A stretch of DNA of 64,000 bases, taken from positions 147,437 through 211,436 of the forward strand of contig CAZTEU010000001.1 of NCBI GenBank assembly GCA_964612105.1. Direction: 5' to 3'. The notes under the pieces were generated by a model that was not told where the DNA came from, made no database searches, and saw nothing but the letters and a program-made list of their open reading frames with translations. Numbering within the stretch: position 1 is the first letter of the stretch; the number at the start of each line of letters is the position of its first letter. Positions 1 to 64,000 of this stretch are shown here, piece after piece. The DNA comes from an uncultured Gammaproteobacteria bacterium. Its GTDB lineage: Bacteria; Patescibacteriota; Patescibacteriia; Magasanikbacterales; UBA922. The position numbers and the translations under genes were made by a program.

Positions 1-1341
1 CAGACGCATTGTTCCTCCATACCTATTATCCCTTACATTTGATGCCTGATTAGGATTAATGTGAATAACTGGCTCTTTTGTATTAGGCTCCATTTCTACT
101 GTCATTGCTTCCTTCTTCCCAAGTACATTACGAACAAATTCCACGCAGGCAAGTTGCATCCCATAACATAGCCCCAGATATGGTACTTTGTTTTCTCTTG
201 CGTATTTTATTGCAGATATAATTCCCTCTACACCTCGTGTACCAAAACCTCCAGGCACAAGAATAGCATCATATTTTTTAAGGTTCTTTACTTTGGTCGA
301 AGCACCTTCAAAATCTTCGCTGTCCACCCAGTCAAGCACAGGCTTTACTCCAATGTTCCATGAGGCATGCTTTACAGCTTCTATTACAGAAATATATGAG
401 TCAGACAATGTGTAATCCCCTGTCCCAAAATACTTTCCAACAACTGCAATTTTTAGTTTCTTCTTGGAGTTTTTAATTTTTTTGTTAAACTCTTTCCAAG
501 GACGTAAATCTGATTTCCTTGTACGAACATGTAAGCGTTTTAGTATCTTGTTACCAATGTTCTGTGCATCCATTTTTATTGGTATCTCATATATAGATGA
601 TACATCCGGCGCGGCAATTACATGATCTCTCTCAACACCACAGAATGTGGCTAATTTTTCTCTTCTAGGCTTATCTAGTTCTTCATGAGAGCGAGCAACA
701 ATCAGGTCTGGGTTAATTCCAACACTATTAAGTGTTCTGGCTGCATGTTGTGTTGGTTTGGTTTTCATCTCTCCAAGATGAGCAGGTGTTGGCAAGTAAC
801 TTACCAAAACAAAAGCTACATCGTCTGGTGCTTTTAGTTTCATCATGCGGGCTGCCTCCAAAAAGAGAAGGTTCTGGTATTCACCAATCGTTCCACCAAT
901 TTCTATAATTGTTATGTCTGCATCATGCTCATTTGCAGAGTGCTTAATACGTCTTATTATCTCTTCTGGAATATGTGGTACAACTTCTACACACTTTCCT
1001 TTATATTTCATTGTCCTCTCCCCTTCTATTACACTAAGATACACACGACCTGTTGTCATGTAGCTCATGCTTGTGAGATCCACATCTAAAAAGCGCTCGT
1101 AGTTCCCCATGTCCTGGTCTGTTTCATCTCCATCATCTGTAACAAAAACTTCTCCATGTTCGGTTGGGTTCATGGTACCTGCATCCACGTTAATATATGG
1201 ATCTGCTTTTAGTGCTGTTACAGAAAAACCTTTTGACTTAAAAATCGCACCAAGCGATGCAGACGTAACTCCTTTTCCAACTCCACTTAACACTCCACCT
1301 ACAACAAATATATACTTTCTCTTTTTCTTTTTTACAATCAT
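1..1341 (-). CDS. pyrG: CTP synthase, partial (C-terminus lies beyond the window start)
   Basis: Minus-strand frame from ATG at 1341 reads MIVKKKKRKYIFVVGGVLSGVGKGVTSASLG...YGTRGVEGIISAIKYARENKVPYLGLCYGMQ, with no stop before position 1. Classic PyrG N-terminal synthetase and GATase motifs. Plus-strand ORFs 188-415, 845-1063 and 1109-1369 are antisense artefacts. Confidence 0.85.
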   Translation of the reverse strand, partial: MIVKKKKRKYIFVVGGVLSGVGKGVTSASLGAIFKSKGFSVTALKADPYINVDAGTMNPTEHGEVFVTDDGDETDQDMGNYERFLDVDLTSMSYMTTGRVYLSVIEGERTMKYKGKCVEVVPHIPEEIIRRIKHSANEHDADITIIEIGGTIGEYQNLLFLEAARMMKLKAPDDVAFVLVSYLPTPAHLGEMKTKPTQHAARTLNSVGINPDLIVARSHEELDKPRREKLATFCGVERDHVIAAPDVSSIYEIPIKMDAQNIGNKILKRLHVRTRKSDLRPWKEFNKKIKNSKKKLKIAVVGKYFGTGDYTLSDSYISVIEAVKHASWNIGVKPVLDWVDSEDFEGASTKVKNLKKYDAILVPGGFGTRGVEGIISAIKYARENKVPYLGLCYGMQLACVEFVRNVLGKKEAMTVEMEPNTKEPVIHINPNQASNVRDNRYGGTMRL

Positions 1342-1421
1342 AATGAAAAAAATTGAATCAAATCTGTGACATTATATCACAAAATTATTTAAAGAAAAAA
1401 CTCTCCTGTGTGGAGAGCTTA

Positions 1422-1868
1422 TTAACCTTCTGAGACAATGACACTAATTTCTGCGGAGAGTCCTCCACCGAAATCTACTTTTACCCTGTGTTCCCCAATC
1501 TCTTTTATTGGAGATTCAATATCTATAACTTTTGGGTCTACTTTTACTTTCATCTGTTTTGACACTTCTGTCGAAATCTTTTTTTGAGTAATAGAAGCAT
1601 ACAATCTACCCTCTTCGTTTATCTTTCCAGTAATTTCCAGTTCCTTTCCTTTTATCTTCTCAATTATTTTCTTGTTCGCTACATCCTCTTTATTTAATAC
1701 TTTCTCGCTCTTCCTCACCTTATTCCTTGCTGATCTTATTGCGTCTAGAGTTGCAATCCTAGCAAGCCCTTTCTTTAACAAAAAATTGCGTGCAAAACCG
1801 TCTGCAACTATCTTAATATCCCCTCTCCTACCTGTTCCTTTAATATCTTTTAGTAAAATTACTTTCAT
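1422..1868 (-). CDS. rplI: 50S ribosomal protein L9
   Basis: [30 protein letters not shown] is the canonical L9 N-terminus. Length 148 aa. Confidence 0.9.
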
Positions 1869-1951
1869 ATATAAAGAATATAGCAGTATCTTGCATTTTG
1901 CGCAAGAGATGTGTACAATGGGCTTAGTTTAGCGAAATAATAAACAAATCT

Positions 1952-2806
1952 ATGAAATCTGGATTAGTTGTGCTAGTTGGAAGATCCAATGTTGGTAAAT
2001 CTACCCTACTAAACACCTTGGTTGGTACAAAAATAGCAGCTACTAGCTTCCGTGCGCAGATGACACGTCATGTTATTCATGGTGTTATGAACACAGAGGA
2101 AGGGCAGGCTGTATTTGTAGACACCCCCGGTGTTTTTAAGGATAGAAAGGATTCACTTACAGCAAAACTTACAAACAAAGTACACGGTGCTCTAGAGGGA
2201 ATAGATGTAATTGTCTATGTTGTAGATCCAACACGTGAGATTGGAGACGAAGAAAGAGCAGTGTATGGAATGATTAGGCATATAGACACACCAAAACTTT
2301 TAGTTATAAACAAGACAGATCTTCCGCCAAACGAAAGAGTTCATCAAAAAGAGTACCTACAATGGTCAGATGATTTTGATGGAGTACTAGAATTATCTGC
2401 ACTACGCGCAAGTCACATAGTACCATTAAAAGAAAGAGTAATAGATCTTCTTCCAGAGGGAGAACCCCTATATCCACAGGACCAAGTAACAAACGTAGAT
2501 AGAAACTTCTGGATGGAAGAACTAATCCGCGAAAAAGTGTACTCTGTACTAGACAAAGAAGTCCCCTATTCCGTAACAGTAGAGGTAGACAGCGTAGAGG
2601 AAAAAGAAGATAAAAACATGCTTGTAATTAATGCTCGTGTACTTACAGACGCAGACAGGTACAAAAGGATGATTATAGGTAAGAATGCAAGCAAGATAAA
2701 AGAGATAGGTCAAATGGCAAGAAAAGAGTTAGAGCAGGCAACTAACAAGAAGGTTTTTCTAGACCTAGAAGTAGAGGTAGACACCCATTGGGTGGAGAGG
2801 GTTTAG
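1952..2806 (+). CDS. era: GTPase Era
   Basis: G1 GRSNVGKSTLLN and G3 DTPG motifs, with a C-terminal KH-like region. 284 aa. Confidence 0.85.
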   Translation: MKSGLVVLVGRSNVGKSTLLNTLVGTKIAATSFRAQMTRHVIHGVMNTEEGQAVFVDTPGVFKDRKDSLTAKLTNKVHGALEGIDVIVYVVDPTREIGDEERAVYGMIRHIDTPKLLVINKTDLPPNERVHQKEYLQWSDDFDGVLELSALRASHIVPLKERVIDLLPEGEPLYPQDQVTNVDRNFWMEELIREKVYSVLDKEVPYSVTVEVDSVEEKEDKNMLVINARVLTDADRYKRMIIGKNASKIKEIGQMARKELEQATNKKVFLDLEVEVDTHWVERV

Positions 2807-2821
2807 CAAATATATAACAAT

Positions 2822-3238
2822 GTGAATACTATGGAATTTCAACACAGAGCATTAGGCCTGAAAGAGGATAAGAGTCTTGTGTACACAGCGATGTCTAAAT
2901 ATCTTTTCTACTTTAGGCAACATATATCCAAATATGTAATAGAACAAAAAAAGGTTCCTCTAAATCCCTTCATGATATTTGATTATTTCCTTTTAGATTC
3001 TGTGGACAGGGATTTAATAAGAGAGGGAAACAATAATCTGGTTAAGAGATCAGATGAGATATGGGTGTTTGGAAAAGTTTCTGATGGTGTTTTAGCAGAA
3101 ATAAGAATAGCCAAAGAGATGAACAAACCTGTACTATATTTCAATATTGCAAAATCAGGAAAGGTTACACCTCTAGATAAGGAACAAGTAGAGATGGAAG
3201 AAGATGTGGCACAATTCAAGGAAGAAATAACCAACTAA
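2822..3238 (+). CDS. hypothetical protein, possibly with a nucleoside 2-deoxyribosyltransferase-like fold
   Basis: 138-aa ORF 16 nt after era. The motif DEIWVFGKVSDGVLAEIRIAKEMNKPV resembles DUF4406/NDT-like proteins. The assignment is weak. Confidence 0.35.
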   Translation: MNTMEFQHRALGLKEDKSLVYTAMSKYLFYFRQHISKYVIEQKKVPLNPFMIFDYFLLDSVDRDLIREGNNNLVKRSDEIWVFGKVSDGVLAEIRIAKEMNKPVLYFNIAKSGKVTPLDKEQVEMEEDVAQFKEEITN

Positions 3239-3247
3239 CAGTAGAAC

Positions 3248-3277
3248 AAAAGCAGCCGTTTGGCTGTTTTTTTATCA
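3248..3277 (+). terminator. rho-independent terminator
   Basis: Hairpin AGCAGCC-gttt-GGCTGTT followed by a T7 run. Confidence 0.6.
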
Positions 3278-3324
3278 TATAACACTGTATTTGTGATATA
3301 ATGATTAGGACATAATAATGTAAT

Positions 3325-3672
3325 ATGCAGTATATTTTTGTGGTGTTGGGGATTTTAATTCTACTCCTACTACTATCAATTGTGTATACAAAAAAGAAAG
3401 GAAAGAAGCCTACAGACTACCACCAAATGTTTATCATTGGACTTGTATGGACTATAATAGGTCTACCCTTGGAAAATCACTCATTAGCAGGAATAGGAAT
3501 TGTTTTTCTAATTGCAGGACTTGTTCACAGGGATAAGTGGGAGAAGAATAAAAAAGACAGAAAAAAAGGTAAGATGAATGATCAGATGACTATTGCGTCT
3601 GCCATCATTCTTGGACTACTATTTCTGTCTGCAATAGTAATATACACATATCTAAGAGCCAACCATGGCTAA
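3325..3672 (+). CDS. small membrane protein (hypothetical)
   Basis: 115 aa with three hydrophobic segments and a K-rich loop. Confidence 0.4.
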   Translation: MQYIFVVLGILILLLLLSIVYTKKKGKKPTDYHQMFIIGLVWTIIGLPLENHSLAGIGIVFLIAGLVHRDKWEKNKKDRKKGKMNDQMTIASAIILGLLFLSAIVIYTYLRANHG

Positions 3673-3687
3673 TTTAATTAAATATAT

Positions 3688-3978
3688 ATGACGATATTTC
3701 AGTACATATTAGGTTTCATATTCCTACTAACAGGAATAGCTACAGTAGTATTCTGGATATTATCTCTAGTACAGATATTTACCAGAAAAGATCTACAAAA
3801 TAACAAGTGGTTATGGTTTCTAGTCATTTTCTTTATAGCTCCAATAGGCTCTATTGTCTATTTCTTTGTTGAGAAAAGAAAGAAGCTCGGTATATGGATG
3901 CTTATTACTACAGTCCTAGTGCCTGTAATACTTTCTGCGTGGGCAATATTGGTATTTATACAAAATAACATTACATAG
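3688..3978 (+). CDS. PLDc_N-domain small membrane protein
   Basis: 96 aa with two TM helices. The motif W..W...I...P.G...YF (WLWFLVIFFIAPIGSIVYFFVEKRK) is typical of the cardiolipin-synthase N-terminal (PLDc_N) domain. Confidence 0.5.
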   Translation: MTIFQYILGFIFLLTGIATVVFWILSLVQIFTRKDLQNNKWLWFLVIFFIAPIGSIVYFFVEKRKKLGIWMLITTVLVPVILSAWAILVFIQNNIT

Positions 3979-3998
3979 TAACACCAGAGACAAACACA

Positions 3999-4036
3999 AG
4001 CGCGCCACCCAGTAAAACCAGATGGCGCGTTTTTTG
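3999..4036 (+). terminator. rho-independent terminator (GC-rich stem)
   Basis: GCGCGCCA...TGGCGCGT hairpin followed by TTTTTTG. Confidence 0.6.
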
Positions 4037-4059
4037 TCTTGCTCCTAGGTCGTGTTTTG

Positions 4060-4506
4060 CTATGAGTCTATAGCCATCACGACAACCCTTCCACTGTCCT
4101 CAATGTGTGCAAACACATGGAGAATATCCTCCAAGCCCAGATTGCGTGCTCTCAGAGCCTCGCCTGCCTTGCACAACTCTTTCAGATGAAAAAGATTATC
4201 CTCTCCCTCATCACGACCACACTTCTCCCTACCACCACCGTAGGCATCACAGTCTGTATGCTGTACCAGCATAACCTTCGTAACACCACGCATAGCAACA
4301 GAGATATCCTCAATATCACGAAACAGCCTAGAGTTCGGATCCAGCAGGTCTTTTGGGCCTCCTGGAACGGAAATAAGGTCGTGATCGTGTGGCACCCTCT
4401 CCTTACCATGGTGCCTGTACATGATGAAGTCCTTCAGCGGACCATTCAACCGGAAGTCCATGCACCGTACGACAAGCCATTCACATTGTGTTTTGGGATT
4501 CTCCAT
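4060..4506 (-). CDS. beta-class carbonic anhydrase-like protein (Cab-type), paralog 1
   Basis: GC-rich ORF of 148 aa. VVRCMDFRLN (C-x-D-x-R) plus VQHTDCDAYGG (H-x-x-C) matches the zinc-ligand arrangement of minimal beta-CAs such as M. thermoautotrophicum Cab (ITCMDSRL / HTDCG), but the Gly after the Cys is replaced by Asp. A strong SD GAAGGAGGG sits upstream. Confidence 0.45.
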   Translation of the reverse strand: MENPKTQCEWLVVRCMDFRLNGPLKDFIMYRHHGKERVPHDHDLISVPGGPKDLLDPNSRLFRDIEDISVAMRGVTKVMLVQHTDCDAYGGGREKCGRDEGEDNLFHLKELCKAGEALRARNLGLEDILHVFAHIEDSGRVVVMAIDS

Positions 4507-4533
4507 CCTACCCTCCTTCTGTGCGCTTCTGCG

Positions 4534-4965
4534 CTAGTTGTCCCCGAGATAATCCACCAATCTGCACACAAACTCCCCATTATCCATTTTGTGTGCAAAA
4601 ACCATTAGTACTTCTTCCAGCTCTGGGGTTGTCTGCTTGAGTAGTATTCTGGCATGTTTGAGTATGCTGGTGTTGGCTTTCAAGCTGTCATCTCTGATTG
4701 GATGTGGGTAGTCACAGTCCACATGATGGACAATCATGATCTTGGTCACACCATAGCTTATAACGAGCGTATCCACGACCAGCTTTTTCATCGCAGAAAG
4801 ATTGGTAATCATCTGCAAAGGACCACCATGAACAGAAACTTGGTGGTACTTATGAGTGATACCAAGATGCAAATTCATGCTGATAAAGTGGTGAATTGCC
4901 AGATTGAGTCGTGAATCGACACAGCGAATCACTGCCCACCTGCTCCGAGCGTTGGAATTATCCAT
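4534..4965 (-). CDS. beta-class carbonic anhydrase-like protein, paralog 2
   Basis: 143 aa with VIRCVDSRLN and VHHVDCDYPH. It is clearly paralogous to 4060-4506. GC-rich, with SD AGGGAGGACAG upstream. Confidence 0.45.
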   Translation of the reverse strand: MDNSNARSRWAVIRCVDSRLNLAIHHFISMNLHLGITHKYHQVSVHGGPLQMITNLSAMKKLVVDTLVISYGVTKIMIVHHVDCDYPHPIRDDSLKANTSILKHARILLKQTTPELEEVLMVFAHKMDNGEFVCRLVDYLGDN

Positions 4966-5049
4966 ACTGTCCTCCCTGGTTCTGTTAGTGCCACTTGCAG
5001 TGGCCGTCTATAAATGAGACAATAGCATGGAAATAATAAGAAATCAAGT

Positions 5050-5802
5050 ATGATAAAAATTAACAGACCAATTGTTTTTTTTGACTTAGAAACAACAGGT
5101 GTAGATCCTTTTACAGACAGAATAGTGCAAGTTGGTGCTATAAAAATACACCCGGATGGAGAGAAGGAAGAGTGGAATCAGTTAATTAATCCACAGATAG
5201 CAATTCCACAGGTTGTTATAGACGTTCATGGTATTACAGATGAAATGGTAAAAGATAAGCCAACTTTTGCTGAGTTAACTCAGAAGTTCGCTGAGTTCTT
5301 TCATGAAGTTGATTTAGGTGGTTATAATGCAAAGAATTTCGATATACCAATGTTAATGGCTGAGTTTAACCGTGTAGGACTAGAAATGGATTTAGAATCT
5401 GTAAAGATTATAGATCCAATGGCTATTTTCCGTAAAAAAGAACCTAGAACATTAGAGGCTGCTTACAAGAAATATTGCGATAAGGAGTTGGTAGATGCAC
5501 ATGATGCTATGGTGGATATAAGAGCATCTATAGAAGTTTTTGAGGGTCAGATGAAGCATTATGATGACTTACCAGATAATCTAGATGAAATGCATGAATA
5601 TTGCTTCCCAGAAGACCCGGATGCGTATGATGCAGAAGGAAAACTAAAGATAATAGATGGAGAAATTACAATTAACTTTGGAAAGCACAAAGGAAAACCA
5701 CTACAAAGATTAGCTGTAACAGATCCTGGATATCTAGAATGGATACTAAATGGAAGCTTCTCAGAAAAAGTTAAGAAGGCAGTAAAGGATCACAAAAAAT
5801 AA
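5050..5802 (+). CDS. DEDDh 3'-5' exonuclease (DnaQ/epsilon-like)
   Basis: Exo I motif FFDLETTG, plus later D and H-x4-D motifs (DAHDAMVD). 250 aa. Confidence 0.75.
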   Translation: MIKINRPIVFFDLETTGVDPFTDRIVQVGAIKIHPDGEKEEWNQLINPQIAIPQVVIDVHGITDEMVKDKPTFAELTQKFAEFFHEVDLGGYNAKNFDIPMLMAEFNRVGLEMDLESVKIIDPMAIFRKKEPRTLEAAYKKYCDKELVDAHDAMVDIRASIEVFEGQMKHYDDLPDNLDEMHEYCFPEDPDAYDAEGKLKIIDGEITINFGKHKGKPLQRLAVTDPGYLEWILNGSFSEKVKKAVKDHKK

Positions 5803-5804
5803 AA

Positions 5805-5830
5805 AAGTCCCCTTATGGGGATTTTTTTAT
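5805..5830 (+). terminator. rho-independent terminator
   Basis: GTCCCC-TTAT-GGGGAT hairpin followed by a T-run. Confidence 0.7.
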
Positions 5831-5931
5831 ATCTCACTATTTACAATTTTTTATAAAGAGTGAGGTTCTGGCGACGCATGCGTATGCAATTGTCGCCATT
5901 GTGAACCCTCCCTTAGATGTAGCCGAAGCTA

Positions 5932-6777
5932 CTATCGTTTGCCCTTCTCCTCCTCAGTGACATCGAAGGGCTTGATGTCGTTGAAGCCGGTATCCGCCTT
6001 GGTGCCCGGCAAGTTATTCACCACACCGACCTTGTTGAGCTCAGCGAGCGACACGTTGCCATAGCAGGTCGCTTTCACCCTTCTCTCCAGATTCATCCCG
6101 TACCCTTTCACGGTGGGAATATCCGAACGGCTCATGGTCTTGCAGAACTGCTCAACATCTCCTGGTCGGACATACTTGTGGTCTTTCTGGATGTACTTGA
6201 CATCGTGATTGACTGCATACGCCCAGTGTGCCGTCGTGAGAAACATCCTGGATAAAACACTCTCACTGGGCGATACCTTCTGCCAGGATTCGACCTTCTC
6301 GGCCAGCTTGTCCCATGCGACCATTTTGTGATAGGTATCGAGAACAACGCCGGTCACCCGTGTTGTGTACCTTCCGTCCCACGACATGTGTGGTTTGGTT
6401 GGATCTGGGATGATCTGCTTGACCGTGTTCGCATACCACGTCAAGAGGACTCTCCCCTTGCTGTAGTACTGACTCGGGACAACCTTGCCCTCCTCATCTT
6501 TCCGGAGCATCGTCCCAGCATCCGCACTGATCATGACCGAGATGCACTCAGCCACCTTCGGAGCGTGGAGTTGGTACTTCAGGACAGACTGGATCCGCTT
6601 GCTATACCCGTAGAACGCCACCTCCTTCGAGGGAACCTCGAAGTCAGCCAGGTTCATGTTGACGCACTGAAGCGTCTTGTTTGTGCCGTAGCCACCACCC
6701 ACCTGGGCAGCGCCACAGCCGATCATCAGGAACATCACGACGCCCATCAACAGGGCACCGAACAGTTTCTTCTTCAT
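5932..6777 (-). CDS. lipoprotein, hypothetical (GC-rich island)
   Basis: Start moved to the ATG at 6777 (MKKKLFGALLMGVVMFLMIGCGAA), which sits behind SD GGAGGAAG. The N-terminus is a signal peptide with lipobox LMIGC. ~56% GC in an AT-rich backbone. No recognisable domain. Confidence 0.6.
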   Translation of the reverse strand: MKKKLFGALLMGVVMFLMIGCGAAQVGGGYGTNKTLQCVNMNLADFEVPSKEVAFYGYSKRIQSVLKYQLHAPKVAECISVMISADAGTMLRKDEEGKVVPSQYYSKGRVLLTWYANTVKQIIPDPTKPHMSWDGRYTTRVTGVVLDTYHKMVAWDKLAEKVESWQKVSPSESVLSRMFLTTAHWAYAVNHDVKYIQKDHKYVRPGDVEQFCKTMSRSDIPTVKGYGMNLERRVKATCYGNVSLAELNKVGVVNNLPGTKADTGFNDIKPFDVTEEEKGKR

Positions 6778-7008
6778 CTTCTTCCTCCACACGGATTACG
6801 CCCCGTGATGCGCCTTTGGTCGACAGCTTATCGACACGGAGTATGATATTTAATCAATTAAATACCCCACTCTATGCCCAAATCTGACCGCGTATAATAG
6901 CACATTATTCCACTTTTGTCAAGTTAATCCACATATCCTTAGTTTATTATAGTACGAGTGCCTTTTTTTTGCTATAATATAACAAAATACTCCCCTGAGT
7001 TAATTTTT

Positions 7009-7551
7009 ATGAATCCAAACCAACAACAAGTTCCTGAGGTGACTATACCAGCTGGTCTAGCACAAGAAAAAAAAGGGGTCACTCCCCCATCTAGTCCAGA
7101 GATAGGAGTGAAGACACCTCAACAAGAAAAAACACCTTTCCAGGAAATGCAGAGTAAACCTCAGGCAGAGCAAGAGGGAAATTTTTTAGATGAGGCAATT
7201 GACGGATTAAAGAAAACACTAAAAAAACCAAAGAAGAAAAAGGGGGTTAATATTCCTCAGGTAAGAGATGAGCTTACAATGAAAGTGGAGACAATAATGG
7301 AGGATGGATTAAAAGATGCTTTTACAGAAATGACACCTGTACAAAAACAGGAGTTTAAGATAAAAGGAGAGCAGACAGCTATACAAATACGTCAACTTCT
7401 TGGGGTTACCAGAGTAAAAGTAAAATCCGTTTTTAAGCTACTTGTTGAATGGCTAAAATTATTACCTGGAGTGAATAGATTCTTTATTGAACAAGAAGCA
7501 AAGATTAAAGCAGATAAAATTATTTCATTAAAAAACCATCACGATTCTTAA
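7009..7551 (+). CDS. hypothetical protein (P/Q/K-rich N-terminus, helical C-terminus)
   Basis: Start taken at MNPNQQQ, because the extended -10 TGCTATAAT at 6969-6977 lies inside the longer track ORF. It ends 14 nt before the VirB4-like gene, so it is probably co-transcribed with it. Confidence 0.45.
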   Translation: MNPNQQQVPEVTIPAGLAQEKKGVTPPSSPEIGVKTPQQEKTPFQEMQSKPQAEQEGNFLDEAIDGLKKTLKKPKKKKGVNIPQVRDELTMKVETIMEDGLKDAFTEMTPVQKQEFKIKGEQTAIQIRQLLGVTRVKVKSVFKLLVEWLKLLPGVNRFFIEQEAKIKADKIISLKNHHDS

Positions 7552-7564
7552 CCAAGGCCCGGTT

Positions 7565-10138
7565 ATGTTTCCTTTGTTGCAGTTTGTCGCGACTCCACAA
7601 CCTACAGAGATAAACCCTTTTGGAAATGAGGTCCTTTTAATTGTACTACTTGCTTTTATTGTAGTTGGAGTAATCGTTGGAATCTCATATATTCTTAGAG
7701 CTGTATTTCGCTCACAATCCAGATCTTCTAAAGCGTTCAATCGTGCAGTATTAAAAGTCCTAGTACCCAAAGAAAGAAAATCTGAGGGACAAGGTGGGCA
7801 GGTGGGTCAAGATGACAGGCTAGAACAAATCAAGGAGGAGATTGCTATTACAGAGAATTTCTTTGCGTCTATTGCTGGACTTAGGGCGGGAAGAGGTATT
7901 ATGAACTGGTTACGTGGTCGTGTTGATCATTTTTCTTTTGAGATAGTTGTCCACAACCAACAAATCTACTTCTATGTAGATTTACCTGTTAAAAGAAGGC
8001 AGTTTTTTGAACAGCAAATACATGCACAATTTCCTCATGCACAGATTGAAGAAATTACAGATTACAATATATTTTCAGAGAAGAGTGTAATAGTGGGCTC
8101 ATATCTAACAAGTGCACAGAGAAACGAGTTTCCCTTTAAGACGTACACTAGTCAAGAATCAGATCCGATGTCTGGAGTACTCAATGCACTTTCCAAAATA
8201 AATGAGCCAGGAAACTCAGCTGCTATACAGTTTGTTGTACGAAGCTCCAATAAAGTATGGAGGCGCAAGGGTGTGAAATTGGTAAGAGATGTAAAGAAGG
8301 GTCGCAAGTTTGAAAAAGTTGCTGCACAATCTGGATTTAACAAAGCACTTGGTCATTTTGGTGATTTCATAAGTGATCATATTTTCCATAAACCAAATGA
8401 TCCAGGTAAGGAAGAAAAATCATATCAGTTATCACCAATGGAGGAGGAAATGCTTAAAGGAATAGAAGAAAAACTAAGCAAAGGAGGAATGGATATTACT
8501 ATTCGTATACTAAGTGTCTCAAATAACGAAGAAAGTGCGCAATTGGGGTTAGATAACTTGATAGCAAGCTTTAACCAGTACAATTACTATAGGTATGGTA
8601 ATAGCTTTAAGGCAATAATGCCTCGTAATCAGTCGCTGATTATACGTGATTTTATATATCGCACATATGATGAGAAAAGAGGTTTTGTGGTAAATACAGA
8701 AGAACTTGCCTCTATGTGGCACCTTCCTCTACATTCTACAGAGGCGCCAAATATTAAGTGGTTGTCTGGGCGTAAATCTCCCCCTCCAGCAAACCTTCCA
8801 AAAGAAGGGCTAAAGCTTGGTTATGTGCAATACAGGGGTTCCAAGACAGATGTATTTATGAAAGAGGCTGACAGAAGGCGTCATCTGTATGTAATTGGTA
8901 AGTCTGGTAGTGGTAAATCTGTCTATATAGCTAACTTAGCAATACAGGACATAAAGGATGGTAAGGGGGTTGGTGTAATAGATCCACATGGTGATTTGGT
9001 AGAAGATATATTAGCTCATGTACCGAAGGAGCGTGCAGATGATGTTGTTGTTTTTGATCCTTCAGACATGGACAGGCCTATTGGTCTTAATATGTTGGAG
9101 GCAGGAACAGAAGATCAGAAAGATTTTGCTGTACAAGAAATGATATCTATATTCTATAAGCTATTCCCTCCTGAGATGATAGGTCCAATGTTTGAACATC
9201 AGATGAGAAACGTAATGCTTACACTAATGGCAGATATTAAGAATCCTGGAACTGTTATAGATATACCTAGAATGTTTACAGATGATAACTATGTAAAGGT
9301 ATACCTGAAAAACCTACGAGATCCTGTTGTTAGAGCGTTCTGGGAAAAAGAAATGGCAAAGACGAGCGACTTCCACAAATCAGAAATGCTTGGATATCTT
9401 GTCTCTAAGGTTGGTAGATTTGTAGGAAATGAGATGATGAGGAATATCATGGGACAACAGAAGTCTGGTTTTGACTTCCGTGAAATAATGGACAACAAGA
9501 AAATATTGTTAGTTAACCTTGCAAAAGGTAAGACTGGTGAAATTAATGCTAAACTGTTAGGTCTTATTGTTGTAGCAAAACTACAGATGGCTGCCATGGG
9601 AAGAGCAGATATGGCTCAGGAGGACAGGCATGATTTCTACTTATATATAGATGAGTTCCAAAACTTTATTACAGATTCTATATCTACAATACTTTCTGAG
9701 GCTAGAAAGTACAGGTTAGATCTTATTATTGCTCATCAGTACATGGGTCAGTTGGTAGACGATAAAGGAAGCGCAGACGTACGTGATGCTGTGCTTGGAA
9801 ACGCAGGAACACTTTGTGTTGGTCGTATTGGTCCTGATGATGCAGAAATACTTGCGAAAGAATTTGCTCCTGTATTTGGTTCTTATGACCTACTCAATCC
9901 CCCACCATTTTCTTATTACACTAAATTACTTATTGACGGAAAGGCAAGTAAACCTTTTAACATGGGAGCATACCCTCCTATATCCGGCAATAAGGACCTT
10001 GCAGACGCAATTAAACAGCTCTCTCGCCTAAAATATGGACGTGACAGAAGCATTGTTGAAGAAGAGATAATGGACAGAACAAAGCTTGGAGAGCCAGAGA
10101 TGCAGGGTAAAACAGACGCAGCAGAAGCAACACTATGA
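7565..10138 (+). CDS. VirB4/TrbE-like type IV secretion ATPase (HerA-FtsK superfamily), fused N-domain + ATPase
   Basis: 857 aa. N-terminal TM helix. Walker A YVIGKSGSGKS, Walker B LYIDEFQNF, then EARKYRLDLIIAHQY (an R-K...TQ/HQ-type motif). The N-terminal half is homologous to ORF 16508-17920 and the C-terminal half to ORF 57697-59496. Confidence 0.7.
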   Translation: MFPLLQFVATPQPTEINPFGNEVLLIVLLAFIVVGVIVGISYILRAVFRSQSRSSKAFNRAVLKVLVPKERKSEGQGGQVGQDDRLEQIKEEIAITENFFASIAGLRAGRGIMNWLRGRVDHFSFEIVVHNQQIYFYVDLPVKRRQFFEQQIHAQFPHAQIEEITDYNIFSEKSVIVGSYLTSAQRNEFPFKTYTSQESDPMSGVLNALSKINEPGNSAAIQFVVRSSNKVWRRKGVKLVRDVKKGRKFEKVAAQSGFNKALGHFGDFISDHIFHKPNDPGKEEKSYQLSPMEEEMLKGIEEKLSKGGMDITIRILSVSNNEESAQLGLDNLIASFNQYNYYRYGNSFKAIMPRNQSLIIRDFIYRTYDEKRGFVVNTEELASMWHLPLHSTEAPNIKWLSGRKSPPPANLPKEGLKLGYVQYRGSKTDVFMKEADRRRHLYVIGKSGSGKSVYIANLAIQDIKDGKGVGVIDPHGDLVEDILAHVPKERADDVVVFDPSDMDRPIGLNMLEAGTEDQKDFAVQEMISIFYKLFPPEMIGPMFEHQMRNVMLTLMADIKNPGTVIDIPRMFTDDNYVKVYLKNLRDPVVRAFWEKEMAKTSDFHKSEMLGYLVSKVGRFVGNEMMRNIMGQQKSGFDFREIMDNKKILLVNLAKGKTGEINAKLLGLIVVAKLQMAAMGRADMAQEDRHDFYLYIDEFQNFITDSISTILSEARKYRLDLIIAHQYMGQLVDDKGSADVRDAVLGNAGTLCVGRIGPDDAEILAKEFAPVFGSYDLLNPPPFSYYTKLLIDGKASKPFNMGAYPPISGNKDLADAIKQLSRLKYGRDRSIVEEEIMDRTKLGEPEMQGKTDAAEATL

Positions 10139-10971
10139 TTGGAGTATTATTAATGTCATTATCCACACTTCTTTCTGAGGTATCTTCATGTATTGGAAAA
10201 AAGGAAATGAAGGAACATAAGGAGACTGTGTACAGCATGGGGTTTTTAAATGTGTTTTTTATATTCTTCTTTTTTGCAATAACCCTAGTATTCTTTACAA
10301 ATGATTATAGATTTTCTATTGAGTCACTCCCCTTCTTTGCTTTACGTTTAGTTCTAGAAATTATATTAATACACATAACACTAAAAGCAATACAATTAGC
10401 TGACAGAAGCACATTTAACTTTATCCGCCTTCTTACAATACCTGGAATATTCGCTATGGATGTAATACTTGGATACTCACTTACAATAACTGAGATTATA
10501 GGTGTGCTGATTATTATATTTACACTATTATCTGTAGCAGCAAATCACAAGTTTGGAAAGAAAGGCGCTCACCTTGCGGGGGCAAGCGGGCTATTGGCGG
10601 TATTTACAGTATCTTTGTATAAATATAATATAACTCATTACAATTCCGTAGAAATTGAACAAATAATGATGACATCTATTATGCTGATATATTTATTCTT
10701 TGGTGCCACTTTTATTACAAAAGAAAGACCTATTACAATGCTAAAGAAAGGTATATTCTTTACTCAGTCTATGGCCCACGGACTAGCAGGTGTAATTGCA
10801 GGATTTGCATTCATGTTTGCACCTGCATCTGTTATTATGGCTACAAGTAGAGCAACATCTGTACTCTGGTCTATTGTGTCTGGAAATATGTATTTTCATG
10901 AAAGACACGTTGTTTCTAAAATAATATTTTTCCTACTAATACTGTGTGGATTAATATTTTTTGTGTTATAA
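10135..10971 (+). CDS. DMT/EamA-like membrane transporter (hypothetical)
   Basis: 278 aa with roughly 9-10 TM segments. ATGA overlap with the upstream gene. Confidence 0.45.
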   Translation: MIGVLLMSLSTLLSEVSSCIGKKEMKEHKETVYSMGFLNVFFIFFFFAITLVFFTNDYRFSIESLPFFALRLVLEIILIHITLKAIQLADRSTFNFIRLLTIPGIFAMDVILGYSLTITEIIGVLIIIFTLLSVAANHKFGKKGAHLAGASGLLAVFTVSLYKYNITHYNSVEIEQIMMTSIMLIYLFFGATFITKERPITMLKKGIFFTQSMAHGLAGVIAGFAFMFAPASVIMATSRATSVLWSIVSGNMYFHERHVVSKIIFFLLILCGLIFFVL

Positions 10972-10993
10972 TTGGTAAAACAAAAACAAATAT

Positions 10994-11530
10994 ATGGAAG
11001 ATGAGAAAATAGAACAGCCACAGATTGACGTGGCTAGAGTAAAACAACAATTAATATCGATGAAAGACCAGATAGATGGGATAGTTAAGTTGTTACAAGG
11101 GTCGCAAACACGTCTAATTTCTAGTACAAGCCCAAACGCTAAGATATTAGATACTGGTGAAAGAATAATAGAGGGTGTATTTGATGGGCAAACTATGATT
11201 GGAGATGATGAAGGAGAATATCATGTGGCCCCAAACTACTCCAGTAAATCAAAGCTTGTAGAGGGAGATAGGTTAAAACTAACAATAACTAACAACGGAT
11301 CATTCTTATACAAGCAGATAGCACCTGTAGAGCGTATACAAGTAGTCGGAGAGCTTACACGTGATGATGATACAAATCAGTGGGTTGTAGTATCTGAAGG
11401 TAAACCATACAAAATATTGTCTGCGTCTGTAACTTTTCACAAAGGTAAATCTGGTGATGATGTAACTATACTAATTCCAAAGGACGGTGTAGCAACATGG
11501 GGAGCGGTAGAAAACATAATTCCCAAGTAA
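10994..11530 (+). CDS. hypothetical protein
   Basis: 178-aa soluble ORF with no recognisable motif. Last gene of the + strand block 7009-11530. Confidence 0.4.
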   Translation: MEDEKIEQPQIDVARVKQQLISMKDQIDGIVKLLQGSQTRLISSTSPNAKILDTGERIIEGVFDGQTMIGDDEGEYHVAPNYSSKSKLVEGDRLKLTITNNGSFLYKQIAPVERIQVVGELTRDDDTNQWVVVSEGKPYKILSASVTFHKGKSGDDVTILIPKDGVATWGAVENIIPK

Positions 11531-11544
11531 AATCATATACCAAA

Positions 11545-11577
11545 AAAATCCCTCTAATGAGGGATTTTTTATTTTCT
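11545..11577. terminator. bidirectional rho-independent terminator
   Basis: A7-AATCCCTC-TAAT-GAGGGATT-T6 hairpin. Confidence 0.7.
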
Positions 11578-11581
11578 TCTC

Positions 11582-11878
11582 TTAACTCATGTGTGCTGAG
11601 ACAAGCTTTGTCATCTCAAACATGTTTACTTCCTTCTTTCCACCAAACAAAGGTAGAAGCTTATCATCAGCGATGATGTTTCGCTTGTTGCTTGGGTTCT
11701 GCAAGTCATTCTTCTTAATGTATTCCCAAAGTTTCTTTACCACTTGACCACGTGGCATTGGACCTTTACCTACAACTGCTTCTAGCTCTGCAGATAGTGT
11801 TAGCGGCTTTAGAAGCGCTGGATTTGCTTTTCTTGGCATAGCGTATGCTTTAAAAGTATTTAGAATTAAGTTATCCAC
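11582..11878 (-). CDS. SWIB/MDM2-domain protein
   Basis: LKPLTLSAELEAVVGKGPMPRGQVVKKLWEYIKKNDLQNPSNKRNIIADDKLLPLFGGKKEVNMFEMTKLVSAHM matches the SWIB domain consensus. Confidence 0.8.
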   Translation of the reverse strand: MDNLILNTFKAYAMPRKANPALLKPLTLSAELEAVVGKGPMPRGQVVKKLWEYIKKNDLQNPSNKRNIIADDKLLPLFGGKKEVNMFEMTKLVSAHMS

Positions 11879-11978
11879 AGCATAACATACTTATAGACAA
11901 AAGGCAATAGCAAGTCAACTTATGTTGGTTTACTAGAGTATATATATAAGATATAATTGTCTCAGTATTTAAACATAT

Positions 11979-13544
11979 ATGGCACTATATCATACATATC
12001 GTCCACAGAATTTTTCGGATGTTGTGGGTCAAGAACACATTGTAAGGACTTTGGAAAACCAGACATCCAGAGGAAAGGTTGCGCATGCATACCTATTTTC
12101 TGGTCCGCGGGGTGTTGGTAAGACTACCCTAGCTCGTATTCTGGCTAAATCTGTAAATTGTCAGAATAGGGAGGAAAATGACTCTAATCCATGCAATACA
12201 TGTCAAAGCTGTACTGATATATCCTCAACACGCTCTATAGATGTGGTTGAGATAGATGCTGCTAGCCATACAGGTGTAGATAATGTTAGGGAAAATATTA
12301 TTGAGCATGCACGATTCCAGCCAACCTCATCATCATATAAGGTGTTTATTATAGATGAGGTACACATGCTCTCCACAAGCGCATTTAATGCCCTTTTGAA
12401 GACATTAGAAGAACCTCCTGCACATGCTAAGTTTATTCTTGCTACAACAGAGCTCAAAAAGCTCCCTGAGACAATTGTATCTCGCTGTCAGAGATTTGGA
12501 TTTACTCGCGTAGCTTACAATGACCTTAAGAAACACCTTAAAAATATATCAAAGTTAGAGGAAATAGAAATAGATGATGATGTTTTGGACAGAATAATAG
12601 CTAAAAGCGATGGTTGTGTGAGAGATGCTATAAGTCTTTTTGAACAAGTTATTGCCACAGGTCAAAAACATATAGATGCAGATATTGCTAGTGCTGTTCT
12701 GCCAGTTGCAAAGTATGAGGATATTCTATTATTTGTAAGTTCTATAATAAGTAAAGATATCTCTAAATCCCTGAATACTTTGGAAGATATATTACAAGAA
12801 GGTACAGACTGCGTATTCTTGGCAGAGCAGACAATATCCTTTTTGCGTTATACTCTAATCCTAAAAAATACGCCAGGAAACACCATACCAGGTACAGATT
12901 TAGACAAAAAAACCATAGATAGTCTTGGCGAGTTAGGTGCTTCTATATCCTCAGGAGAGTTGGTCAATCTTATAGATATCTTTTTACACAGGAAAACCCA
13001 CATTCGCACCAGTCCAATTCCCCAACTTCCAATTGAGATGGCAATAATAAAGTGGTCTGGTGAAAACAATACAGCTCAAGTAAAAAAAAATAATGTAGAG
13101 GGTGGAGAAGAAAAAAAAGAAATAGAAACTGTGGAAAAGGTTGCTAAAGAAGAGTCTATTACAGTGGAATCCAAAAAAGAAGTAGCTTCCTCTACACCCT
13201 CAAGTGAAACAGCGCAAGGTGAAGTAACGAAGAAAGATATAGACGACAATTGGGCTAAATTCAAAACCACCATTGAATCTGTAAGCCCATCTCTAGGTTT
13301 TTTGCTGAACATGACAACAATTAGAGACGTGAAAGACAATACGGTTATGTTGTCTGTCCCCTACCCTATACACAAAGATAAACTAACGGAACTACAAACA
13401 AAAACGCAGATAGAAACTATATTCTCTGATTTATTATGCTCACCAGTAAAGATTGATGTGGTAGTAGGGCAAGGAGAAGACAAAAAGACAGATTCAGAAC
13501 TAAATGAACTAGCTTCATTAGTAGGTGGAACAGTAATACCTTAG
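11979..13544 (+). CDS. dnaX: DNA polymerase III subunit gamma/tau
   Basis: AAA+ Walker A GPRGVGKTTLARILAK, DExx box FIIDEVHML, and zinc module CNTCQSC. Confidence 0.85.
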   Translation: MALYHTYRPQNFSDVVGQEHIVRTLENQTSRGKVAHAYLFSGPRGVGKTTLARILAKSVNCQNREENDSNPCNTCQSCTDISSTRSIDVVEIDAASHTGVDNVRENIIEHARFQPTSSSYKVFIIDEVHMLSTSAFNALLKTLEEPPAHAKFILATTELKKLPETIVSRCQRFGFTRVAYNDLKKHLKNISKLEEIEIDDDVLDRIIAKSDGCVRDAISLFEQVIATGQKHIDADIASAVLPVAKYEDILLFVSSIISKDISKSLNTLEDILQEGTDCVFLAEQTISFLRYTLILKNTPGNTIPGTDLDKKTIDSLGELGASISSGELVNLIDIFLHRKTHIRTSPIPQLPIEMAIIKWSGENNTAQVKKNNVEGGEEKKEIETVEKVAKEESITVESKKEVASSTPSSETAQGEVTKKDIDDNWAKFKTTIESVSPSLGFLLNMTTIRDVKDNTVMLSVPYPIHKDKLTELQTKTQIETIFSDLLCSPVKIDVVVGQGEDKKTDSELNELASLVGGTVIP

Positions 13545-13545
13545 T

Positions 13546-14544
13546 ATGCACACTCGCCTGTTACTCTCTTTTTCTATTTCCATTATCATATGTGGTACTT
13601 TTTCTTATATCTCACCAGTATTTAGTGCAGGAAATAGTATATCTGTACCATTTACATCACAAGCACCTTTATCAGATTGGAGACAGCCATGGCAGGATGC
13701 ATGCGAAGAGGCAACAATTGTAATGATAGATAATTACTATGGAGATACTAAGCCAGATAAATACGAGGCGCGTGATCAAATTAGGCATTTACTTAAATTA
13801 AAGAAAAAAACGTATGGATATAGTTTGGACGAACCAGCGCAGGAAATTGTAGATATTATTAACTCATTCTATAAGTGGGAAGCATATATTGTGGACTCTC
13901 CAACATTAGAACAGCTAAAAGGTGAAATAGATCTACAAAGACCTGTCCTTGTTCCTACCCATGGTAAATTTCTATATAATCCTCACTTTATAGGAAGAGG
14001 TCCTGACTATCATACAATTGTAATATCTGGTTATGATGATGAAACCAGAGAGTTTATTACACAAGAACCGGGGACACGGCATGGGCTTGACTTTCGCTAC
14101 TCTTATGATACAATCCTCAACGCAATGCATGACTATCGTCCAGGTGGTAAAACCTCATCCGGCGCAAAAGTAGCCATATTTACTCGCCACACCCACACAA
14201 TCCTCTCTGGAGGATTAGATACAGACCATGATGGCCTTAGCAAGGAGGATGAGCTCGAGCACAACACCATATTATGGCTCTCTGACAGCGATGGAGATGG
14301 ATATAGTGATGGAGAAGAGGTAAGTAAAGGATACTCCCCCACAGCGTCATTTTACAATGCAAAGCACGGAGATTTACTATTATCTTCAAATAGCCCCAAA
14401 GTCTATCTAATTGAGAATGGGAAAAAGCGACACATCCTAAATGAACATGTATTTATACGATATAAGTTTAACTGGGGGGATATAAAAAAAGTAGACCAAC
14501 ATGTTTTAGACTCTCTGGAAGATGCACCTGTCCTTACAATATAA
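13546..14544 (+). CDS. secreted C39-like (papain-fold) peptidase-domain protein with Ca-binding-type D-x-D-x-DG repeats
   Basis: Signal peptide. VPFTSQAPLSDW...ACEEATIVMIDNYYG (Peptidase_C39_2-like) followed by a His motif. C-terminal DTDHDGLSKEDE / DSDGDGYSDGEE thrombospondin-type-3-like repeats. Confidence 0.5.
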   Translation: MHTRLLLSFSISIIICGTFSYISPVFSAGNSISVPFTSQAPLSDWRQPWQDACEEATIVMIDNYYGDTKPDKYEARDQIRHLLKLKKKTYGYSLDEPAQEIVDIINSFYKWEAYIVDSPTLEQLKGEIDLQRPVLVPTHGKFLYNPHFIGRGPDYHTIVISGYDDETREFITQEPGTRHGLDFRYSYDTILNAMHDYRPGGKTSSGAKVAIFTRHTHTILSGGLDTDHDGLSKEDELEHNTILWLSDSDGDGYSDGEEVSKGYSPTASFYNAKHGDLLLSSNSPKVYLIENGKKRHILNEHVFIRYKFNWGDIKKVDQHVLDSLEDAPVLTI

Positions 14545-14547
14545 CAC

Positions 14548-14618
14548 TCGGAGATCGTCTAATGGTAGGACTCCAGGTTCTGGTCCTGGCTATCGGGGTT
14601 CGAATCCCTGTCTCCGAA
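14548..14618 (+). tRNA. tRNA-Gln (anticodon CUG)
   Basis: Cloverleaf with acceptor TCGGAGA/TCTCCGA (U1-A72), D-arm GTCT-AATGGTA-GGAC, anticodon stem CCAGG/CCTGG with loop TTCTGGT, and T-arm CGGGG-TTCGAAT-CCCTG. Discriminator A. CCA is not encoded. Confidence 0.8.
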
Positions 14619-14622
14619 CAAT

Positions 14623-15459
14623 ATGCTACTAAAAGGAAAACCCTTAGCGGACAAAATTAACAAAGACACGGCTAAGCGTGTGAAAAAAATAAAGAAAGCT
14701 GGTATAAATCCCAAACTTTCTGTTGTTTTAGTAGGAGAAGATGCTCCATCAAAGACTTATGTAAAGAAAAAAGCTGAGATGGCAGAAAAAGTGGGGCTAG
14801 ACTTTGCACTTATAAAACTTCCTGCAAAATCTACAAAAGAAGAAATAATCAAAAAACTTAAGAAAATACAAAAGGATAAAAATCTATTTGGACTAATCGT
14901 GCAATTACCACTTCCGGAACCGTTATATACAGATGATGTGATTAATGCAATTGATTCATCAGTAGATGTAGATTGCCTTACAAACGAAAGCTTAGGTAAG
15001 TTAATGATGAAAACAAATATTATTTCTCCACCAACACCAAATGCTGTAATGAGTATAATAGAAGATCAGAAAATAAATGTATCTGGTAAAAATATAGTAA
15101 TTATAGGTGTGGGAGCGCTTGTTGGAAAGCCACTATCTGTAATGTTAATGAACAAACGAGCTAGTGTTACTACCTGCAACAGCTCTACAAAAGATACAAA
15201 AGAAAAGTGCCTTAAGGCAGACATTATTGTTACAGGAATTGGAAAGCCTCACATAGTTACTAAAGATATGGTTAATAAAGGAACCATAGTAATAGATGCT
15301 GGAGTTGACTTTCCAAACGGAAAAATTAGTGGAGATGTGGATTATAAGGACTTGGACAAAAAAGGGTGTAGGGTAACGCCAACCCCAGGCGGTGTGGGAC
15401 CATTAACTGTCGCTCACTTGCTGAGAAATACAGTTATACTGGCAGAAAACAAAGACTAG
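14623..15459 (+). CDS. folD: bifunctional methylene-THF dehydrogenase/cyclohydrolase
   Basis: Collinear with E. coli FolD: LSVVLVGED...LIVQLPLP...VIGVGALVGKP...PTPGGVGPLTVAHL. Starts 5 nt after the tRNA. Confidence 0.85.
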   Translation: MLLKGKPLADKINKDTAKRVKKIKKAGINPKLSVVLVGEDAPSKTYVKKKAEMAEKVGLDFALIKLPAKSTKEEIIKKLKKIQKDKNLFGLIVQLPLPEPLYTDDVINAIDSSVDVDCLTNESLGKLMMKTNIISPPTPNAVMSIIEDQKINVSGKNIVIIGVGALVGKPLSVMLMNKRASVTTCNSSTKDTKEKCLKADIIVTGIGKPHIVTKDMVNKGTIVIDAGVDFPNGKISGDVDYKDLDKKGCRVTPTPGGVGPLTVAHLLRNTVILAENKD

Positions 15460-15476
15460 ACTATTAAATCACCACA

Positions 15477-15507
15477 AAACAGCTTTATCTAAAGCTGTTT
15501 TTGTTTT
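15477..15507. terminator. bidirectional terminator
   Basis: AAACAGCTTT-atct-AAAGCTGTTT hairpin followed by a T-run. Confidence 0.65.
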
Positions 15508-16454
15508 AATAGACTTTCCAATTCTTCCATACTTGTGACCCTTACTAACTTACTTCTAAACTCTTTTATTCCTGGAACCTCGAAGCCTATCTTATTTGTC
15601 TTAAAATACCAGGCTAAATGCTTCCTAAAGGTTACTATTCCCCTCTCACCATAGTGCTGTACATGAAGTTTTGCATGTTCTAGTACAACGTTAATCCTCT
15701 CATCCCAAGCAGTGATATAATCCGGATCTAGTGTTTGTTTAAAAAACCAAGGATTCCCTAAAGCCCCTCTAGCAATAAGAACCCCATCGCATTTGGTTTG
15801 CTCTAGCGCCTCTTCTACCTGCTCTGGCTTATGCACATCTCCATTAGCAATAAACGGCACATTTGCAATCTCCTTCCCCTCTCGTATCCTTTCCCAATCA
15901 CTCTTACCACTATATCCTTGTTTCTTTGTTCTTCCATGCATTGTAATTAAATCTGCGCCAGCATCCTCCAGTACGGGTATAAAAGTCTTAAAGGTATCTG
16001 GATCGTCCCAGCCTAGTCGTATCTTTACAGACAAAGGAGTGTTACCTATTTCTTTTTTTACAGCTTTAACTATTTTACTTGCTCTTTCTGGTTCTTTCAT
16101 TAAGGCAGCGCCGTTAAAGTTACTTGTTAGCTTGTACACAGGACAGCCCATGTTTATATCTATTCCTTCTGGAGATGCATGCTCCATTATTATGGATGCC
16201 GATTTTGCCATCACATCTGCGTCAGCACCAAATATCTGTTGCACTATTGGGCGTTCTACATCAACAAAGTCTGTCATACCAAGCGTCTTCTCATTTTCTC
16301 TTATTATTGCTTCTGAACTTACCATTTCACGAAAAACAATATCAGCACCACCTATCTTCCTAACAATTTGGCAAAATGGAGAATCTGTCATATCTGCCAT
16401 TGGAGATAGTGCTAATATTTTTTTGTTTTGTGATAATATGTCTTCTATCCACAT
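15489..16454 (-). CDS. tRNA-dihydrouridine synthase (DusB-like)
   Basis: TIM-barrel Dus motifs LSPMADMTDSPF, NMGCPV and KIRLGWD. 321 aa. Confidence 0.8.
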   Translation of the reverse strand: MWIEDILSQNKKILALSPMADMTDSPFCQIVRKIGGADIVFREMVSSEAIIRENEKTLGMTDFVDVERPIVQQIFGADADVMAKSASIIMEHASPEGIDINMGCPVYKLTSNFNGAALMKEPERASKIVKAVKKEIGNTPLSVKIRLGWDDPDTFKTFIPVLEDAGADLITMHGRTKKQGYSGKSDWERIREGKEIANVPFIANGDVHKPEQVEEALEQTKCDGVLIARGALGNPWFFKQTLDPDYITAWDERINVVLEHAKLHVQHYGERGIVTFRKHLAWYFKTNKIGFEVPGIKEFRSKLVRVTSMEELESLLKQKQL

Positions 16455-16486
16455 AATGCATGATTATAACAAGTGTAAATAAAAAA

Positions 16487-16508
16487 ACAAGCCCCTTATG
16501 GGACTTGT
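16487..16508 (-). terminator. rho-independent terminator (CCCCUUAUGGG loop family)
   Basis: ACAAGTCCC-ATAA-GGGGCTTGT followed by T7 on the minus strand. Confidence 0.65.
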
Positions 16509-17920
16509 TATCCAAATCTAAATTCCTCTGAATCATTTACTTCTCCTGCATCTGTTCTGTACAGGTTAACTTTCTTTTCTTCGTCTTCTACATCTTCACC
16601 ATCGTCTTGTAGTGGAAGGTCTGGAATTTCCTCAGTAGGAAGACCGATTGGAGGTTCTACTCTCTTTCCTTCCGCTTTTTGTACAAGTGGAGTCTTTACG
16701 TGTGACATTGGGAAGTGCCAAATAGTTGCAAGCTCTTCTATGTTCATAACATATGTAGAAGCTCCTGCGTTAGCTTTTCTTTTCTTGTATGCTCTCATTA
16801 ATAACTCCTTGCGATATTTATCTCTAGATTTCTTAAAAAAATATGACGTGTTTGCCTTAAAAGATGGCACGATTGAGTTTGCAGTTGGGATATTGTACTG
16901 GTTCATTGCACCAACCAGCGCATTAATACCGCGTGCAGGGCGATACACTTCCTTCCTTGCAACATATATTGCACGTATCTTTGTTTTAAAACCAATTTTA
17001 CTTATCTTATCTTCCATTGCTTCCAGTATCTTTGATTGTCCTGGTGTCATGTATTTTAACTGATTCTTCTCCTCACTTTTCTCTTCTTTTTTTACGCTTG
17101 GTTCTCTCAGAAAGACTTCATCACCAACAGCTTCTAATGACTTATAAAAAGCATCCGAAACATAGTCGCCAGCTGTTTTCTTAAACTTCTTCTTCTCACC
17201 GATTAAATCTTTAATCTTCTCAATTGCCTTCTCTTTCCAGCTATTGCTTATAGGTTCCACAATTATTTGCAACCACATCTGTTCACCCTGTCCAATTCTA
17301 CTAAAACTCTCCAAAAGTGTACCCATTGGATCTTTTAGTACAGTGTCCTTAGAGATTGAGTGCTCAAACTCCCTATACGAACGAATTGGATATGAATCAT
17401 CCTCAGCAAGAGAAAAATCTGTTGCCCATATATCATGGGTTTCATTTGGATAATTACCAGGTATATCTGTTGTATAGTCCTCTACTTCCACAATCTCTGC
17501 ATCTGGATACTGTGCATAAATTGCTGTCTCAACAAGCTCACGAAACTTTTCCTCTGTACGCACAAGAAATTGTATATATCCTTCTATACCTATGATTTCA
17601 AAACTAAAGCTACGCTGTTTCTTTCCATGATAGAACTTGTCTGCTATATTCTGATCTCTATACGCACCTGCTAGGTGGGAGAACATTTGTTCAACAGCTT
17701 TAGGTGTTTGTACATTTTCTTGAGGAATGTCTACAGCTAATAATATCCACTTCCAATCTGCTTTGTATTTATCTTGCTTATACTCCTTGTAATAATATAT
17801 TCCGAGGTATAGAAATAACCACGCAAAAAAAGTCCAACCTATTATTGAGAATAGCTGAAAAATTACATCAGAAGCTGGCTGTGTCAGGAAATCAATTAGA
17901 AAATTGAAATTTACCGTCAT
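16508..17920 (-). CDS. VirB4-like N-terminal (membrane) domain protein, split paralog of the N-half of 7565-10138
   Basis: 470 aa. N-terminal TM helix. FEIIGIEGYIQFLVRTEEKFRELVETAIYAQYPDAEIVE aligns with FEIVVHNQQIYFYVDLPVKRRQFFEQQIHAQFPHAQIEE. EELATIWHFPMSHVKTP aligns with EELASMWHLPLHSTEAP. No ATPase motifs. Confidence 0.65.
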   Translation of the reverse strand: MTVNFNFLIDFLTQPASDVIFQLFSIIGWTFFAWLFLYLGIYYYKEYKQDKYKADWKWILLAVDIPQENVQTPKAVEQMFSHLAGAYRDQNIADKFYHGKKQRSFSFEIIGIEGYIQFLVRTEEKFRELVETAIYAQYPDAEIVEVEDYTTDIPGNYPNETHDIWATDFSLAEDDSYPIRSYREFEHSISKDTVLKDPMGTLLESFSRIGQGEQMWLQIIVEPISNSWKEKAIEKIKDLIGEKKKFKKTAGDYVSDAFYKSLEAVGDEVFLREPSVKKEEKSEEKNQLKYMTPGQSKILEAMEDKISKIGFKTKIRAIYVARKEVYRPARGINALVGAMNQYNIPTANSIVPSFKANTSYFFKKSRDKYRKELLMRAYKKRKANAGASTYVMNIEELATIWHFPMSHVKTPLVQKAEGKRVEPPIGLPTEEIPDLPLQDDGEDVEDEEKKVNLYRTDAGEVNDSEEFRFG

Positions 17921-17933
17921 ATTCTATATTCTC

Positions 17934-18095
17934 CTAAACATCAATAAGTTTATACAGCGCAACATAGATAATGATAATAGAAAAAGCAGACCACCACCAT
18001 CCATTAGATGAAGATAAATAACCACCTATGTATGCTAGTAGAACCACCAAAGTTCCTGCAAATGCTATAAAATGACGTATAAAATTGTCTGTCAT
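17934..18095 (-). CDS. small membrane protein (53 aa), hypothetical
   Basis: Minus-strand ORF MTDNFIRHFIAFAGTLVVLLAYIGGYLSSSNGWWWSAFSIIIIYVALYKLIDV between secF and the N-domain gene. Two hydrophobic segments. Below the ORF-track size cutoff. Confidence 0.3.
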   Translation of the reverse strand: MTDNFIRHFIAFAGTLVVLLAYIGGYLSSSNGWWWSAFSIIIIYVALYKLIDV

Positions 18096-18184
18096 ACTTT
18101 TTACAAAATGATTTATAACAATGGAAGTATATCATAAACAAAAAATCCCTCCAACAGGAGAGATTATATAATTATTATAATGTG

Positions 18185-19141
18185 TTATTTGTCTCTGTAC
18201 TTAAATCTCTCCCAAACAACAAGCAGTGGACTTGCTAGGAACAAAGATGAATAGGTACCAAGTGCAATTCCTACAATTAGAGCAAGTGCAAAGTATTTAA
18301 TTGATTCTCCACCAAATAAGAACAGAGAAAATAATACTAATAATGTTGTTGCTGATGTGTTTAATGACCTAACAAGAGTCTGATTAACTCCCATGTTTAC
18401 TGTCTCAGAAAATCTGTCAGACCCGCGCTTAATTAAGTTTTCTCTTACGCGATCAAATACAACAATAGTGTCGTTTACTGAATATCCAAGAATAGTTAGA
18501 AGTGCAACTACAAATGGTATATTCACTTCTATTCCCATGAAATGACCAAGCAGAGCAAATACACCCATTGTTATCGTAATATCGTGAACAAGAGCAATAA
18601 TAGCTGTTACACCATATTTCCAAGACTTAATTGGCTTTGATACTTTTCTAAATGCATATGCAATAAACAATACAATTGCAAAGATAACAACAAGCGCAGC
18701 TTTCCATGCACGAGAGCGTAGATATGAGCTAATTGCTGGTCCAATTGTTTCTATGCGCTCCTCTAATACCAAATTACCTTCCTCACCTTCTACACCCTCT
18801 GTCTCATAGGCACTACGAACATGAGCTAAGATTTCCTGATGCTCATCTTCTGAGATAAATTTTAGTTTCAGTATTACCCCTTTATCTTCGATAGGCTGTG
18901 CAACAATAGAACCATAATCCAATTCTGCAAGCGTATCTCTCATTTCTGACATCTCAGGTCTTTCTTGCGTAAACGATAATTCTATAAGTGAACCACCTGT
19001 AAAGTCTATTCCTGGTTTAAGTCCATATGCCACCAAAATAACAACACTGGACAGGAATATAACTGCAGAAAGAGTAAAACTAATTTTCCTATTTTTAATT
19101 ATTCCTATCATACTTGTTTTTTTGAACCTAGAAATAGCCAA
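18185..19141 (-). CDS. secF: protein translocase subunit SecF
   Basis: 6-TM SecF topology with GIDFTGGSLIEL. Overlaps secD by 34 nt. Confidence 0.85.
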   Translation of the reverse strand: MAISRFKKTSMIGIIKNRKISFTLSAVIFLSSVVILVAYGLKPGIDFTGGSLIELSFTQERPEMSEMRDTLAELDYGSIVAQPIEDKGVILKLKFISEDEHQEILAHVRSAYETEGVEGEEGNLVLEERIETIGPAISSYLRSRAWKAALVVIFAIVLFIAYAFRKVSKPIKSWKYGVTAIIALVHDITITMGVFALLGHFMGIEVNIPFVVALLTILGYSVNDTIVVFDRVRENLIKRGSDRFSETVNMGVNQTLVRSLNTSATTLLVLFSLFLFGGESIKYFALALIVGIALGTYSSLFLASPLLVVWERFKYRDK

Positions 19142-21141
19142 CTACCATGTTCCTTAAACCAAGGCACAATAAATCTCAACATTACTCTTGTTATTGTAAT
19201 TGCTGAGAACATACTTAGTAATATTCCAATGAACAATGTTACAGCAAAACCTTTTACAAAACTAGAACCAAAACCAATCAACATTACACATGTGATTAGT
19301 GTTGATATGTTTCCATCACGAATAGAAGTCCATGCACGTATAAATCCTTCCTCAACTGCAGCCTTAAGACTTTTTCCATCTTTTAGTTCTTCTTTTAATC
19401 TCTCAAATATAAGAACATTAGCATCCACTGCCATACCTATAGAAAGTATAAACCCTGCAATACCGGCAAGTGTTAATGTAACACCTATCAATTTAAATAT
19501 AGCTAGTGTTAGTGCAATATATACAGATAGTGAAATTACAGAAAGTAATCCTGGAAGTCTGTAGTACAGGAACATAAATAGCATTACAAGTAAAACTCCA
19601 GAAACTCCAGCCTTAAGACTCTTTTCTAGTGAAGCTTGTCCTAGTGTTGCCCCTATTGCCTGCTGAGAAATAAGTTCTACAGGAACAGGCAAAGCACCAG
19701 CATTCAGTCTTTGTGAAAGCAATCTTGCTTCTGTGAGATTAAAATTACCTGTAATAACAGCTCTACCATCCGTAATTGCCTGTTGTACTGTTGGTGCACT
19801 TATAATGTTACCATCAAGAAATATTGCAATTGGTTCTCCTACATGCTTTTCTGTCAGATCTGCAAATAACTTTTTTCCTTCACTATCAAACGAAAGTGAA
19901 ACCTGTATAGCCCCTGTTTGTGAATTGGACACAACCTCTGCTCTTTCTAGCTGTTTTCCTGATAATTCTGTGTTTTGCCAAGGTTCTGCTGTTGGTAAAA
20001 TATCAGATGCGGTATTCTTCTTGGTGGATATGCGCCACAGCTCATATTCAACGGGGCTTTCTTTCTTATATATAACATGATATCCAAACTGAGTTTCCAC
20101 TGGTTTGACTATCTCTCCTTCTTGTACGGCAAATACAGCGTCTTCAAATTCTTTTACCATTTGCCCTCTACCAAAGGAACCCAAATCACCACCAGAGACG
20201 TTTGCTCCGGCTTCGTGCGAAAATTCTTTTGCTAGGGCCTCAAAATTACTTGCGTTTGCTTTTTCAAAAATCTCATGTGCTTTGTCCAGAGCTTCTTGTT
20301 TTGTGTATTGAGGATTCTCACAAGAGTTTGCTCCTAAATAACATATTAGTATATGACTAGCACTGACCTGTTCTTCACTTTTTCTACTAATTCCACGCTT
20401 CACAACATGGAAAGCATCGCCTGTGTCTATTAACTTATTTGTAATTGCTCCCTCACCCCTATTCTTTGCCCAGGCAATAATCTCTGGAGCCTGTGTTTCT
20501 GTAACAAAGCCCAGATAACCACCATTATTTTTAGATTGCAAGTCTTCCGAATATTCTCGTGCGATTTCTTCAAAGTCTTCTCCCCCTCTTACTTTATTTA
20601 GCGCTTCTTTAGTACGTGTTTCTACCTCATTATTAAACTCATCTAGTTCTTTCTGCTCATCTTCTGTCAATTCTCTTGGTGGGGTTGTGTTTTCTTCCTT
20701 AAATTCAAGAATAGGAGTCTCCCCTATCATATTTATAGCCTGATTAACATCTGTCACTCCAGGAAGTTCCACAACAATACGGTAATCATCACCCACCTTA
20801 GAAGTCTGCACATTAGGTTCACCAATACCAAGACCGTTTACACGTCTTTCTATCACATCTCTTCCACCTTCTACGGCTGCTGCTCGCTCATTTGCTTCCA
20901 AATTTGACACATCCGCCTGGTACACAAGATGAGCACCACCTTGTAGGTCCAGACCTAAAGCAAATGGTTTTTCTGGAACATTAGGTATTCCAACATGTGT
21001 AACATCGTTTACTTTATTGAAAACACGATTTGCAACAGTTGGCGCATCATATATTGCTGTAATTGCAAGAAGAGCAAATATACCAAAAATCCCCCAACGA
21101 ATCTTGGAGCGAAGCTGTGATTGTGTTTTTTCCGTTCGCAT
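19108..21141 (-). CDS. secD: protein translocase subunit SecD with an inserted parvulin-type PPIase domain
   Basis: 677 aa. P1 head GETPILEF, then approximately aa 150-365 = 1.5 PpiC domains (SASHILI...GGDLGSFGRGQMVKEFEDAVFAVQEGEIVKPVETQFGYHVIYK). After that comes the canonical P1 base (PIAIFLDGNIISAPTVQ...ITGNF...AGALPVP) and 6 TM helices. Confidence 0.8.
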   Translation of the reverse strand: MRTEKTQSQLRSKIRWGIFGIFALLAITAIYDAPTVANRVFNKVNDVTHVGIPNVPEKPFALGLDLQGGAHLVYQADVSNLEANERAAAVEGGRDVIERRVNGLGIGEPNVQTSKVGDDYRIVVELPGVTDVNQAINMIGETPILEFKEENTTPPRELTEDEQKELDEFNNEVETRTKEALNKVRGGEDFEEIAREYSEDLQSKNNGGYLGFVTETQAPEIIAWAKNRGEGAITNKLIDTGDAFHVVKRGISRKSEEQVSASHILICYLGANSCENPQYTKQEALDKAHEIFEKANASNFEALAKEFSHEAGANVSGGDLGSFGRGQMVKEFEDAVFAVQEGEIVKPVETQFGYHVIYKKESPVEYELWRISTKKNTASDILPTAEPWQNTELSGKQLERAEVVSNSQTGAIQVSLSFDSEGKKLFADLTEKHVGEPIAIFLDGNIISAPTVQQAITDGRAVITGNFNLTEARLLSQRLNAGALPVPVELISQQAIGATLGQASLEKSLKAGVSGVLLVMLFMFLYYRLPGLLSVISLSVYIALTLAIFKLIGVTLTLAGIAGFILSIGMAVDANVLIFERLKEELKDGKSLKAAVEEGFIRAWTSIRDGNISTLITCVMLIGFGSSFVKGFAVTLFIGILLSMFSAITITRVMLRFIVPWFKEHGSWLFLGSKKQV

Positions 21142-21192
21142 ATCTATTAGTGCGCGTATTGTACAAAATTTATAAAATCAAGTCAATATAGT

Positions 21193-23970
21193 TTATGCAC
21201 CGTGACATTTCTTATATTTTTTTCCACTACCACAAGTGCACGGATCATTCCTTCCAACCTTATGTCCGGTTTCATCTCGTTCTTTTCTCTTAATGTGAAC
21301 CCCTTGTTCACTCATTGTCTTTTTAGCACCCTCTAAAGTCATCTTATCACCTGCCATAATTGTCGGAGCTAGTTGTATTCCTATCCCCACTTTAAAGAAC
21401 GAGTAAACAATTTCTTTTTGTATATTACTTAGAAGAGAGTTAAATAGATGATAACTTTCTTTCTTATACTCTACAAGTGGATCTCTTTGTCCATATCCTC
21501 TCAAACCAATACCTGTACGTAAATAATCAAGTGAAACCAAATGATCAACCCAAAGAGCGTCTATTGCGCGCAACATTATAGAACTTTCAAATGCTGTAGC
21601 TAATTGTTCTGGAGTCTTATCGTCTTGTGCATGCGTTTTTACATGCTCATTTATCTTGTTATATTCCTCGGTAGCTTTTTCCATTAAGAAAGAAACAATT
21701 GCTTCACGAGCTTTTACATCATCTACTTTTCCTTCTCCGTTTTTACCAAGTGAAAATAGTTTCTCACGATCATTATTATTTAGTGGAAAAATAGTCTTCG
21801 CTGTTTCATAAATTTCCTTCATGTTCCACTCTTTAGATCCTTGCTGAGATTCCCCTTCTATAACCTGTGGATTAGTGTGATAGCTAACTACAAACTCTAT
21901 CTCGCTCTCAATCATGTCCATTATCATCTCTTTTGATGTTCTTTCGTGCTTCTTCTCTTCATCTTCTAAGTCCAATATTGCTCTACGTTTTTCATAAACA
22001 ACTTCACGATGACGATTTAATACATCATCATAATTAAGAAGGTGTTTACGTGTATCAAAGTGCATAGACTCAACCTTCTTCTGAGCATTTTCTAGCATTC
22101 TGGATATCATTTTTTGCTCAATTGGCATATCATCTGGCACTTTTAATCTTTCCATTACAGATTTTAATCTATCTCCTGCAAAAATACGCATTAATTCATC
22201 ATCTGTAGAAACAAAAAATTGGGTGTCTCCAGGATCTCCCTGACGCGCAGCACGACCACGTAACTGATTATCTATACGTCTTGACTCATGTCTCTCTGTA
22301 CCAAGTACAAACAAACCACCCGCTTCCAATACTTTTTTCTCATCTTCTTTATTAACTGGATTTCCACCTAACTTAATGTCCACACCACGTCCAGCCATGT
22401 TTGTAGCAAGAGTAACAGCACCTGGACGACCCGCCTGTGCAACTATCTCTCCCTCACGCTCATGGTTCTTTGCATTAAGTGCCTCATGAGCTATTCCATT
22501 AGCTGTAAGGAACATACTAAGCTCTTCATTCTTTTCCACAGAAATTGTACCAACTAAGACAGGCTGGTTCTTTTCCTGACATTTTCTTATTAGTTCCGCT
22601 GTCGCCTTATACTTTGCCTGCTCTGTCTTATATATACGATCTGGCAAATCTTTTCTTGCGTCCGGCTTGTTTGTTGGAATTACGTGAACATCTAAACCAT
22701 ATATTTTGAAAAACTCCTCTTTTTCTGTTTCTGCTGTACCTGTCATTCCGGACAACTTCTTATACATCCTAAACAAATTCTGGAAGGTAATTGTTGCCAA
22801 AGTTCTACTTTCTCTTTGTATCTGCACACCCTCTTTTGCTTCTATCGCTTGATGCAAACCTTCTGAATACCTACGACCAGGCATTTTACGACCTGTAAAC
22901 TCATCAATAATTACTATTTCATCACCGTCTACAACATATTCCTTATCTCTCTTAAACAAGACCTCGGCTTTTAATGCCTGCTCAATATGATGAACCATTC
23001 TTAATCCACCTTCAACATATATATTTTCCACACCAAGCCATTCCTCAAACTTAGCTATTCCAGCATCTGTAAGAGTAGAACTACGCATCTTTTCATCTAT
23101 ATTATAATCTTCGTTTTCTTTTAGTTGCTTAACCAAACGAGCAAACTGATAATACTGGTCAGCCGCTTCTTCTGCAGGTGCAGAAATAATAAGTGGAGTT
23201 CTTGATTCATCAATTAAAATTGAGTCTACCTCATCGATAATACAGTAATTCATTTCGTCACCCGGGCGCATAACCATATCATCCAGTTTCTGCACCATGT
23301 TGTCACGAAGGTAATCAAAACCATACTCGTTGTTTGTTCCATAAGTTATGTCACAACGATATGCCTCTTTTCTACTGACAGGTCTAAGAAATTCATCCTC
23401 AACCTTAAAACTACCTGTACCATCCCTCTCCTCATCCAACTCTCCACCCTCTTCTCCCCCACTAAAAGATGCATCATAAACAAAGCTCACTCTTTGGTTC
23501 TGTACAACACTAACTGTAAGACCAAGATAATCATATATCTGTGCCATCCATACAGCATCACGTTTTGCCAAATAATCATTTACTGTTACAACATGAACAC
23601 CCTTTTCTTCCAATGCGTTTAAATAAGTAGGTAGAGTGGCAACGAGAGTCTTACCTTCACCTGTTCTCATCTCAGCTATCACACCCTTATGTAGAGAAAT
23701 ACCACCGACAAGTTGCACATCATAATGACGCATGTTTAATACACGACGACCAACTTCTCTTACAACAGCAAAAGCCTCTGGAAGAATATCATCCAAAGTT
23801 TCACCCTTCTTTAATCTTTCCTTAAACTCCCCTGTCTTGGCTTTTAATTTGTTATCAGAAAGAGCCTTCATGGAAGGTTCTAAACTATTTATCTTATCAA
23901 CGGTTGGCTGATAAGATTTCATCTTCTTTTTGTTTTGATCACCAAGTAATTTCTCTAGAAATTTAGCCAT
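21193..23970 (-). CDS. secA: preprotein translocase ATPase SecA
   Basis: 925 aa. DEAD motor motifs and C-terminal zinc finger CTCGSGKKYKKCHG. Confidence 0.9.
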   Translation of the reverse strand: MAKFLEKLLGDQNKKKMKSYQPTVDKINSLEPSMKALSDNKLKAKTGEFKERLKKGETLDDILPEAFAVVREVGRRVLNMRHYDVQLVGGISLHKGVIAEMRTGEGKTLVATLPTYLNALEEKGVHVVTVNDYLAKRDAVWMAQIYDYLGLTVSVVQNQRVSFVYDASFSGGEEGGELDEERDGTGSFKVEDEFLRPVSRKEAYRCDITYGTNNEYGFDYLRDNMVQKLDDMVMRPGDEMNYCIIDEVDSILIDESRTPLIISAPAEEAADQYYQFARLVKQLKENEDYNIDEKMRSSTLTDAGIAKFEEWLGVENIYVEGGLRMVHHIEQALKAEVLFKRDKEYVVDGDEIVIIDEFTGRKMPGRRYSEGLHQAIEAKEGVQIQRESRTLATITFQNLFRMYKKLSGMTGTAETEKEEFFKIYGLDVHVIPTNKPDARKDLPDRIYKTEQAKYKATAELIRKCQEKNQPVLVGTISVEKNEELSMFLTANGIAHEALNAKNHEREGEIVAQAGRPGAVTLATNMAGRGVDIKLGGNPVNKEDEKKVLEAGGLFVLGTERHESRRIDNQLRGRAARQGDPGDTQFFVSTDDELMRIFAGDRLKSVMERLKVPDDMPIEQKMISRMLENAQKKVESMHFDTRKHLLNYDDVLNRHREVVYEKRRAILDLEDEEKKHERTSKEMIMDMIESEIEFVVSYHTNPQVIEGESQQGSKEWNMKEIYETAKTIFPLNNNDREKLFSLGKNGEGKVDDVKAREAIVSFLMEKATEEYNKINEHVKTHAQDDKTPEQLATAFESSIMLRAIDALWVDHLVSLDYLRTGIGLRGYGQRDPLVEYKKESYHLFNSLLSNIQKEIVYSFFKVGIGIQLAPTIMAGDKMTLEGAKKTMSEQGVHIKRKERDETGHKVGRNDPCTCGSGKKYKKCHGA

Positions 23971-24148
23971 AATTTATGATTTTTTTGCCTGGCGATTATA
24001 ACAAAAAACAAACATATTGTCTAGTCTCTAATTACATAACTCAACAAACAAAAAATCACCCGTATTAGGATGAATGTTTCATCCTACCCAGTACTCACGA
24101 CTAGGTAGGATGTGCCTCCTTATTGGTCAGGAGTGACCGTAGATCTCC

Positions 24149-24964
24149 TTATCCCTTCTTGAGACGCAGAATTCGGTCCGTGCTGTGGAAGTTGTTGTCG
24201 AGATTGTCCCAGCGCTGTCTCCAGTGATCCGCGTGCCAGTAGACACAGCTGACGAGCTTGTTGTGGTCAGGGTTACGCCAGTCTGTGAAGACAAACACTA
24301 CCCTGTCTCGGAGCACGATGGGGATCTCGTCTTGGTGCTCCAACAAGTGCCGACCATGCTTTTCGCCGAGATGGGCATACCCAATCGTGGCACGCGCGAC
24401 CATGGCTTCGCCTCTGACACTCTCCTCACTATCTTCCAGGAAGTTGATAATCTCGTAGGTGCGGTCACCAACGGTCATCTCGGTCGGGAGAGCATCCTCT
24501 TCCTGCTTGAGACGCAGGATTCGGCTGATATTGCGGAACTGGTAGCCAATCCATTGCCATTGTCTCATCCAGTGTTTGCCATTCCAGTGTATGGTGCAAA
24601 TGTCCCCAGGATTGGCGTAATCGCGACGCCAGTTCGTGAAGACGAAGGTATTACCCCGTAGCTCGACTGGAATCTGGTGTTGGTGTTTCAGCAGATGTTC
24701 GCCTGCTTCCTTATTGGGGTTTGCGTCAATCTCGCTCACACGCCTCACCACTGTCTGACCATCTACCGACCCCTCTCCTTCCTCGTGGAACCCGAGAATC
24801 TCGTAGGTGCGGTCACCAACGGTCATCTCCTGAGGAAGGGAATCCCGGAAGAGCTTGTCGCAGAACCTCTTGACCTTCCCGGTGTTTTCCGGGTTGATCA
24901 GGTCTTCGAATCTCTTTTCACCCAACTGCTCCCGCAGATGAGCCAATTTACGCAAGGTGCCCAT
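24149..24964 (-). CDS. hypothetical protein with two tandem ~115-aa repeats (GC-rich island)
   Basis: PQEMTVGDRTYEILGFHEEGEGSV...FVFTNWRRDYANP...RILRLKQ is repeated as PTEMTVGDRTYEIINFLEDSEESV...FVFTDWRNPDHN...RILRLKK. ATG at 24964 sits behind SD GGGTGAGGAGAG. The track's GTG at 24970 is rejected. Confidence 0.5.
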   Translation of the reverse strand: MGTLRKLAHLREQLGEKRFEDLINPENTGKVKRFCDKLFRDSLPQEMTVGDRTYEILGFHEEGEGSVDGQTVVRRVSEIDANPNKEAGEHLLKHQHQIPVELRGNTFVFTNWRRDYANPGDICTIHWNGKHWMRQWQWIGYQFRNISRILRLKQEEDALPTEMTVGDRTYEIINFLEDSEESVRGEAMVARATIGYAHLGEKHGRHLLEHQDEIPIVLRDRVVFVFTDWRNPDHNKLVSCVYWHADHWRQRWDNLDNNFHSTDRILRLKKG

Positions 24965-25198
24965 TTGCACCTCTCCTCACCCTTTTGTACAAAGGGTTCA
25001 CTCCTCACCAACATGACGAAGAGGAAGACGAGTTGGTGTTCAGGTCTTCTCTTTGCATACCTAAGTAAATATACACAGAGAAGACCTAAACCATAGTATT
25101 TTAAAGAGCTATTTGACTGGTCAGATTAACATTAAATCACTATTTTGTCAATATAACCTAATTATATAACATATTTACCTAATTCTAGCTATAAAGTA

Positions 25199-25227
25199 TT
25201 GACAAATCCCTATATTTATGCTAGTTT
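25199..25227 (+). promoter_or_regulatory. putative sigma70-like promoter for rpiB
   Basis: TTGACA, a 17-nt spacer, then a weak -10 TAGTTT. AT-rich. Confidence 0.3.
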
Positions 25228-25260
25228 ATGCTCACACCCCAAGGGGAAGGAGAGAAAATC

Positions 25261-25767
25261 ATGAGTAAATCACTCAACATCGTCATCACTTCCGACCATG
25301 CAGGTCTGGATATGCGGGCGGCAATCTGCGCTTACCTGCGCAAAGAAGGTCATGCAGTCATCGACCAGGGTCCACAGCCGGGAGAGGTTGTAGACTACCC
25401 GGAGTACGCGGAGGCTGCAGTACAAGCAATGCTCTGTGACATTCCTAGCGATGTGGACGACAGCATCAAGATCGATCTGGTCATCCTCATCTGCGGTACA
25501 GGCATCGGTATGAGCATCGTCGCGAACAAGTTCAGCGGTGTCAGTGCAGCTCTGGTACACGACCATCTCACCGCGAAATTCGCGAAAGAGCACAACAACG
25601 CGAACGTGCTCTGCCTGGGCTCACGTGTGACAGCTGATGTTGTCGCAGTCGACTGCGTTGCCACGTTCCTCGAGGCAAAGTTCGAAGAGCGCCACCAACG
25701 ACGCATTGACATGATCATGGACATCGAGGTGAACGGTTCATGTATCGGATCTTTGATGTCTGACTGA
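25261..25767 (+). CDS. rpiB: ribose-5-phosphate isomerase B
   Basis: MSKSLNIVITSDHAG...CGTGIGMSIVANK matches RpiB/LacAB. Start moved to ATG 25261, 8 nt after SD AAGGGGAAGGAGAG. GC-rich. Confidence 0.8.
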   Translation: MSKSLNIVITSDHAGLDMRAAICAYLRKEGHAVIDQGPQPGEVVDYPEYAEAAVQAMLCDIPSDVDDSIKIDLVILICGTGIGMSIVANKFSGVSAALVHDHLTAKFAKEHNNANVLCLGSRVTADVVAVDCVATFLEAKFEERHQRRIDMIMDIEVNGSCIGSLMSD

Positions 25768-25778
25768 ACAAGGAGATG

Positions 25779-25815
25779 AACCAAAAGCCCCCTTCGAACG
25801 ATTCGGAGGGGGCTG
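25779..25815. terminator. GC-rich hairpin terminator (functional T-run on the minus strand, serving hpf)
   Basis: AGCCCCCTTCG-aacgat-TCGGAGGGGGCT. On the minus strand it is followed by TTTTGG. Confidence 0.5.
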
Positions 25816-25847
25816 GCGGAACTTATCATTTAACAGATGGTATTTTT

Positions 25848-26192
25848 TTATCCCTGATATTCCTTCTGCTCTCTAATCATTTTCCTGTTCTTATCTCTCA
25901 TTTTTTCTTTCATCTTTTGCAATTCTATCTTAAAATGATCTTTCACTTTGTCCACTGCTTTGTATAAATCTTCTGCGTCTTTTACAACTCGCAATGTTTT
26001 GTTTGGTACTTTTATATTAACCTCTGCGTAATATATCTTTCCTTTTTGGTGATGATTAGAACGCTTTCCAATATCTATATCTGCCTTAATTATATTATCA
26101 AAATACTTTTCCAAACTACCTATCTTTTCTTCTGCATGCTCTCTTAATGATGATGTAAGATCAATATTGGTTGCGTTAATCGTGATATTCAT
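25848..26192 (-). CDS. hpf: ribosome hibernation promoting factor (RaiA/HPF family)
   Basis: MNITINATNIDLTSSLREHAEEKIGSLEKYF...YYAEVNIKV matches the YfiA/HPF fold signature. Confidence 0.8.
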   Translation of the reverse strand: MNITINATNIDLTSSLREHAEEKIGSLEKYFDNIIKADIDIGKRSNHHQKGKIYYAEVNIKVPNKTLRVVKDAEDLYKAVDKVKDHFKIELQKMKEKMRDKNRKMIREQKEYQG

Positions 26193-26201
26193 AACTTATA
26201 T

Positions 26202-27224
26202 TTATATTAGTTGAATCTCTTCATTTAAAGTAAACCCATATCTATCATACACAGTTTGCTTAATTTCCTCAATAAGGGTGGTAACGTCTGCAGAAGTTGC
26301 CTTACCAAGATTAATGATAAAGTTGCCATGTTCCTCACTAATTTTTGCATCACCAATTTGTCTTCCTTTTAGTCCACACATTTCCACAAGCCATCCAGCT
26401 GGTATTTTCTTGTTCTGTAAAAAACTAGCTACTTTCTCATCTTCCTTACTAAAATTATCCAATAGCTTCTGAGATATAGAATCATCTATAATTTCTATGT
26501 TCTTAAAAATACAGCCAGTAGAAGCATATCCTTTAGGTTGAGTTTCATTTCTGTACTTAATAACTTCCAATGCTTTACGTCTTGCATCATTGTCCTCTCC
26601 TTTTTTTAACGAAAAGGTTGCTCGTAATATTACATCATTGTTGTGCTTAAATTTGCTGTCACGATACCCGAAATTACAATCTTCGTTAGAAAGAGTTATT
26701 GCTTCCCCATCTCTGTACACTTCTACAGATTTTAGTGTGTCTTTTATCTCTGCACCAGTAGCTCCAGCATTACCCCTGATTGCTCCTCCAATACTTCCTG
26801 GTATACCAACTCCCCATTCAAAACCTGTTAATCCAGATTTTATTGTCTCCTGAGCAAGAGCAACAGTCTGTATTCCAGCTGTGGCTGTGACCTCTTCCCC
26901 CTTCACTTCTACTGACCTATCCACAATCTGGACAACAACACCATCATAACCATTATCACTAGCAAGCATATTGCTTCCACCTCCAAACACAATATATTTA
27001 TGCCCTTCTCCGTCTAGATATTTTAGTAGGTCTATTGCAGAATCTACACTGTCTACAATTACAAAATAGGTGGCTGGACCACCAATCTTGAAGGTTGTGT
27101 GTTTGGAAAGAGGTTCGTTTGTCTTTACCTTTCCAAATTCTTTTAATTTTGAGTAAATTTCATCCATAACTAACCTAAGGATAGCGTTATTTTGAGTAAT
27201 TTGCAAGTATACTCTGTTATCCAC
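26202..27224 (-). CDS. murB: UDP-N-acetylenolpyruvoylglucosamine reductase
   Basis: FAD-binding FKIGGPATYF...VFGGGSNML and the C-terminal MurB domain. Confidence 0.8.
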   Translation of the reverse strand: MDNRVYLQITQNNAILRLVMDEIYSKLKEFGKVKTNEPLSKHTTFKIGGPATYFVIVDSVDSAIDLLKYLDGEGHKYIVFGGGSNMLASDNGYDGVVVQIVDRSVEVKGEEVTATAGIQTVALAQETIKSGLTGFEWGVGIPGSIGGAIRGNAGATGAEIKDTLKSVEVYRDGEAITLSNEDCNFGYRDSKFKHNNDVILRATFSLKKGEDNDARRKALEVIKYRNETQPKGYASTGCIFKNIEIIDDSISQKLLDNFSKEDEKVASFLQNKKIPAGWLVEMCGLKGRQIGDAKISEEHGNFIINLGKATSADVTTLIEEIKQTVYDRYGFTLNEEIQLI

Positions 27225-27357
27225 AATATCCTTTACTTTTTCTCTATTTATGCTAACCTAATTACATGAACGTATTTAATGTATTCACAACAAAGAAGAC
27301 CAAGAAGGTCCTCCCTCGGAAGAGGTAGTTGTGTTGCATTAGAAAAAATTGCTAACC

Positions 27358-27384
27358 AGCCACCTCAACCGAGGTGGTTTTTCT
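27358..27384 (+). terminator. intrinsic terminator/attenuator hairpin
   Basis: CCACCTC-aacc-GAGGTGG followed by TTTTT. No gene ends here on the + strand. Confidence 0.5.
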
Positions 27385-27399
27385 ATTGGGGGTGGGAAA

Positions 27400-27612
27400 G
27401 ATGAGTGGGAATCAGGAACATGGCGCAGTCTCAAACGACAAGGACGGGAACGATCTCTTTCCAGGAGATGTTGTCTGGCCAGGATGGGCACTGTTCGCAG
27501 GAAGACGAGGGGTTGTGCAAGAATCCACATACAGCTCTGCTATCGTTCATCTCGTGGAGGAGGGTGGTACAGCAAGTGGAACAATCCGCAGTTCCTCAGT
27601 ATCCAAACGCTG
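27400..27612 (+). other. GC-rich unit: either a 70-aa ORF with an SD, or a structured RNA
   Basis: GGGGGTGGGaaagATG, then MSGNQEHGAVSNDKDGNDLFPGDVVWPGWALFAGRRGVVQ... Three + frames are simultaneously open. Flanked by hairpin terminators at 27358-27384 and 27633-27674. Confidence 0.3.
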
Positions 27613-27632
27613 AGCAAGGAGGACACACAGCG

Positions 27633-27674
27633 GGGATCTAGGCATTAGCCTGATCCCCGTGTCTCTTTTTTTGG
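27633..27674 (+). terminator. rho-independent terminator
   Basis: GGGGATC-(12 nt)-GATCCCC, then gtgtctc, then T7. Confidence 0.55.
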
Positions 27675-27704
27675 CTAATTCTAGCCTTTTTTTTTACTTT
27701 ACTA

Positions 27705-27733
27705 TTGACAAATAGCATATATTGTGTTACTAT
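27705..27733 (+). promoter_or_regulatory. sigma70-like promoter for 27850 lipoprotein gene
   Basis: TTGACA, a 17-nt spacer, then TACTAT. Confidence 0.45.
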
Positions 27734-27849
27734 ATCCCGTCTTTGATTCTTTCAAAGAACACGTGTTCTATGTTGCTTTATTGACTTTTATTGTCAACTA
27801 AGCAAAATAATTATATACTGCTGGAGTATTTCAGCGTAATCACATAGCT

Positions 27850-28638
27850 ATGAAAGGTAAAATCCTATCATTAGGAGCCGTGGCTGTATTGTTACTTGTA
27901 GGAGCAGGGTGTGCCCAAGTGGAAAGCCCAGCACTAGAGAAACAAGCCACAGAACCTGTAGTGCAAAACACTACAGATGGGACTACAGTAGAGACTGTAG
28001 TATCAGATGACAGTATTACTCTGTCTGCTGTTCCAACAGCAATTCCAGGTGAAGTATTACTTACTTGGAATGTACCTACTGAGCTTGAAAGCCCAGAAGG
28101 TTACCGTCTTGTTCGTTCTGCAAATGTAGAACCAAGGTTTCCTGGTAGTTTCTGGTTTCACCAGGGACAGGAGCGTCGTCATATCACCTGGATTAACGTA
28201 CCAGCGGGAAGACAATATTTCCGTTTATGTCAGTTCAAAGGTGGTGAATGTGTGGCGTACAGTAATCAAGTTAGTGTAAATCTTGGAGAAAATGCAAATT
28301 CTACTGCATCTCCTTACACTACTAAACGTACAGAAGTAGAAGTTATACGTAATTTCTACAATGCACTAATGAGCGACAACAAAGCAGACGCTCTAAAATA
28401 TGTACCTGCAAGTGTACGATCAGCGGATTTCTTCAAACAAAAGTGGGAAGAGATACAAGATTGGCAGTTCCAGAATGTTGAGATTCGTCTTGACACAATT
28501 ACTGGAGATATCTTCAGCATAAAGAAAGTGGATATCGTAGTAGGTGTAAAAGTTGATGGAAAAATTGTAGCTGGCCCTAGACAAGTTACAGTAGACTTCC
28601 GTAACGACAAATGGTACATCGTGGACTTCCAGTTATAA
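27850..28638 (+). CDS. lipoprotein, hypothetical
   Basis: Signal peptide with lipobox LLVGAGC. 262 aa. No SD, AT-rich (native class). Confidence 0.55.
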   Translation: MKGKILSLGAVAVLLLVGAGCAQVESPALEKQATEPVVQNTTDGTTVETVVSDDSITLSAVPTAIPGEVLLTWNVPTELESPEGYRLVRSANVEPRFPGSFWFHQGQERRHITWINVPAGRQYFRLCQFKGGECVAYSNQVSVNLGENANSTASPYTTKRTEVEVIRNFYNALMSDNKADALKYVPASVRSADFFKQKWEEIQDWQFQNVEIRLDTITGDIFSIKKVDIVVGVKVDGKIVAGPRQVTVDFRNDKWYIVDFQL

Positions 28639-28654
28639 ACAAAAACAAATTAAA

Positions 28655-28682
28655 AACACCCCTTATGGGGTGTTTTTGTTTA
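28655..28682. terminator. bidirectional terminator (CCCCUUAUGGGG loop)
   Basis: AACACCCC-TTAT-GGGGTGTT followed by a T-run. Serves 27850 (+) and 28692 (-). Confidence 0.7.
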
Positions 28683-28691
28683 CAGAGATGT

Positions 28692-29354
28692 TCATTTAGT
28701 TACTGTTGGAAGAGGTTTAGTAAGCAATATCTGCCACATCCCCTTTACTCGTGCAAATGTTTCTCTAATCTCCATAATAAAAACCGAATCATCCGTATAG
28801 CTATCTGCAGAAAAACCAACTGTATCTATCCCAAAGTTTTCGCAGAAAAATATAATTCTAGGCAGATGAAAGTCTTGAGATACAGCAATTACTGATTCTA
28901 ATCCATACACATGCTTTTCCCTGTAACAACTCTCGTATGTGCGGTATCCATGTGGATCTACAGATACATCATTTATGGGTATTCCATTGTCTATTGCGTA
29001 GCGCAACATAATGTTTACTTCGTCTGCACGCTTACCTCCATCATCACCTGTCATTATTAACTTCTTTACCTTTCCTTTTCTATATAAATCAATTCCAGCA
29101 TCTACTCTGGCCTTCTGCATATTACTTTGGGTACTTTTGTCTTCCATTCCACCACCAAATATTAGAGCGATATCACGTGAAGGAACATCTTCTACAGATG
29201 GGTGAATATTATTTCCATATGGGAATATTATTGCCCATGATATAACTATTAGAAGTAGACTAATCGACAGAAGAGCAACAGAAATAAACTGAAATACAAC
29301 CAAGGATAGGTCTTGGTTGGGTATGTGATTCTTTTTTGGGTTCCTAAATATCAT
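28692..29354 (-). CDS. SanA/YdcF (DUF218) family membrane protein
   Basis: N-terminal TM. ALIFGGG...MTGDDGG...VDPHGYRTYES matches the DUF218 core. Confidence 0.7.
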   Translation of the reverse strand: MIFRNPKKNHIPNQDLSLVVFQFISVALLSISLLLIVISWAIIFPYGNNIHPSVEDVPSRDIALIFGGGMEDKSTQSNMQKARVDAGIDLYRKGKVKKLIMTGDDGGKRADEVNIMLRYAIDNGIPINDVSVDPHGYRTYESCYREKHVYGLESVIAVSQDFHLPRIIFFCENFGIDTVGFSADSYTDDSVFIMEIRETFARVKGMWQILLTKPLPTVTK

Positions 29355-29459
29355 AAAATGTAGTTGAGAGATTATAGCAGATATTGTGTATTTTTCAAGT
29401 ACACATACTTTTCCACACTCCCCTAGACTTTATTTGTTTTATACTCTATACTTTTTCCA

Positions 29460-29690
29460 TACCCTTGAGGTATGGCGTCGTGCATGCGCGGATGTTGTCT
29501 TGCCACCAACCCTCATCGAGGGTAGGTCAGCAGATGCAGCCGTAGGAACTCTACTAATTATCAAGAGGTCCAGTCCTTGCTTTTTCTGCCCCGTCGATCA
29601 CCAAATAAGGCTTCGGGGCTCATCACGTAGGAGCGACTGACGGTTCTTAGGGGGATCTTAGTTGTGTACGACGCCCCCTCCATTTGACCA
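29460..29690 (+). ncRNA. candidate small structured RNA (~215 nt, GC-rich), identity unknown
   Basis: GC-rich block with no credible ORF. The 5' end GGCGTCGTGC (29466-29475) pairs with the 3' end GTACGACGCC (29668-29677) as a closing stem. Followed by terminator 29720-29744. Confidence 0.3.
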
Positions 29691-29719
29691 AAAAAGGTTT
29701 TTGTCCAAATGTTGTAAAA

Positions 29720-29744
29720 AAACGCTTAAATAAGCGTTTTTTTT
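29720..29744. terminator. bidirectional terminator
   Basis: A7-CGCTTA-aa-TAAGCG-T8. Confidence 0.65.
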
Positions 29745-29754
29745 ATATTCTCTA

Positions 29755-29783
29755 TTGACAGGTTGTCCTATTTCAAGTATAAT
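29755..29783 (+). promoter_or_regulatory. consensus sigma70 promoter (TTGACA-N17-TATAAT)
   Basis: TTGACAggttgtcctatttcaagTATAAT is a perfect -35/-10 pair with 17-nt spacing. It sits directly upstream of a GC-rich non-coding stretch. Confidence 0.7.
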
Positions 29784-29789
29784 CCCCAG

Positions 29790-30245
29790 TTGTTTCCTGT
29801 TAGAACTCCGTATAAGGAAGAACGATCTCACGGCTCGATCAAGTAGTTGAGGGGGGTAGAAAAGGAAGGACATAAGTCACCCTTCCTTAGAGGCCAACCA
29901 AAGCCACCCTTCTTCGTCCTCTGCATTGCAAGTCGAAAAAAAACAAAAGATCGAGTGTAAGTCCCTAGTACTCCAGTGATGATCGGCCCCTTATGGCGTT
30001 GAGTACGCGGAAATGATGGAGGTGTGTGTTCCCAAGCTGCTCGGGGTTCAATTCCTGAAAACTGTCGCTTTCTGGCTAAGGCCTGATTGTAGGATGACGG
30101 ACGAGACAAAACAGTGGAAAGTTCACTCCCCTTCTACGTGTACGGTAGCGACGTGCGGTTCTGTAGTCCTAATATTTGGATTACATTCCGCACGTCGCTG
30201 CCACACGTTCGACCATATAAACCTCATTAAGATGTGGTTTTTTGT
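29790..30245 (+). ncRNA. candidate ~455-nt GC-rich non-coding RNA, identity unknown
   Basis: Downstream of the perfect promoter. No ORF with SD or homology. Several GC stems (AAGGAAGG...CCTTCCTT at 29868-29896, and a 14-bp inverted repeat 30143-30157/30188-30202). Ends at T-run 30235-30249. Confidence 0.35.
30143..30202 (+). repeat. 14-bp inverted repeat (stem-loop with 30-nt loop)
   Basis: GGTAGCGACGTGCGG ... CCGCACGTCGCTGCC. Confidence 0.7.
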
Positions 30246-30252
30246 TTGGTAA

Positions 30253-31605
30253 TTATACTACTATTGATTCACTATTCTTTGGAATATCTGTTTCTATTCC
30301 CAATTCATCATTTATTCTTCCTGATAACGCCTCTAGTGCCTTTGGTTCCCCATGAATACATATAACCTTACTTGGTTTTTCTTCAGCCTCACTAATCCAC
30401 CTTACAAGCTTATTTTGATCTCCATGAGCAGATAATGCACCTATTGCTTTGATAGTACTTTTTACCTCAACATCCTGCCCAAATATCTTTACGCTCTTAT
30501 GCCCATCATATATTTTTCTTCCACGAGTGCCTTTTGCTTGATAGCCAACAATAATAAGTGTGGACTTTGGATCCGATAAATACCTAAACAAGTGATGAAT
30601 AATACGCCCACCATTCATCATTCCTGCTCCTGCTATAATTATTTTTGGACCTTTTATGTTGTTTATTTTTTTAGACTCTTCTTTTGAGCGTGTAATTTGT
30701 AGCTGTGGAAACTTAAAAAAATCATCGCCTTTTGTGTATTGGTCACAAGCCTCCTTGTCATAGTATTCTGGATATTTCCTGTACACTGGCAATGCATCTA
30801 TAGCTAGTGGACTATCCAGGAATATGGGAACATCTGGAAGAGTTTTATCTTCCTCACTCATTTCATCCAGCTCATACAAAAGCTCTTGTGTGCGCTCCAT
30901 AGAAAATGCAGGAATCATGATTGTCCCACCACGGGCAACTCCTTCTTTTATTAAATCCAAAATAATCTTCTTTCTTTCTGTGATTGTTTCGTGAATACGA
31001 TCACCATATGTTGATTCACAAACTAATGTATCTATTTTTCCAAGACCTTCTGTTTCTTTAAGTATAGGCACGTTATCATTTCCAATATCCCCAGAAAAAG
31101 CAATTACTTTTCCATTTATATTGACTTCTATGAAAGAGGCTCCAAAAATATGACCAGCATCCTTAAATATTGCATAGTCCCCATCCCCAAGATCTACTTT
31201 TTCATGATAATCAATACCATTACATTGGGAAACAGACCTTTCTATTTCTTCCTCATTAAATAATATGGGTGTTTGATATTTCTTATTATTATAGGTCATT
31301 ATACGAAACGCATCCTGCCATAATAATTTTATCAGACCAAATGTTCCTTTTGTCATATGAATAGAACCTGTATACCCATCTTTTACTAACTTTGGAATCC
31401 TGCCGGAGTGGTCTGTATGAGCATGAGTTAACAAAACATGATCAATTGTGTGTGGGTCGAAAGGAAAATTATCAGCGTTTCTCCCTTCGTTAAAATCTCC
31501 TCCTTGAAACATACCACAATCAACTAAAATGCGCTTAGAGCCCGTATCAATTAGATGGCATGAGCCTGTAACTTCTTCTGCTGCTCCGAAAAAAGTGATT
31601 TTCAT
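30253..31605 (-). CDS. beta-CASP MBL-fold ribonuclease (RNase J / CPSF-like)
   Basis: MKITFFGAAEEVTGSCHLI, HAHTDHSG, a beta-CASP region and a C-terminal RMMBL-like part. Start taken at the second Met. Confidence 0.7.
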   Translation of the reverse strand: MKITFFGAAEEVTGSCHLIDTGSKRILVDCGMFQGGDFNEGRNADNFPFDPHTIDHVLLTHAHTDHSGRIPKLVKDGYTGSIHMTKGTFGLIKLLWQDAFRIMTYNNKKYQTPILFNEEEIERSVSQCNGIDYHEKVDLGDGDYAIFKDAGHIFGASFIEVNINGKVIAFSGDIGNDNVPILKETEGLGKIDTLVCESTYGDRIHETITERKKIILDLIKEGVARGGTIMIPAFSMERTQELLYELDEMSEEDKTLPDVPIFLDSPLAIDALPVYRKYPEYYDKEACDQYTKGDDFFKFPQLQITRSKEESKKINNIKGPKIIIAGAGMMNGGRIIHHLFRYLSDPKSTLIIVGYQAKGTRGRKIYDGHKSVKIFGQDVEVKSTIKAIGALSAHGDQNKLVRWISEAEEKPSKVICIHGEPKALEALSGRINDELGIETDIPKNSESIVV

Positions 31606-31695
31606 AATGGAAAAATTAGTGAAAATAATGTACAATTACATATATAATACATTGTCTATTAACTCTATACAAGACGGTGTTGTTCTGTTATACTC

Positions 31696-32364
31696 TTGAC
31701 CATGAGAAAACGTAATCAACACATAGAAATACAAGAACCACCTTTGCGAGAAATTAATAAGAAGCGTTCGTGTTTTCGTAGGAGTTGTACTACAGGTTGT
31801 GGTTGTATTGTTTTATTTATTGTTGCATTAGTGCTTGTCTTTAAATTTTTCTTAGTGTCTAGACCAAAAAAAGTAAAGACAATTCCAGAACATTTTCCAA
31901 ACAGTGTGCCTATTTATGATACCGAAAGAATTGAGAGTATCTCTTTCTTATCTGCAGAAAAGAAGGGGCGTGCAGTGCAAACGATTTCATATATTTCACG
32001 TAAAACTCTTACACCATTCTCAAAGATTTTAGATAAAAATATAGGTGGCCAAACTGTGTCTACTGTAGGACTAGACGATGTAATTAACTTCTTAAACAGT
32101 CCTGTCACAGACCCTCGTGACATAGTTCATGTAGAATGGGAAGATCTTCAGGCTGAACCATCTTTCATACTTGACTTTTATAGAACTACTCTTGAAAAAA
32201 ATGGTTTCGATGTATCTGCAGGTTATGTATCCACAGAAATATATGATCTTAATTTTGATGGTGAAGAACAGAAAGTAAATGGAGCATTGCATATTGAGGA
32301 TAGCAATGAGAAAGGTACTGACTTTGTCTCGTTAACAGTAAGTATGCCAACTTATGGCAATTAA
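31696..32364 (+). CDS. membrane-anchored hypothetical protein
   Basis: 222 aa with a single N-terminal TM helix. Confidence 0.4.
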   Translation: MTMRKRNQHIEIQEPPLREINKKRSCFRRSCTTGCGCIVLFIVALVLVFKFFLVSRPKKVKTIPEHFPNSVPIYDTERIESISFLSAEKKGRAVQTISYISRKTLTPFSKILDKNIGGQTVSTVGLDDVINFLNSPVTDPRDIVHVEWEDLQAEPSFILDFYRTTLEKNGFDVSAGYVSTEIYDLNFDGEEQKVNGALHIEDSNEKGTDFVSLTVSMPTYGN

Positions 32365-33274
32365 GACATTAAAAATTGGAGATCTAACTTGGGTCAACAT
32401 GGATAGTGTCGATGAGGCTTCTTTAAAATATCTAAAAGATAAGCATAATTTCCATCAGCTGGATATAGAAGATTTACAAAGTGATGGTCAAACTCCAAAA
32501 ATTGACGTATATAAAAAATACCTATTTGTTATTTTGCAATTTCCACGTTGGGACTCTAAAACAAAAACTGTGTCACCTTATGAAATAGATTTCTTCGTTG
32601 GTGACAACTTTCTAATTACAATTCAACACCATTCAGTATCTGACATACATGACTTGTTCAAAAGGTGGCACAAGAGCAGGCAGGTAAAAAAAGATTGGAT
32701 GAATAAAAACTCAGGCTACTTGCTATATAATATTGTTGAATCTCTATTTCAAAAATCTAGACCGATTCTAAATAAACTTGGGAGAGAGATTTATGACATT
32801 GAGAAAGAGGTGTTTGCTGGACAACAGCTTGATAATAATCTAATCATGGAGCTTGGGCGTCACAGAAGAAATGTGCTCGGTTTTAGAAGAATAATTGACC
32901 CACAAAGGTATCTAATGAGTAATCTATCTCATATTAGAAAACCTTTCTTATCAGAAGACACCTCACTCTATTTTGATGATGTAAATGACTATTTAAGTAA
33001 GCTGTGGTCTATTATTGATACTTATAGAGACACAGTTCAAGGTCTACACGTAACTGTTGAATCTCTAATCAATCAGAGAACGAATAAGGTTATTAGCATG
33101 CTTACAGTTATATCTGTTTCATTACTCCCTCTTACTGTACTTTCTGGGATATATGGTATGAACATAGCGCTACCATTTTCTCACCAACCATTGGTTGTGT
33201 GGGGTATATTTATCATTCTTACTTGTTCTATATTATTATTGATCTCAATCATGAGAAAAAAACGCTGGATCTGA
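32354..33274 (+). CDS. corA: magnesium/cobalt transporter CorA
   Basis: C-terminal two TM helices with YGMN motif (GIYGMNIALPF). Confidence 0.8.
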   Translation: MAIKTLKIGDLTWVNMDSVDEASLKYLKDKHNFHQLDIEDLQSDGQTPKIDVYKKYLFVILQFPRWDSKTKTVSPYEIDFFVGDNFLITIQHHSVSDIHDLFKRWHKSRQVKKDWMNKNSGYLLYNIVESLFQKSRPILNKLGREIYDIEKEVFAGQQLDNNLIMELGRHRRNVLGFRRIIDPQRYLMSNLSHIRKPFLSEDTSLYFDDVNDYLSKLWSIIDTYRDTVQGLHVTVESLINQRTNKVISMLTVISVSLLPLTVLSGIYGMNIALPFSHQPLVVWGIFIILTCSILLLISIMRKKRWI

Positions 33275-33275
33275 T

Positions 33276-34886
33276 ATGATTCAACTATTTTCCAGCAAAA
33301 CAAAAAGTATTACAGGAGCCGCTATCATACTTGGATCGGCTTCTTTTATTAGTAGAATTATTGGGGTGGTTAGAGACCGTGTATTTGCCCACCAGTTTGG
33401 AGCTGGAGAGATGTTAGATGCTTACTATGCAGCATTCCGTATTCCAGACTTAGTATATAACCTACTGGTTGTTGGCGCACTTTCTGCTGGATTTATACCA
33501 GTATTCATGGAACTTTTAGTAAAAAACAAAAAAGATGCTTGGAGAGTTACTAATAGTATAATAAACATACTTGGCCTCTGTTTGGTGATAATTTGTGGAA
33601 TATTAGCTATATTTACTCCACAATTAATGCCTCTTGTCGTTCCTGGATTTAACGAGGGGACCATGGGAATAACAGTGCTTCTTACACGTGTTATGTTTTT
33701 AAGTCCAATACTTCTAGGACTAAGTAGTGTTGTTAGTGGGGTTCTGCAATCTTTTAAATCATTCCTAATATATGCATTTACTCCAATAATGTATAACGTA
33801 GGGATAATTATTGGCGCTACTGTCTTTGTTCCATATTTTGGAATTGTTGGGTTAGCCTATGGTGTAGTTTTAGGTGCTACTCTTCATTTAGCTGTACAAC
33901 TACCAACTTTTTTTAGTCATGGGTTTAAATATAAAGCATTACTAGAAATAAAGAATAAATCTGTAAGAAAGATATTTCTCTTAATGATTCCAAGAACACT
34001 TGGGCTTGCAACTGTGCAACTCAATCTAATAGCAATGACTCTATTTGCATCATTACTAGCAACAGGTAGTATTGCTGTGTTTAATTTTGCAAATAATCTT
34101 CAGTACTTCCCTATCGGTATTGTTGGAATATCATTTGCCGTAGCTGCATTCCCTACTTTTGCACAACTTATTGCACAGGGTCAAACTGAGAAGTTTATAA
34201 GACACTTGAGCACAACAATTCGCCAGATTCTATTTTTTATACTCCCACTTACTATTATTTTCTTATTACTTAGGGCTCAGATTGTGCGTGTAGTTCTTGG
34301 AAGTGGTCAGTTCGATTGGAACGCAACCATTCTTACATCTGATACACTTGCGTTGTTTAGTGTGTCATTGTTTGCACAAGCACTAATACCGTTGTTTGCT
34401 AGGGCTTTCTATGCACTGCAGGATACGTGGACGCCTTTTGTAGCAGGTATTGTTGGGTCTATTATAAATATAATCTTAGCTTGGTATCTAAAAGATATAT
34501 TTGGAGTTACAGGTCTTGCTATATCATTCTCTGCTGGTGCCATAATCCAACTTGCTGTTCTTTGGCTGCTACTAAGACTAAAGATAAGAACTATACACGA
34601 GTTAAGTATATTACTAGGCTTGTTTAAGATATCTATAGCGCTTATTATTATGGCATTACTTACTCAATGGATTAAAACACCTCTAGCTAGTTTTGTAGAT
34701 ATGACTCGTTTTTGGGGTATACTAACCCAGGGAGCAATTGCTGGATCTGTTGGGCTTCTTGTATATGGAACAATCTGCTACCTATTAAAAGTTGAAGAAA
34801 TGATGGTTATAGCAAAGAGTATGAGGAGAAAGTGGTTAAAGCTCGCATATATTCAAGGAGAAATAAATGATGCAGATGAATTATAG
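33276..34886 (+). CDS. murJ: lipid II flippase MurJ
   Basis: MviN/MurJ N-terminus AAIILGSASFISRIIGVVRDRVFAHQFGAG with 14 TM segments. 536 aa. Confidence 0.8.
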   Translation: MIQLFSSKTKSITGAAIILGSASFISRIIGVVRDRVFAHQFGAGEMLDAYYAAFRIPDLVYNLLVVGALSAGFIPVFMELLVKNKKDAWRVTNSIINILGLCLVIICGILAIFTPQLMPLVVPGFNEGTMGITVLLTRVMFLSPILLGLSSVVSGVLQSFKSFLIYAFTPIMYNVGIIIGATVFVPYFGIVGLAYGVVLGATLHLAVQLPTFFSHGFKYKALLEIKNKSVRKIFLLMIPRTLGLATVQLNLIAMTLFASLLATGSIAVFNFANNLQYFPIGIVGISFAVAAFPTFAQLIAQGQTEKFIRHLSTTIRQILFFILPLTIIFLLLRAQIVRVVLGSGQFDWNATILTSDTLALFSVSLFAQALIPLFARAFYALQDTWTPFVAGIVGSIINIILAWYLKDIFGVTGLAISFSAGAIIQLAVLWLLLRLKIRTIHELSILLGLFKISIALIIMALLTQWIKTPLASFVDMTRFWGILTQGAIAGSVGLLVYGTICYLLKVEEMMVIAKSMRRKWLKLAYIQGEINDADEL

Positions 34887-34929
34887 GTTGCGGATAGTCT
34901 GTCTCCAAGGTAAAATAGAATAATAACGT

Positions 34930-36717
34930 ATGAGTGAAAAGATACGCAATTTTTGTATAATCGCACACATAGATCACGGTAAATCAACACTGGCTGATCG
35001 TTTTTTGGAAGTTACAGAAACAATAGAATCGAGAGAGATGAAAAGTCAGGTCTTAGATCAGATGGAGTTAGAACAAGAGCGAGGAATTACAATAAAACTA
35101 CAGCCTGTAAGAATGTTACATAATGGATACACATTAAACTTGATAGATACTCCTGGTCACGTAGATTTTACTTATGAAGTTTCGAGATCACTAGCAGCTG
35201 TTGAGGGTGCAATACTACTTGTAGATGCAACACAAGGTGTACAAGCTCAGACCATTGGAAACTTGTATCTCGCATTGGATCAGGAATTAAAGATAATACC
35301 TGTACTAAACAAAATTGATTTACCAAACGCAGATACAGAAAAAGCCAGTGCAGAAATAGTTCATCTTTTAGGCTGTAATAAAGAGGACATACTAAAGTGT
35401 TCTGGTAAAACAGGAGAAGGAGTTAGTGCGGTTTTGGAAGAAGTTATAGAAAAAGTACCAGAGCCAAAAGAAAAAGGAGGGACTGCTAGGGCTCTAATCT
35501 TTGATTCATTCTATGATGATTACCGCGGTGTTATAGCATCAATAAGATTGCAGGAAGGTACCATGGCAAAAGGTGACAAGATTACTTTTATGGGAACAGG
35601 TGCAAAGGCGGAAATATTAGAGATTGGTCATTATTCACCAAAACTAAAAGCAGACAAAGTATTTGAAAACGGACAGATTGGATACATTGTTTCTGGACTT
35701 AAAGAACTTGGTCAGGTGCAGGTTGGAGATACAATTACACTATCAGAAGACCCTGCCACAGAACCTTTGCCTGGTTATAAACAAGTAAAACCGATGGTTT
35801 TTGCTGGCATTTTTCCCAAAGAAGGTGATGACTACAATGCCATGCGAGATGCTATAGATAAACTAAAGCTAAGTGATTCTGCTCTTGTATATGAACCAGA
35901 ACACTCACAAGTACTTGGTTTTGGGTTTAGGTGCGGTTTTCTTGGAATGCTTCATTTGGAAATATTTCAAGAAAGACTTGTACGTGAGTTTGGATTACAC
36001 ATTGTTACAACCGTACCAAGTGTTGCATACCAAGTACTAAAGACAAATGGTGAAGAATTAATAGCAAAAAGTCCACAAGACTTGCCTGGAGCATCTAGTA
36101 TAGAAAATATAGAAGAACCGTGGATGGTTGTGGATATAATTACACCAGACCAATATATTGGTAATGTTATGGGTCTAGTATCAGAAAGAAAAGGAAGATA
36201 CCTAAACACAGAATACATGAGTAGTGGATCTGGACAGCGTGTTATGTTGCACTACGAGATGCCTCTTTCTGCACTTATTACTGATTTCTATGATAAACTA
36301 AAGACTGTAACTAGTGGATACGCATCTCTCAACTATGAGTTTAAACGTTATGAGAAAGCAGATGTTGTAAAACTAGACATTCTTATCGCAGAAGAACCTG
36401 TAGAAGCACTTTCTACACTTGTATGGAGAGATGAGGCATTTAGAGTAGGAAAGAAAATAGTAAAATCTCTTAAGGATACCTTACCAAAAAAACAATTTGT
36501 TATTAAGATACAAGCAACCATAGGTGGAAAGATAATTGCTGCAGAAAGATTAAGTGCGTTAAGAAAGGATGTTACAGCAAAACTATATGGAGGTGATGTT
36601 ACACGTAAAAGAAAGTTATTAGAAAAACAAAAGAAAGGAAAGAAGAAAATGATGAGTATGGGTAAAGGTAAGGTAGATATACCAACAGAAGCTTATTTAG
36701 CAGTATTAAAAAGATAA
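34930..36717 (+). CDS. lepA: elongation factor 4
   Basis: IRNFCIIAHIDHGKSTLADR, DTPGHVDF and the LepA C-terminal domain. Confidence 0.9.
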   Translation: MSEKIRNFCIIAHIDHGKSTLADRFLEVTETIESREMKSQVLDQMELEQERGITIKLQPVRMLHNGYTLNLIDTPGHVDFTYEVSRSLAAVEGAILLVDATQGVQAQTIGNLYLALDQELKIIPVLNKIDLPNADTEKASAEIVHLLGCNKEDILKCSGKTGEGVSAVLEEVIEKVPEPKEKGGTARALIFDSFYDDYRGVIASIRLQEGTMAKGDKITFMGTGAKAEILEIGHYSPKLKADKVFENGQIGYIVSGLKELGQVQVGDTITLSEDPATEPLPGYKQVKPMVFAGIFPKEGDDYNAMRDAIDKLKLSDSALVYEPEHSQVLGFGFRCGFLGMLHLEIFQERLVREFGLHIVTTVPSVAYQVLKTNGEELIAKSPQDLPGASSIENIEEPWMVVDIITPDQYIGNVMGLVSERKGRYLNTEYMSSGSGQRVMLHYEMPLSALITDFYDKLKTVTSGYASLNYEFKRYEKADVVKLDILIAEEPVEALSTLVWRDEAFRVGKKIVKSLKDTLPKKQFVIKIQATIGGKIIAAERLSALRKDVTAKLYGGDVTRKRKLLEKQKKGKKKMMSMGKGKVDIPTEAYLAVLKR

Positions 36718-36820
36718 TATGGCAAAAGGTAAACATAAGCGCCTAAAACTAATAATTGCGATTATTGGTATATTAGGAATGCTTTTCTTTACGGTTCTAC
36801 CGGCTTTCTATTAAATTAAT

Positions 36821-37225
36821 ATGAAAAAGAAAAAGAAGTTAGATGTAATCCACAACTATCAATTCTGGGTAACACTTATTTTTACTGTTGGGCTTTTTTT
36901 AATGATTCCATACTACACAATTATTATTTATGCCCAACAAGACATGGTAGACTGGCAATGGTACTATGCAGTGCTGTGGATAATCATTCTACTTATTGTA
37001 GGGTTTAAACTAAGAGGTAAAATACCCAGTAGGCAGAAGGTAAAGGCAAAGAAATCTCATTTTATTTATTGGATATTACTTGGTATATTTTCTGTCGGCT
37101 GGTACGTCGGAGAGCCTGGTAATATTACTCACTTACGTAGCCTTAACATCGTATTTATTGTCTATACGATATTTATAGCAGATTCATTCTGGGATTTTAA
37201 AAAAATATATAAAAAGAAAAAATAA
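36821..37225 (+). CDS. small membrane protein (hypothetical)
   Basis: 134 aa with four hydrophobic segments. Confidence 0.35.
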   Translation: MKKKKKLDVIHNYQFWVTLIFTVGLFLMIPYYTIIIYAQQDMVDWQWYYAVLWIIILLIVGFKLRGKIPSRQKVKAKKSHFIYWILLGIFSVGWYVGEPGNITHLRSLNIVFIVYTIFIADSFWDFKKIYKKKK

Positions 37226-37227
37226 TT

Positions 37228-39003
37228 ATGGATAAGAAATGGGTAGTACTGCAAGAACCGCCTGTCAACTTTTTTGAGGAACATCCGGAACTCCCTCCTG
37301 TTGTTGCTCATTTGTTATATCACAGAGAGATAAGAACTCAGGATAAAATAGATGAGTTCCTAAACCCAGACTACTCCCAGGATGTACATGATCCATTTCT
37401 TTTTAGAGACATGGAAAAGGCTGTGAGTAGGGTGTTTAAAGCTATTGAAGAGAAAGAAAAAATTACAATTCACGGAGACTATGACGCAGATGGTGTGAGC
37501 GCATCTGTAATACTCTCATCACTATTCCGTGCGCTTGAATATACCAACTTCAGCGTTTTTCTGCCTCACAGAGAAACAGATGGATACGGACTAAACATTA
37601 ACACAATACAAACACTTCATAACGAGGGCACAAAGCTTATTATAACTTGTGACTGTGGAGGAAGTAATGTAGAAGAGATAAACAAAGCAAACGAATTGGG
37701 AATTGATGTAATAATCACAGACCATCACACAACACCGGAGGAATTACCCCCAGCACATGCAATAATTCATCCAAAAGCACCAGGAGAACCATATCCTGAC
37801 AAAGGACTGGCTGGTGGTGGGGTTGCGTTCAAATTAATGCAGGCGATTCTAAAAGAACATAAAAAAAATCATGATGAGCTTCCAGATGGAACTAAGCATG
37901 ATGCGTTAGAAAAATGGCAACTAGATATGGTTGCTATAGCAAGTGTGGCGGATATGGTGCCCCTTGTTGGTGAATCTCGCACACTAACAAAATATGGTTT
38001 AATTGTGTTGAATAAGACGCGAAGAACGGGTCTACAGAAATTGTTGTTGGAAGCAAGACTGATGGATGAGGATGGGAGTATGAAAAGAGAATTGGATGCA
38101 CAAACTATCTCATTCCGCATTGCACCACGAATAAACGCAGCGGGCAGAATGGATCATGCAAATGTTGCATATGAGCTGTTGGTAGCACAGAACCCTACGG
38201 ATGCAGTGGATTTAGCGTTCAGACTGGATCAGAATAATTCTGATAGACAAAAAGATACTGAGGAATTAGTGAAAAAGGGCAAAGCACAAATAAAAGAAAA
38301 CCCAGATGCTCCTTTCGTATTCGTTATTGGTGAGGGCTGGCCAGCAGGTTTAGTTGGATTAATTGCAAGTAAATTAAAGGAGGTTACAGGTAAGCCAACA
38401 ATTGTAATGTCAAAAAGTGAAAGAGAAATAATGGGGTCTGGTAGGAGTATAAATGGCTTTAACATGATTGAATCATTACAAGAGATGCCAGAGTATTTTA
38501 CTAAGTTCGGTGGACATCCAATGGCCTGTGGTTTTACATTATCAGATCCAGAAAAACTGGAAAGCTTTAAAAAAGATCTTACAACTAAGTTCGTAGAAAA
38601 GACAAAGGATATAGATGTAACACCTACACTAGAAATTGATGCTGAGATAACTTTAGAAGAAATTAATTGGGACTTGTACGATATCTTGCAAAAGTTCGAA
38701 CCTTTTGGACAAGCAAATCCAGAACCAACATATTTAGCTAGAGGAGTTACTGTTGTGGCAATAGAGCCTGTAGGAAAAGATGGTAAACATGGTAGGCTTA
38801 TGGTAAAACACAAGACACCAAGGATACGTAAAACTATTGGCTGGCATTTATGCAATACAAACAATGGAAACACAAACTGGTGTAAAGCCCTCAAGGCTGG
38901 TGATATAATTGACTTAATATTCACAATTTCTGTAAACGAATGGAATGGAAATCGTGAATTGCAATTAACTATAAAAGATCTACGTAAATCAGAAGTAGAA
39001 TAA
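37228..39003 (+). CDS. recJ: single-stranded-DNA-specific exonuclease RecJ
   Basis: DHH motifs HGDYDADGVSA and DHH, a DHHA1 domain and a C-terminal OB-like domain. Confidence 0.85.
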   Translation: MDKKWVVLQEPPVNFFEEHPELPPVVAHLLYHREIRTQDKIDEFLNPDYSQDVHDPFLFRDMEKAVSRVFKAIEEKEKITIHGDYDADGVSASVILSSLFRALEYTNFSVFLPHRETDGYGLNINTIQTLHNEGTKLIITCDCGGSNVEEINKANELGIDVIITDHHTTPEELPPAHAIIHPKAPGEPYPDKGLAGGGVAFKLMQAILKEHKKNHDELPDGTKHDALEKWQLDMVAIASVADMVPLVGESRTLTKYGLIVLNKTRRTGLQKLLLEARLMDEDGSMKRELDAQTISFRIAPRINAAGRMDHANVAYELLVAQNPTDAVDLAFRLDQNNSDRQKDTEELVKKGKAQIKENPDAPFVFVIGEGWPAGLVGLIASKLKEVTGKPTIVMSKSEREIMGSGRSINGFNMIESLQEMPEYFTKFGGHPMACGFTLSDPEKLESFKKDLTTKFVEKTKDIDVTPTLEIDAEITLEEINWDLYDILQKFEPFGQANPEPTYLARGVTVVAIEPVGKDGKHGRLMVKHKTPRIRKTIGWHLCNTNNGNTNWCKALKAGDIIDLIFTISVNEWNGNRELQLTIKDLRKSEVE

Positions 39004-39007
39004 AAAT

Positions 39008-39406
39008 ATGAAAGTATTAATCTATACAGATGGAGGATCCCGTGGTAATCCAGGACCTTCTGCAACAGGAGTGGTTATAAAAAATGAAGATGGGGATGTT
39101 TTAGAAGCATACGGAGAATCTCTAGGGTCACAAACAAATAATTATGCAGAGTATAGCGCTGTTATTTCTGGATTAAAAAAAGCACATGAGTTAAAGGCAG
39201 ATGAGGTTGAGTGTATTGCAGATAGTAAACTACTTGTAGAACAACTAAATGGTAATTGGAAGGTAAAAGAACCAACACTACAGAAATTATTTGTACAGGC
39301 ATGGAACGAACTGCAGAAGTTCAGGAAATATAAAATACGCCATGTAAGGCGCGAATTAAACAAAGAGTCTGATGCAGAGGTTAATAAAATATTAGATAAC
39401 CTATAA
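39008..39406 (+). CDS. rnhA: ribonuclease HI
   Basis: YTDGGSRGNPGP...NNYAEY... matches the RNase H fold. Confidence 0.8.
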   Translation: MKVLIYTDGGSRGNPGPSATGVVIKNEDGDVLEAYGESLGSQTNNYAEYSAVISGLKKAHELKADEVECIADSKLLVEQLNGNWKVKEPTLQKLFVQAWNELQKFRKYKIRHVRRELNKESDAEVNKILDNL

Positions 39407-40087
39407 TCCGTGTTTGTTAAAGAGAATATTTTTCGCCTTTTCGTATAATTTAACACGACCGCTGAACCATGGTAACCATTTCCATGGTTTTTTATATGCA
39501 AACGAGGGTAGCCAGTTACTAATACTCCCTTTCCTTGTCTGGGCTACAAAAAGATATTCGTCAATCCAGATACCCACATTCCCTTTCTCCGACATAGTCA
39601 ACCAAAGATCCCAATCTTGGAACCTTTTTAGAGACTCATCCCATCTTATTGCATCTACTCTTCTAATTAAACTTGTTGAGTGAATATAGTTTCTCTTTTT
39701 TAATAAATCAACATCAAATTCTTGCGCTGGCATTTTTCTTTTTCCAAAAGACATGTTTGTATATGCAAAACTTGCCTCTCTATTTTTTTCTAGAACATTT
39801 GTTAACTTTTCTAGAAATGTGGATTCTGCAACTATATCAGCATCCCAAAAAATAATATACTCTCCCTTTGCTACATCTAAACCACTATTCCTTGCAGATG
39901 GCGCTCCTTTGTTTTCCTTTCTTATTAATTTATATTTTTTGCTTTCTAGAAGTTTTTCATCACTACCACTGTCTACAACAATAATCTCAACATTTTTATA
40001 TGTCTGCTTATCTATGGATGCTAGTGCATCATTAAGCTCCTTTAAATGATTATAGACAGGTATAACTATGCTTACTAAACCTTTCAT
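39401..40087 (-). CDS. family 2 glycosyltransferase
   Basis: VSIVIPVYN...VDSGSDE and a DxD-type motif (WDAD). Confidence 0.7.
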   Translation of the reverse strand: MKGLVSIVIPVYNHLKELNDALASIDKQTYKNVEIIVVDSGSDEKLLESKKYKLIRKENKGAPSARNSGLDVAKGEYIIFWDADIVAESTFLEKLTNVLEKNREASFAYTNMSFGKRKMPAQEFDVDLLKKRNYIHSTSLIRRVDAIRWDESLKRFQDWDLWLTMSEKGNVGIWIDEYLFVAQTRKGSISNWLPSFAYKKPWKWLPWFSGRVKLYEKAKNILFNKHGL

Positions 40088-40099
40088 ACAGAAATCTTT

Positions 40100-41272
40100 T
40101 TAACCTTTTGTCTCACTTTCACCACCTGCTTGCAACCACTTATCTAAAACTTTTATCTGATTATCCCAAACAAATGTAGATTTTATTCTCTGTTGACCCG
40201 CTTCCCCCATCCGACGTGCAAAATCTTTGTTAGTTAACATTTGCACAAGCCCTTCACCTGCTGCAGGCAAATTCTGGATTACATCTACTACTAATCCTGT
40301 TTGTGCATGTTGTACAGCTTCCACAACCCCACCACTTTTTCCAGCCACTACAGGCAAACCACAGGCTGCTGATTCTAGAAAAACTAAACCTAATCCTTCT
40401 TCTCTTCCTTCATCTGGGTGGGTAAACAGCGCAAAGACGTCGGCTAGGTAGTAATATTTTTTTATTTGCTCGTGTGGAACCATTCCTAAATACCTAACCA
40501 CATTCTGTAAATTGTACTTACGTATCTCATTATACATCTCTGCACGCTTTGGACCTTCTCCAATAATCACCCAAACCAAGTGTGGTACTTTCTCCAGGAC
40601 TTTTGGAATAATCCTAACCATGTGAGGAAAACCTTTTCCATCGTCTATACGACCAATAGATAATATAACTTGCTTACCTTCTAAAGCCAACTCATCCCTA
40701 AGTTTTTGTATTGCCTTTTCGTCTGCTGGAACAAAAAACTCCTTGTCTGGGCATGGATACATTACAGTGCTGATGGGTTCAAATTGAGGCAGAACTCGCA
40801 ATAGACGGCGTTTTAGGTTATTACTGTTAAATATTACCTGTTCGCACTCTTTTATCACTCTAGTGGCCATTTTTTTCTTCCAGGAGGTCTGTGTGGCTGC
40901 AACTATGTCTGTTCCATGAGAAAATACAATAAATGGTATCTTAAAGAACCTTTTCATCAAAAGTCCAATATATCCAACAGGAAGAACGTGGTGTACCATT
41001 ATGAGCTCAACCTTATATTTCTTAACTATTTTTCTTACAATAAAAAATAGTCTAATCCATCTTGGCCAAATAAATTTTGGAAAATATAATTTTTTTCTAA
41101 TTAAGGTGTATTCTACATTATCTTCATCCCACTCTTTATCCCCTTTCATTTCTGGCGCAAGCATTATTGTCTGCGCTGGATCAAAAGCTTTTGCTAGCTG
41201 ATGACAAAAAGTTGCAATACCTCCAATTTGTGGAGGATATTCTAAAGTAATTATTAGTGTTATCTTCTGCAT
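40100..41272 (-). CDS. family 4 (GT-B) glycosyltransferase
   Basis: GT4 C-terminal EGLGLVFLESAACGLPVVA with an E-x7-E motif. Confidence 0.7.
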   Translation of the reverse strand: MQKITLIITLEYPPQIGGIATFCHQLAKAFDPAQTIMLAPEMKGDKEWDEDNVEYTLIRKKLYFPKFIWPRWIRLFFIVRKIVKKYKVELIMVHHVLPVGYIGLLMKRFFKIPFIVFSHGTDIVAATQTSWKKKMATRVIKECEQVIFNSNNLKRRLLRVLPQFEPISTVMYPCPDKEFFVPADEKAIQKLRDELALEGKQVILSIGRIDDGKGFPHMVRIIPKVLEKVPHLVWVIIGEGPKRAEMYNEIRKYNLQNVVRYLGMVPHEQIKKYYYLADVFALFTHPDEGREEGLGLVFLESAACGLPVVAGKSGGVVEAVQHAQTGLVVDVIQNLPAAGEGLVQMLTNKDFARRMGEAGQQRIKSTFVWDNQIKVLDKWLQAGGESETKG

Positions 41273-41275
41273 AAA

Positions 41276-42715
41276 TTATGCTTTTGATTTTGCTATAGTA
41301 CCCATAAACTTCTTAAACTGTACCATATTTATAGCCCTTGTTACAAACAACATTGTAGGATATACAACAACCCCAACTAAGATTGCGAGTATAAAATGGC
41401 TCATTTCGTTTATTTTTATTACAAAAAATCCCATTACTATTGCGGAAGTAAAAATCTGCAAAACACTCCTAATCATAAAGGAATGAGATATTGCAGTCAC
41501 TTTTGGAACAAACGCATATCCAATAGCTGTGAGAAGAAAATTTCCAACAAAAGCAGAGGTGGCAGCACCAACTATTCCATATATTGGAATCAGGAATAAG
41601 TTAAGCGCAATATTTATTACCATAACTACTCCAATAATAACTGTTTGTGTAACTTGTCTATTGCATGCATTAAGGAATGCACCAATTGGAAAACTCAAAT
41701 ATGAAAAGATTAAACTAAATATTAGAATCTGAAGAGGCAATATTGAATCTACATACTGTGAAGTATACAGTGTTAATATAATGTCTTTTGCAAGTACACT
41801 TACTCCTACGGCAATAGGGGTCGCTATGATTAACAAGTACTTCAATCCCTGTTGAAAAATATAAGCTAATCTTTTCCTATCACTTACAAAATATTCACTA
41901 AATCTTGGGAACATCGCAGCAACTAGTGCCAGAGGAATAAACTGGAACGCGTATGTTATCTTATACGGTATACTATACAATCCTACAGCAACATTACCAG
42001 CAAGCTTGGAAAGCAAAATAGAATCTACATATGAATATACGCGAGCGAATATTCCTGCAATAGCAAAAGGAATTGCTATCCTACCTAGGTACACAAATGA
42101 TTGTTTATCAAAACTCGGCACTAGTTTAAACCTAAGCTTCCAAACAAGAATTGAAGAAGCAAAACATACATTTAGGAAACTTGGAATTGTGAAGGCGAGT
42201 ATTAGAAATATAAGTGGAAAGTGGAAATATAGGAAAATACTACCTAGGATTAGAGTGAGCAACTGGCTTATCGTTATACTTATTGCTTCATATTTCAAAT
42301 CCCCTACTGCGCGCAATACTCCGTACATTGTTAAATGTACTGAATCAAACAACATTGTTACAGCAGAAAGATACACCATATGGCGTATCTCAACACTGTA
42401 ACCCATCAAATTTATTGCAACGAAAGCACCAATATAGGAAAGTACTCCCAACAATACCTTTACAGATAATACTGTAGAGAAGTATGTTTGCATTTTCTCT
42501 TTCACCTTTGCAGACTCACGAATCATTACGTTCGTCAGCCCCATATCTACAAAAACAACAAAGATAGTAGTAAATGACAAAGCAAAAAAATACATGCCTG
42601 TACCTTCCACACCAACCATTCTTGCAATCATTGTAAAATAAACAAAAGAAATTATCTTCTGCCCAATAGATGCCATTGTCATGAAAGCTGTATTTTTTGC
42701 AATAGATCTAGACAT
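41276..42715 (-). CDS. polysaccharide/oligosaccharide flippase (MOP/Wzx family)
   Basis: About 12-14 TM segments with MOP-type N-terminus MSRSIAKNTAFMTMASIGQKI. Start taken at the second Met. Confidence 0.6.
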   Translation of the reverse strand: MSRSIAKNTAFMTMASIGQKIISFVYFTMIARMVGVEGTGMYFFALSFTTIFVVFVDMGLTNVMIRESAKVKEKMQTYFSTVLSVKVLLGVLSYIGAFVAINLMGYSVEIRHMVYLSAVTMLFDSVHLTMYGVLRAVGDLKYEAISITISQLLTLILGSIFLYFHFPLIFLILAFTIPSFLNVCFASSILVWKLRFKLVPSFDKQSFVYLGRIAIPFAIAGIFARVYSYVDSILLSKLAGNVAVGLYSIPYKITYAFQFIPLALVAAMFPRFSEYFVSDRKRLAYIFQQGLKYLLIIATPIAVGVSVLAKDIILTLYTSQYVDSILPLQILIFSLIFSYLSFPIGAFLNACNRQVTQTVIIGVVMVINIALNLFLIPIYGIVGAATSAFVGNFLLTAIGYAFVPKVTAISHSFMIRSVLQIFTSAIVMGFFVIKINEMSHFILAILVGVVVYPTMLFVTRAINMVQFKKFMGTIAKSKA

Positions 42716-42812
42716 GTGAAAGTATTTTACGCCAAAATAAGGCAAAAAACAAGGTCATATTAGAACAAAATACAAAATCGGACTTTGTATATCCGATTTT
42801 TGTTGTTTTTTC

Positions 42813-43211
42813 TTAACGCTTTCTCCACTGGTGTCCCCGTCTTGCTTTGTATTTTCCAAACTTCTTTCTTTCTTTTGCACGCGGATCACGAGTTAGAAAT
42901 CCTTCTGCTTTTAGTACTGGTCTTAATTCTTCGTCTAATGCTACAAGTGCACGTGCTATACCATGACGTACTGCTTCTGCCTGACCGTGACTTCCACCAC
43001 CAGCAACCTTAACAGTCACATCTAAAGCATCTGTTCTACCTGTAACTTTTAAAGGAGCTAGGACAAGATCCTGAGACAGTTTTATTGGAAAATATTCTTT
43101 GTAATCTTTTCCATTAACAATTATTGATCCTTTTCCTTTTAGTAGGCGCACTCTTGCTGCTGCAGTTTTTCTACGCCCCAACCCTTTTGTTAATATATCT
43201 GTAATAGCCAT
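42813..43211 (-). CDS. rpsI: 30S ribosomal protein S9
   Basis: C-terminal GGGSHGQAEAVRHGIARAL...KFGKYKARRGHQWRKR. Confidence 0.9.
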   Translation of the reverse strand: MAITDILTKGLGRRKTAAARVRLLKGKGSIIVNGKDYKEYFPIKLSQDLVLAPLKVTGRTDALDVTVKVAGGGSHGQAEAVRHGIARALVALDEELRPVLKAEGFLTRDPRAKERKKFGKYKARRGHQWRKR

Positions 43212-43213
43212 AT

Positions 43214-43570
43214 TTAGTTCTTAATGGTTAGGCGCTTCATCATCTCGTTGCGTAGCTTGTTTTTAGGTAGCATTCCAAACACAGCTCTTTTAAGTACCTC
43301 AGCTGGATTCTCATCGAATACTTTCTTCATTGGTGTTCGTCTTAGACCACCTGGATACATTGTGTGATGAAAATAGTCTTTTTGTTCTAGTTTTTTGCCT
43401 GTAAATTTCACTTTTGAAACATTTATTACAGTAACAAAATCTCCAGCATCAATATGAGGTGCAAAGCTTGGCTTATCCTTTCCTCTAAGAATCATTGCAA
43501 CTTCAGTTGCAACACGACCAACCGCTCTATCTTCAGCATTTATTTCTTGATGTTCTCGCTCTATTTTCAT
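43214..43570 (-). CDS. rplM: 50S ribosomal protein L13 (short form)
   Basis: AVGRVATEVAMILRGKDK is collinear with E. coli L13. ATGA overlap with the rplQ stop. Confidence 0.85.
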   Translation of the reverse strand: MKIEREHQEINAEDRAVGRVATEVAMILRGKDKPSFAPHIDAGDFVTVINVSKVKFTGKKLEQKDYFHHTMYPGGLRRTPMKKVFDENPAEVLKRAVFGMLPKNKLRNEMMKRLTIKN

Positions 43571-43917
43571 ACAAATTCAATTCTTACTGTCTCGGCAGCA
43601 TCATTTACACGTGTACCGATTTTTATAATCCTTGTGTATCCACCATCCCTATCCTTATAGCGTGGACCAATCTCTTCCATAAGTTTTTTTACTGCCTTAT
43701 CAGTATATAGTACTTTAATTGCTTCACGTCTTGCAGATAATGTGCCTTTTCTAGCTTTTGTTACTAAAGGTTCTATAACAGAACGTAAAGCTTTTGCTTT
43801 TGCTTTAGTAGTTTTTATTCCACCATGTATAACTAGACTATCAGCTAAACTACGCATAAGAGCTTTTCTTTGCGCTGTTTCCCTTCCAAGTGTTGCTTTC
43901 TTTTTCTGGTGTCTCAT
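43567..43917 (-). CDS. rplQ: 50S ribosomal protein L17
   Basis: MRHQKKKATLGRETAQRKALMRSLA. Confidence 0.9.
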   Translation of the reverse strand: MRHQKKKATLGRETAQRKALMRSLADSLVIHGGIKTTKAKAKALRSVIEPLVTKARKGTLSARREAIKVLYTDKAVKKLMEEIGPRYKDRDGGYTRIIKIGTRVNDAAETVRIEFV

Positions 43918-43927
43918 ATTCTACAAG

Positions 43928-44632
43928 TTAAGCTACTTCTCCAGTTAAGTCAATTAGTAATGAGAAGTGATCCATTAATATCTTTGTTGCTTGACCAACC
44001 GCATCCTTTGGAGAAATGGTTCCATCTGTTACAACTGTAAGAGTAAGTTTTTCAAAGTCAGTAACATCACCAACACGAGTGTTTTCTACTCTGTATCCTA
44101 CATCCCTAATTGGGGTGTACAATGAATCAATCGCAATAGTACCTAAATCATATGCTCTACTATCCTTTTCTGCAGCTGGCACATAACCACGCCCTTGTCC
44201 AATAGTTACTTCTATATCTAACTCTGTACTATCATCAGTAATATTTGCAATTACTAAATCTTTGTTTGCAAACTCTATGTCTGCATTTTTTTCAAAGTCT
44301 CCAACTTTAACAGCTCCTTTGCCTTTTTTGGTAAGGCTAAGTGTTACGGGAGCATCTGCATGTGACATAACAGCCACCTGCTTGAGATTAAGAATAATCT
44401 CCACCACATCTTCTTGAATTCCTTCTACAGAAGAAAATTCATGTTGTGCACCTTTAATTTTTACAGTCTCCACTGCGGCACCAGGCAGTGATGACAAAAG
44501 TACTCGACGCAATGCATTTCCAATGGTTGTACCATATCCCTTATGACACGGTGTAACCACAATCTGACCAGTGTGTTCATGGTCTGTCTCATTGAACTCG
44601 ATTGTTGTTGGGAGCATTATTTGCTGTTCCAT
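43928..44632 (-). CDS. rpoA: DNA-directed RNA polymerase alpha subunit, N-terminal domain only (no alpha-CTD)
   Basis: The 234-aa ORF matches the alpha-NTD (dimerisation and beta/beta' contacts). It stops 11 nt before rplQ, leaving no room for a CTD. Confidence 0.8.
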   Translation of the reverse strand: MEQQIMLPTTIEFNETDHEHTGQIVVTPCHKGYGTTIGNALRRVLLSSLPGAAVETVKIKGAQHEFSSVEGIQEDVVEIILNLKQVAVMSHADAPVTLSLTKKGKGAVKVGDFEKNADIEFANKDLVIANITDDSTELDIEVTIGQGRGYVPAAEKDSRAYDLGTIAIDSLYTPIRDVGYRVENTRVGDVTDFEKLTLTVVTDGTISPKDAVGQATKILMDHFSLLIDLTGEVA

Positions 44633-44670
44633 AAGTAATGAGATTATTGAGGACAGGCTAGGATCCTCAT

Positions 44671-45294
44671 TTAACGTGTTGCGTAAAACTCAATAATTAA
44701 TTTTACATCAAAAAGTTTATCGACATCTTCGTCCGCCGGATCATGTAACACCTTTCCAGATTTCTTGTTCGGATCTACTAACAACCATGATGGAGGTGTG
44801 TGTTTACTTAATTTATCTGTAATTTCGTTGAAAAAGCTTTTGGTTTCTTTTCCTGGCTTAATTGAAACTTCATCACCTGCTTTTACTAGGTATGAAGGAA
44901 TGTTCATCTTCTTTCCGTTTACAACAAATAAGCCGTGATTTACTATCTGACGAGCCTGTGCTCGTGTAGACGCAAATCCCATACGATATACAACATTATC
45001 TAGTCTTGATTCTAAGATTTGCAATAAGTTCTGACCAGAATCACCATCTCTTCGTGTTGCTTCATTAGCATATCCACGAAATTGCTTTTCTCTTATACCG
45101 TATACAAATTTTGCTTTTTGCTTTTCTGCTAATTGCTTTCCAAAAGAAGACTCAGACTTACGACGCCTAGCTGTACCATGAACACCAGGCTTCTGACCTA
45201 GTCTACGTGCAACCTTAGTAGGATTAGTCTTTAATCCAAGATTAATCCCGAAACGTCTAGCTATTTTATTTTTTGGTCCTATATATCTACCCAT
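44671..45294 (-). CDS. rpsD: 30S ribosomal protein S4
   Basis: MGRYIGPKNKIARRFG is the canonical S4 N-terminus. The track start 45330 is rejected because it overlaps rpsK. Confidence 0.85.
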   Translation of the reverse strand: MGRYIGPKNKIARRFGINLGLKTNPTKVARRLGQKPGVHGTARRRKSESSFGKQLAEKQKAKFVYGIREKQFRGYANEATRRDGDSGQNLLQILESRLDNVVYRMGFASTRAQARQIVNHGLFVVNGKKMNIPSYLVKAGDEVSIKPGKETKSFFNEITDKLSKHTPPSWLLVDPNKKSGKVLHDPADEDVDKLFDVKLIIEFYATR

Positions 45295-45299
45295 ATTTT

Positions 45300-45695
45300 T
45301 TAAACACGTCGTCTTTTTGGTGGACGGCAACCATTGTGTGGAATCGGTGTGACATCCTTGATTGAAATTACTTGTATACCATTTGAGTGAAAGGCCCTTA
45401 TTGCACCTTCACGTCCTCCGCCGATACCTTTTACATACACGCTTACCTCTTTAACTCCACAATCTTTTATTCTTTCTGCTACAGATTTTACAACCTGCTG
45501 CGCAGCATATGGAGTAGCTTTCTTTGGCCCTTTAAATCCTACAGATCCAGCACTTGACCAACCAAGAACATCTCCATTTTGATCAGTAACAGTTACAATA
45601 GTATTGTTAAAAGTAGCTTGAACATAAGCACGCCCGTGACCAACATTTGTATTTAAGGCTTTTTTCTTCTTACTTTTCTTTAATTTCTTTGCCAT
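45300..45695 (-). CDS. rpsK: 30S ribosomal protein S11
   Basis: S11 signature [20 protein letters not shown]. Confidence 0.9.
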
Positions 45696-45698
45696 ATA

Positions 45699-46085
45699 TT
45701 ATGTCTTTTGTGCTGCCGGCTTTCTTCCGCTTGTAGCAATATTACGCTTGTTACCACGTAACGTTCTAGAATTTGTTTTTGTGCGTTGTCCACGTACAGG
45801 AAGACGCTTTGCGTGTCGTGAACCACGAAATGATTTTATATCTTTTAATCTCTTTATATTAGACCCTACATTTCTACGTAAATCACCTTCAGTTGTAAAC
45901 TGATTTTCTATAATACTACGGATTTTGTCTTCTTGGTCACGATTAAGATCTTTTGTGCGAATATTTTCATCTATTCCTGCTGAAGATAGTATCTTTTTTG
46001 CACGAGTACTACCTATACCATAAACATACGTAAGTGAAATAATGATACGCTTCTGCTTTGGAATTGTTACACCTGATACACGCAT
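45699..46085 (-). CDS. rpsM: 30S ribosomal protein S13
   Basis: MRVSGVTIPKQKRIIISLTYVYGIG. Confidence 0.9.
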   Translation of the reverse strand: MRVSGVTIPKQKRIIISLTYVYGIGSTRAKKILSSAGIDENIRTKDLNRDQEDKIRSIIENQFTTEGDLRRNVGSNIKRLKDIKSFRGSRHAKRLPVRGQRTKTNSRTLRGNKRNIATSGRKPAAQKT

Positions 46086-46086
46086 A

Positions 46087-46224
46087 TTATGCTGATTTTA
46101 CACGTTGTTTAGTTCCCTGTCTCTGTTTGTGACGAGGATTTTCACAAATAACATAAACGACACCACGTCTGCGTGTTATTTTGCAATTTTTACAACGTTT
46201 CTTGACTGAAGCTTGAACTTTCAT
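46087..46224 (-). CDS. rpmJ: 50S ribosomal protein L36
   Basis: Minus-strand [40 protein letters not shown], with a C-x2-C...C...H zinc ribbon. Below the ORF-track size cutoff. Confidence 0.8.
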
Positions 46225-46302
46225 AAAAAAAATCCTCAAACCGTTATGTGTTATCGTCATATGACATAGTCATACTCCACCACATAGTGTAGTTGGTCTG
46301 GG

Positions 46303-46518
46303 TTAGTATCTATATGTGATACGGCCTTTTGTGAGGTCATATGGAGTCATCTCCACCTTGACTTCATCTCCAACACCCAAACGGATTCGATACATTCGCA
46401 TCTTTCCAGCTAGGTGGGCTCGTACCTCATGATCATTTTCTAGACGAACACGGAAGTGTGCTCCTGGAAGGAGCTCCTCTATAGTTCCGCGAACTTCTAC
46501 AACGTCTTTTTTTGACAT
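46303..46518 (-). CDS. infA: translation initiation factor IF-1
   Basis: 71-aa S1-like OB fold. [35 protein letters not shown]. Confidence 0.9.
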
Positions 46519-46656
46519 TAGTACTGTGAAATTAACTGGCCATATTGTACACGAAGCTCAAAAAGCTGTCAAGCCCAGTGGGAGACCAGATGTTAATAAG
46601 TATATTTATGATATTTTAGCAAAAAAACTGTTAATTTGCAATAAACTGGGGATAAA

Positions 46657-47112
46657 TTATTTGTCTTCAGAAATCTTTACATCTGCCTCAACAGTAACAG
46701 AAGGTGCATCTCCTGTGTACACCCAATACTTATATAGGAAGAAATTCCATGAAACTGCCATTGCTATAGTACCTAAACGCACTATTCTATAATCATATCC
46801 CATCACCTCACTGATTAGATACATTGTAAATATTGCAAATAAGTAGTTCCAACCAGCTAGTATTAGATAACGAACCACCTGCTTGTGAGGCATTGCCTTG
46901 TTGCTAAAGGACCAGTACTTGTTTAGTGTAAAATTGATTACTAGAACGAGAATTTGGTTAAAAACAACAGATACTGTTGGGGAGAACTTAAGAAACTCCT
47001 TAAATAACATTAGAGAGCCGATATCAAAAAAAAGCCCACCAAATCCAACTATAAAGTACTTGGAGAACTCGTGTCTCACGGACAATGCATATCTAGTAAT
47101 ACGCCTAATCAT
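46657..47112 (-). CDS. GtrA-family membrane protein
   Basis: Four TM helices and GtrA N-terminus KYFIVGFGGLFFDIGSLMLF. Confidence 0.6.
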   Translation of the reverse strand: MIRRITRYALSVRHEFSKYFIVGFGGLFFDIGSLMLFKEFLKFSPTVSVVFNQILVLVINFTLNKYWSFSNKAMPHKQVVRYLILAGWNYLFAIFTMYLISEVMGYDYRIVRLGTIAMAVSWNFFLYKYWVYTGDAPSVTVEADVKISEDK

Positions 47113-47265
47113 ACCGGCACATTATAGCAGAATCCACAGGATATGTGAATTATTTGTGCATAAAAAACTTTGACTAATTTCAAGGCAGTGAGTAAATTAT
47201 ATATATAAAGCTTAATTAATATTTATTAGTGTGCTAACTCATGCACTCTAATATAGGGGGGATAT

Positions 47266-48123
47266 ATGATATTAGCATCTTCAGGTACCATCGAGGATCG
47301 TTTGGTTCACCTACTTGCCACTATTGGCAGTTGTTCTGCTGTCTCACTTCATGAGCAGTACGCAAAAACACACAGATCCATTTCAAAACAAGCAGTATAC
47401 AAAGTGCTTCGTAATTTGCAAAGTTGTGAAGTAGTGTACAAACACAACGGCAATTACCATCTCAATATGGGGTGGCTTTTAAATTTTATAGATCTTGCAC
47501 TTAAAGCACAGAACACATACTTTGGAAGTGAATTTCTCAAACAGATTCTTGAGCCAAACAGGTCAAATGAGTGTTCGTGGAGGTTCGAAAGCATTGAATC
47601 TCTTTGTCAAAGATACAGTCAATTACTTATCTTGCTGACAAAAACATCTAAAACAAAAATATTATATCAATACCATCCACATGCGTGGCTTTTTTATATG
47701 TGCAACAACGCATGGCATGCACCACATAACAGATACAGAAACACTTTAAAAAGAAACGGTATTATCTTAGGGTGTGAAGGATACATCGAAAAGGCGTTGT
47801 TTCAGAAAAATCTTAGAAATAATTCTGTTGGACAAATATATATTGCAGATGAGTCCGAAAAAATCTGCACATCACAACAAAACTACACTCATATAATTGA
47901 TGATTTTGTATTGCAAATAGTATTTGATGAATACACGTCAGATATAACATCACGCCTATGTGGACAGATTTCCACAAAAGAAGACATGGAACTCATTGAT
48001 ACTCTATTTAGAAGAAAAGCAAAAATAAAAATAACCCTTAAAAGGGATGAGAGAGCTTCAAAAATACTTAGGGAGAGATTCGAGAGAGTATTTGGTCCTA
48101 TTACTATTCAAGAACAGCTCTGA
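47266..48123 (+). CDS. hypothetical protein with an N-terminal winged-helix-like region
   Basis: 285 aa. N-terminal ~70 aa are wHTH-like (SISKQAVYKVLRNLQSCEVVYKHNGNYHLN). The rest is unassigned. Confidence 0.35.
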   Translation: MILASSGTIEDRLVHLLATIGSCSAVSLHEQYAKTHRSISKQAVYKVLRNLQSCEVVYKHNGNYHLNMGWLLNFIDLALKAQNTYFGSEFLKQILEPNRSNECSWRFESIESLCQRYSQLLILLTKTSKTKILYQYHPHAWLFYMCNNAWHAPHNRYRNTLKRNGIILGCEGYIEKALFQKNLRNNSVGQIYIADESEKICTSQQNYTHIIDDFVLQIVFDEYTSDITSRLCGQISTKEDMELIDTLFRRKAKIKITLKRDERASKILRERFERVFGPITIQEQL

Positions 48124-50002
48124 TTCTTCTTACTCCTGCACTTGCAGATTTTTCTTTTTTAATTTTAAATTTTCCAAGATTACCTATCTTCTCAACGTGA
48201 GGACCTCCACAAAATTCTCTACTAAATGTCTTAGATTCAACCCCTGCTGATGGTAGTGAATTGGAATCACCAACAGAGTAAACCTTTACTTGGTCACCGT
48301 AATTATCTGCAAATAAACCAATTGCACCTTTTGACTTTGCCTCTTCAACAGACATCATCTCAAAAGTTACAGAATAGTCTCTCTGTATTGCACCATTTAC
48401 CAAATCCTCTATTTTCTTTTTTTCATCGTCTGTTAATTTTTCCGGATGAGAAAAATCAAAACGCAAACGCTCTGGAGTAATATTACTACCTTTCTGCACA
48501 GCATGAGGTCCAAGCACTTCCCTAACTGCCGCGTGTAATAAGTGTGTCGCAGTGTGATATTTAATACTCATCTCATCATGGTCTGCAAGACCTCCTTTAA
48601 ACTTCTTTTCAATCCCCTTGCGAGAAACATCCTGATGCTTTTCTCTCTCACTATTAAACTCCTTCATATCTACAACAATTCCTTTTTCACTTGCCAACTC
48701 AACAGTAAGTTCAATAGGAAAACCATATGACTGATACAAATCAAAGGCATCTTTTCCAGATATTTTTTTATCTTTTGAAAGCTTAGCAAACTCTTTTATT
48801 CCTTGTTTAATTGTTTCCTGAAACTTACCCTCTTCCTTATTCATCTCCTTTAATATAGTATCTTGTTTATCTAAAAGATCCTTGTAAGTCTCTTGATATG
48901 TTTCTATAACATTTGAAGCTATCTTTCCACAAAATGGTTCTGTAATATTTATCTTCTGCGCATATCTAATAGCTCGCCTAATTAATCTTCTAGTAAAATA
49001 CCCCTGGTCTTTATTTGAAGGATTAGCTCCGTCTAGAATTAAGAACGTTGCTGCACGAATGTGATCTAGAATGACACGAAATGCATAGGTATCTTCTTCA
49101 TCTTCTGAGTATTTCTTATCAGAAAGTTTCTCTAAATTTTCTCGCATTGAATTAAACGCATCTATCATAAAAATGTCTGGATTATCCATAACAGCGGATG
49201 ACATTCTCTCGAGCCCACCACCAAAATCTACATTTTTCTGTTTAAGATTAGTAAACCCTTTCTCTGTTTTCTGATATTCCATAAATACACTGTTCCCGAT
49301 TTCAGAAAATCTTCCACAATCACAATTTACGTGACACTTGTCTTTCCTCCATTGTGACCTTCCATGTAAACCTAAATCTTCTCCAAAGTCCCAAAATATT
49401 TCTGTATCTGGACCACCAGGCTCACCGACAGGCATATTTTTTTTAATGCCTCCCCTACTCCACCAGTTTTTTGTTTCATCGTAATAAAATATTCTGTCAC
49501 CATCCTTCATTCCTTCTTTTTCTGGAATATAATCTGCAATATTTGCATCTATTCCTTTTTCCTTAAACATTTTCTGCCACAAAACAGCAGATTCTTTATC
49601 TTTCTCAACATCCTTATCTCCACGGAAACAAGTTATGTATATACGACTTGGGTCTAGTCCTAATTGATTAACTACAAAATCAAAAACCCATGGAATTTGC
49701 TCTTTCTTAAAATATTCACCTAAAGACCAATTACCAAGCATTTCAAAAAAAGTTGTATGGCGGTTATCACCAACCTCATCTATATCTTGTGTGCGAAAAC
49801 ATCTCTGAGAGTTTGTTATCCTCTCTCCTGCAGGATGTTTCTCACCGAGAAGATATGGAACAATAGGTTGCATCCCAGAGCCAGTAAAAAGTGTAGTTGG
49901 ATCATTTTCTGGTAACAAAGGAGCAGAAGGAAGCACAGTGTGCTTGTTCGATTCAAAAAAAGATAGGTATTTTTTTCTTATTTCATTAATAGTCATACTC
50001 AT
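48104..50002 (-). CDS. alaS: alanine--tRNA ligase, short form (lacks the C-terminal C-Ala domain)
   Basis: Class II catalytic core plus an editing domain with HxxxH (HTATHLLHAAV) and CGGPH. Only 632 aa. Confidence 0.8.
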   Translation of the reverse strand: MSMTINEIRKKYLSFFESNKHTVLPSAPLLPENDPTTLFTGSGMQPIVPYLLGEKHPAGERITNSQRCFRTQDIDEVGDNRHTTFFEMLGNWSLGEYFKKEQIPWVFDFVVNQLGLDPSRIYITCFRGDKDVEKDKESAVLWQKMFKEKGIDANIADYIPEKEGMKDGDRIFYYDETKNWWSRGGIKKNMPVGEPGGPDTEIFWDFGEDLGLHGRSQWRKDKCHVNCDCGRFSEIGNSVFMEYQKTEKGFTNLKQKNVDFGGGLERMSSAVMDNPDIFMIDAFNSMRENLEKLSDKKYSEDEEDTYAFRVILDHIRAATFLILDGANPSNKDQGYFTRRLIRRAIRYAQKINITEPFCGKIASNVIETYQETYKDLLDKQDTILKEMNKEEGKFQETIKQGIKEFAKLSKDKKISGKDAFDLYQSYGFPIELTVELASEKGIVVDMKEFNSEREKHQDVSRKGIEKKFKGGLADHDEMSIKYHTATHLLHAAVREVLGPHAVQKGSNITPERLRFDFSHPEKLTDDEKKKIEDLVNGAIQRDYSVTFEMMSVEEAKSKGAIGLFADNYGDQVKVYSVGDSNSLPSAGVESKTFSREFCGGPHVEKIGNLGKFKIKKEKSASAGVRRIRAVLE

Positions 50003-50088
50003 CTCAGATATTTATAACCAAGAAAAACAATTAATCCTGCAAGGAAAAAGATAAACCAGAATTGTGCGAGAAGTTCCATTAACATACA

Positions 50089-51153
50089 TTATACTATAGC
50101 TCCGCCACCAAGACAGACCTCATCCTTATATATTACAGCAAATTGCCCCGGTGTTACAGCTTTTTGTTTATTTTTGAAAGTAATTGTTAGGTCGTCTATT
50201 ACAGCATCCTGTAGTGGTTGCCTGTGACGCAACCTTACTTTACATTCTAAAGGAAAATCCGGAGTATGTCCACTTATATAGTGAATGTTTTCAAGATTAA
50301 TTATTTCTGCAAACAACTTTGGATCATCATCAAAACCAACGACTAGTTCATTTGTTTCTGTTCTTTTTTCTATAATATACAAAGGTCTATTCTCACCAGG
50401 CTTTTGTTTTATTTCAGAACTTTGCACACCAAAGTTTCTTTGACCTATAGTGTAAAACATCAAACCCTCGTGACTTCCTATCTTCCGACCATCACTTGAG
50501 ATAATATTACCTGGATTCTTTTTTATTTTCTGTTGTAAGAATTCTTTAATTGGCACTTCGCCAACAAAACAAATTCCCATGCTCTCTGCTCGATCAGCTG
50601 TTGGAAGATTGTATTTATGAGCTAGCTCACGCACTTCTTCTTTTGTATAATTTCCAAGCGGAAATTTTATATTTTCTAGCTGTTTTTTTGTGATTTGATT
50701 TAGGAAATATGTCTGATCCTTTTCTTTGTCTTTTGCTTTAAGCAATTTTCCATTTTCTGTTTTTGCATAATGACCTGTTGCAAGATAGTCAAAACCAAGC
50801 TCTCTTGCTTTTCCTAACCAAGCGCCAAATTTTATAAACTTATTACACATTACATCTGGGTTTGGGGTTTTTCCTTTTTCGTATTCACTAAACATGTAGC
50901 CCATTACCCATTCTTTATATTCTTTTTCAAAATCTAATGTAACTAATGATATTCCTAAGTGTGCACAGACTCTCATTGCATCCCTACGATCTACTTTCCA
51001 TGGACACACACCACCTATCTCTTCACCATCACTCCACTGTTTCATATATGCACCTGTAACATCATACCCTTGCTCCACTAATAAAGAAGCGGCTACCGAA
51101 GAATCGACACCGCCTGACATTGCTACTAATATTTTTGTCTTCTTGTTGCTCAT
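50089..51153 (-). CDS. mnmA: tRNA-specific 2-thiouridylase
   Basis: PP-loop VAMSGGVDSSVAA and a C-terminal MnmA domain. Start at MSNKK. The track extension into the GC-rich leader is rejected. Confidence 0.8.
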   Translation of the reverse strand: MSNKKTKILVAMSGGVDSSVAASLLVEQGYDVTGAYMKQWSDGEEIGGVCPWKVDRRDAMRVCAHLGISLVTLDFEKEYKEWVMGYMFSEYEKGKTPNPDVMCNKFIKFGAWLGKARELGFDYLATGHYAKTENGKLLKAKDKEKDQTYFLNQITKKQLENIKFPLGNYTKEEVRELAHKYNLPTADRAESMGICFVGEVPIKEFLQQKIKKNPGNIISSDGRKIGSHEGLMFYTIGQRNFGVQSSEIKQKPGENRPLYIIEKRTETNELVVGFDDDPKLFAEIINLENIHYISGHTPDFPLECKVRLRHRQPLQDAVIDDLTITFKNKQKAVTPGQFAVIYKDEVCLGGGAIV

Positions 51154-51349
51154 AAATATAATGAGTGTCCCGCTTTGACACTCATAGTAGTCCGAATGGG
51201 TCGTAAGAACCACATGAGGTTGGGGACCTCAGACACGCGCAAGAGGCGGGAGGTAAGGTGGGTGCCTCAAACGAGTGCGGAGTGCCAAAGCGGAACCATC
51301 CACATGCCAGGGTGGGGAGTGGGCTGTTCTGAACCCAGGCATATAAGAT
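51154..51349 (-). promoter_or_regulatory. GC-rich structured 5' leader of mnmA (~195 nt) with promoter 51356-51384
   Basis: Minus-strand TTGACA (51384-51379), a 17-nt spacer, then TATAGT (51361-51356). The leader is ~60% GC. A 9-bp hairpin ATGAGTGTC/GACACTCAT (51161-51185) ends 7 nt before the AUG. Confidence 0.45.
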
Positions 51350-51386
51350 AGATAGACTATAGTGATTATTTGCTGTTTTGTCAACA

Positions 51387-51408
51387 AAATACCCCCAAAT
51401 GGGGGTAT
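51387..51408 (-). terminator. terminator hairpin for the 51427-51849 gene
   Basis: AATACCCCC-aaat-GGGGGTATT followed by a U-rich tail on the minus strand. Confidence 0.5.
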
Positions 51409-51426
51409 TAAATATATTTCTTTGTA

Positions 51427-51849
51427 TTATTTCGCACCTTTCTTGTCTTCCTGCTCTACTTTTGGCTTAGTAAATGTGCCATCGAACTCATATCCTGCGT
51501 AAGCTGTGAGAATAAGAAACCAAGCATATCCAATATACATTAGCTTGTTTAGGAAAAACTCACCATAATTACCTTCTATAAAAAGAGGCACAGTAATGAT
51601 AGCGTCAAGTATAGAACCTACAACCAAAGCAATAATTCCAAGTAGAATACCTTTTTTAAGAGTTGGAGGATCAGCTTTGAAATACCATTTTGCTGTAAGT
51701 AATACCACAGGTATTAGTAGAACCCAGTAAACGACAAATTGAGTTGTTTCTTTGTCTTGCAGTGCAGGAATAAATATTATGATTGACCAGAGTACGAAGA
51801 TAAATATCCACATTAGTGCTCCAAAACCAAGTGCGCGTTTTATATTCAT
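51427..51849 (-). CDS. membrane protein (hypothetical)
   Basis: 140 aa with four TM helices. Confidence 0.4.
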   Translation of the reverse strand: MNIKRALGFGALMWIFIFVLWSIIIFIPALQDKETTQFVVYWVLLIPVVLLTAKWYFKADPPTLKKGILLGIIALVVGSILDAIITVPLFIEGNYGEFFLNKLMYIGYAWFLILTAYAGYEFDGTFTKPKVEQEDKKGAK

Positions 51850-51980
51850 ATGAATTAGTTATGATTTATTAATATTTAAATACATTTTAATTATAGCACA
51901 GCTTTGACAAAATCAAGATACTGTTTTATTTTACATATGCCTTGCACAAGCAAGCTCAACCAGAAACAGTGGAGGGTTAG

Positions 51981-52571
51981 ATGAGTTCACGAATAGAGTC
52001 GCCAAGCAAGAAAGACCTCAGAGAGGTATCGAATGCTTTCAAGATCACAGAGAACTGGCCAAAACCTGGTGTTACCTTCCGCTGTGTCAGCGGTGTGCTG
52101 GAGTCACCAAAACTTCGACGAATGATGAACATGGCGCTGTCAAAAAGGATCCAGGAAATGACGCCAGATGTCGTTGTGCTCCTCGATTCACGAGGCTTCC
52201 TGCTCACTCCAGCGGTAGACCTCCTCTGTCTGCCAGTTGTCATGGCGCGCAAGGCTGGCAAGCTACCACCACCATGCGTCGCTTACACTTACGACTTGGA
52301 ATACGGAACAGCGACCATCGAGCTACAGAGGCAGGCTTTCCACAAAACCAGCAGGGATATGGCTTCCCGTGGTATGAGTGGACCACCAAGAGTGGTGATC
52401 GCTGATGACGTCCTCGCAACTGGGGGCACTGTACTGGCAACCAAAACCCTTGTGGAACAGTTGGAATGCACAGTGGCAGGATACGTGTTCATCGCAGAGC
52501 TCAATGGACTTGGAGGGTCAAATAGGCTCGCCACAAAGTCCACACCTGTCGAGTCACTCTTTCGTTTCTAG
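51981..52571 (+). CDS. apt: adenine phosphoribosyltransferase (GC-rich island)
   Basis: PRTase PRPP-binding loop VVIADDVLATGGTV and APRT-like N-terminus ITENWPKPGVTFRCVSGVLESPKL. SD GGAGGG sits 6 nt upstream. Confidence 0.7.
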   Translation: MSSRIESPSKKDLREVSNAFKITENWPKPGVTFRCVSGVLESPKLRRMMNMALSKRIQEMTPDVVVLLDSRGFLLTPAVDLLCLPVVMARKAGKLPPPCVAYTYDLEYGTATIELQRQAFHKTSRDMASRGMSGPPRVVIADDVLATGGTVLATKTLVEQLECTVAGYVFIAELNGLGGSNRLATKSTPVESLFRF

Positions 52572-52583
52572 GGAGGAAGCAAA

Positions 52584-53177
52584 ATGTCCAAGGAAAGAGA
52601 AATCGACCAAATCGATACCCTCCTGACCGCAGAGGAAATCGCAGAGCGTGTTGAGAAGATCGGTAAGCAGATCTCTCTCGACTACAGAGGTAAGTTGGAC
52701 GGCCAACCACTCATCCTCATCTGTGTACTCAAAGGTTCGTTTATCTTCACAGCCGACCTGATGCGTGCCATCGATGAGGACATTCCGGTAATCGTTCAGT
52801 TCATCGCTGTGAGTTCCTACGAGGGGAAAACCACCAAATCAAGTGGTGCTGTTCGTCTCGCATACGACCTCCGTGAAAACATCGAAGGACGAGACTGCAT
52901 CATTGTAGAGGACATCGTTGACACCGGATTGACGGTGAAGTACCTTCTAGATCTGTTTGGGGCACGCAAACCGCGTTCACTGCGAGTCTGTACACTCCTC
53001 CACAAGCCGTCGCGTGAAAAGGTCAAAGTGCCACTGCAATATGTCGGCTACACAATCGAGAACAAGTTCGTTGTTGGTTGCGGTCTGGACTACGACCAGC
53101 TACTACGTGGACGAGGAGACATTGGAGAGCTGGTCTTCAAAGACGAAGGGGAAGAGGGCAGTCCTGAGGGAGGCTAG
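52584..53177 (+). CDS. hpt: hypoxanthine-guanine phosphoribosyltransferase (GC-rich island)
   Basis: LKGSFIFTADL...IVEDIVDTGLTVKYL...LLHKPSR...GCGLDY. SD GGGAGGAAG. Confidence 0.8.
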   Translation: MSKEREIDQIDTLLTAEEIAERVEKIGKQISLDYRGKLDGQPLILICVLKGSFIFTADLMRAIDEDIPVIVQFIAVSSYEGKTTKSSGAVRLAYDLRENIEGRDCIIVEDIVDTGLTVKYLLDLFGARKPRSLRVCTLLHKPSREKVKVPLQYVGYTIENKFVVGCGLDYDQLLRGRGDIGELVFKDEGEEGSPEGG

Positions 53178-53200
53178 TCCTGACACACAAGGTTCAAAAA

Positions 53201-53241
53201 AGGCGAGGTTTACTTCATGTTGACCTCGCCTATTTCTTTTT
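53201..53241. terminator. bidirectional terminator
   Basis: AGGCGAGGT-(13 nt)-ACCTCGCCT, flanked by A6 upstream and T-run downstream. Confidence 0.65.
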
Positions 53242-53243
53242 AT

Positions 53244-54641
53244 TTATATTTTTATTATTCTGTCCTTGATATAGTCTTCAATCCCCTTTTCATTAAAATC
53301 TTTTATATTTTTCATTGCTGGAGACTCCTCCTTCTCAACTCTTTCGTGTAATGGTTTAAGATATTTTTCCTCACCAAGCCCTCTTTTTTTAAGACCTTCT
53401 TCTGCAATTTCTACTAGTTGTTTTACAATTGGTATAACTTCTTCTACTTCCATGCTCTTCGCTATTGTTTTCTCTCTTAATTCTCTCCAATATTCCCAAG
53501 GTTTTGCATCTACAATTTCTTTTGCTTTTTCTATGTTCTCAACAAGCCCAAGAATAAACGCTGGAGTAGACATAACACTATCCCATGGTTGAGAAGCCAT
53601 GTTACGTGTCTCAATATACAACTTGTATGCATGTTCTTTTGCGTATTCGTCTATCTTGTTATTATCATATGCCTCTAGAAGAGATTGCAAAGATTGTTTT
53701 TCATCAAAAAAGATTTTAGGTCTAGCCTGAGTCCAAATATACATGTTTAACTCATTTACATCCGCAACACTAGGCTCAACCTCTGAAGGCATTACATTTC
53801 CAAGATCGAAAGTCTCCCACTTATCCTTCCTAAAGTAATCTTTAATATCTATAAGAGGACTGATATTATGAAGTGTTTTCCCGCGAAATATACCTGGCAT
53901 TAGTACAGACCAATTATATTCTATGTAATCCCTAAAGGTTTTAAATGGTTTTTTTGGAATACCACACATCCTTTGATTCTTCTCATCTAAATCTTCTACA
54001 AGCTTGTCCCAGCGGTCTTCCCTAATTTCATGACAGTTTTGTATTTTCCATTCCCCTACTCCACTATTTGCAAACAGAGCAATTGTAGCACCACCCAGAG
54101 CATTTAGTGTGTTTGTTACAACCACAGCCTCATCATATTTCATGTCTATACAAACCTGGTGTGCAGAAATATTATGATAATCTGAATGTTTTTGCGCAAA
54201 AGATGGCAACAGCGTCACAATTCTATACCAAATCTTTTCTGACTTTAAATCCGGAAAGCCAGAGGGTGTTTTTGGTTGTAATCCTGTATCTATTAACCCA
54301 ATGCCAATTTTATTTGTAATTTCTAAAAATTCCTTAAGAATCTTCCTCATATTTTTCTCACACTCTTCCAAAGTTGCAAAAGGAAGAAAACCAAATTCTA
54401 TTACACTAGTTCCAGCATCTGTATTAATAATAACTTCCTGTCCATCCTCTTGTGTATAAATAACCCCAACAGGCTGTTTAGTCCCATAGTCAAAATAGGT
54501 TTCAACATTTTCCTTCTTACCCCAGTTTCTCCATATTTCCTTAACCTCATCTCTGGTTATAGCAAGACCTGTTTCTAAATTTATAGCTAGAAACTCATAC
54601 TCTAGTCCTATTTTTCTGTGTTTATCTTCTGGTTTGTACAT
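53244..54641 (-). CDS. carboxylate-amine ligase-like protein (GCS2 / glutamine-synthetase fold), hypothetical
   Basis: N-terminal IGLEYEFLAINLETG resembles the E-x-E metal site of GCS2 (YbdK LGIELEMQ). 465 aa, AT-rich native class. The assignment is tentative. Confidence 0.35.
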   Translation of the reverse strand: MYKPEDKHRKIGLEYEFLAINLETGLAITRDEVKEIWRNWGKKENVETYFDYGTKQPVGVIYTQEDGQEVIINTDAGTSVIEFGFLPFATLEECEKNMRKILKEFLEITNKIGIGLIDTGLQPKTPSGFPDLKSEKIWYRIVTLLPSFAQKHSDYHNISAHQVCIDMKYDEAVVVTNTLNALGGATIALFANSGVGEWKIQNCHEIREDRWDKLVEDLDEKNQRMCGIPKKPFKTFRDYIEYNWSVLMPGIFRGKTLHNISPLIDIKDYFRKDKWETFDLGNVMPSEVEPSVADVNELNMYIWTQARPKIFFDEKQSLQSLLEAYDNNKIDEYAKEHAYKLYIETRNMASQPWDSVMSTPAFILGLVENIEKAKEIVDAKPWEYWRELREKTIAKSMEVEEVIPIVKQLVEIAEEGLKKRGLGEEKYLKPLHERVEKEESPAMKNIKDFNEKGIEDYIKDRIIKI

Positions 54642-54694
54642 AGTTACCTAGTAAAGGTAACAAAAAAACAACACATTTACAAGATAATAAAAAA

Positions 54695-54727
54695 AATCCC
54701 GATTACTCGGGATTACTAATCTATGCA
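54695..54727 (-). terminator. rho-independent terminator of the Cys-rich protein gene
   Basis: Minus strand: AATCCCGA-gtaa-TCGGGATT followed by T8. Confidence 0.7.
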
Positions 54728-54855
54728 CCATTATTGATGAACAAATTAGTGGGGCGGTGAATCTTTCGATCCACCGCCAGGGGTTCCCTCCTTGGGCTCC
54801 TCCTTCAGATTGTCCGGGACTAAACAACCTACCACCGTTCGTGCTGGCAACACTC

Positions 54856-56697
54856 TCAGATGCAGACCTGGGTAGGCCTTCCAATGGTCTTGTAGAAAAA
54901 CCACTCGATCCCGAATGCACAACCCTTGCCGTTCTTGTAGTCACAGCTCTGATCCTTGGGGTCGCTGTTGTCGCACTCAACACAGAACTTCTGGTTTTTC
55001 TTCTCGGCTGCCCAGTAGACAGTAGCACACTGCTCACCGAACTTTGACCCCTTGCAGTCCTTGTCGGCTCCACAGCAACCAAAGTCCTCATGGTGACATT
55101 TGCCGTTGAGATCACAGTAGTCCGCGGTGCAGACCTTGCCATCAGAGCAGTCCTTGTTGACCTTGCACAGCTTACATCCAGCGATTGGTTTGTATTGACA
55201 CCCATTCGTCTTGTTGCAGGAGTCTGTTGTGCACAGATCCCCGTCATCGCATGACAATTCCTTGCCTGTACAGATACTTCCCTTGCACTTGTCGTTGAGG
55301 GTGCAGACGTTCATGTCTGTGCAAATTGCACCATCGTCCATCGGGATGAAGGTGCACTTGCCGGTCTTCTGGTCACAGGAGTCCTTGGTGCAAGGGTTCT
55401 TGTCCACACACTCCACTCCCATGCCAAGACACTTGCCGTCCTTGCATCCATCGCTGGTCGTGCAAGAATCGTTGTCGTTGCAGTCGATACCATTCTGGGA
55501 TGGTGTGAAGGCACAATCTCCAGTCTTGGAGTCGCAGAAATCCTTGGTGCATGGATTGTTGTCTTCACACACCTTTGTGGTTTTCGTGATGCAGACCCCA
55601 CTGATGCACTTTTCCACAGTGCAGACGTCGCTTTCCTTGCACTTCTTCATCTCTGTGATCTTGCAACCCTTGCTTGTGCAGACCATCTTCTCGATGCACG
55701 ACTGAGCGTCGACTTTGCACTGATCGTGGTCTGGGCTGTGAGCACACTTCCCTGTTCCAAGAACGCACGAGTCGATGGTGCATGCGATTCCATCCTTGCA
55801 GTCGACAGACTCGTTCTTGCACTTGCTGTTGGCTGTGCAGGTGTCGGTGGTGCAGAGGTTCTTGTCATCACAATCACCTGACTTGGTGCACTCGCAAACG
55901 TTGATGCCTTTGGTGCACGTGTTCTTGATGCACTGATGATTGACTGTGCAAGAATCCTCGTCATCGCACTCGACGTCTGTAGAGCAACAGTCCTCGATCT
56001 CCTCGTGTATGCACTCTTTCAAGGTTTCCAAATCGCAGGAGTCTGCAGTACAAGGTTTGCCGTCGTCGCAGGACTTTTGGTTCACAGTGAACACACACTT
56101 CCCGCTCTCGAAGACGCATAGATCGTCTGTGCAATCAACCCCGTCGTCGCAAATGACATTGTCCGTGTTCACACAAAGACTGTCCTGACATACGTCGACG
56201 GTGCAGAGATTCTCATCCAAATCACACACATTGCCAATCGACTTGTACACGCAACCCTTGCCTGGATCGCATGAATCGTCCGTGCAGACATTGTCGTCGT
56301 TGCAAACCTTCCACGAATCCATGTCTCCGACACACTTCCCGCTTTCGAGATCGCACTTGGAAATCTCGGTGCAGGAGTTGTTATCATCACAGGTCGCGGT
56401 GTTTGGCATATGCACACAGCCGACATCTTCTTCGCAGACATCTTTGGTGCAAATCTTGCCGTCGTCGCATTTGTCGGGGACGTAGTCGCACTTGTTGTTG
56501 CTGTTGCATTTGCCAATCCAGCAACTCTTGATGCAATCATCCTTCGTCTCACAGAAACCAGGAGGAAGTTGTGTATCCTCAGAGCCCTGATCTGCAAAGG
56601 TAGCAGCGTCAGCCGGCCCTTTGACCGAATCTTCGCTACATGAAATTGAGAGGAAAATCACCACGAACATCGTGATGATGAGGTCCCGGTTCATCAT
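54856..56697 (-). CDS. giant cysteine-rich repeat lipoprotein/secreted protein (GC-rich island)
   Basis: Start at MMNRDLIITMFVVIFLSISC, 7 nt after SD AAGGAG. Dozens of repeats of the form C-x-D-x-N/D-x-C-T-x-D-x-C-D-x-x-T/S-G-x-C, about 18% Cys. Resembles Myxococcus-type cysteine-rich repeats (inference). Confidence 0.65.
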   Translation of the reverse strand: MMNRDLIITMFVVIFLSISCSEDSVKGPADAATFADQGSEDTQLPPGFCETKDDCIKSCWIGKCNSNNKCDYVPDKCDDGKICTKDVCEEDVGCVHMPNTATCDDNNSCTEISKCDLESGKCVGDMDSWKVCNDDNVCTDDSCDPGKGCVYKSIGNVCDLDENLCTVDVCQDSLCVNTDNVICDDGVDCTDDLCVFESGKCVFTVNQKSCDDGKPCTADSCDLETLKECIHEEIEDCCSTDVECDDEDSCTVNHQCIKNTCTKGINVCECTKSGDCDDKNLCTTDTCTANSKCKNESVDCKDGIACTIDSCVLGTGKCAHSPDHDQCKVDAQSCIEKMVCTSKGCKITEMKKCKESDVCTVEKCISGVCITKTTKVCEDNNPCTKDFCDSKTGDCAFTPSQNGIDCNDNDSCTTSDGCKDGKCLGMGVECVDKNPCTKDSCDQKTGKCTFIPMDDGAICTDMNVCTLNDKCKGSICTGKELSCDDGDLCTTDSCNKTNGCQYKPIAGCKLCKVNKDCSDGKVCTADYCDLNGKCHHEDFGCCGADKDCKGSKFGEQCATVYWAAEKKNQKFCVECDNSDPKDQSCDYKNGKGCAFGIEWFFYKTIGRPTQVCI

Positions 56698-56856
56698 CTC
56701 AGCTCCTTCTTGACTGCACTTGGCAGTACTGTTGCGCACACGAATACAAATGGTCAGCTTGAGCTAACACACACAATATCCATAAGATACTCTGTGAGCT
56801 AGCCCAAAGCATAGTATAAAAAGAACGCTGTTGTTCCTATTATAGGAAAACAGCTA

Positions 56857-56885
56857 AAATTAGCAAAATTTTGTTATCTTGTCAA
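56857..56885 (-). promoter_or_regulatory. sigma70-like promoter for the Cys-rich protein gene
   Basis: Minus-strand TTGACA, a 17-nt spacer, then TAATTT. About 150-nt AT-rich 5' UTR. Confidence 0.45.
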
Positions 56886-57694
56886 GCTGATGTCCTATTT
56901 TCTACTATGTTGAGCCAAATACTGCTGAGTTCTGTAATTATATCTTGAGAATTATAAAAATCTCCATTTCTTTTGCTCATTTTCTCACCAGCTAACCCGT
57001 TAAGATACGCACCAGCAAGAGTGGCTATGATAATATCATTACTGCACAATAATCCAGATATTAATCCCACCAAAACATCACCTGTACCACCCTTTGTCAT
57101 TCCCACATGACCTGACCTATTTTCCCATATTTCTTTACCATTACTTATATAATCTATCTGTCCGGTTAACAGTACAACACCACCGAACTCCTTAGCTGCT
57201 CTTTTTACCTCATCTGGTGTTGGTTCTACACCAAAAGCATGACTAAACTCACGTGTGTGTGGAGTTACAACACAATTTTCATGGAGGAGTTCTTTGTTTA
57301 CATGCCACAGCGCTGTGGCATCCACAACAATTTTCTTATGCTTATAATTAATCAATATATTTGTTGTTAACTCATATGTACTTTCTGACTCCTCCATTCC
57401 GGGACCAATTGCAATTGCATCTACAAGTTCTATTGTTTCTTCTAATTCATTGTCCTTTATTGTAATAAAAGTTGATGTTTCACTCTTTAGTTTGTTTATT
57501 AGATCTACATTATTGTTTGTGGTGTACACATAAACAATATCTACAATTCTTGAGGCTGTTTGCACTGCCAGTAAAAGTGCTCCATGATATTTTTCTGATC
57601 CTGCAATAATAAGTAAACGCCCATTCTGACCTTTGTGTGAGTTGGGCGTTTTTTTATTTAATGAACCTAAAATTGTCCTTTCTACAACATTCAT
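56882..57694 (-). CDS. nnr: ADP-dependent NAD(P)H-hydrate dehydratase (YjeF C-terminal domain)
   Basis: HKGQNGRLLIIAGS...GGTGDVLVGLISGLL carries the YjeF_C signature. Confidence 0.65.
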   Translation of the reverse strand: MNVVERTILGSLNKKTPNSHKGQNGRLLIIAGSEKYHGALLLAVQTASRIVDIVYVYTTNNNVDLINKLKSETSTFITIKDNELEETIELVDAIAIGPGMEESESTYELTTNILINYKHKKIVVDATALWHVNKELLHENCVVTPHTREFSHAFGVEPTPDEVKRAAKEFGGVVLLTGQIDYISNGKEIWENRSGHVGMTKGGTGDVLVGLISGLLCSNDIIIATLAGAYLNGLAGEKMSKRNGDFYNSQDIITELSSIWLNIVENRTSA

Positions 57695-57696
57695 AA

Positions 57697-59496
57697 TTAG
57701 CCATCAAAACTAATTACTTCGTCTGGGTTTATTGATTTTGGTTTTGGTTCTACTTTATCTACAATAGGTTCTTGTTTTTTTGATGTATTTTGAGTGTTCT
57801 GTTGGTTATGTTGAGGAGCGCCACCATTTTGCTTGTTCTTTTTTTTACGTTTTCTTTTTCTTTTACGTTTTTTATTTTCATTGGATGGCTTATTATCACT
57901 ATCTATATTATCTTTCTTAACTTCTACTTTAACGTCCTCTTTTTTTGGGAGTAAATCATTTAATGAGAGGGAGTCTGGTTTTTCCTCTTTCTTTATCTCT
58001 TCTTTTTTCTCAACAACCTCCTCTTTCTTTTCTGGCTTAGGTGTGTCTTTTTTCTTTTCAAACTCTTTTGGAAACTCTTTTGCTGGTACAGGTTTATTTT
58101 TTGGTGTTTCATTCTTACCCTCTTTGTTCTTTGTGGTGTCTATATTATCTGATTCTTCACCATCACCCTCTTCTCCCAATCCACTCCAGCGTAATATCTT
58201 ATCCTCAATCATTTCTCGAGGTTTTGAATATCTTTCGCGGGACACCTTTACTACTCTTTCGCTACTTCCAGTAGGAGAACCAATTGGAGGTAGCGTGGAG
58301 GATGTAAACGGCTGGGAAGATACTCCATCTATCATTAGTTTTAATATAATCTCAAATTTTGCAAGATTAACAATATCTTCTTCTATAAATGTTGGACTAA
58401 ACTCTTTGACCAAAGCTTCTGCATCTGCACCACCAACACGGAAAGAAATAATTGTACCAACATTACCAAAAACCGCATCTGCAACAATTTCATCTAACTG
58501 CGCAATATATTGGTGAGCCATAACAAGACTCAATCGATACTTTCTAGCCTCAGAAAGAATGTTTGCAAAAGATGGAGTTGCAAAGTTCTGAAACTCATCA
58601 ACAAAGAGAACAAAATCTCTGCGATCCTTCTCCGGTGTATCTACACGCTCCATTGCTGCAAGTTGAATCTTTGTAATTAACATTCCACCCAAAAGTCTAC
58701 TATTATCCTCTCCAATCCTACCTTTTGAGAGGTTCATAATGATTATCTTGCCTGTATCCATTGCGTCGCGAATTTCTACAGTAGATTTTACCTGAGCAAC
58801 CATATTACGAATAACATTTGCAGAAAGAAATTGACCAATCTTATTCTGAATAGGTGCAACAGCTTCTTGTTGATATCTGTCATTATAATTAGCAAACTCA
58901 TTTTGCCAGAAGGATTTAATAACCGGATCTTTGAGTCCACGCACAATTTTCTTTCTATATTTCTTATCTCCAAGCATCCTGTTAATTCCAAGAAGTGTTG
59001 TGCCTGGATTATCTAAAAGAGCAAGTAAGGTGTTATTTAATATGTATTCCATCCTAGAACTCCACACATCTGGCCATATCTTCTTGAATATACCCATCAG
59101 TCCAGCTACAACCAAATGCTTCTGGTCCTCGTTTTCTACTTCTAATATGTTAAAACCAATAGGATTTCCAACATCTGATGGATTTATGTATATAACATCA
59201 TTAATTCTATACGATGGAATGTAGTCAATAATTTTCTCTGCAAAATCTCCATGTGGATCCACTACACCAACTCCATGTCCGGCATATATATCATGGAGAA
59301 CCATATTTTCTAACAAAGTGGTTTTTCCCATACCTGTCTTCCCCACCACATACATATGTCTGCGCCTATCGTCTAGTTTAATACCAAAACGACGCATTTG
59401 ATTGCGAAAGTTTGTTTGGGCAAAAAGACAAATCTGCTCATCCTCTTTGGACTCATCTTTTCCTGTACTTAGGTGGTGAGTTGGCATATATGGCAT
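57697..59496 (-). CDS. VirB4-like type IV secretion ATPase, split ATPase-domain paralog with a K/E-rich basic tail
   Basis: Walker A YVVGKTGMGKTT, Walker B VLFVDEFQNF, then SEARKYRLSLVMAHQY. Collinear with the C-half of 7565-10138. C-terminal ~170 aa are a low-complexity K/E/P tail ending NKKRKRKRKRKKKNKQ. Confidence 0.7.
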   Translation of the reverse strand: MPYMPTHHLSTGKDESKEDEQICLFAQTNFRNQMRRFGIKLDDRRRHMYVVGKTGMGKTTLLENMVLHDIYAGHGVGVVDPHGDFAEKIIDYIPSYRINDVIYINPSDVGNPIGFNILEVENEDQKHLVVAGLMGIFKKIWPDVWSSRMEYILNNTLLALLDNPGTTLLGINRMLGDKKYRKKIVRGLKDPVIKSFWQNEFANYNDRYQQEAVAPIQNKIGQFLSANVIRNMVAQVKSTVEIRDAMDTGKIIIMNLSKGRIGEDNSRLLGGMLITKIQLAAMERVDTPEKDRRDFVLFVDEFQNFATPSFANILSEARKYRLSLVMAHQYIAQLDEIVADAVFGNVGTIISFRVGGADAEALVKEFSPTFIEEDIVNLAKFEIILKLMIDGVSSQPFTSSTLPPIGSPTGSSERVVKVSRERYSKPREMIEDKILRWSGLGEEGDGEESDNIDTTKNKEGKNETPKNKPVPAKEFPKEFEKKKDTPKPEKKEEVVEKKEEIKKEEKPDSLSLNDLLPKKEDVKVEVKKDNIDSDNKPSNENKKRKRKRKRKKKNKQNGGAPQHNQQNTQNTSKKQEPIVDKVEPKPKSINPDEVISFDG

Positions 59497-59554
59497 TATA
59501 ACAAAAAAAAGACCTCTATGCGAGGTCTTTTCTGTGGTTAATCTCTTATTGGTT

Positions 59555-60265
59555 TTATAGGAATTGTTTAATTACTGCCTCTACATTTGCATAAGGTTGT
59601 GCACCACTTACTGGTATCATTTCCCCATCAGGACTAATAACTACAGAATATGGTGTACCTTGCGCACCTGCTCCAGCACCATCTTGCTCATCTGCCTGCA
59701 CATCTGATGCATACTTTTGCTCCGAAACACATTTGTTAAACTTGTCTAAATCTTTTACCCCAGCTCTCTTTGCCAACTCTGCAGTGTCTGCTAAACCACT
59801 TTCAAAGTTAACATCCATATATTCCCAGAATTTACCTTGCTCACCCGCACATTCAGATGCAATAGCCTTTGTTCTTGCATTTGGATGTAGCCCATCAAGT
59901 GGAAAGTGTCTGTATATCCAACGAACATCATCACCATAGTTTTTTACTATCTCGTTCATTGTGTCATGGAATTTCTGACAGAACGGACAATCCATATCGG
60001 AAAACTCAACTATCGTCACTTTTGCTTTCTCATTTCCTCTAATATGATCTTTTTTCTTGTCCACTTCTGCTACCGTAACATCTACTGGAGCAGAAGGCTC
60101 ATTAGGATTTACTGTTGGCGATGGGACATTTGGTACCACAGCAACATCTTTTTTGTCATCGTCGCTTAGAACGATGCCAAGTAGTATAAAAAAACCTATT
60201 GTACAAAGGACGAGAACTCCCCCAACCGCTCCTAGTCCAAAAGCTTGTTTTTGTGAAACAGCCAT
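59555..60265 (-). CDS. DsbA-family thiol:disulfide oxidoreductase (membrane-anchored)
   Basis: N-terminal TM and thioredoxin motif CPFC (DMDCPFCQKFHD). Confidence 0.75.
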   Translation of the reverse strand: MAVSQKQAFGLGAVGGVLVLCTIGFFILLGIVLSDDDKKDVAVVPNVPSPTVNPNEPSAPVDVTVAEVDKKKDHIRGNEKAKVTIVEFSDMDCPFCQKFHDTMNEIVKNYGDDVRWIYRHFPLDGLHPNARTKAIASECAGEQGKFWEYMDVNFESGLADTAELAKRAGVKDLDKFNKCVSEQKYASDVQADEQDGAGAGAQGTPYSVVISPDGEMIPVSGAQPYANVEAVIKQFL

Positions 60266-60355
60266 ACTGTATTTGTTTATGAATAAAGAGGTTCTCTGAT
60301 TGTATCAAACAGGCAAAATAGATGCAAATATTACTTGTATATATGTATAATCTAA

Positions 60356-61642
60356 TTATTTATTTAATATTTCTCTCGTCTCTCTCTTGTAACTCTCTAC
60401 ATTTGGCTGGTTGAAAGTGTCTACATTTAAGAGTCTTCCGAGATACATCATTTCTATCATCTTAAACTGCATAAACTCCCCTACTGACCTTTCATTTATA
60501 TCATCTAGTACAACTTCCATAAAAGGAAGTCTTTTTTTACGATAAGCAATTTTTGTTCCTTCTAGAATTGCTTGTAAGATGTCTTTCGCACCTTTTCCAG
60601 AAACCATTCTTACTAATTCTGGAAATATTCGCTTTTTTGGTAATACTACTTTTTCTTTTACGCTTTTGCTGTAAATAAAAGTAGTAATTTTATCTTTTGG
60701 ACCACCTAGATACAATTGTCCTACAGAGTGCAGATCTGTAGACCCAACAGATACGGTTGGGGTCAGTCCGGAGTTAACTTTTTTTCCCTTCAAGTTTTTT
60801 TCTTTTCCAACACTTTCTCCCATAAGTTGCCTATACCACTTACCTAATGATTCTAATTCTGAGTTAAAAACAAAATTATCATTTATGACCCTTCCTTTTT
60901 TGTTTTGTGTATATAATATGACTGAGGATAACATTGCTGGATTCTTTTTTACATTATTCTGAGTGCACAGTGAACGCACTCTTCTTGCTCCATCAAGAAT
61001 CTTGTCTATATTTATTCCGGAAGCTAATAGGGGGAAGAGCCCAACAGAAGAAAGTACAGAATATCTACCTCCTACCAGTTTTGGAATAGTCAGTGTACTT
61101 ATTTTTTTCTTTCTTGCTGATATCCAGTATTTGGACGCTTCATCTGTAATAACAACTAGTCGGTCTTCTGAGTTCTTGAACTTTAGCATGTTCATTACAA
61201 TTTCCGTGTTTGCTATTGTCTCTGCTGTTCCCCCTGATTTGGATATTGAACACACTAATATTTCATCCTTGTGTTTTATTTCCTTTTTAATAAAATTCCT
61301 GAGGTTTATTAATTTTGAAGTGCTTGTTGTATCAATAAATATTATTTCTGGCCTTTTTTTAGACACACGCAATGCATCATACACAGCTTTTGTTCCAAGA
61401 TTGGAACCACCGATACCAATCACAATAATATACTTAAGTTTTTTTGAAACCTTATCTTTGACAAGCTTCTTCACCTCTGACACAGCTTTTTTATCAAAAG
61501 GGCAGTTTATAGAGGACTCATTATCCTCATAATTGTTCTTCTTGGAAACTTCTTGCAAAAGTTTTGTATAATCTTTTAATTTCTTCCCTATAGACAAAAT
61601 TTGCTTTTGTGAAATCAAACTATCTTTGTATAAAAACTTCAT
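60356..61642 (-). CDS. pgi: glucose-6-phosphate isomerase
   Basis: SIS-domain GIGGSNLG and PGI C-terminal motifs. 428 aa. Confidence 0.75.
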   Translation of the reverse strand: MKFLYKDSLISQKQILSIGKKLKDYTKLLQEVSKKNNYEDNESSINCPFDKKAVSEVKKLVKDKVSKKLKYIIVIGIGGSNLGTKAVYDALRVSKKRPEIIFIDTTSTSKLINLRNFIKKEIKHKDEILVCSISKSGGTAETIANTEIVMNMLKFKNSEDRLVVITDEASKYWISARKKKISTLTIPKLVGGRYSVLSSVGLFPLLASGINIDKILDGARRVRSLCTQNNVKKNPAMLSSVILYTQNKKGRVINDNFVFNSELESLGKWYRQLMGESVGKEKNLKGKKVNSGLTPTVSVGSTDLHSVGQLYLGGPKDKITTFIYSKSVKEKVVLPKKRIFPELVRMVSGKGAKDILQAILEGTKIAYRKKRLPFMEVVLDDINERSVGEFMQFKMIEMMYLGRLLNVDTFNQPNVESYKRETREILNK

Positions 61643-61818
61643 ATTATTTTAAAAGATTATTCAAAAAAATTATAGTCCTTAAACTATCCAGTCTCATAAA
61701 CAAAATTATTTAATACCAAGGAATTATATCACACAAAAAGATATTCACAAAAACTAGTATTGACGTATTGCTGTGGCTGTATTATGCTAGTTAAACGTCT
61801 AAATATTAATAAATTACT

Positions 61819-62415
61819 ATGTCTTTTTACAAAGAAAAGGAGGATGAAAGAAAACCAATTGTTGGGTCGTCTTTACCAGACACAAGCATGGAGATCTTTC
61901 ATGAGAACAACATTAAGAAAATAAAGCTGTCAGATTATCGTGGCAAATGGCTTGTGCTTTTTTTCTACCCTGCAGATTTCACATTTATTTGTCCCACTGA
62001 GCTAGAGGAAATGGCGGAATTGTATCCAATGTTTCAAGAGCTCAATGCAGAAATTGTGAGTGTAAGTACAGATACAGCTTTTGTACACAAAGCTTGGCAT
62101 GATAATTCTCTGGCAATTGGAAAGGTTAGGTTTCCAATGGGAGCAGACCCAACTGGAAAATTATGCAAAAGACTTGGTACATATATAGAAGATGAGGGAT
62201 TATCACTTCGTGGTAGTTTTATTGTAGACCCAGATGGAATTATTAGAGCATTCGAACTCCACGATAATAGTATAGGAAGAAGTTGTAGGGAACTATTGAG
62301 AAAATTACAAGCTGCTCAGTACGTAGCAAGTCATAATGGACAAGTGTGTCCAGCAAAATGGCAACCAGGTGATCAAACACTTAGACCCGGTGTAGATCTT
62401 ATTGGAAAAATATAA
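61819..62415 (+). CDS. 2-Cys peroxiredoxin (AhpC/Prx1)
   Basis: Peroxidatic Cys motif FFYPADFTFICPTE and resolving Cys VCPAKW. Confidence 0.85.
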   Translation: MSFYKEKEDERKPIVGSSLPDTSMEIFHENNIKKIKLSDYRGKWLVLFFYPADFTFICPTELEEMAELYPMFQELNAEIVSVSTDTAFVHKAWHDNSLAIGKVRFPMGADPTGKLCKRLGTYIEDEGLSLRGSFIVDPDGIIRAFELHDNSIGRSCRELLRKLQAAQYVASHNGQVCPAKWQPGDQTLRPGVDLIGKI

Positions 62416-62444
62416 AAAAATTAATAAATAAAACAAAAACAAAT

Positions 62445-63032
62445 ATGTTTGAACTACCACAACTTCCATATGCAAAAGACTCAATGGAATCTTTTATGAG
62501 TCCAGAGACTTTTGACTTTCATCACGGAAAGCATCATGCTGGATACGTTACAAAACTAAATAATGCAATAGAAGGAACAGAATTTGCAGAACTATCGTTA
62601 GAGGAGATAATAATTAAGTCTAGTACAGACGGAAACACTGGTTTGTTTAACAATTCTGCCCAACACTACAACCACAGCTTTTTCTGGGAATGCTTTTCAC
62701 CGGACAGTGGAGGTGATCCTTCTGGAAATATTGCAGAGAAAATAAAGGAGAGCTTTGGAGATTTTAATAGTTTCAAAGAATTATTTAGCAAAACATCAGC
62801 TGGATTATTTGGATCTGGGTGGGTATGGCTAGTCCTAGGAGAGGATAAGAAGCTTGAAATCCTAGACTTATCAAATGCAGGCACTCCAATTACTACTGGC
62901 AAGAAACCCCTCCTAACTATAGATGTATGGGAACATGCATATTATATAGACCATAGAAATGCCCGGGCTACATATATAGAAAAATTTTGGGATTTTGTAG
63001 ATTGGGGAAAAGTGGATAGCTTATTACAGTAA
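62445..63032 (+). CDS. sod: Fe/Mn superoxide dismutase
   Basis: HHGKHH...DVWEHAYYIDHRN ligand motifs. Confidence 0.9.
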   Translation: MFELPQLPYAKDSMESFMSPETFDFHHGKHHAGYVTKLNNAIEGTEFAELSLEEIIIKSSTDGNTGLFNNSAQHYNHSFFWECFSPDSGGDPSGNIAEKIKESFGDFNSFKELFSKTSAGLFGSGWVWLVLGEDKKLEILDLSNAGTPITTGKKPLLTIDVWEHAYYIDHRNARATYIEKFWDFVDWGKVDSLLQ

Positions 63033-63182
63033 TCTATTGACATTGATTTGTTATGTTTGTATACTCTCCCCAGAACTTTTGTTATTTTCCTTGTTAGAAC
63101 GATTTAAATGTGCACAATTTAATAGTTTTTTTGACAGAAAATATATCGGTTCGTTAAAATTCATAAGTTAGACAAAATAGTT

Positions 63183-63443
63183 ATGTCAAAAAAATTATTT
63201 GTTGGAAACCTTGACTGGGGTGTAAAGGGAGAAGACCTACAAGGTCTATTCTCAGAGCACGGAGCAGTTGAGGAATCAGTTGTTATCGAAGATCGTGCAA
63301 CTGGTCGTTCCAAAGGATTCGGTTTCGTCACCATGACAAATGATGATGAAGCTGACAAAGCAGTAGAGGCTCTTAACGGACAAGATTTCAAAGGAAGAGA
63401 TCTTACAGTAAACGAAGCAAGACCTCCAAAACCTCGTTACTAA
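63183..63443 (+). CDS. RRM-domain RNA-binding protein
   Basis: RNP2 LFVGNL and RNP1 KGFGFVTM. 86 aa. Confidence 0.8.
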   Translation: MSKKLFVGNLDWGVKGEDLQGLFSEHGAVEESVVIEDRATGRSKGFGFVTMTNDDEADKAVEALNGQDFKGRDLTVNEARPPKPRY

Positions 63444-63455
63444 ACGAATAAAAAA

Positions 63456-63481
63456 ATAGAGCGTGTGCAGCTCTATTTTTT
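63456..63481. terminator. bidirectional terminator
   Basis: ATAGAGC-gtgtgca-GCTCTAT with A7 before and T-run after. Confidence 0.65.
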
Positions 63482-63490
63482 ATTTATATT

Positions 63491-64000
63491 TTAGTAGTCA
63501 CTAAGTTTTTCTATAATGTCCATCGATTGTATTTTCTCCAATGCTTTTGCTTCAATCTGACGAATACGCTCACGTGTAACATCAAACTCACGCCCAACCT
63601 CTTCCAAAGTATGTGTAACCCCATCAGATAAACCAAAACGCATTTCCAATATCTTTTGTTCACGAGGTGAAAGGAATTGAATTGCATCCTGAATATAATC
63701 ACGAAGCAACTCCACACCTGCAGAGTGTGATGGGCTCTCATTCTTCACATCCTCAATAAAGTCAGCAAGAGCTGTATCGTCGTCATCGCCATCACCCACA
63801 GATGTCTCCAGTGAGATTGTATCCTGTGATATCTTAATAATATGTTTTACTTTGTGCAACTCCTCACCCATTTCTGCAGAAAGCTCTTCTGGAGTAGCGT
63901 GTCTACCTAAATCTTGTAGAAGCCTTCTAGAAATCTGCTGGAATCTGTTTATAGTCTCTACCATGTGTACAGGTATACGAATTGTTCTGGATTGATCTGC
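63491..64000 (-). CDS. RNA polymerase sigma-70 family factor, C-terminal regions 3-4 (partial; N-terminus lies beyond the window end)
   Basis: Region 4 HTH LEEVGREFDVTRERIRQIEAKALEKI and a region 3 segment. The minus frame stays open to position 64000. Confidence 0.7.
   Translation of the reverse strand, partial: ADQSRTIRIPVHMVETINRFQQISRRLLQDLGRHATPEELSAEMGEELHKVKHIIKISQDTISLETSVGDGDDDDTALADFIEDVKNESPSHSAGVELLRDYIQDAIQFLSPREQKILEMRFGLSDGVTHTLEEVGREFDVTRERIRQIEAKALEKIQSMDIIEKLSDY

Follow-up and report, generated by a model that had tools for sequence, protein, structure and literature searches.

Element e1, located at positions 29460–29745 on the plus strand of the window (the whole 64-kb stretch of DNA that was analyzed), is most likely a small non-coding RNA gene whose two ends are joined by a helix, on the chromosome of a Candidatus Magasanikbacteria-like bacterium (Patescibacteria/CPR). 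An orthologue was found in at least one other genome at the same site, between the gene of a beta-CASP RNase-type protein and uvrB or a DUF218 gene. An earlier sequence-only reading of this DNA had suggested a small regulatory RNA with a closed architecture, and this general suggestion was supported by synteny, by the promoter and terminator kept in relatives, and by compensatory changes in the closing helix. That e1 is an RNA gene is very probable; although Rfam has no entry for it, it belongs to an ordinary kind of object, the lineage-restricted bacterial sRNAs.

The G+C content of e1 was 0.547 over positions 29474–29676 and 0.537 over 29460–29690, compared to 0.384 for the whole window and 0.36–0.37 for the two flanking genes. 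Stop codons interrupt all six reading frames throughout 29360–30260, and no conserved peptide emerged when the syntenic regions of eight relatives were compared in six frames. Since there was neither an open frame nor peptide conservation across species, e1 was marked as non-coding, and the initial description of a GC-rich, non-coding block was correct. For the same reasons (stops in all frames, no peptide shared between species), a coding sequence or pseudogene was rejected. The neighbors on both sides are minus-strand genes, a DUF218 gene at 28692–29354 and a gene of a metallo-beta-lactamase-fold protein with beta-CASP and RMMBL domains (RNase J/CPSF type) at 30253–31635; the stretch between them is free of protein genes, as had been stated. 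Other GC-rich islands in the window were real protein genes, encoding RpiB, two phosphoribosyltransferases, a lipoprotein, a repeat protein, and a Cys-rich secreted protein, and one more island, at 27401–27613, encodes a small protein. High G+C content alone is therefore no RNA signal in this genome.

A promoter-like sequence, TAGACT-17-TATACT, matching the consensus at 9 of 12 positions, was located at 29424–29452 on the plus strand and predicts a transcription start near 29459–29461. It is weaker than the perfect (12/12) TTGACA-17-TATAAT promoter at 29755–29783, which e1 precedes, as noted earlier, and which belongs to the neighboring RNA gene e2 (29755–30245, plus strand; body 29790–30245, with its own terminator). 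In related genomes, the homologous or analogous RNAs are preceded by stronger sites of the form TTGAC(T/G/A)-17/18-TAxxxT in the corresponding position. The predicted transcript of e1 extends from a start near 29460 to 29744 and is ca. 285 nt long; its body without the 3' hairpins is ca. 225–230 nt, and 203 nt separate the outer ends of the closing helix. A short 5' leader (29460–29473, plus strand) contains the motif GAGG (29467–29470), which can pair with CCUC at 29677–29680. The closing helix, designated P1, surrounds an interior at 29488–29665 and is immediately followed by the C/U-rich, anti-Shine-Dalgarno-like tail CCCUCCAUU (29676–29684). The 3' end was read correctly before, with GACGCCCCCUCCA at 29670–29682. 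Between the tail and the terminator lies a small A/U-rich hairpin (CAUUUG...CAAAUG, 29681–29711, plus strand). The intrinsic terminator at 29716–29744 (inverted repeat I3) consists of a 12-bp stem, 29716–29727 / 29732–29743, with an A-run on its 5' side and a T-run on its 3' side; with these two runs it can act in both directions, in agreement with the bidirectional terminator reported for this place. By these consensus matches, e1 has a predicted promoter and a predicted intrinsic terminator of its own and overlaps no gene, as expected of a trans-acting sRNA with a C-rich seed.

The position of the first AUG (29472–29474), abutting P1, brings up a different possibility, namely that the transcript is an mRNA of a small protein, possibly leaderless, with a short frame opened by this AUG at the start of the helix. 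In e1 and in its counterparts in two related loci (L001 and L056, described below), the AUG abuts the helix or lies at most 2 nt from it, ca. 5–20 nt from the −10 element, and a small protein is indeed encoded by another GC-rich island, at 27401–27613. The AUG opens a frame of 17 aa in e1, one of 19 aa in the L056 RNA, and one of 71 aa in that of L001, and the peptides are unrelated both in sequence and in length (MASCMRGCCLATNPHRG, MPRGELLNVHTCTGAPYHR, MWCCVTSRTITDV...). The GAGG is situated 1 nt from the AUG, too near for a ribosome-binding site, and the AUG is predicted to be buried in P1. We regard an mRNA at this site as extremely unlikely.

The two ends of the body had been said to form a 10-bp closing helix. 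This helix was confirmed: GGCGUCGUGC (29474–29483) pairs with GUACGACGCC (29666–29675) in both the minimum free energy (MFE) and the centroid folds, and the pairing corresponds to inverted repeat I5. With G-U pairs allowed, it could be extended to 13 contiguous pairs between GGCGUCGUGCAUG (29474–29486, plus strand) and the predicted 3' strand UGUGUACGACGCC (29663–29675, plus strand). Only 3 of 1,000 dinucleotide shuffles reached a 5'–3' helix of this length. Three of the pairs are G-U and are valid on the plus strand only. The fold z-score of the plus strand was −5.3 with the terminator and −2.7 without it, and that of the minus strand was −3.4. The plus strand is thus the likelier RNA strand, as judged from the G-U pairs of P1, the orientation of the promoter and terminator, and the better fold z-score. 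For e1 and two related RNAs, the z-scores without the terminator were modest (−2.7, −2.45, and −1.9). Thermodynamic support for e1, as computed from predicted folds, is therefore moderate, and the terminal helix is better supported.

Comparison with related genomes was performed at the syntenic site; the percent identities given below for relatives are those of the neighboring beta-CASP protein with the protein of the window. The closest relative, locus L001 (OZ246405.1; 77%), has the same tandem pair of RNA genes, likewise downstream of the beta-CASP gene and with unchanged orientation. The order of its parts is promoter, GC-rich RNA, tail hairpin, terminator, second perfect promoter, second RNA, and terminator. 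The first RNA of L001 is ca. 565 nt long before the 3' hairpins, vs. ca. 230 nt in e1, an approximately 2.5-fold difference. Only the final ca. 60 nt of the two RNAs can be aligned (nhmmer E = 0.002; local alignment z = 4.7, reached by 0 of 500 shuffles). These 60 nt include CAC(G/A)UAGGA(G/A), UAGGGGGAU, and CCCCCU after the helix. No sequence conservation was found outside the 3' part of e1, the 5' two-thirds of which are unalignable with the relatives. The ends of the L001 RNA pair as GGUGCUGUGUAACA / UGUUGCACAGCACC and form a 14-bp terminal helix; its longest 5'–3' helix has 15 contiguous pairs, which 2 of 1,000 shuffles reached. When P1 was aligned from its outer ends, 13 of 13 pairs were standard in both e1 and L001, with double-sided changes in five pairs and one-sided changes in two. 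The end pairing is thus retained in a relative. That all 13 shared pairs remain standard despite the double-sided changes in five of them is the main evidence for selection on P1; selection kept the helix while its sequence and the interior of the RNA changed freely.

These data also bear on the view that the segment between the promoter and the terminator is a non-functional GC-rich relic, either a pseudogene fragment or a MITE-like insertion. Such an origin would account for the unconserved interior of variable length, for the empty site in one relative (L058), and for the modest z-scores without the terminator; many GC-rich segments of seemingly foreign origin occur in this genome, and matching changes in terminal inverted repeats would mimic compensation. 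The inverted termini of a MITE are indeed present, but no target-site duplication flanks the helix arms, and searches of the 64-kb window and of 63 related loci revealed neither a second copy nor dispersed copies of e1. No trace of a former protein was detected, several genomes retain the promoter, the tail hairpin, and the terminator, and a neutral sequence would not hold 13/13 and 14/14 perfect pairs with 7 of 13 positions changed. A relic is therefore a rather improbable explanation of e1.

In loci L056 and L057 (75%), one promoter-to-terminator RNA of ca. 240 nt occupies the same place, next to uvrB. The ends of the L056 RNA can form the helix UGCCGCG(C)GGC / GCCCGCGGCA, which taken alone is not significant vs. 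shuffles. Locus L060 (67%) has the 14-mer CCCCGUCGAUCACC and the tail CCCUCCAUC in common with e1, and the tail there follows a local hairpin. Alignments of the L056 and L060 RNAs to e1 were no better than those of shuffled sequences; both loci are linked to e1 by position, by architecture, and by the short tail motif used as an anchor. The L056 RNA is the positional analogue and a probable homologue of e1. At this site, loci L059, L062, L002, L018, and L004 contain one or two near-consensus promoters that would drive unannotated RNAs of 160–550 nt, mostly GC-rich. In the slightly more distant L058 (71%), there is no RNA at this site, and the DUF218 gene directly follows the beta-CASP gene. 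The leader at 27290–27400 of the window is ca. 90% identical in L058, so the weak conservation of e1 is a property of e1 itself and not of the distance between the genomes. In L008, the same site is occupied by a tRNA-like sequence that both Rfam and ARAGORN missed. The site is a recurrent home of RNA genes in this clade, and these RNAs evolve very fast in both sequence and length and can be lost. So far, the e1 family is confined to the genomes of two or three uncultured close relatives.

The sequence-only reading had also pointed to a resemblance with 6S-type RNAs, which mimic open promoter DNA and sequester RNA polymerase. Like 6S RNA (RF00013 and related families), e1 has paired ends, is GC-rich and stable-looking, and would be transcribed independently from a free-standing gene with a strong terminator. 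A 6S RNA could escape Rfam, given the low sequence conservation of this family. The predicted fold, however, was not a rod with a central bubble: in both the MFE and the centroid structures, the closing stem surrounds a four-way multibranch with four hairpins (MFE helices 29488–29543, 29545–29571, 29574–29632, and 29633–29665, plus strand), which are predicted only and have no comparative support. No 6S-family model matched over 29300–30300 at E ≤ 10, and none matched in the relatives. The lengths of the RNAs (ca. 230 nt in the window, ca. 215 nt in L056, and ca. 565 nt in the orthologue) differ from the ca. 150–200 nt expected of 6S RNA. A polymerase mimic of fixed geometry does not fit a family in which the nearest homologue is ca. 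2.5 times longer, and the conserved part of e1 is the 3' junction with the tail and not a bubble. Model search, predicted fold, and length conservation all spoke against the proposed resemblance, and a 6S-type function appears highly unlikely.

Known families were searched for with Rfam 15 over the whole window. At the gathering score, the only match was a tRNA-Gln gene, which ARAGORN placed at 14548–14619. Over 29300–30300, lowering the threshold to E ≤ 10 gave only sub-threshold matches on the terminator and the tail hairpin, such as RsaF (30.4 bits vs. a cut-off of 60) and Phe/Thr leaders. The suggested search with covariance models thus assigned e1 to no known family, even at E ≤ 10, the matches being driven by the terminator. 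In particular, no 6S, RNase P, tmRNA, SRP, Y RNA, intron, or ribozyme model of Rfam 15 matched over e1, and no family matched in 11 related loci (L001, L002, and nine more). ARAGORN searches for tRNA, tmRNA, and permuted tmRNA detected nothing at this site in the window or in the relatives. Phage records contained no sequence similar to e1, and no described regulatory RNA or sRNA of Patescibacteria/CPR bacteria matching e1 was found in the literature. Group I introns occur in tRNA genes of Patescibacteria (PMC13011429); this case was considered and rejected, since e1 contains no tRNA halves and gave no match to an intron model. Further members of the family were sought in several ways. With nhmmer, comparison of all RNAs against all loci returned only self-matches and matches within the same species. 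When metagenomes were scanned for the pattern of the paired 3' motifs, 15 matches were obtained, all by chance and in unrelated contexts; a scan by architecture was too noisy, and the MAFFT alignment of the 3' modules was too poor for use with RNAalifold.

We also considered that e1 is a divergent housekeeping RNA (RNase P RNA, tmRNA, SRP RNA, Y RNA, or a tRNA-like RNA) missed by the models. The tRNA-like sequence of L008, overlooked by two tools, shows that such blind spots exist in this clade, and the 3' end after the helix, ...CCUCCA, resembles an acceptor end. This CCUCCA follows a 6–7-nt overhang and is not NCCA, though, and e1 has neither a T-loop nor a tag reading frame. Both the RNase P CR-I motif GGAAAGUCC and the core motif ACAGAA...GGCUUA are absent from 29460–29745, where no RNase P model matched, and the domain IV (helix 8) motif of SRP RNA is missing from e1 together with a model match. 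Y RNA and YrlA share with e1 a terminal stem made from both ends, a variable interior, and a pyrimidine-rich 3' tail; in contrast to them, e1 has no Rfam match and no tRNA-like module, and no Ro/TROVE gene is present among the neighbors examined. A housekeeping RNA would hardly undergo a 2.5-fold change of length with loss of similarity between genomes whose neighboring protein is 77% identical, or be absent at this site from L058. This explanation is very improbable.

The best conserved primary sequence between e1 and L001 is found in a purine-rich 3' module (29624–29656, plus strand). It comprises CACRUAGGAR, present in e1 as CACGUAGGAG (29624–29633), and UAGGGGGAU (29648–29656), which are 23–24 nt apart. 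Their counterparts in L001, CACAUAGGAA ... UAGGGGGAU, lie inside the sole statistically significant alignment. The UAGG portion of the first motif is predicted to be unpaired or in a loop in e1. In L056, GGAGGGA is located at the equivalent junction, directly before the 3' strand of the helix. The tails that follow the equivalent helix are CCUCCAUUC in L056, CCCUCCAUC in L060, and CCCUUUUCUCUCUCCA in L001. Their core, CCUCC, is an anti-Shine-Dalgarno sequence; tails of the CCUCC type occur in e1, L056, and L060, and that of L001 is C/U-rich. A hairpin between the tail and the terminator is also present in L001, L002, and L060. Common to the relatives, then, are the terminal helix, purine-rich motifs before its 3' strand, and an anti-Shine-Dalgarno-like C/U tail after it. 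Predictions for full-length ensembles gave a largely accessible tail for L056 and L060, a partly accessible one for L001, and a poorly accessible one for e1, where most of it pairs with GAGG at 29467–29470 and inside the tail hairpin. Folds computed without the 5' strand of P1 had the G-rich motif paired with the C-rich tail in e1, L001, and L056, as GGGGG:CC(C/U)CC in the first two and as GGAGG:CCUCC in L056, with the 3' strand of P1 in the loop. According to these predictions, the hairpin between the G-rich motif and the tail and P1 would be mutually exclusive.

Element e1 fits the sRNA class in its rapid turnover, its clamp helix, its two 3' hairpins, and the conserved short motifs in single strands; fast sequence turnover with the promoter, terminator, and short motifs kept is typical of regulatory sRNAs. 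Our preferred, though still tentative, explanation is that e1 is a trans-acting regulatory sRNA that evolves fast and would act through a C-rich seed in its tail. We infer that its functional part is the 3' module with the two GGA/GGGGG motifs, the CCUCC-type tail, the hairpin, and the terminator. By pairing with the G-rich ribosome-binding sites of target mRNAs, the anti-Shine-Dalgarno-like tail would lower their translation or stability. P1 may serve as a stabilizing clamp. The internal GGGGG/GGAGG motif might pair with the tail instead and mask the seed; such masking is possible because the G-rich:tail hairpin and P1 are predicted to exclude each other. Since any CCUCC can pair with every Shine-Dalgarno site, the tail does not point to a specific target. 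Among known systems, e1 is similar to the RsaE/RoxS-type sRNAs of Gram-positive bacteria in its free-standing gene with a promoter and a Rho-independent terminator of its own, in the C-rich, anti-Shine-Dalgarno-like single-stranded motif next to stable hairpins, and in the fast turnover outside the motifs. It differs from them in lacking sequence or covariance-model similarity, in a body 2–5 times larger, and in having a single C-rich tail, predicted to be partly paired, instead of several C-rich loops. Several observations do not favor an sRNA with a C-rich seed: the body of 200–540 nt is large for this type, L001 is the only statistically supported homologue, the tail is predicted to be mostly paired in e1, and L058 has no RNA at the site. 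A motif scan of the 64 kb, from a genome of ca. 1.2 Mb, detected no Hfq or CsrA gene, which is a further point on this side.

The main rival of the C-rich-seed sRNA is an RNA that binds protein: its two GGA motifs next to P1 could titrate an RNA-binding protein, or e1 could be the RNA subunit of a small RNP. Primary-sequence conservation between e1 and L001 is highest in these two motifs and in their spacing, and UAGG of the first motif is predicted to lie in a loop. A distance of ca. 20–30 nt between motifs suits a dimeric GGA binder such as CsrA, and 23–24 nt were found here. In addition, the large structured body fits a scaffold or sponge better than a seed sRNA. In these respects (conserved GGA purine motifs, at least one of them in a predicted loop, and dimer-suited spacing), e1 resembles CsrB/RsmZ. 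Unlike those RNAs, it gave no model match, has no csrA seen nearby, and contains only two GGA motifs vs. many in CsrB-type sponges, and the L056 RNA has only one clear motif, GGAGGGA. The same 64-kb scan for CsrA and Hfq signatures counts against a sponge, as does the absence of an adjacent conserved protein partner, the neighbors being different among the genomes. We therefore consider a sponge or RNP subunit unlikely, albeit the alternative with the strongest claim next to a regulatory sRNA with a C-rich seed.

The adjacent e2 was compared with e1 as well. Two colinear short repeats, 521 and 515 nt apart, are shared by e1 and the 3' half of e2. Paralogy of e1 with this half of e2 was rejected because the overall alignment was no better than that of shuffles, and intermolecular pairing of e1 with e2 was rejected because the RNAduplex energies were equal to those of shuffles. 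It is conceivable, though improbable, that across Magasanikbacteria the interval from the beta-CASP gene to uvrB holds a conserved island of one to three GC-rich RNAs, each transcribed independently and without an Rfam match, with e1, e2, and their counterparts in L001, L002, L004, L018, L056, L059, L060, and L062 as members. In this case, e1 would be a module of a structured RNA class specific to CPR bacteria, with a cellular role not described so far, and not an ordinary base-pairing sRNA. The genomes of CPR bacteria are tiny and encode few protein regulators; as a member of such a class, e1 might be an RNP component or might substitute for regulators lost in reduced genomes.

At present, the significance of e1 is modest, since the family is known from two or three close uncultured genomes and its function is putative. 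It would rise if high expression were confirmed or if the whole island proved to be a CPR-specific RNA system. If verified, an sRNA gene at this site would offer a first entry point to RNA-based regulation in Patescibacteria/CPR bacteria, and the conserved terminal clamp, the anti-Shine-Dalgarno-like tail, and the adjacent second RNA gene would make it especially useful. The present results also show that Rfam-based annotation misses promoter-to-terminator RNA genes in these genomes.

Among 5.8 billion proteins, only five clusters were at least 69% identical to the neighboring beta-CASP protein, which indicates that close relatives are truly scarce and that the family can only be small. All relatives of this protein came from MAGs of Candidatus Magasanikbacteria or Patescibacteria. 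Within the same species, identical copies of e1 were found on contigs from several marine metagenomes. The organism occurs in ENA ERZ23498947 and ERZ23499038, in JGI 3300007508, 3300009375, and 3300009376, and in SRR8062341. Several of the Patescibacteria MAGs carry a wrong Gammaproteobacteria label in the titles of their records.

Downstream of the candidate small RNA gene e1 (window 29460–29745, plus strand) lies a second free-standing RNA gene, e2 (29755–30245, plus strand), which has a promoter matching the consensus at 12 of 12 positions and a terminator of its own. No match to e2 was found in Rfam. The sequence GGGGGUAGAAAA is common to e2 and its counterpart, the second RNA of the closest relative L001, and both carry at the 3' end a long perfect GC hairpin (30144–30202 in e2). 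Hairpins resembling it were also present at the 3' ends in the related loci L002, L004, and L062.

Two short colinear direct repeats connect e1 with the 3' half of e2: 29471–29497 and 29992–30018 (70% identity, spacing of 521 nt), and 29632–29647 and 30147–30162 (81% identity, spacing of 515 nt). These repeats hint that e1 and e2 may descend from an old duplication. Aligned over their full length, the two genes did not score above shuffled sequences. In L062, two tandem promoter-driven RNAs (6110–5960 and 5930–5370, minus strand) have one and the same hairpin at their start, CCUCCUCUUUCCACC...GG(A/U)UGA(A/G)(G/A)GAGGAGG, suggesting that an RNA module was duplicated locally.

The surroundings of the site varied among the relatives. 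The uvrB gene adjoins the RNA in L001, L056, L060, and L062, unlike in the window, where it does not occupy the RNA-adjacent position. L058, with a neighboring protein 71% identical, has no RNA gene at the site (2984–3170), and its beta-CASP gene is followed by 186 nt and then by the DUF218 gene. At the same site of another Magasanikbacteria genome, L008, a tRNA-like sequence was found (7360–7445, minus strand) whose acceptor and T-arm are good (GGGGUUCGAUUCCCC, then UCCGUCC-ACC) and whose anticodon loop apparently measures 8 nt; it was detected neither by ARAGORN nor by Rfam. The D/anticodon half of this tRNA-like sequence is largely complementary to an RNA of ~80 nt (about 7530–7610, minus strand) that is promoter-driven and lies approximately 150 nt farther upstream.

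A leader at 27290–27400 (plus strand) was far more conserved than e1, being ~90% identical to L058 (5330 to 5215, minus strand). An intrinsic terminator, CCAGCCACCU...AGGUGGUUUUU, closes the leader and precedes an ORF of 70 aa (27401–27613). The leader had no match in Rfam and the ORF none in Pfam; the leader is a candidate riboswitch or attenuator.

Five further GC-rich islands of the window (5932–6792, 24149–24970, and 54856–56739 on the minus strand; 25228–25764 and 51981–53174 on the plus strand) are real protein genes with a GC content of 0.55–0.63 vs. 0.38 in the genome. Their products are a lipoprotein, an internally repeated protein, a Cys-rich secreted repeat protein, RpiB, and two phosphoribosyltransferases, and the islands suggest compositional mosaicism or horizontal acquisition. 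Many MAGs, the sources of L001, L002, and L013 among them, bear the public record title 'uncultured Gammaproteobacteria bacterium'; their gene content and similarity clearly place them in the Patescibacteria.

Follow-up and report, generated by a model that had tools for sequence, protein, structure and literature searches.

The stretch of DNA analysed here (64 kb, referred to below as the window) has its largest ORF-free gap at 29355-30252, and within this gap lies a GC-rich, ORF-free unit of about 455 nt on the + strand (29790-30245; unit C), which follows a consensus sigma-70 promoter and converges on the gene for a 450 amino acid beta-CASP/RMMBL metallo-hydrolase (30253-31605, - strand), the only gene with a conserved position beside the RNA. 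The product of this gene had been called RNase J-like in the first-pass annotation, but it is not a canonical RNase J. The GC content of 29790-30245 is 0.47-0.50 against a window mean of 0.38, so the description of a GC-rich, non-coding stretch of about 455 nt behind the promoter was correct. The neighbourhood is made up of conserved core genes (secA, rpiB, hpf, murB, DUF218, beta-CASP, corA, murJ, lepA and recJ), which argues that the locus is not an island, and searches of phage and plasmid collections found nothing similar to unit C, nor was there an exact match in IMG/VR to a 20-nt arm of the rod hairpin described below; the suggestion that the RNA might be island-borne is thus unsupported. 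[quoted passage not shown]

The promoter, TTGACA-N17-TATAAT at 29755-29783 (+ strand), matches the consensus at 12 of 12 positions, with the -35 hexamer at 29755-29760 and the -10 hexamer at 29778-29783 separated by a 17-nt spacer. A scan of both strands found no second exact occurrence in the 64 kb, confirming that a full consensus promoter is rare in the window, and the exact TTGACA was present in all nine homologous units of relatives as well. When one mismatch was tolerated, the window contained 7 promoter sites compared to 1.15 +/- 1.0 expected from shuffled sequences, and the remaining near-consensus sites sit 5' of an RRM RNA-binding protein gene, the rpsM-rpsK-rpsD cluster and other genes which would be expected to be highly expressed. 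In standard sigma-70 geometry the +1 position lies 7 nt past the -10 hexamer, which would place the transcription start of unit C at about 29789-29790.

Folding z-scores for unit C were -4.2 to -4.6 on the + strand and -2.4 to -3.1 on the - strand, and the predicted fold of the + strand is a series of three domains. Domain 1 (29789-30017, 229 nt) is closed by a predicted 37-bp interrupted stalk in which 29789-29833 pairs with 29973-30017, beginning at the predicted 5'-terminal nucleotide. Its predicted interior is branched and includes an 8-bp hairpin at 29862-29888 (AAGGAAGG/CCUUCCUU, pairing probability 0.96) with GGGGGGUAGAAAA 5' to it; the inverted repeat here is AAGGAAGG/CCTTCCTT (29862-29869/29881-29888), and its 3' arm has an alternative partner, UAAGGAAG, at 29813-29820. 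Domain 2 (30018-30131, 114 nt) is predicted to adjoin domain 1 with no linker at all, and holds a T-loop-like hairpin at 30041-30058 (containing the GGGGUUCAAUUCC picked out earlier) together with a small GGC-UAAG-GCC hairpin. The T-loop-like GGGGTTCAATTCC which the first-pass annotation had placed at 30047-30059 is indeed present, but its true coordinates are 30043-30055. Domain 3 (30136-30208) is predicted to be a rod hairpin of 29 bp in three segments of 6, 15 and 8 bp. The long inverted repeat within it, previously given as 14 bp at 30143-30202, is real but measures 15 bp (GGTAGCGACGTGCGG/CCGCACGTCGCTGCC, 30144-30158/30188-30202), and it is the flanking helices that extend the rod to 29 bp; the sole position in it that does not form a Watson-Crick pair is G.U on the + strand and would be C.A on the - strand. 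Both of the inverted repeats named at the outset were found, and GNRA, UUCG and T-loop-like types are among the predicted hairpin loops.

Beyond the rod there is a terminator-like feature at 30211-30243, a weak prediction consisting of a short imperfect hairpin (about 30221-30238) followed by T6 (30238-30243), which a consensus terminator scan did not list. A distance of 10 nt separates it from the convergent gene's stop codon; this T-run had been thought to double as the terminator of that gene, and its closeness to the stop codon stands, but the sharing itself is only plausible.

Directly 5' of unit C is a further GC-rich, ORF-free transcript (unit B, 29458-29745, + strand; fold z -4.9), which may be a sibling RNA gene. 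Its promoter is weaker (TAGACT-17-TATACT, 29424-29452), its closing stem is GGCGUCGUG/UACGACGCC, it has a strong bidirectional terminator at 29716-29743, and it has positional counterparts in relatives L009 and L011 with which it could not be aligned. A third GC-rich block (block A, 27380-27670) was considered as another RNA and rejected, as it is a gene for a 73 amino acid protein (27392-27613, + strand) with a Shine-Dalgarno (SD) sequence, conserved in relative L114 (38% identity, E 6e-13) and belonging to no Pfam family. Since block A proves to be protein-coding, GC-richness alone is no marker of RNA genes in this genome.

No sign of coding capacity was found in unit C by any of the approaches used. 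Pfam searches gave no match for any ORF in or around it; on the transcribed strand no SD-preceded ATG, GTG or TTG ORF of at least 12 codons was found in unit C or in seven homologous units, and on the antisense strand no SD-preceded ORF was conserved among the homologues. A tblastx comparison among the homologues yielded no signal, tblastn detected no remnants of uvrA/B/C or HAD genes in the gap, and the longest ORF (93 amino acids, antisense) had no relative among 1.84 billion representative proteins in a full HMMER scan. On these results a pseudogene or small protein gene was rejected, there being no coding or pseudogene signal of the kind that a disrupted frame in the homologues would give, and the earlier statement that no ORF has an SD sequence or homology can be upheld. 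A type I toxin-antitoxin system, in which a small hydrophobic ORF with an SD sequence lies antisense to the RNA, was likewise rejected, as no SD-preceded antisense ORF was found in the window and none was conserved among homologues.

Known RNA families were sought in the window, in unit C alone and in the loci of 17 relatives, using both gathering and E-value thresholds. The sole Rfam 15 match across the whole window was a tRNA-Gln at 14548; no family matched unit C or its relatives at threshold, none was recurrent at E<=10 over the window and the loci of seven relatives, and when 29000-30700 and the 467-nt unit by itself were scanned permissively, only terminator- or hairpin-type chance matches far under gathering scores came up. 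ARAGORN found no tRNA or tmRNA at unit C, nor in 42 loci, so that the original failure to see a tRNA or tmRNA fold, or an RNase P or SRP motif, was borne out. RNase P RNA has conserved blocks CR-I to CR-V, including P4, and its ends pair in P1; neither its A nor its B form matched unit C at E<=10 or was found in the relatives, the homologues have no common conserved blocks, and the 5' end of unit C pairs internally. A tmRNA, standard or permuted, carries a tRNA-like acceptor and T-arm with CCA as well as a tag reading frame, and this too was rejected, with both ARAGORN and Rfam negative and no subsequent acceptor strand or CCA following the T-loop-like hairpin at 30041-30058. For 6S RNA there was no Rfam match and the predicted fold has three serial domains, and for SRP RNA, which is marked by a domain IV hairpin with conserved loops, there was no Rfam match at E<=10 over 29000-30700. 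The serial closed domains of unit C do resemble a group II intron, which has a 5' GUGYG, six domains and a conserved domain V, but GUGYG was not found at the 5' end of any homologue and there was no Intron_gpII match, so that an ORF-less intron of this type was rejected. None of ROOL, GOLLD, OLE, HEARO or raiA was found in the window or the relatives at gathering or E-value thresholds.

Three further kinds of element were dismissed on their organisation. TIGR arrays, the Tas-associated guides reported in CPR, consist of tandem repeats with box C/D motifs beside a Nop-domain Tas gene (PMC12045711). Unit C has no tandem or direct repeat units and its neighbours are the DUF218 and beta-CASP genes, with no Nop domain. 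A CsrB-like sponge was rejected because the loops predicted for unit C contain no GGA and no loop motif recurs among the homologues. REP/BIME elements, which exist as many genomic copies of one palindrome, were rejected as no second copy of any hairpin arm was found within the 64-kb window.

The locus was compared in eight relatives with a beta-CASP protein 65-77% identical to that of the window, and six of them (L009, L014, L062, L115, L116 and L118) have a counterpart unit, which always lies past the beta-CASP stop codon and before the next gene, on the converging strand. These counterparts have an exact TTGACA, a 17-nt spacer and TATAnT, followed by 350-580 nt that are ORF-free with a GC content well above the locus average, and they finish with a long near-perfect hairpin and a T-run. 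The unit is absent from the remaining two, L114 and L011, and because these are close relatives it is taken to be accessory or dispensable and not housekeeping. Tandem pairs of units were found in two genomes: those of the more distant L018 (61%) have a common 3' module, and those of L118 have a common 5' hairpin module, in which G.U, A-U and G-C exchanges pair on the transcribed strand only. In more distant relatives without the unit, the intergenic GC content at the same spot is mostly 0.06-0.37, and where the unit is present its GC content is 10-20 points over background in at least seven species. As the genomes are AT-biased and the unit-free spots have such low values, the high GC content of unit C must be maintained by selection. 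We take its folding energy, which likewise exceeds background by far, to be maintained by selection too.

The sequences of these units have not been conserved along with their position. Searches among the syntenic units by blastn, nhmmer and tblastx recovered only terminators and a few short common words, a MAFFT alignment gave 36% column identity, showing the sequences not to be alignable, and a k-mer enrichment analysis of 13 transcripts found no k-mer conserved beyond chance, which is unusual in a functional RNA of this size. Short colinear pieces are common only to the window and its closest relative, L009; these are GUUGUU(U)CC, at the 5' end, and GGGGGUAGAAAA with a hairpin behind it. 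Contigs of the same species (n=9, from several metagenomes) are 100% identical over the gap, and four pairs of contigs from relatives are identical over the RNA too; being identical, contigs from one population are therefore uninformative on selection. Among the relatives, none of intermediate divergence turned up.

The predicted folds of the units have more in common than their sequences. Across the homologues the folding z-scores ranged from -3.9 to -10, the promoter strand folding better in 6 of 8 C-type transcripts. When each transcript was cut at its terminator and folded, the predicted minimum free energy structures had the same three-domain layout in five of seven cases (the window, L009, L014, L115 and L062), and these five also have the promoter, the stalk from +1, domain 2, the rod and the convergence on beta-CASP by which we would define a new family. 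In all five, domain 1 starts 6-7 nt past the -10 hexamer (the predicted +1) and spans 229-274 nt with an interrupted stalk of 19-37 bp; 0-4 nt separate it from domain 2 (105-180 nt), and a rod of 16-29 bp begins 0-4 nt past domain 2 and is followed by the terminator. The rods of L009, L014, L115 and L062 (16-28 bp) are unrelated in sequence and occupy the same position, and T-loop-like 7-nt loops are predicted in domain 2 of L009 and L062 as well. Long 3' hairpins are found at the rod position in L116 and in L118b, but these two, like L018, do not show the domain layout. In dinucleotide shuffles a helix from the 5' end to nt 215-290 arose in about 4%, and domain 1 with an abutting domain 2 in about 2%, so that five of seven would arise by chance with a probability of about 1e-6 or less, a value which is indicative only because the thresholds were set after the data had been seen. 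The architecture thus appears to be shared at the level of domains between RNAs that differ in sequence, the support for this being the predicted layout and not nucleotide-level covariation. The first-pass annotation had raised the possibility of a structured RNA specific to this lineage, and relatives that keep the position, the promoter and the fold architecture without alignable sequence support that idea.

Several known RNAs share some of these properties. Like the 6S and Ms1-type RNAs, unit C is a stand-alone gene with a strong promoter, a shape kept more than its sequence, long imperfect duplexes and, as proposed below, an action through protein binding; however, 6S RNA is 150-240 nt long with one rod, a central bubble and paired ends, whereas unit C is about 455 nt long with three serial closed domains, is not universal in its clade and gave no Rfam 6S match at E<=10. 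With ROOL, GOLLD, OLE, HEARO and raiA it shares a size above 400 nt, a multi-domain organisation, GC enrichment as islands in AT-rich genomes and a gene context that gives no obvious function, but those RNAs have conserved cores and proven covariation and are in Rfam, and unit C has no nucleotides conserved across species. The stalks of pre-rRNA also combine a very strong promoter with distant segments forming long helices round structured interiors, a fast-evolving sequence in a kept layout and strong hairpins stacked at the 3' side; those of unit C differ in enclosing no rRNA or other known RNA and in belonging to a transcript of only about 455 nt in total. Finally, the CsrB and RsmZ sponges are similar in being a few hundred nt long, with a strong promoter, an intrinsic terminator, quick sequence turnover and an action in trans by sequestration (as proposed for unit C), but they carry many GGA loop motifs, of which unit C has none predicted, nor any repeated motif. 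A literature search found no report of such RNAs in CPR and Rfam 15 likewise contains no family for them. Unit C is therefore of the generic kind "orphan large structured ncRNA", and differs from the known classes in having no conserved sequence core while keeping its syntenic position and serial three-domain fold.

We consider it probable, with a good measure of doubt, that unit C is a genuine functional gene for a structured non-coding RNA of a new family, and the best reading of its distribution is that this family is previously undescribed and confined to a single subclade of Magasanikbacteria-like CPR bacteria. From the promoter alone, the transcript is likely to be abundant or highly expressed, and the buried 5' nucleotide, together with the 3' rod and terminator, suggests that it may be stable. 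In the mechanism that we propose, the consensus promoter would drive a stand-alone non-coding RNA of about 455 nt at a high level, the first nucleotide of which would already lie in the long stalk and the 3' end of which would be formed by a 16-29-bp rod and the terminator. With its ends in stalk and rod, the RNA would be shielded at both from end-dependent RNases, so that it could accumulate as a stable particle. As shape and long duplexes are kept and sequence is not, action in trans through structure would be most likely, with the RNA binding or sequestering a protein which recognises RNA duplex or shape, possible partners being a dsRNA-binding protein, an RNase or an RNA chaperone; that the RNA acts by protein binding specifically is, however, a tentative proposal, and a specific core for catalysis or ligand binding is less likely.

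The duplexes from which protein binding is proposed could also be sites of processing, the stalk, the rod and the helix that closes domain 2 all being RNase III-type stems and the products being smaller RNAs from the interiors. RNase III cuts long double-stranded RNA stems, as in pre-rRNA, and a stalk of 19-37 bp and a rod of 16-29 bp would suffice as substrates for a double-strand-specific RNase; in addition, the domains adjoin like cassettes, and a strong promoter with one to three hairpins at the far end is reminiscent of a small operon for stable RNAs. We nevertheless regard such a precursor as unlikely, the interiors being no better conserved than the stems and no known RNA lying inside the domains. 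It is distinctly unlikely that unit C is instead a regulator which pairs through a short exposed segment with mRNAs of its own genome, the remainder being a drifting scaffold that stabilises it. This would fit with the perfect complementarity over 18 nt between 30013-30030 and the mRNA of rpsD (ribosomal protein S4; 44787-44804, blast E 0.004), within the coding region at codons for KHTPPSW, and with five shared 14-mers observed compared to 0.12 expected. The 18-nt match, although statistically unusual, is absent from L009 and L116, whose own rpsD genes were compared, and an antisense action on rpsD was rejected for this reason; furthermore, the 18-mer is partly within the predicted domain 1 stalk and not in an open loop, in seven genomes pairing with the beta-CASP translation start showed no excess (z -1.7 to +1.3), and at 450 nt the RNA is much larger than seed-type sRNAs usually are.

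In every case the unit is convergent with the 3' end of beta-CASP, and in most relatives its promoter is back-to-back with the start of uvrB at about 20-180 nt, which could mean that strong convergent transcription itself is selected, to allow conditional read-through into beta-CASP or, in the relatives, to compete with a divergent uvrB promoter, and that the transcript is functionless. Such a cis-acting role is quite improbable: one to three strong hairpins with T-runs precede beta-CASP, so read-through into it is disfavoured, the unit persists in the window though uvrB is gone, and transcription alone would not keep the GC enrichment, the extreme folding energy or the common layout. The hypervariable sequence and the absence from L114 and L011 would suit a decaying remnant (a pseudogene, an old insertion or a degenerate tRNA or rRNA locus keeping its promoter by chance), as would the tRNA-like gene that L019, a more distant relative, has at this place and the T-loop-like piece in the window. 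We hold this to be highly improbable, since AT bias would erode neutral GC and yet the GC content stays 10-20 points up in at least seven species, in all of which the exact -35 hexamers and 17-nt spacers are kept, and there is no protein or RNA homology. The size, GC enrichment, strong promoter and T-loop-like hairpin are features typical of, or expected in, stable RNAs such as RNase P RNA, tmRNA, 6S and SRP RNA, but that one of these has diverged in CPR beyond the reach of the Rfam models is extremely improbable, as a search of the 467 nt with lax filters gave no match even at E<=10, nor was there one in relatives, ARAGORN was negative, the homologues have none of the conserved sequence blocks which all those families have, the 5' end pairs internally instead of with the 3' end, and two close relatives do without the unit altogether.

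Unit C also shows that a predicted fold architecture can persist at a syntenic locus despite complete sequence turnover, and pipelines that discover RNAs by covariance models or alignment would be blind to RNAs whose fold is kept and sequence lost. Beyond the universal set, non-coding RNAs that are both large and structured are rare, and the new classes have tended to reveal new biology. We know of none described for the CPR, which comprises a large share of bacterial diversity and in which, to our knowledge, there has been almost no experimental RNA biology. It is conceivable, though speculative, that unit C is the first member of a class of large (350-780 nt), multi-domain and highly expressed RNAs of Magasanikbacteria-like CPR bacteria, with long helices stacked quasi-continuously, variable branched crowns and a conserved shape serving an episymbiont-specific role, which might for example be titration of a dsRNA-binding nuclease or scaffolding of an RNP in ultra-small episymbionts. 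Were expression and structure to be confirmed, the locus would be a testable entry point, providing an RNA of about 455 nt with defined ends and domains.

The locus also varies in its other genes. In L009 and L011, uvrB and uvrA (and in L011 uvrC too) lie beyond beta-CASP towards murB, and in the window (27225-30252 compared) and L114 there is no uvrA/B/C at the locus, tblastn finding none anywhere in the 64 kb. Downstream of beta-CASP in L019 (62% identity) there is a tRNA-like gene (6365-6436, - strand) with G3.U70 and an 8-nt anticodon loop, which narrowly exceeds the threshold of the Rfam tRNA model, with 29.9 bits, and is missed by ARAGORN. At the same spot in L063 (64% identity; 5700-5885, - strand) a promoter, TTGACA-N17-TACACT, drives an apparent ORF of 57 amino acids with a strong SD sequence (GGGAGGGAG) and not an RNA. 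The spot downstream of beta-CASP thus seems to be a landing place for varied small, highly expressed units.

Elsewhere in the window, the near-consensus promoter at 63037-63185 (+ strand) drives the RRM-type RNA-binding protein gene, whose leader over its first 35 nt or so (CUCCCCAGAACUUUUGUUAUUUUCCUUGUUAGAAC) is similar to the 5' end of the unit C RNA (CCCCAGUUGUUUCCUGUUAGAAC). Further 3' in this leader is a palindromic AAUGUGCACAAUUUA, which is common to the leader of another RRM gene (L123). A conserved protein-binding site common to unit C and the RRM mRNA was considered and rejected, as the L123 RRM leader keeps a different element, AATGTGCACARTTTA. At 51214-51384 (- strand), another near-consensus promoter, TTGACA-17-TATAGT, is followed by a C-rich, GC-rich leader of about 140 nt before an mnmA-like tRNA methyltransferase gene, with no Rfam match. 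An ORF of 273 amino acids at 24149-24970 (- strand) has a GC content of 0.52, an internal tandem duplication and no Pfam match, and gene callers disagree on its strand in identical contigs. A cysteine-rich protein of 627 amino acids with six Dicty_CTDC repeats is encoded at 54856-56739 (- strand) in a patch of GC 0.51, and is unusual for such a small bacterial genome.

Follow-up and report, generated by a model that had tools for sequence, protein, structure and literature searches.

A long, GC-rich structured leader before mnmA in a member of the Patescibacteria

The described systems closest to the locus analyzed here are the intrinsic-terminator attenuators and the expression platforms of transcriptional riboswitches and T-box leaders. 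Comparison is also warranted with transcribed palindromic repeats (MITEs) such as the Correia elements of Neisseria and the ERIC elements of enterobacteria, with the 5′ stabilizer stem-loops of bacterial mRNAs, for example those of the ompA and aprE leaders, and with the small RNAs of the RsaE/RoxS type, which are found in Firmicutes and carry C-rich loops.

Patescibacteria (CPR) have tiny genomes with few regulators and, to our knowledge, almost nothing has been described of how their genes are controlled. A literature search for structured mnmA leaders and for non-coding RNAs of CPR bacteria returned nothing relevant. In this setting an essential gene for tRNA modification that has a structured leader of 196 nt is exceptional, and the leader would be among the few candidate RNA-level controls in these bacteria.

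Our subject is such a leader, in a 64-kb stretch of DNA (referred to below as the window) which the relatives of its MnmA protein place in the Patescibacteria, near Candidatus Magasanikbacteria. Considering its promoter, its predicted fold and the corresponding loci of related genomes together, we propose that it may be a lineage-restricted, cis-acting structured 5′ leader which would gate mnmA expression by attenuation or processing. We give this reading a probability of roughly two in five. The alternatives, which range from a processing signal to a tolerated insertion, are weighed below where the relevant evidence is presented.

The mnmA promoter and the extent of the leader

The mnmA gene lies on the minus strand and is preceded by a sigma-70-type promoter with a −35 box TTGACA (51384–51379), a 17-nt spacer and a −10 box TATAGT (51361–51356), a match at 11 of 12 consensus positions exactly where a first-pass annotation of this DNA had placed it. 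Promoters matching at 11 or more positions are about 3-fold enriched in the window (9, against 2.8 ± 1.8 in Markov-shuffled sequence). The mnmA promoter follows directly on the terminator of the upstream gene (Table 1). From the −10 box, transcription is predicted to start about 7 nt further on, at ~51349, which leaves ~196 nt before the ATG at 51153 and bears out the earlier estimate of ~195 nt. Base composition had been overdrawn: ~60% GC was claimed for the whole leader, which has 54% overall and 59–63% only at the peaks of 100-nt windows, and leaders in this genome had been said normally to stay below 30%, whereas the other intergenic gaps of the window mostly have 23–42% GC, three have 43–46% and the tRNA gap has 54%. 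A value of 54% in an AT-biased genome nevertheless argues for maintenance of the leader.

Native genes of the window are essentially devoid of Shine-Dalgarno sites, with GGAGG-type sites only at two GC-rich phosphoribosyltransferase genes. Promoters matching at 10 or more of 12 positions lie 8–48 nt from the next start codon and, judged by sequence, mRNAs of the window would as a rule seem to have very short leaders or none. Against this habit the mnmA promoter is an outlier, and the 202 nt between its −10 box and the ATG are exceptional. An internal promoter giving a leaderless mnmA mRNA was rejected, as the last 40 nt of the leader carry no −10 box at a workable distance. On the plus strand, a promoter-like site TTGTCT-N16-TATAAT (51135–51162; 10/12) lies inside the start of mnmA and faces the leader and the bidirectional terminator at 51388–51409. 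An antisense RNA transcribed from this site was also rejected: the antisense fold has a z-score of −1.3 and the site is absent in the closest related species, L014.

Translated from the ATG at 51153–51151, mnmA begins MSNKKTKILVAMSGGVDSS, a canonical MnmA N-terminus with its PP-loop motif (Pfam). Public gene calls for both this species and L014 have MnmA begin at Met12 (343 aa; 51120–51153 region, minus strand). A start at Met12 removes the strand before the SGGVDS P-loop, and the ATG at 51153 (354 aa) is the credible start. The AUGAG at this position could pair weakly with a CUCAU in the leader tail. No terminator was found between mnmA and alaS, and the leader transcript probably comprises both genes. 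A −10-like TATAAA is located 8 nt upstream of the alaS ATG. The AlaRS encoded there has the catalytic and editing/SAD domains and lacks a long C-terminal domain; lengths in relatives are similar, at 631–642 aa.

Could the leader itself be coding? It includes a 37-aa proline-rich open reading frame MPGFRTAHSPPW... (MPGFRTAHSPPWHVDG...) at 51342–51229 on the minus strand, whose AUG is 8 nt from the predicted transcription start, and starts near transcript 5′ ends are favored in this genome. We give a small protein next to no credence. Neither this frame nor a second one overlapping the leader matches Pfam. In L014 the ATG abuts the −10 box, so that it falls upstream of the predicted transcription start, and the frame stops after 17 codons; a 60-aa frame in the leader of another relative, L052, is unrelated. 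Open frames are, moreover, expected by chance in GC-rich sequence. Leader peptides, including those that would sense Lys, Glu or Gln codons, were rejected since the reading frames are not conserved.

Table 1. Coordinates of the mnmA transcription unit and of the structural elements of its leader (positions in the window)
Feature	Position	Strand	Remarks
Upstream gene, 140-aa membrane protein	51427–51849	−	ends in the clean terminator 51409–51388
Intrinsic terminator of upstream gene	51388–51409	−	ACCCCCAUUUGGGGGU, then U run; 5′ boundary of the unit
Leader RNA	51154–51349	−	predicted 196 nt from predicted start; 54% GC; C-rich (C 64, G 42)
H1, 5′-terminal hairpin	51298–51349	−	leader nt 1–52; C-rich apical region; from fold
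P2, 5′ strand	51280–51296	−	GUUCCGCUUUGGCACUC; leader nt 54–70; from fold
H3 hairpin	51233–51278	−	16-nt loop ACCCACCUUACCUCCC; inside P2; from fold
H4 hairpin	51215–51231	−	UGAGGU-CCCCA-ACCUCA; inside P2; from fold
H5 hairpin	51187–51213	−	7 bp, 13-nt loop; inside P2; from fold
P2, 3′ strand	51167–51183	−	GAGUGUCAAAGCGGGAC; 17 bp with 51296–51280
Alternative terminator-like hairpin	51161–51185	−	9 bp; −11.5 kcal/mol; then UAUAUUU
mnmA	50089–51153	−	354 aa from ATG 51153–51151; no Shine-Dalgarno site
alaS, short AlaRS	48104–50002	−	632 aa; 86 nt downstream of mnmA, co-oriented

Fold of the leader RNA and the competing 3′ hairpin

In the sense orientation the leader folds at −77.5 kcal/mol, compared with −51.3 ± 4.0 kcal/mol for dinucleotide shuffles (z −6.6; none of 200 as good), while the opposite strand is unremarkable (z −1.3). 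The sense structure has 59 pairs, eight of which are G-U, and contains no A-C 1×1 mismatches. The difference between strands, the G-U pairs and the lack of A-C mismatches together indicate that the fold belongs to the mnmA-sense RNA and not to a DNA palindrome, and this points to selection acting on the RNA.

The minimum free energy (MFE) and centroid structures agree on the layout, a local 5′ hairpin (H1) followed by a four-way junction closed by the 17-bp helix P2. Two of the P2 pairs are G-U and would be A-C mismatches on the opposite strand. When the sequence is read against the fold, all four hairpin loops are seen to contain CCC runs. The leader ends in a 13-nt AU-rich tail.

The 3′ strand of P2 is also part of the alternative hairpin AUGAGUGUC-AAAGCGG-GACACUCAU, which ends 7 nt upstream of the mnmA AUG, and the two structures are therefore mutually exclusive. 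The U tract after this hairpin is interrupted. The first-pass annotation had described the leader as ending in it; its position and size are right, but it is not the dominant structure, being outcompeted by P2. With the hairpin enforced, the best fold reaches −64.9 kcal/mol against an MFE of −79.9 kcal/mol, so that P2 is favored by ~15 kcal/mol. During simulated transcription the MFE structure alternates between H1 and an alternative 5′ fold in which the 5′ strand of P2 takes part, up to the point where the 3′ strand of this helix emerges.

From the exclusivity of P2 and the hairpin, and from the run of hairpin and U-rich tract into the AUG, we infer a gate of the attenuator type. P2 would be the read-through form and the default, able to form once its 3′ strand has been transcribed, and the 3′ hairpin would be the terminating or blocking form; the leader would in this way set how much transcript reaches mnmA. 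Switching would require something to hold the P2 5′ strand; a trans-acting factor might do so, as might the alternative 5′ fold, which is almost isoenergetic while transcription is under way. The weak point of the model is the predicted stability of P2, whose margin over the hairpin (15 kcal/mol here, 11.6 kcal/mol for its counterpart in L014) leaves no obvious way of reaching the terminator form, and L014 has no clear anti-antiterminator.

The closest rival to an attenuator gate assigns the same helices to processing and mRNA stability. RNase III would cut P2 (17 bp; 19 bp in L014) and the freed 3′ strand would refold into the 9-bp hairpin. The resulting mnmA mRNA, with its short leader, would open with this hairpin and be shielded by it against RNase J, a 5′ exonuclease. 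The window and L014 both have long, near-perfect duplexes, a local hairpin stands 7–9 nt before the AUG in these two and 19 nt before it in L052, and very short leaders are otherwise usual in the genome, all of which would suit this model. A duplex of 17 bp is at the short end of the range for RNase III substrates, which counts against it, as does L052, where no P2-like closing helix of such length is found. The genes rnc, rnj and pnp are kept in at least 90% of CPR genomes (PMC12641178) and the window encodes a beta-CASP RNA-metabolizing nuclease (30253–31635), but an RNase III gene was not seen within its 64 kb. We think a processing and stability role unlikely, if not strikingly so.

Known RNA families, relatives and neighboring GC-rich units

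Searched with Rfam 15 at gathering thresholds, the whole window yielded one tRNA elsewhere and nothing at the leader. With E-values up to 10 over 50900–51700, the leader itself attracted just mir-96 (14.7 bits) and ACA59 (12.2 bits, opposite strand), far below threshold, and the stronger sub-threshold matches of this interval fall on the upstream terminator/promoter region. Nine related loci gave no Rfam match, and ARAGORN found neither a tRNA nor a tmRNA at the leader site. The first-pass annotation had recognized no T-box, SAM, preQ1, ZTP or other consensus by eye, and Rfam concurs, with no family at any threshold.

Several individual classes were also considered and rejected. A 6S RNA would be an end-paired rod, which the local 5′ hairpin and four-way junction are not, and there is no RF00013 match. 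Self-cleaving ribozymes (hammerhead, twister, HDV-like and others) gave no match at E up to 10, and a CUGA next to a hairpin lacks the remainder of the hammerhead core. No defining feature of a tRNA mimic, a retron or a DGR template was found.

Close relatives are few. A collection of 5.8 billion proteins contains MnmA sequences above 70% identity only from the same species (100%) and from one other (74%), the next best being 69%. The same-species copies come from three metagenome samples and have identical leader DNA. Searches with the leader, by blastn and nhmmer, against 51 and then 141 mnmA loci and the window recovered these identical copies alone.

The 74% relative, L014 (OZ246405.1), has the same upstream gene, a terminator and a TTGACA-N17-TATATT promoter. 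Its leader is ~150 nt long and, at 49% GC, richer in GC than its locus (37%). The predicted fold (−51.3 kcal/mol; z −4.0 in the sense and −2.6 in the antisense orientation) comprises a hairpin at the 5′ end and a closing helix of 19 bp. At 2971–2992 a hairpin of 9 bp, followed by TTTTATATAT (UUUU), overlaps the 3′ strand of the closing helix and ends just before the ATG; it was also picked up by an independent scan, and is beaten by the closing helix by the margin given above. At the level of sequence the two leaders are not significantly similar, in either local or semi-global alignment against dinucleotide shuffles, and the local score is below the shuffle mean (z −0.3). Single-sequence covariance models of the window leader (R1) and of the L014 leader (R2) each found the partner at the right place and over its full length with 10.9–11.0 bits, and the window leader was the top hit of the L014 model within the 64 kb; unrelated hits, and each query when reverse-complemented, scored the same or higher, and with scores equal to noise we rejected these hits as evidence of homology. 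Common descent of the two leaders is plausible because they share site, promoter and layout. Comparative alignment, which the first-pass annotation had suggested as a check, thus uncovers no sequence conservation of the GC-rich block and a recurrence of the architecture at the same place in the 74% relative.

Further away, L052 (MnmA 64% identical) has TTGACA-N18-TATATT 193 nt upstream of mnmA and a different structured leader of 189 nt (z −5.1), with no similarity to that of the window. It includes two terminator-like hairpins, the last of which, with its UUUUU, ends 19 nt before the ATG. A hairpin and U tract between promoter and reading frame are accordingly present in the window (51185–51161), in L014 and in L052, and an exclusive upstream pairing that captures the 5′ strand of the terminator is present in the window and L014 and was not seen in L052. 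The 60-aa frame of the L052 leader overlaps the start of mnmA through a terminal ATGA and, at 340–898, this locus has a second promoter (340–369) and a ~270-nt non-coding unit whose terminator (642–657) comes just before the promoter of the mnmA leader. L130 (36%) has a distal promoter and GC-rich hairpins too.

Other relatives are organized differently. In L141 (65%), a separate GC-rich RNA of ~300 nt (1100–1450; z −5.05) is served by a promoter of its own and closed by a strong terminator, and mnmA has a further promoter 10 nt before it. Three loci with the same gene order (P0003, L137 and L140) have just 50–77 nt from the upstream gene to mnmA and no long leader, and a −10 box 6–18 nt before the mnmA ATG is common (L008, L135, L139 and L140). 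A strong promoter 100–320 nt upstream with none nearer was found in four lineages among the 120 mnmA loci with usable upstream sequence. Long GC-rich hairpins, unrelated in sequence to the window leader, lie between the upstream terminator and a promoter adjoining the mnmA ATG in L135 (2340–2460) and L008 (2760–2880). In L139, mnmA and alaS are separated by ~470 nt of hairpin-bearing non-coding sequence (2581–3050), and neither this stretch nor the ~300-nt RNA of L141 matches Rfam, the window or the other.

These comparisons bear on the idea of a ligand- or tRNA-sensing riboswitch, either T-box-like or of a new class, controlling mnmA and alaS. The alternative antiterminator/terminator pairing is what such a device would use, and an operon of a tRNA-modifying enzyme and a tRNA synthetase would be a fitting target. 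The absence of a conserved core argues against both a metabolite riboswitch and a T-box: nothing is common to the leaders of the window and of L014 or L052, covariance scores are in the noise, and most relatives have no such leader. For a T-box in particular, there is no RF00230 match and no GGUGG in the sense leader, the consensus ~AGGGUGGNACCGCG is absent, and H1 is a simple 52-nt hairpin without Stem I features. A generic riboswitch was rejected on the same lack of a shared core and, with Rfam silent even at E up to 10, we regard a sensing riboswitch as very unlikely; the riboswitch-like reading of the first-pass annotation is not sustained.

A different possibility is that nothing is regulated here and that a decayed palindromic, MITE-like repeat or a foreign GC-rich remnant has been tolerated between the −10 box and the ATG. 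P2 resembles terminal inverted repeats (15 of 17 positions at the DNA level) flanking a core of 96 nt, several GC-rich islands that look acquired give the window a mosaic character, the insert is missing from several relatives, and others have unrelated GC-rich palindromes near the mnmA promoter. Yet no second copy exists in the 64-kb window or the 141 loci, blastn of the leader against plasmids and phages found no match, and there is no target-site duplication at the ends of P2, whose flanks ...GGATG| and |ACTCA... form no direct repeat. The strand-specific fold with its eight G-U pairs is not expected of such a remnant, nor is the comparable layout at the same site in L014, even though neutral sequence between the two species is saturated. 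Maintenance of a GC-rich strand-specific fold, recurrence of the layout in L014 and exceptional length among short leaders speak against neutral junk, and we find a tolerated insertion rather improbable.

The mosaic nature of the window deserves description in its own right. Beyond the upstream gene, two tandem phosphoribosyltransferase genes (51981–53177, plus strand) have ~52% GC, against 38% for the genome, and carry clear ribosome-binding sites of the GGAGG type; they are missing from the syntenic region of L014 and look like a recent acquisition. Further GC-rich islands with open reading frames (52–62% GC) occur at 4060–6850, 24149–25830 and 54700–56740 and include a 627-aa frame with Dictyostelium-type CTDC repeats; two other frames scanned had no Pfam match.

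Other GC-rich stretches are non-coding. The sole 12/12 consensus promoter of the window (TTGACA-N17-TATAAT, 29755–29783) opens a unit on the plus strand (29755–30252) with ~460 nt of GC-rich sequence and no long reading frame. The folding energy of this sequence is −156.7 kcal/mol (z −4.35); a long hairpin and U run close the unit, and Rfam gives no match at E up to 1. Immediately before it, also on the plus strand, a ~290-nt GC-rich non-coding unit (29458–29750) has paired 5′ and 3′ ends (z −4.9), a strong terminator (29716–29743) and one weak Rfam hit (RsaF, 30 bits, far below threshold). At 27380–27680, 300 nt of ~53% GC without a long reading frame end in a terminator and contain GGGUGGUAC, which resembles the T-box core; Rfam reports no T-box match there and the fold is weak (z −1.7). 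On the minus strand, this segment is upstream of the gene at 26202–27224.

Promoter-driven units of this kind lend some color to the suggestion that the leader is a separate small RNA gene which shares the mnmA promoter, is freed by processing or when transcription terminates at the 3′ hairpin, and acts in trans through its C-rich loops. Its strong promoter, its terminator-like 3′ hairpin and the CCC runs of all four loops would suit such a role, and in L141 a GC-rich ~300-nt RNA with its own promoter and terminator occupies the same place, with mnmA separately promoted. P2, however, should pre-empt the terminator hairpin, so that most transcripts would read through. C-rich loops aimed at Shine-Dalgarno sites would have no obvious targets in a genome lacking such sites, and no loop sequence is conserved with L014. 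We judge a separate small RNA, too, to be rather improbable. The first-pass annotation had offered a cis-regulatory RNA or a small RNA. What stands is a long GC-rich structured sense RNA with its own near-consensus promoter, which could be a lineage-specific cis leader or a co-transcribed small RNA; the strong version of the claim falls, since the GC-rich block is not conserved.

Comparison with known systems

The mnmA leader adds a new, lineage-specific case to a known class of elements, that of structured leaders or attenuators, and no described riboswitch or leader family includes it. A bolder interpretation, which we consider decidedly improbable, would see in it the first case of a regulatory RNA that is restricted to Patescibacteria, defined by its structure and quick to evolve. 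On this view it would gate genes for tRNA maturation (mnmA and alaS) according to some cellular cue, for instance temperature, the speed of transcription or the condition of the tRNA pool; its architecture of 5′ hairpin, long closing helix and competing terminator would then have been kept in at least two to three Magasanikbacteria lineages despite turnover of the sequence. The reach of the finding is small, with two to four known lineages, no conserved core and an uncultivated organism, and we regard it as a modest lead, not as a new principle. More useful, perhaps, is the wider pattern: the window and several relatives have other promoter-driven GC-rich non-coding units, none of them in Rfam.

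With small RNAs of the RsaE/RoxS type the leader has in common the unpaired CCC or UCCC runs in every hairpin loop. It differs from them in having no Rfam match and no efficient terminator of its own, and in belonging to a host without G-rich Shine-Dalgarno targets. Like the ompA and aprE leaders, it presents a stable hairpin (H1) at or near its predicted 5′ end and a second one near the start codon, but it is much longer and more elaborate than protection of a 5′ end needs.

The resemblance to Correia and ERIC elements lies in an element of ~100–150 nt, bounded by inverted repeats and situated between promoter and gene, that, as part of the mRNA, would form a long stem and might be an RNase III substrate. 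Unlike these repeats, the leader is present as a single copy in the sequence covered, has no target-site duplication, owes the strand specificity of its fold to G-U pairs, and contains three internal hairpins as well as an extra one at its 5′ end.

Compared with attenuators, riboswitches and T-box leaders, it is without a recognizable sensor (T-box sequence, Rfam aptamer or conserved leader peptide), its terminator falls far short of the antiterminator-like helix in stability, and its sequence is unconserved even at 74% protein identity. It is nonetheless to the intrinsic-terminator attenuators and to the expression platforms of transcriptional riboswitches and T-boxes that its layout corresponds, with a hairpin and U tract placed just before the reading frame and an exclusive upstream helix that captures the 5′ strand of that hairpin.

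Follow-up and report, generated by a model that had tools for sequence, protein, structure and literature searches.

A predicted disulfide-rich Dicty_CTDC repeat lipoprotein with GC-rich codon usage in a Magasanikbacteria-like genome

The 64-kb stretch of DNA analysed here (the window), from a Magasanikbacteria-like genome of the Patescibacteria, encodes a 613-residue protein that, judged by its sequence, is an ordinary representative of Dicty_CTDC, a repeat family that is known but has not been characterised. The protein is predicted to be exported and is probably lipid-anchored, and its repeats are confidently modelled as a chain of about 17 β-hairpin modules. On balance we lean towards reading it as a lipid-tethered, rigid surface arm, an adhesin or a spacer, encoded by a gene that has long been resident in its lineage. 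As such it is a candidate contact molecule of an uncultured lineage of Patescibacteria with small genomes.

Gene structure and predicted architecture of the protein

The features of the gene, of its product and of the nearby oxidase gene are as follows:

54695..54714, minus strand: intrinsic terminator, hairpin AATCCCGA-GTAA-TCGGGATT followed by a T-run (terminator scan)
54715..54855, minus strand: GC-rich 3' untranslated stretch (~0.50 GC), not conserved in the relative's genome discussed below (L003)
54856..56697, minus strand: coding sequence of the 613-aa Dicty_CTDC repeat lipoprotein (open reading frame list and sequence), stop codon at 54856-54858
54859..55077, minus strand: C-terminal non-repeat region with nine cysteines, residues 541-613 (sequence; pLDDT <50)
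55078..55872, minus strand: repeat block 2, residues 276-540 (cysteine spacing)
55873..55989, minus strand: irregular central module with eight cysteines (CC...CxC), residues 237-275 (low model confidence)
55990..56553, minus strand: N-terminal five-cysteine cap (residues 49-76) and repeat block 1 (residues 77-236) (cysteine spacing)
56554..56637, minus strand: acidic linker without cysteines, residues 21-48 (sequence; pLDDT <50 at residues 15-47)
56638..56640, minus strand: codon of Cys20, the predicted lipid-attachment residue of the lipobox L-S-I-S-C (sequence and signal pattern)
56641..56697, minus strand: predicted signal peptide, residues 1-19, with n-region MMNRD and then hydrophobic LIITMFVVIFLSIS (pattern match)
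56703..56708, minus strand: Shine-Dalgarno sequence AAGGAG, 5 nt 5' of the ATG (read directly from the sequence)
56814..56885, minus strand: conserved promoter/regulatory block, beginning with a TTGACA that overlaps the Carb_kinase stop codon
56839..56866, minus strand: core sigma-70-type promoter, TTGCTA, 16-nt spacer, TATAAT (consensus scan, 10/12)
59555..60265, minus strand: membrane-anchored DsbA-type thiol oxidase with a CPFC motif (Pfam Thioredoxin_4 9.6e-23, DSBA 6.4e-16)

The reading frame is real and uninterrupted, as read from both the sequence and the list of open reading frames; translation would begin at the ATG preceded by AAGGAG, an in-frame GTG further upstream at 56739 being a less likely start. 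The many open reading frames that overlap it had been taken for by-products in an earlier note on this DNA, and this is borne out, since they are other frames of a gene that has thousands of homologs. That note had also named interruption of the frame or collapse of the repeats during assembly as a possible objection. The 613-aa protein is, however, identical in three independent assemblies, and over the gene and both of its junctions three Logan assemblies, each of a different run, agree with the window at 99.99-100%. A search for a DNA-level tandem repeat in the gene found none, and the repeat cores share only 61-74% mutual identity at the DNA level; the lack of a tandem DNA repeat together with the agreement of the three assemblies over the junctions rules out assembly collapse or a chimera. 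Comparison of repeat number among the cluster members revealed no variation: all full-length members have 612 or 613 aa, which likewise rules out a phase-variable repeat number, and the protein is invariant across samples apart from one D-to-Y variant.

The N-terminus, MMNRDLIITMFVVIFLSISC, has the layout of a lipoprotein signal, with a basic n-region, an uncharged h-region and a lipobox cysteine between residues 15 and 35, and it matches a PROSITE-PS51257-style pattern; the previously noted LSISC lipobox thus stands. Its -3 position is occupied by serine where leucine is canonical, making the lipobox acceptable rather than ideal, and lipidation at Cys20 is probable on this pattern. AlphaFold2 places a helix at residues 3-14 of the signal peptide. 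Most true starts among the homologs, examined by eye, show the same succession of hydrophobic stretch, small residue and cysteine; this layout was judged by reading the N-termini, as the automatic regular-expression flag for homolog lipoboxes is too loose to count alone. Neither Lgt nor LspA was found within the 64-kb window.

Cysteines number 89 in all (14.5% of residues), not over 100 as first counted, and without the lipobox Cys20 an even 88 remain, enough for 44 disulfides; aspartate makes up a further 13.7%. The motif C-x-D-x3-C-T-x-D-x-C does run along most of the protein as had been described, but each repeat spans about 24-27 residues and has four cysteines, rather than about 15 residues. 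We distinguish 15 canonical four-cysteine modules (cysteine spacing 6,5,6-7,8-11 or 6,6,5,7) and four irregular cysteine-rich segments. Two module subtypes alternate, so that the super-repeat is about 50 residues long, and in the family consensus CDDxNPCTxDxCDxxxGC alternates with CDDGxxCTxxDxCxxGxC. Six canonical modules make up the first repeat block, and nine, together with one six-cysteine module, the second, which also contains the best-scoring Pfam stretch of the protein (residues 482-505). In the AlphaFold2 model residues 71-230 have pLDDT 75-96, mostly 88-96, with paired β-strands in every module, and residues 371-500 have pLDDT 86-97; values of 86-97 prevail in most of residues 81-200 and 371-500, and the 34 strands amount to about 17 hairpins. 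The C-terminal region is the part farthest from the membrane anchor, and conservation with the ortholog described below ends at about residue 568.

Such richness in cysteine and aspartate, along with SOD and AhpC genes in the neighbourhood, would also suit an extracellular thiol, metal or redox buffer, that is, a metallothionein-like sink with free cysteines instead of disulfides. We hold this to be very improbable, as the cysteines are spaced as in a folded repeat with confident hairpin models and are even in number once that of the lipobox is removed, the protein bears an export signal with a DsbA encoded nearby, and the cysteines of the structural analogue considered below sit in disulfides.

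The Dicty_CTDC family and its members in other lineages

The protein matches the Pfam family PF00526 (Dicty_CTDC) with 96.9 bits and E=5.3e-28, and nine stretches pass the curated gathering threshold of 27 bits on their own; the repeats thus belong to a known disulfide-rich family. The earlier note had likened them to a Myxococcus-type repeat and to EGF/TSP-like modules. The first comparison holds in that the family is centred on Myxococcota, but the Myxococcus repeat TIGR02232 itself is not matched: our search gave no NCBIfam match at E<=1 or E<=10, for either the window protein or its ortholog, while the positive control, the family member P0009, was recovered at 1.1e-9. The second finds no support, since a Pfam search at E<=1 reports PF00526 alone, even though the library searched contains TSP3_bac, which matches another protein of the window (13546-14544). 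Membership of TIGR02232, EGF and TSP3 is therefore ruled out by these model searches. The TIGR02232/PF13948 repeat is likewise acidic, cysteine-rich, extracellular and found in Myxococcota, but it is a distinct repeat; the two occur together in at least one family member, P0009. The "cysteine-rich repeats" treated as markers of horizontal transfer in a 2026 preprint are another repeat again, with a different cysteine spacing.

Searches with the 613-aa protein retrieved 2799 homologs, of which the closest, apart from the protein itself, shares only 38% identity with it. Clustered at 50% identity, the family comprises 12,416 representatives. A 50-sequence family alignment used as a query for loci found nothing, the alignment being too diverged. 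Beyond the ortholog the closest sequences are CTDC lipoproteins from Myxococcota MAGs (32-39% identity). Those with the N-terminus present have, by eye, the same start of signal peptide plus cysteine, and most consist of repeats only. Unlike the window protein, they are usually longer (up to >5000 aa), have many paralogs per genome, lack the central CC...CxC module and are encoded by genes whose GC content equals that of their flanks; the family is expanded in these MAGs. Among the 120 best matches the CC...CxC module is common only to the syntenic ortholog (P0017). As a protein the present example adds little, the repeat family being in Pfam with more than 12,000 diverged public representatives. 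However, at 613 aa it is a compact, invariant and single-copy member of a usually giant family, and so lends itself in practice to expression, to the mapping of its disulfides and to the determination of its structure.

About 100 of the 120 best homologs are made up of repeats only and have no head domain. In some members the repeats are followed by C-terminal heads (an FGE-sulfatase/C-lectin fold, fibrinogen C, dockerin, disintegrin or subtilase), which fits a role as a display stalk. Some other family members contain PF03781; the window protein does not, and the absence of any template/variable repeat pair anywhere in the window further excludes it as a target of a diversity-generating retroelement (DGR).

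Export, oxidation and the proposed surface arm

The repeat protein presents the features expected of a DsbA substrate, namely a signal peptide, 88 cysteines after that of the lipobox and a DsbA-type oxidase encoded in the same window. The earlier note had pointed to this DsbA gene; the gene is real, but its tie to the repeat gene is one of proximity only. It keeps the same relative position in the relative's genome. In the window two unrelated genes lie between it and the repeat gene, and the two are not in the same operon. DsbA was absent within 8 kb of the CTDC genes in two other patescibacterial loci, of Azambacteria and Uhrbacteria, and neither DsbB nor VKOR was found within the 64-kb window. 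We consider this DsbA a candidate folding catalyst that may form the disulfides of the repeats. SecA, SecD and SecF are also encoded in the window.

These observations suggest how the protein might work. It would be exported by the Sec system and, probably after cleavage and lipid modification at Cys20, would be anchored on the outside of the Magasanikbacteria-like cell's membrane. A short acidic linker leads into about 17 Dicty_CTDC modules. Each is a small β-hairpin with four cysteines, and up to 44 disulfides could lock them into a stiff, protease-resistant and extended arm, ending distally in a small cysteine-rich tip without repeats. The required oxidation would take place outside the cytoplasm, and its obvious candidate catalyst is the DsbA-type oxidase, whose gene lies 3 kb away. 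The arm may then act as a rigid projection for contact or attachment. Its closest structural parallel, and the only analogue with a solved structure, is found in the heavy chain of the Entamoeba Gal/GalNAc lectin, whose arm is elongated and made rigid by interdomain disulphides (PMC12948311). As this cysteine-rich arm did not bind sugar (PMC12948311), that of the window protein may be only a spacer. A search of the PDB with the repeat sequence found nothing, and Dicty_CTDC is listed among the families without known structure (PMC8078820).

By analogy, then, the protein most likely serves as a rigid surface arm or adhesin. Of the earlier claim of a surface adhesin, what stands is an exported, probably lipid-anchored and disulfide-rich protein; surface display is presumed from its anchor, and adhesion or spacing from the analogues. 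Large cysteine-rich extracellular proteins proposed to serve attachment or rigidity have been described from the Peribacteria, also CPR bacteria (Anantharaman et al. 2016; PMC4736985). They average 1655 aa with ~7% cysteine and were reported to bear only a weak resemblance to the Myxococcus cysteine-rich repeat; the same genomes were noted to encode one protein of disulfide formation (PMC4736985). The likeness, drawn by description, lies in the CPR surface, the signal peptide and the very high cysteine content. Two observations count against an adhesin: the invariance of the protein across samples, which is unlike many fast-evolving adhesins, and the C-terminal tip, which is modelled with low confidence and lacks conservation in the ortholog. 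Nor did the protein show any recognisable ligand-binding domain.

The window protein shares with its Dictyostelium namesakes the same 24-residue, four-cysteine repeat with the core C-x5-C-T-x-D-x-C, and all are secreted or extracellular and consist almost wholly of repeats; it differs in being bacterial, with a lipoprotein signal and a small-genome patescibacterial cell as its setting. The Dictyostelium proteins with this repeat belong to the matrix of the spore coat, slime sheath or stalk tube, and some bind cellulose. This raises the possibility that the protein is instead a structural component of the envelope or matrix, a cross-linked, polysaccharide-associated coat protein rather than an adhesin. 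The occurrence of the repeat in matrix and spore-coat proteins, the predominance of headless homologs and the invariance across samples agree with this, as do the glycosyltransferase and polysaccharide-export genes of the window; CTDC genes standing side by side in relatives (three in L003, four in the Azambacteria locus L010) would fit a bulk structural role. However, one lipid anchor at the N-terminus of a long rod is more in keeping with a molecule that projects than with a lattice, and Pfam detects no carbohydrate-binding module. We consider a coat protein rather unlikely and continue to prefer the surface arm.

Age of the gene and its GC-rich codon usage

The gene is GC-rich, as had been claimed, with 51% GC and a GC3 of 0.67 against 0.23-0.33 in native genes, and its compositional boundaries are sharp. 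A relative with a 1.23-Mb genome (GCA_965231005.1; L003) has a collinear ortholog in the same slot and with a conserved promoter, whose GC3 is 0.68 against 0.2-0.25 in its neighbours. The promoter block is identical at 53 of 71 positions upstream of this ortholog, compared with 41% in the rest of the leader, and the core promoter at 25 of 28, spacer included. The promoter is thus AT-rich, native-looking and conserved in the relative, in keeping with the earlier description of it as native. Its 28-nt core motif occurs once in the window, no regulatory motif shared among the GC-rich genes was found there, and the promoter pattern had no match in metagenome contigs. Rfam scans of two GC-rich non-coding patches and folding of one of them found nothing. 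An rRNA or ncRNA origin of the GC-rich islands is rejected, as Rfam gives only one tRNA in the window and the islands are protein-coding with GC3 periodicity.

Two Magasanikbacteria assemblies and 24 relatives from metagenomes lack the repeat gene at the corresponding place, which implies that it was gained. Synonymous sites are saturated between the window and the genome of the relative that has the ortholog; hence the gain predates their split, and GC-richness is no mark of recent arrival. The horizontal acquisition proposed earlier is accordingly upheld as a gain, but a recent date is not. The gene belongs to a family at home in GC-rich Myxococcota, and the evidence points to its gain by an ancestor of the lineage; it has since become a long-established resident with its own conserved promoter.

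A foreign gene of recent arrival, whose composition had yet to drift towards that of its host, would account for the contrast in GC3 with its sharp boundaries, for the empty slots of the relatives, for the agreement of the family with local composition in Myxococcota and for the presence in the window of further genes with similar codon usage, among them an HPRT related to those of Myxococcota. However, "recent" is already contradicted by the collinear and equally GC-rich ortholog in the same slot, with its conserved promoter, across saturated synonymous sites: the composition is atypical, but it is not that of a recently transferred island. Under passive decay from a single ancestral transfer, moreover, synonymous states should be correlated or the GC-richness lost, and neither is seen, as the correlation of synonymous states between the orthologs is phi -0.06 +/- 0.08 and the two-fold codon fractions are equal in both. 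The best non-self homolog is also too distant (38% identity, as above). An insertion by a mobile element also lacks support: we found no flanking direct or inverted repeats or mobile-element genes, and tblastn against phage and plasmid collections gave no matches, although the low-complexity filter may hide matches to the repeats. A search of genome contigs with the GCS2 neighbour found nothing. A recent transfer is thus improbable; on the sequence evidence the gene was acquired long ago, and its GC-rich codon usage is maintained and not fading.

Tentatively, and with some doubt, we suggest that a subset of genes in this 36%-GC genome is at a stable equilibrium of GC-rich codon usage (GC3 ~0.5-0.75 against ~0.25 in native genes). 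Its members would be the gene of the surface lipoprotein and the CTDC genes that neighbour its ortholog in the relative, to which the window may add its RpiB, APRT, HPRT and carbonic-anhydrase-like genes. Since such a state outlasts the saturation of synonymous sites, it would imply a gene-specific force, of about 2Ne*s = 1.8 per site if the equilibrium is real. This force might be selection that acts on mRNA or codons for reasons other than ordinary expression level; it might also be biased gene conversion, or DNA taken up from a GC-rich, Myxococcota-like partner might continually overwrite these genes. There is also a lesson of method here, in that GC-richness in an AT-rich genome persists over saturated divergence, and composition alone would therefore misdate the acquisition.

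The genes of the window with the same foreign-looking codon usage as the repeat gene are seven in number, and the HPRT among them has its best named relatives in Myxococcota. Both the CTDC family and a neighbouring salvage enzyme thus point to this phylum, which offers a testable hint on the partner organism.

A CTDC repeat protein encoded by an intact gene

The gene at 54856-56697 (-) encodes a member of a single Pfam family, Dicty_CTDC (PF00526, hereafter CTDC), which is matched in nine stretches with 96.9 bits (E=5.3e-28) against a cut-off of 27 bits. NCBIfam gave no match, and TIGR02232, which the earlier note had suggested, matched neither the protein nor its ortholog even at E<=10, while P0009, a CTDC family member run as a control, was matched at 1.1e-9. 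The likeness to EGF and TSP3 modules likewise found no support, as neither Pfam model matched the protein. A bacterial TSP3 repeat (PF18884, 5.4e-6) was detected in the Peptidase_C39-like protein at 13546-14544(+), and the TSP3-type motif that the earlier note had in mind thus occurs in the window, in that gene rather than in the CTDC gene. An exhaustive search recovered 12,416 representatives (50% identity) at E<=1e-3, 1,923 of them at E<=1e-30 and many 2000-5500 aa long; a word-indexed search found 2799 homologous proteins at E<=1e-5. The protein adds a new member to a repeat family that is already known and very large but functionally uncharacterised. About 100 of the best 120 homologs consist of repeats only, and the remainder add a head, namely an FGE-sulfatase/C-lectin fold, fibrinogen C, dockerin, disintegrin, cupredoxin or subtilase domain.

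The outline of a secreted cysteine-rich repeat lipoprotein given in the earlier note holds, but not its numbers: there are 89 cysteines (14.5%), not over 100, alongside 84 aspartates, and the cysteine spacing defines a four-cysteine module of ~24-27 residues in place of the proposed 15-residue unit. Two spacing patterns occur (6,5,6-7,8-11 and 6,6,5,7), and the family consensus alternates between two module subtypes, CDDxNPCTxDxCDxxxGC and CDDGxxCTxxDxCxxGxC. The modules are arranged as follows:

Residues 49-76: five-cysteine cap
Residues 77-236: six canonical modules
Residues 237-275: irregular eight-cysteine module
Residues 276-507: nine canonical modules
Residues 508-540: six-cysteine module
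Residues 541-613: nine-cysteine non-repeat tail

At the DNA level the repeats are old: Tandem Repeats Finder reported nothing, and identity between the repeat cores is only 61-74%.

The 613-aa ORF on the minus strand is uninterrupted, with its ATG at 56697 and its stop codon at 54856-54858. AAGGAG precedes the ATG by 5 nt; a start at the in-frame GTG at 56739 would lengthen the protein by 14 residues, but this GTG lacks a ribosome-binding site. Assembly collapse of the repeats, a concern of the earlier note, is ruled out by Logan assemblies from three different runs, which match at 99.99-100% over 3.5-19 kb and span both junctions between AT-rich and GC-rich sequence, and by the constant length of the full-length proteins in the 90% cluster. 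These are all 612 or 613 aa with a single D-to-Y variant, so repeat number does not vary among them. The gene is real, intact and well conserved. Two JGI calls for it (P0362 and P0363) are shortened to 264 and 276 aa; they are gene-calling artefacts, likely produced by gene finders trained on an AT-rich genome mishandling a GC-rich ORF, and the overlapping off-frame ORFs listed in the window are a related symptom.

A predicted disulfide-bonded rod and its setting

The N-terminus, MMNRDLIITMFVVIFLSISC, matches a lipoprotein signal pattern. By eye, most family members with a true N-terminus likewise show a hydrophobic stretch followed by a small residue and cysteine; a regular-expression flag for such starts was loose enough to fire on fragments too, and its count was not used. 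Setting aside Cys20 leaves 88 cysteines, an even number with room for 44 disulfides. A PDB sequence search returned no meaningful match, and PF00526 was among the repeat families of no known structure in a 2021 survey (PMC8078820). An AlphaFold2 model built from a 50-sequence alignment has a mean pLDDT of 72 and contains 34 short strands forming ~17 hairpins. Confidence is highest in the repeats at residues 81-200 and 371-500 (mostly pLDDT 86-97) and falls below 50 in the signal/linker region, the central irregular module and the C-terminal tail; the pTM of 0.36 is low, as expected for a rod. A structural analogue is offered by the Entamoeba Gal/GalNAc lectin heavy chain, whose cysteine-rich region consists of pseudo-domains of ~20 residues building an elongated arm "rigidified by interdomain disulphide bonds", which itself bound no sugar (PMC12948311).

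The evidence supports an exported rod that is rigid, stabilised by many disulfides and probably tethered to the membrane by lipid. Dictyostelium proteins of the same repeat have coat or matrix roles, and the main rival reading is that the bacterial protein, like these, is a structural coat or matrix component. A contact or attachment arm is suggested by the architecture, in which one end is anchored and the opposite end forms a distinct tip, by relatives in which these repeats carry binding or enzymatic heads, by the Entamoeba analogue, and by the attachment role proposed earlier for CPR Cys-rich surface proteins (PMC4736985).

The window has a GC content of 36% and housekeeping genes of a bacterium with a small genome (SecA/D/F, MurB, MurJ, RpoA, ribosomal proteins, AlaRS and MnmA). 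The closest named relatives of the neighbouring NAD(P)HX dehydratase are from Candidatus Magasanikbacteria (53-58% identity). The membrane-anchored DsbA reported earlier at 59555-60265 is confirmed by Thioredoxin_4 (9.6e-23) and DSBA (6.4e-16) matches, a CPFC motif and an N-terminal membrane helix. Its functional link to the repeat protein is a plausible dependency rather than an operon, because two genes, one VirD4-like and the other that of the dehydratase, intervene and no DsbA lies within 8 kb of the CTDC genes in one Azambacteria and one Uhrbacteria locus. DsbB/VKOR, Lgt and LspA are absent from the window.

The window encodes two VirD4/TraG-type coupling-protein-like ATPases, at 7565-10138(+) and 57697-59496(-); the tail of the latter is long and rich in Lys and Glu, and relatives keep this ATPase beside DsbA and the dehydratase. 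A PPIC-type peptidyl-prolyl isomerase domain (two Rotamase stretches, 6e-38) is inserted in SecD, encoded at 19108-21141(-), and the Uhrbacteria locus shows this fusion at its edge.

Source and age of the GC-rich gene

The CTDC gene has a GC3 of 0.67, against 0.23-0.33 in 37 native genes of the window. The same shift in codon usage is seen in seven other genes, which form sharply bounded GC-rich islands (GC3 0.52-0.75 against ~0.27) at these coordinates:

4060-4506 (-)
4534-4965 (-)
5932-6792 (-)
24149-24970 (-)
25228-25767 (+)
51981-52571 (+)
52584-53177 (+)

Two of their products are paralogous and carbonic-anhydrase-like (PF20393, scoring under the Pfam cut-off); the others are a 286-aa lipoprotein belonging to no family, a 273-aa two-repeat protein (internal duplication), RpiB, an APRT-like protein and HPRT, whose best named relatives are from Polyangiaceae and Myxococcales of the Myxococcota (53-55%). 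Outside the long ORFs there are GC-rich patches (0.49-0.54 GC) at 27290-27670 (+) and 51190-51345, and Rfam gave nothing at E<=1 for either. Folding of the second gave no improvement over shuffled sequence. The first closes with a terminator-like hairpin and T-run (~27632-27672), and a 73-codon ORF may begin within it at 27421; in a Uhrbacteria locus two CTDC genes occupy the equivalent position upstream of MurB.

When GTDB species representatives were searched with both orthologs as queries, 510 stretches were confirmed. The best 78 loci, the ortholog excepted, lie almost all in Myxococcales or Myxococcota MAGs, often several to a genome, and there the GC of the CTDC gene equals that of its flanks (53-75%). 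In two other Magasanikbacteria genomes the dehydratase is followed directly by the next gene with no CTDC gene between, and none of 80 metagenome loci with a dehydratase homolog has a Cys-rich ORF. GC3 outliers number 3 of ~260 ORFs in the 24 metagenome loci with at least 2.5 kb downstream, about 1% against ~16% in the window. This absence from the slot in relatives, together with the affinities of the family and of HPRT, indicates that the lineage acquired the gene, probably from a source of Myxococcota type.

Gene order in the 1.23-Mb genome GCA_965231005.1 is as in the window: SOD, AhpC, PGI, DsbA, VirD4-like, dehydratase and CTDC lipoprotein. The latter, P0017 (659 aa), aligns end to end with the protein of the window (residues 9-568 against 6-579, E=2e-86) and alone among the 120 best homologs shares its central CC...CxC module; for the flanking orthologs protein identity is 54-80%. 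In the conserved promoter block upstream, 53 of 71 positions are identical, with 25 of 28 in the TTGCTA-16-TATAAT core including the spacer, against 41% in the remaining leader. Horizontal transfer, as proposed in the earlier note, stands as to origin but not as to timing: with a syntenic GC-rich ortholog and uncorrelated synonymous states, the gain is old.

The ortholog has a GC3 of 0.68 against 0.20-0.25 in its neighbours, and two-fold codon fractions are nearly equal in the two (TGC 69/70, GAC 60/67, AAG 81/81, AAC 77/78, GAG 70/71). At conserved two-fold-degenerate sites codon identity is that expected of independent draws in every gene, this one included (54% observed, 57% expected), and the GC-ending state correlates between the genomes at -0.06 +/- 0.08 here and +0.08 +/- 0.04 in the pooled flanks. 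From a correlation below ~0.1 we infer that each lineage retains less than about one third of the ancestral synonymous states. With a genomic equilibrium of ~0.25, a GC3 under passive decay could by then no longer stand at 0.67. Ordinary expression-linked codon bias is also unlikely, as the ribosomal-protein and RpoA genes of the window have a GC3 of ~0.24-0.25. The GC-richness would then be either upheld by a gene-specific force or renewed by repeated overwriting from a GC-rich source. This persistent state is the sole surprising element of the gene and merits genome-wide follow-up.

Two further GC-rich CTDC-repeat lipoproteins lie 3' of the ortholog:

L003 (the GCA_965231005.1 locus) 12191-19840
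L003 20170-21980

One is 2549 aa long with 12.3% Cys and a GC3 of 0.50, the other at least 1291 aa with a GC3 of 0.67; in the window their position is taken by a GCS2-family gene. On an Azambacteria contig four CTDC genes lie together, with GC3 of 0.70-0.85 against 0.46-0.53 in most neighbouring genes.

Small genes matching the 23S_rRNA_IVP family recur across related Magasanikbacteria loci (L003 2209-2571; L008, a related locus, 4964-5335 and 13833-14204), and two of these three weakly match bAvd, an accessory-protein fold of diversity-generating retroelements; neither such a gene nor a template/variable repeat pair was seen in the window. OZ246405.1, titled "uncultured Gammaproteobacteria", has Patescibacteria-type gene content syntenic with the window, and several CTDC-rich, GC-rich MAG contigs bear the titles "Enterobacteriaceae" or "Klebsiella pneumoniae"; these titles look wrong.
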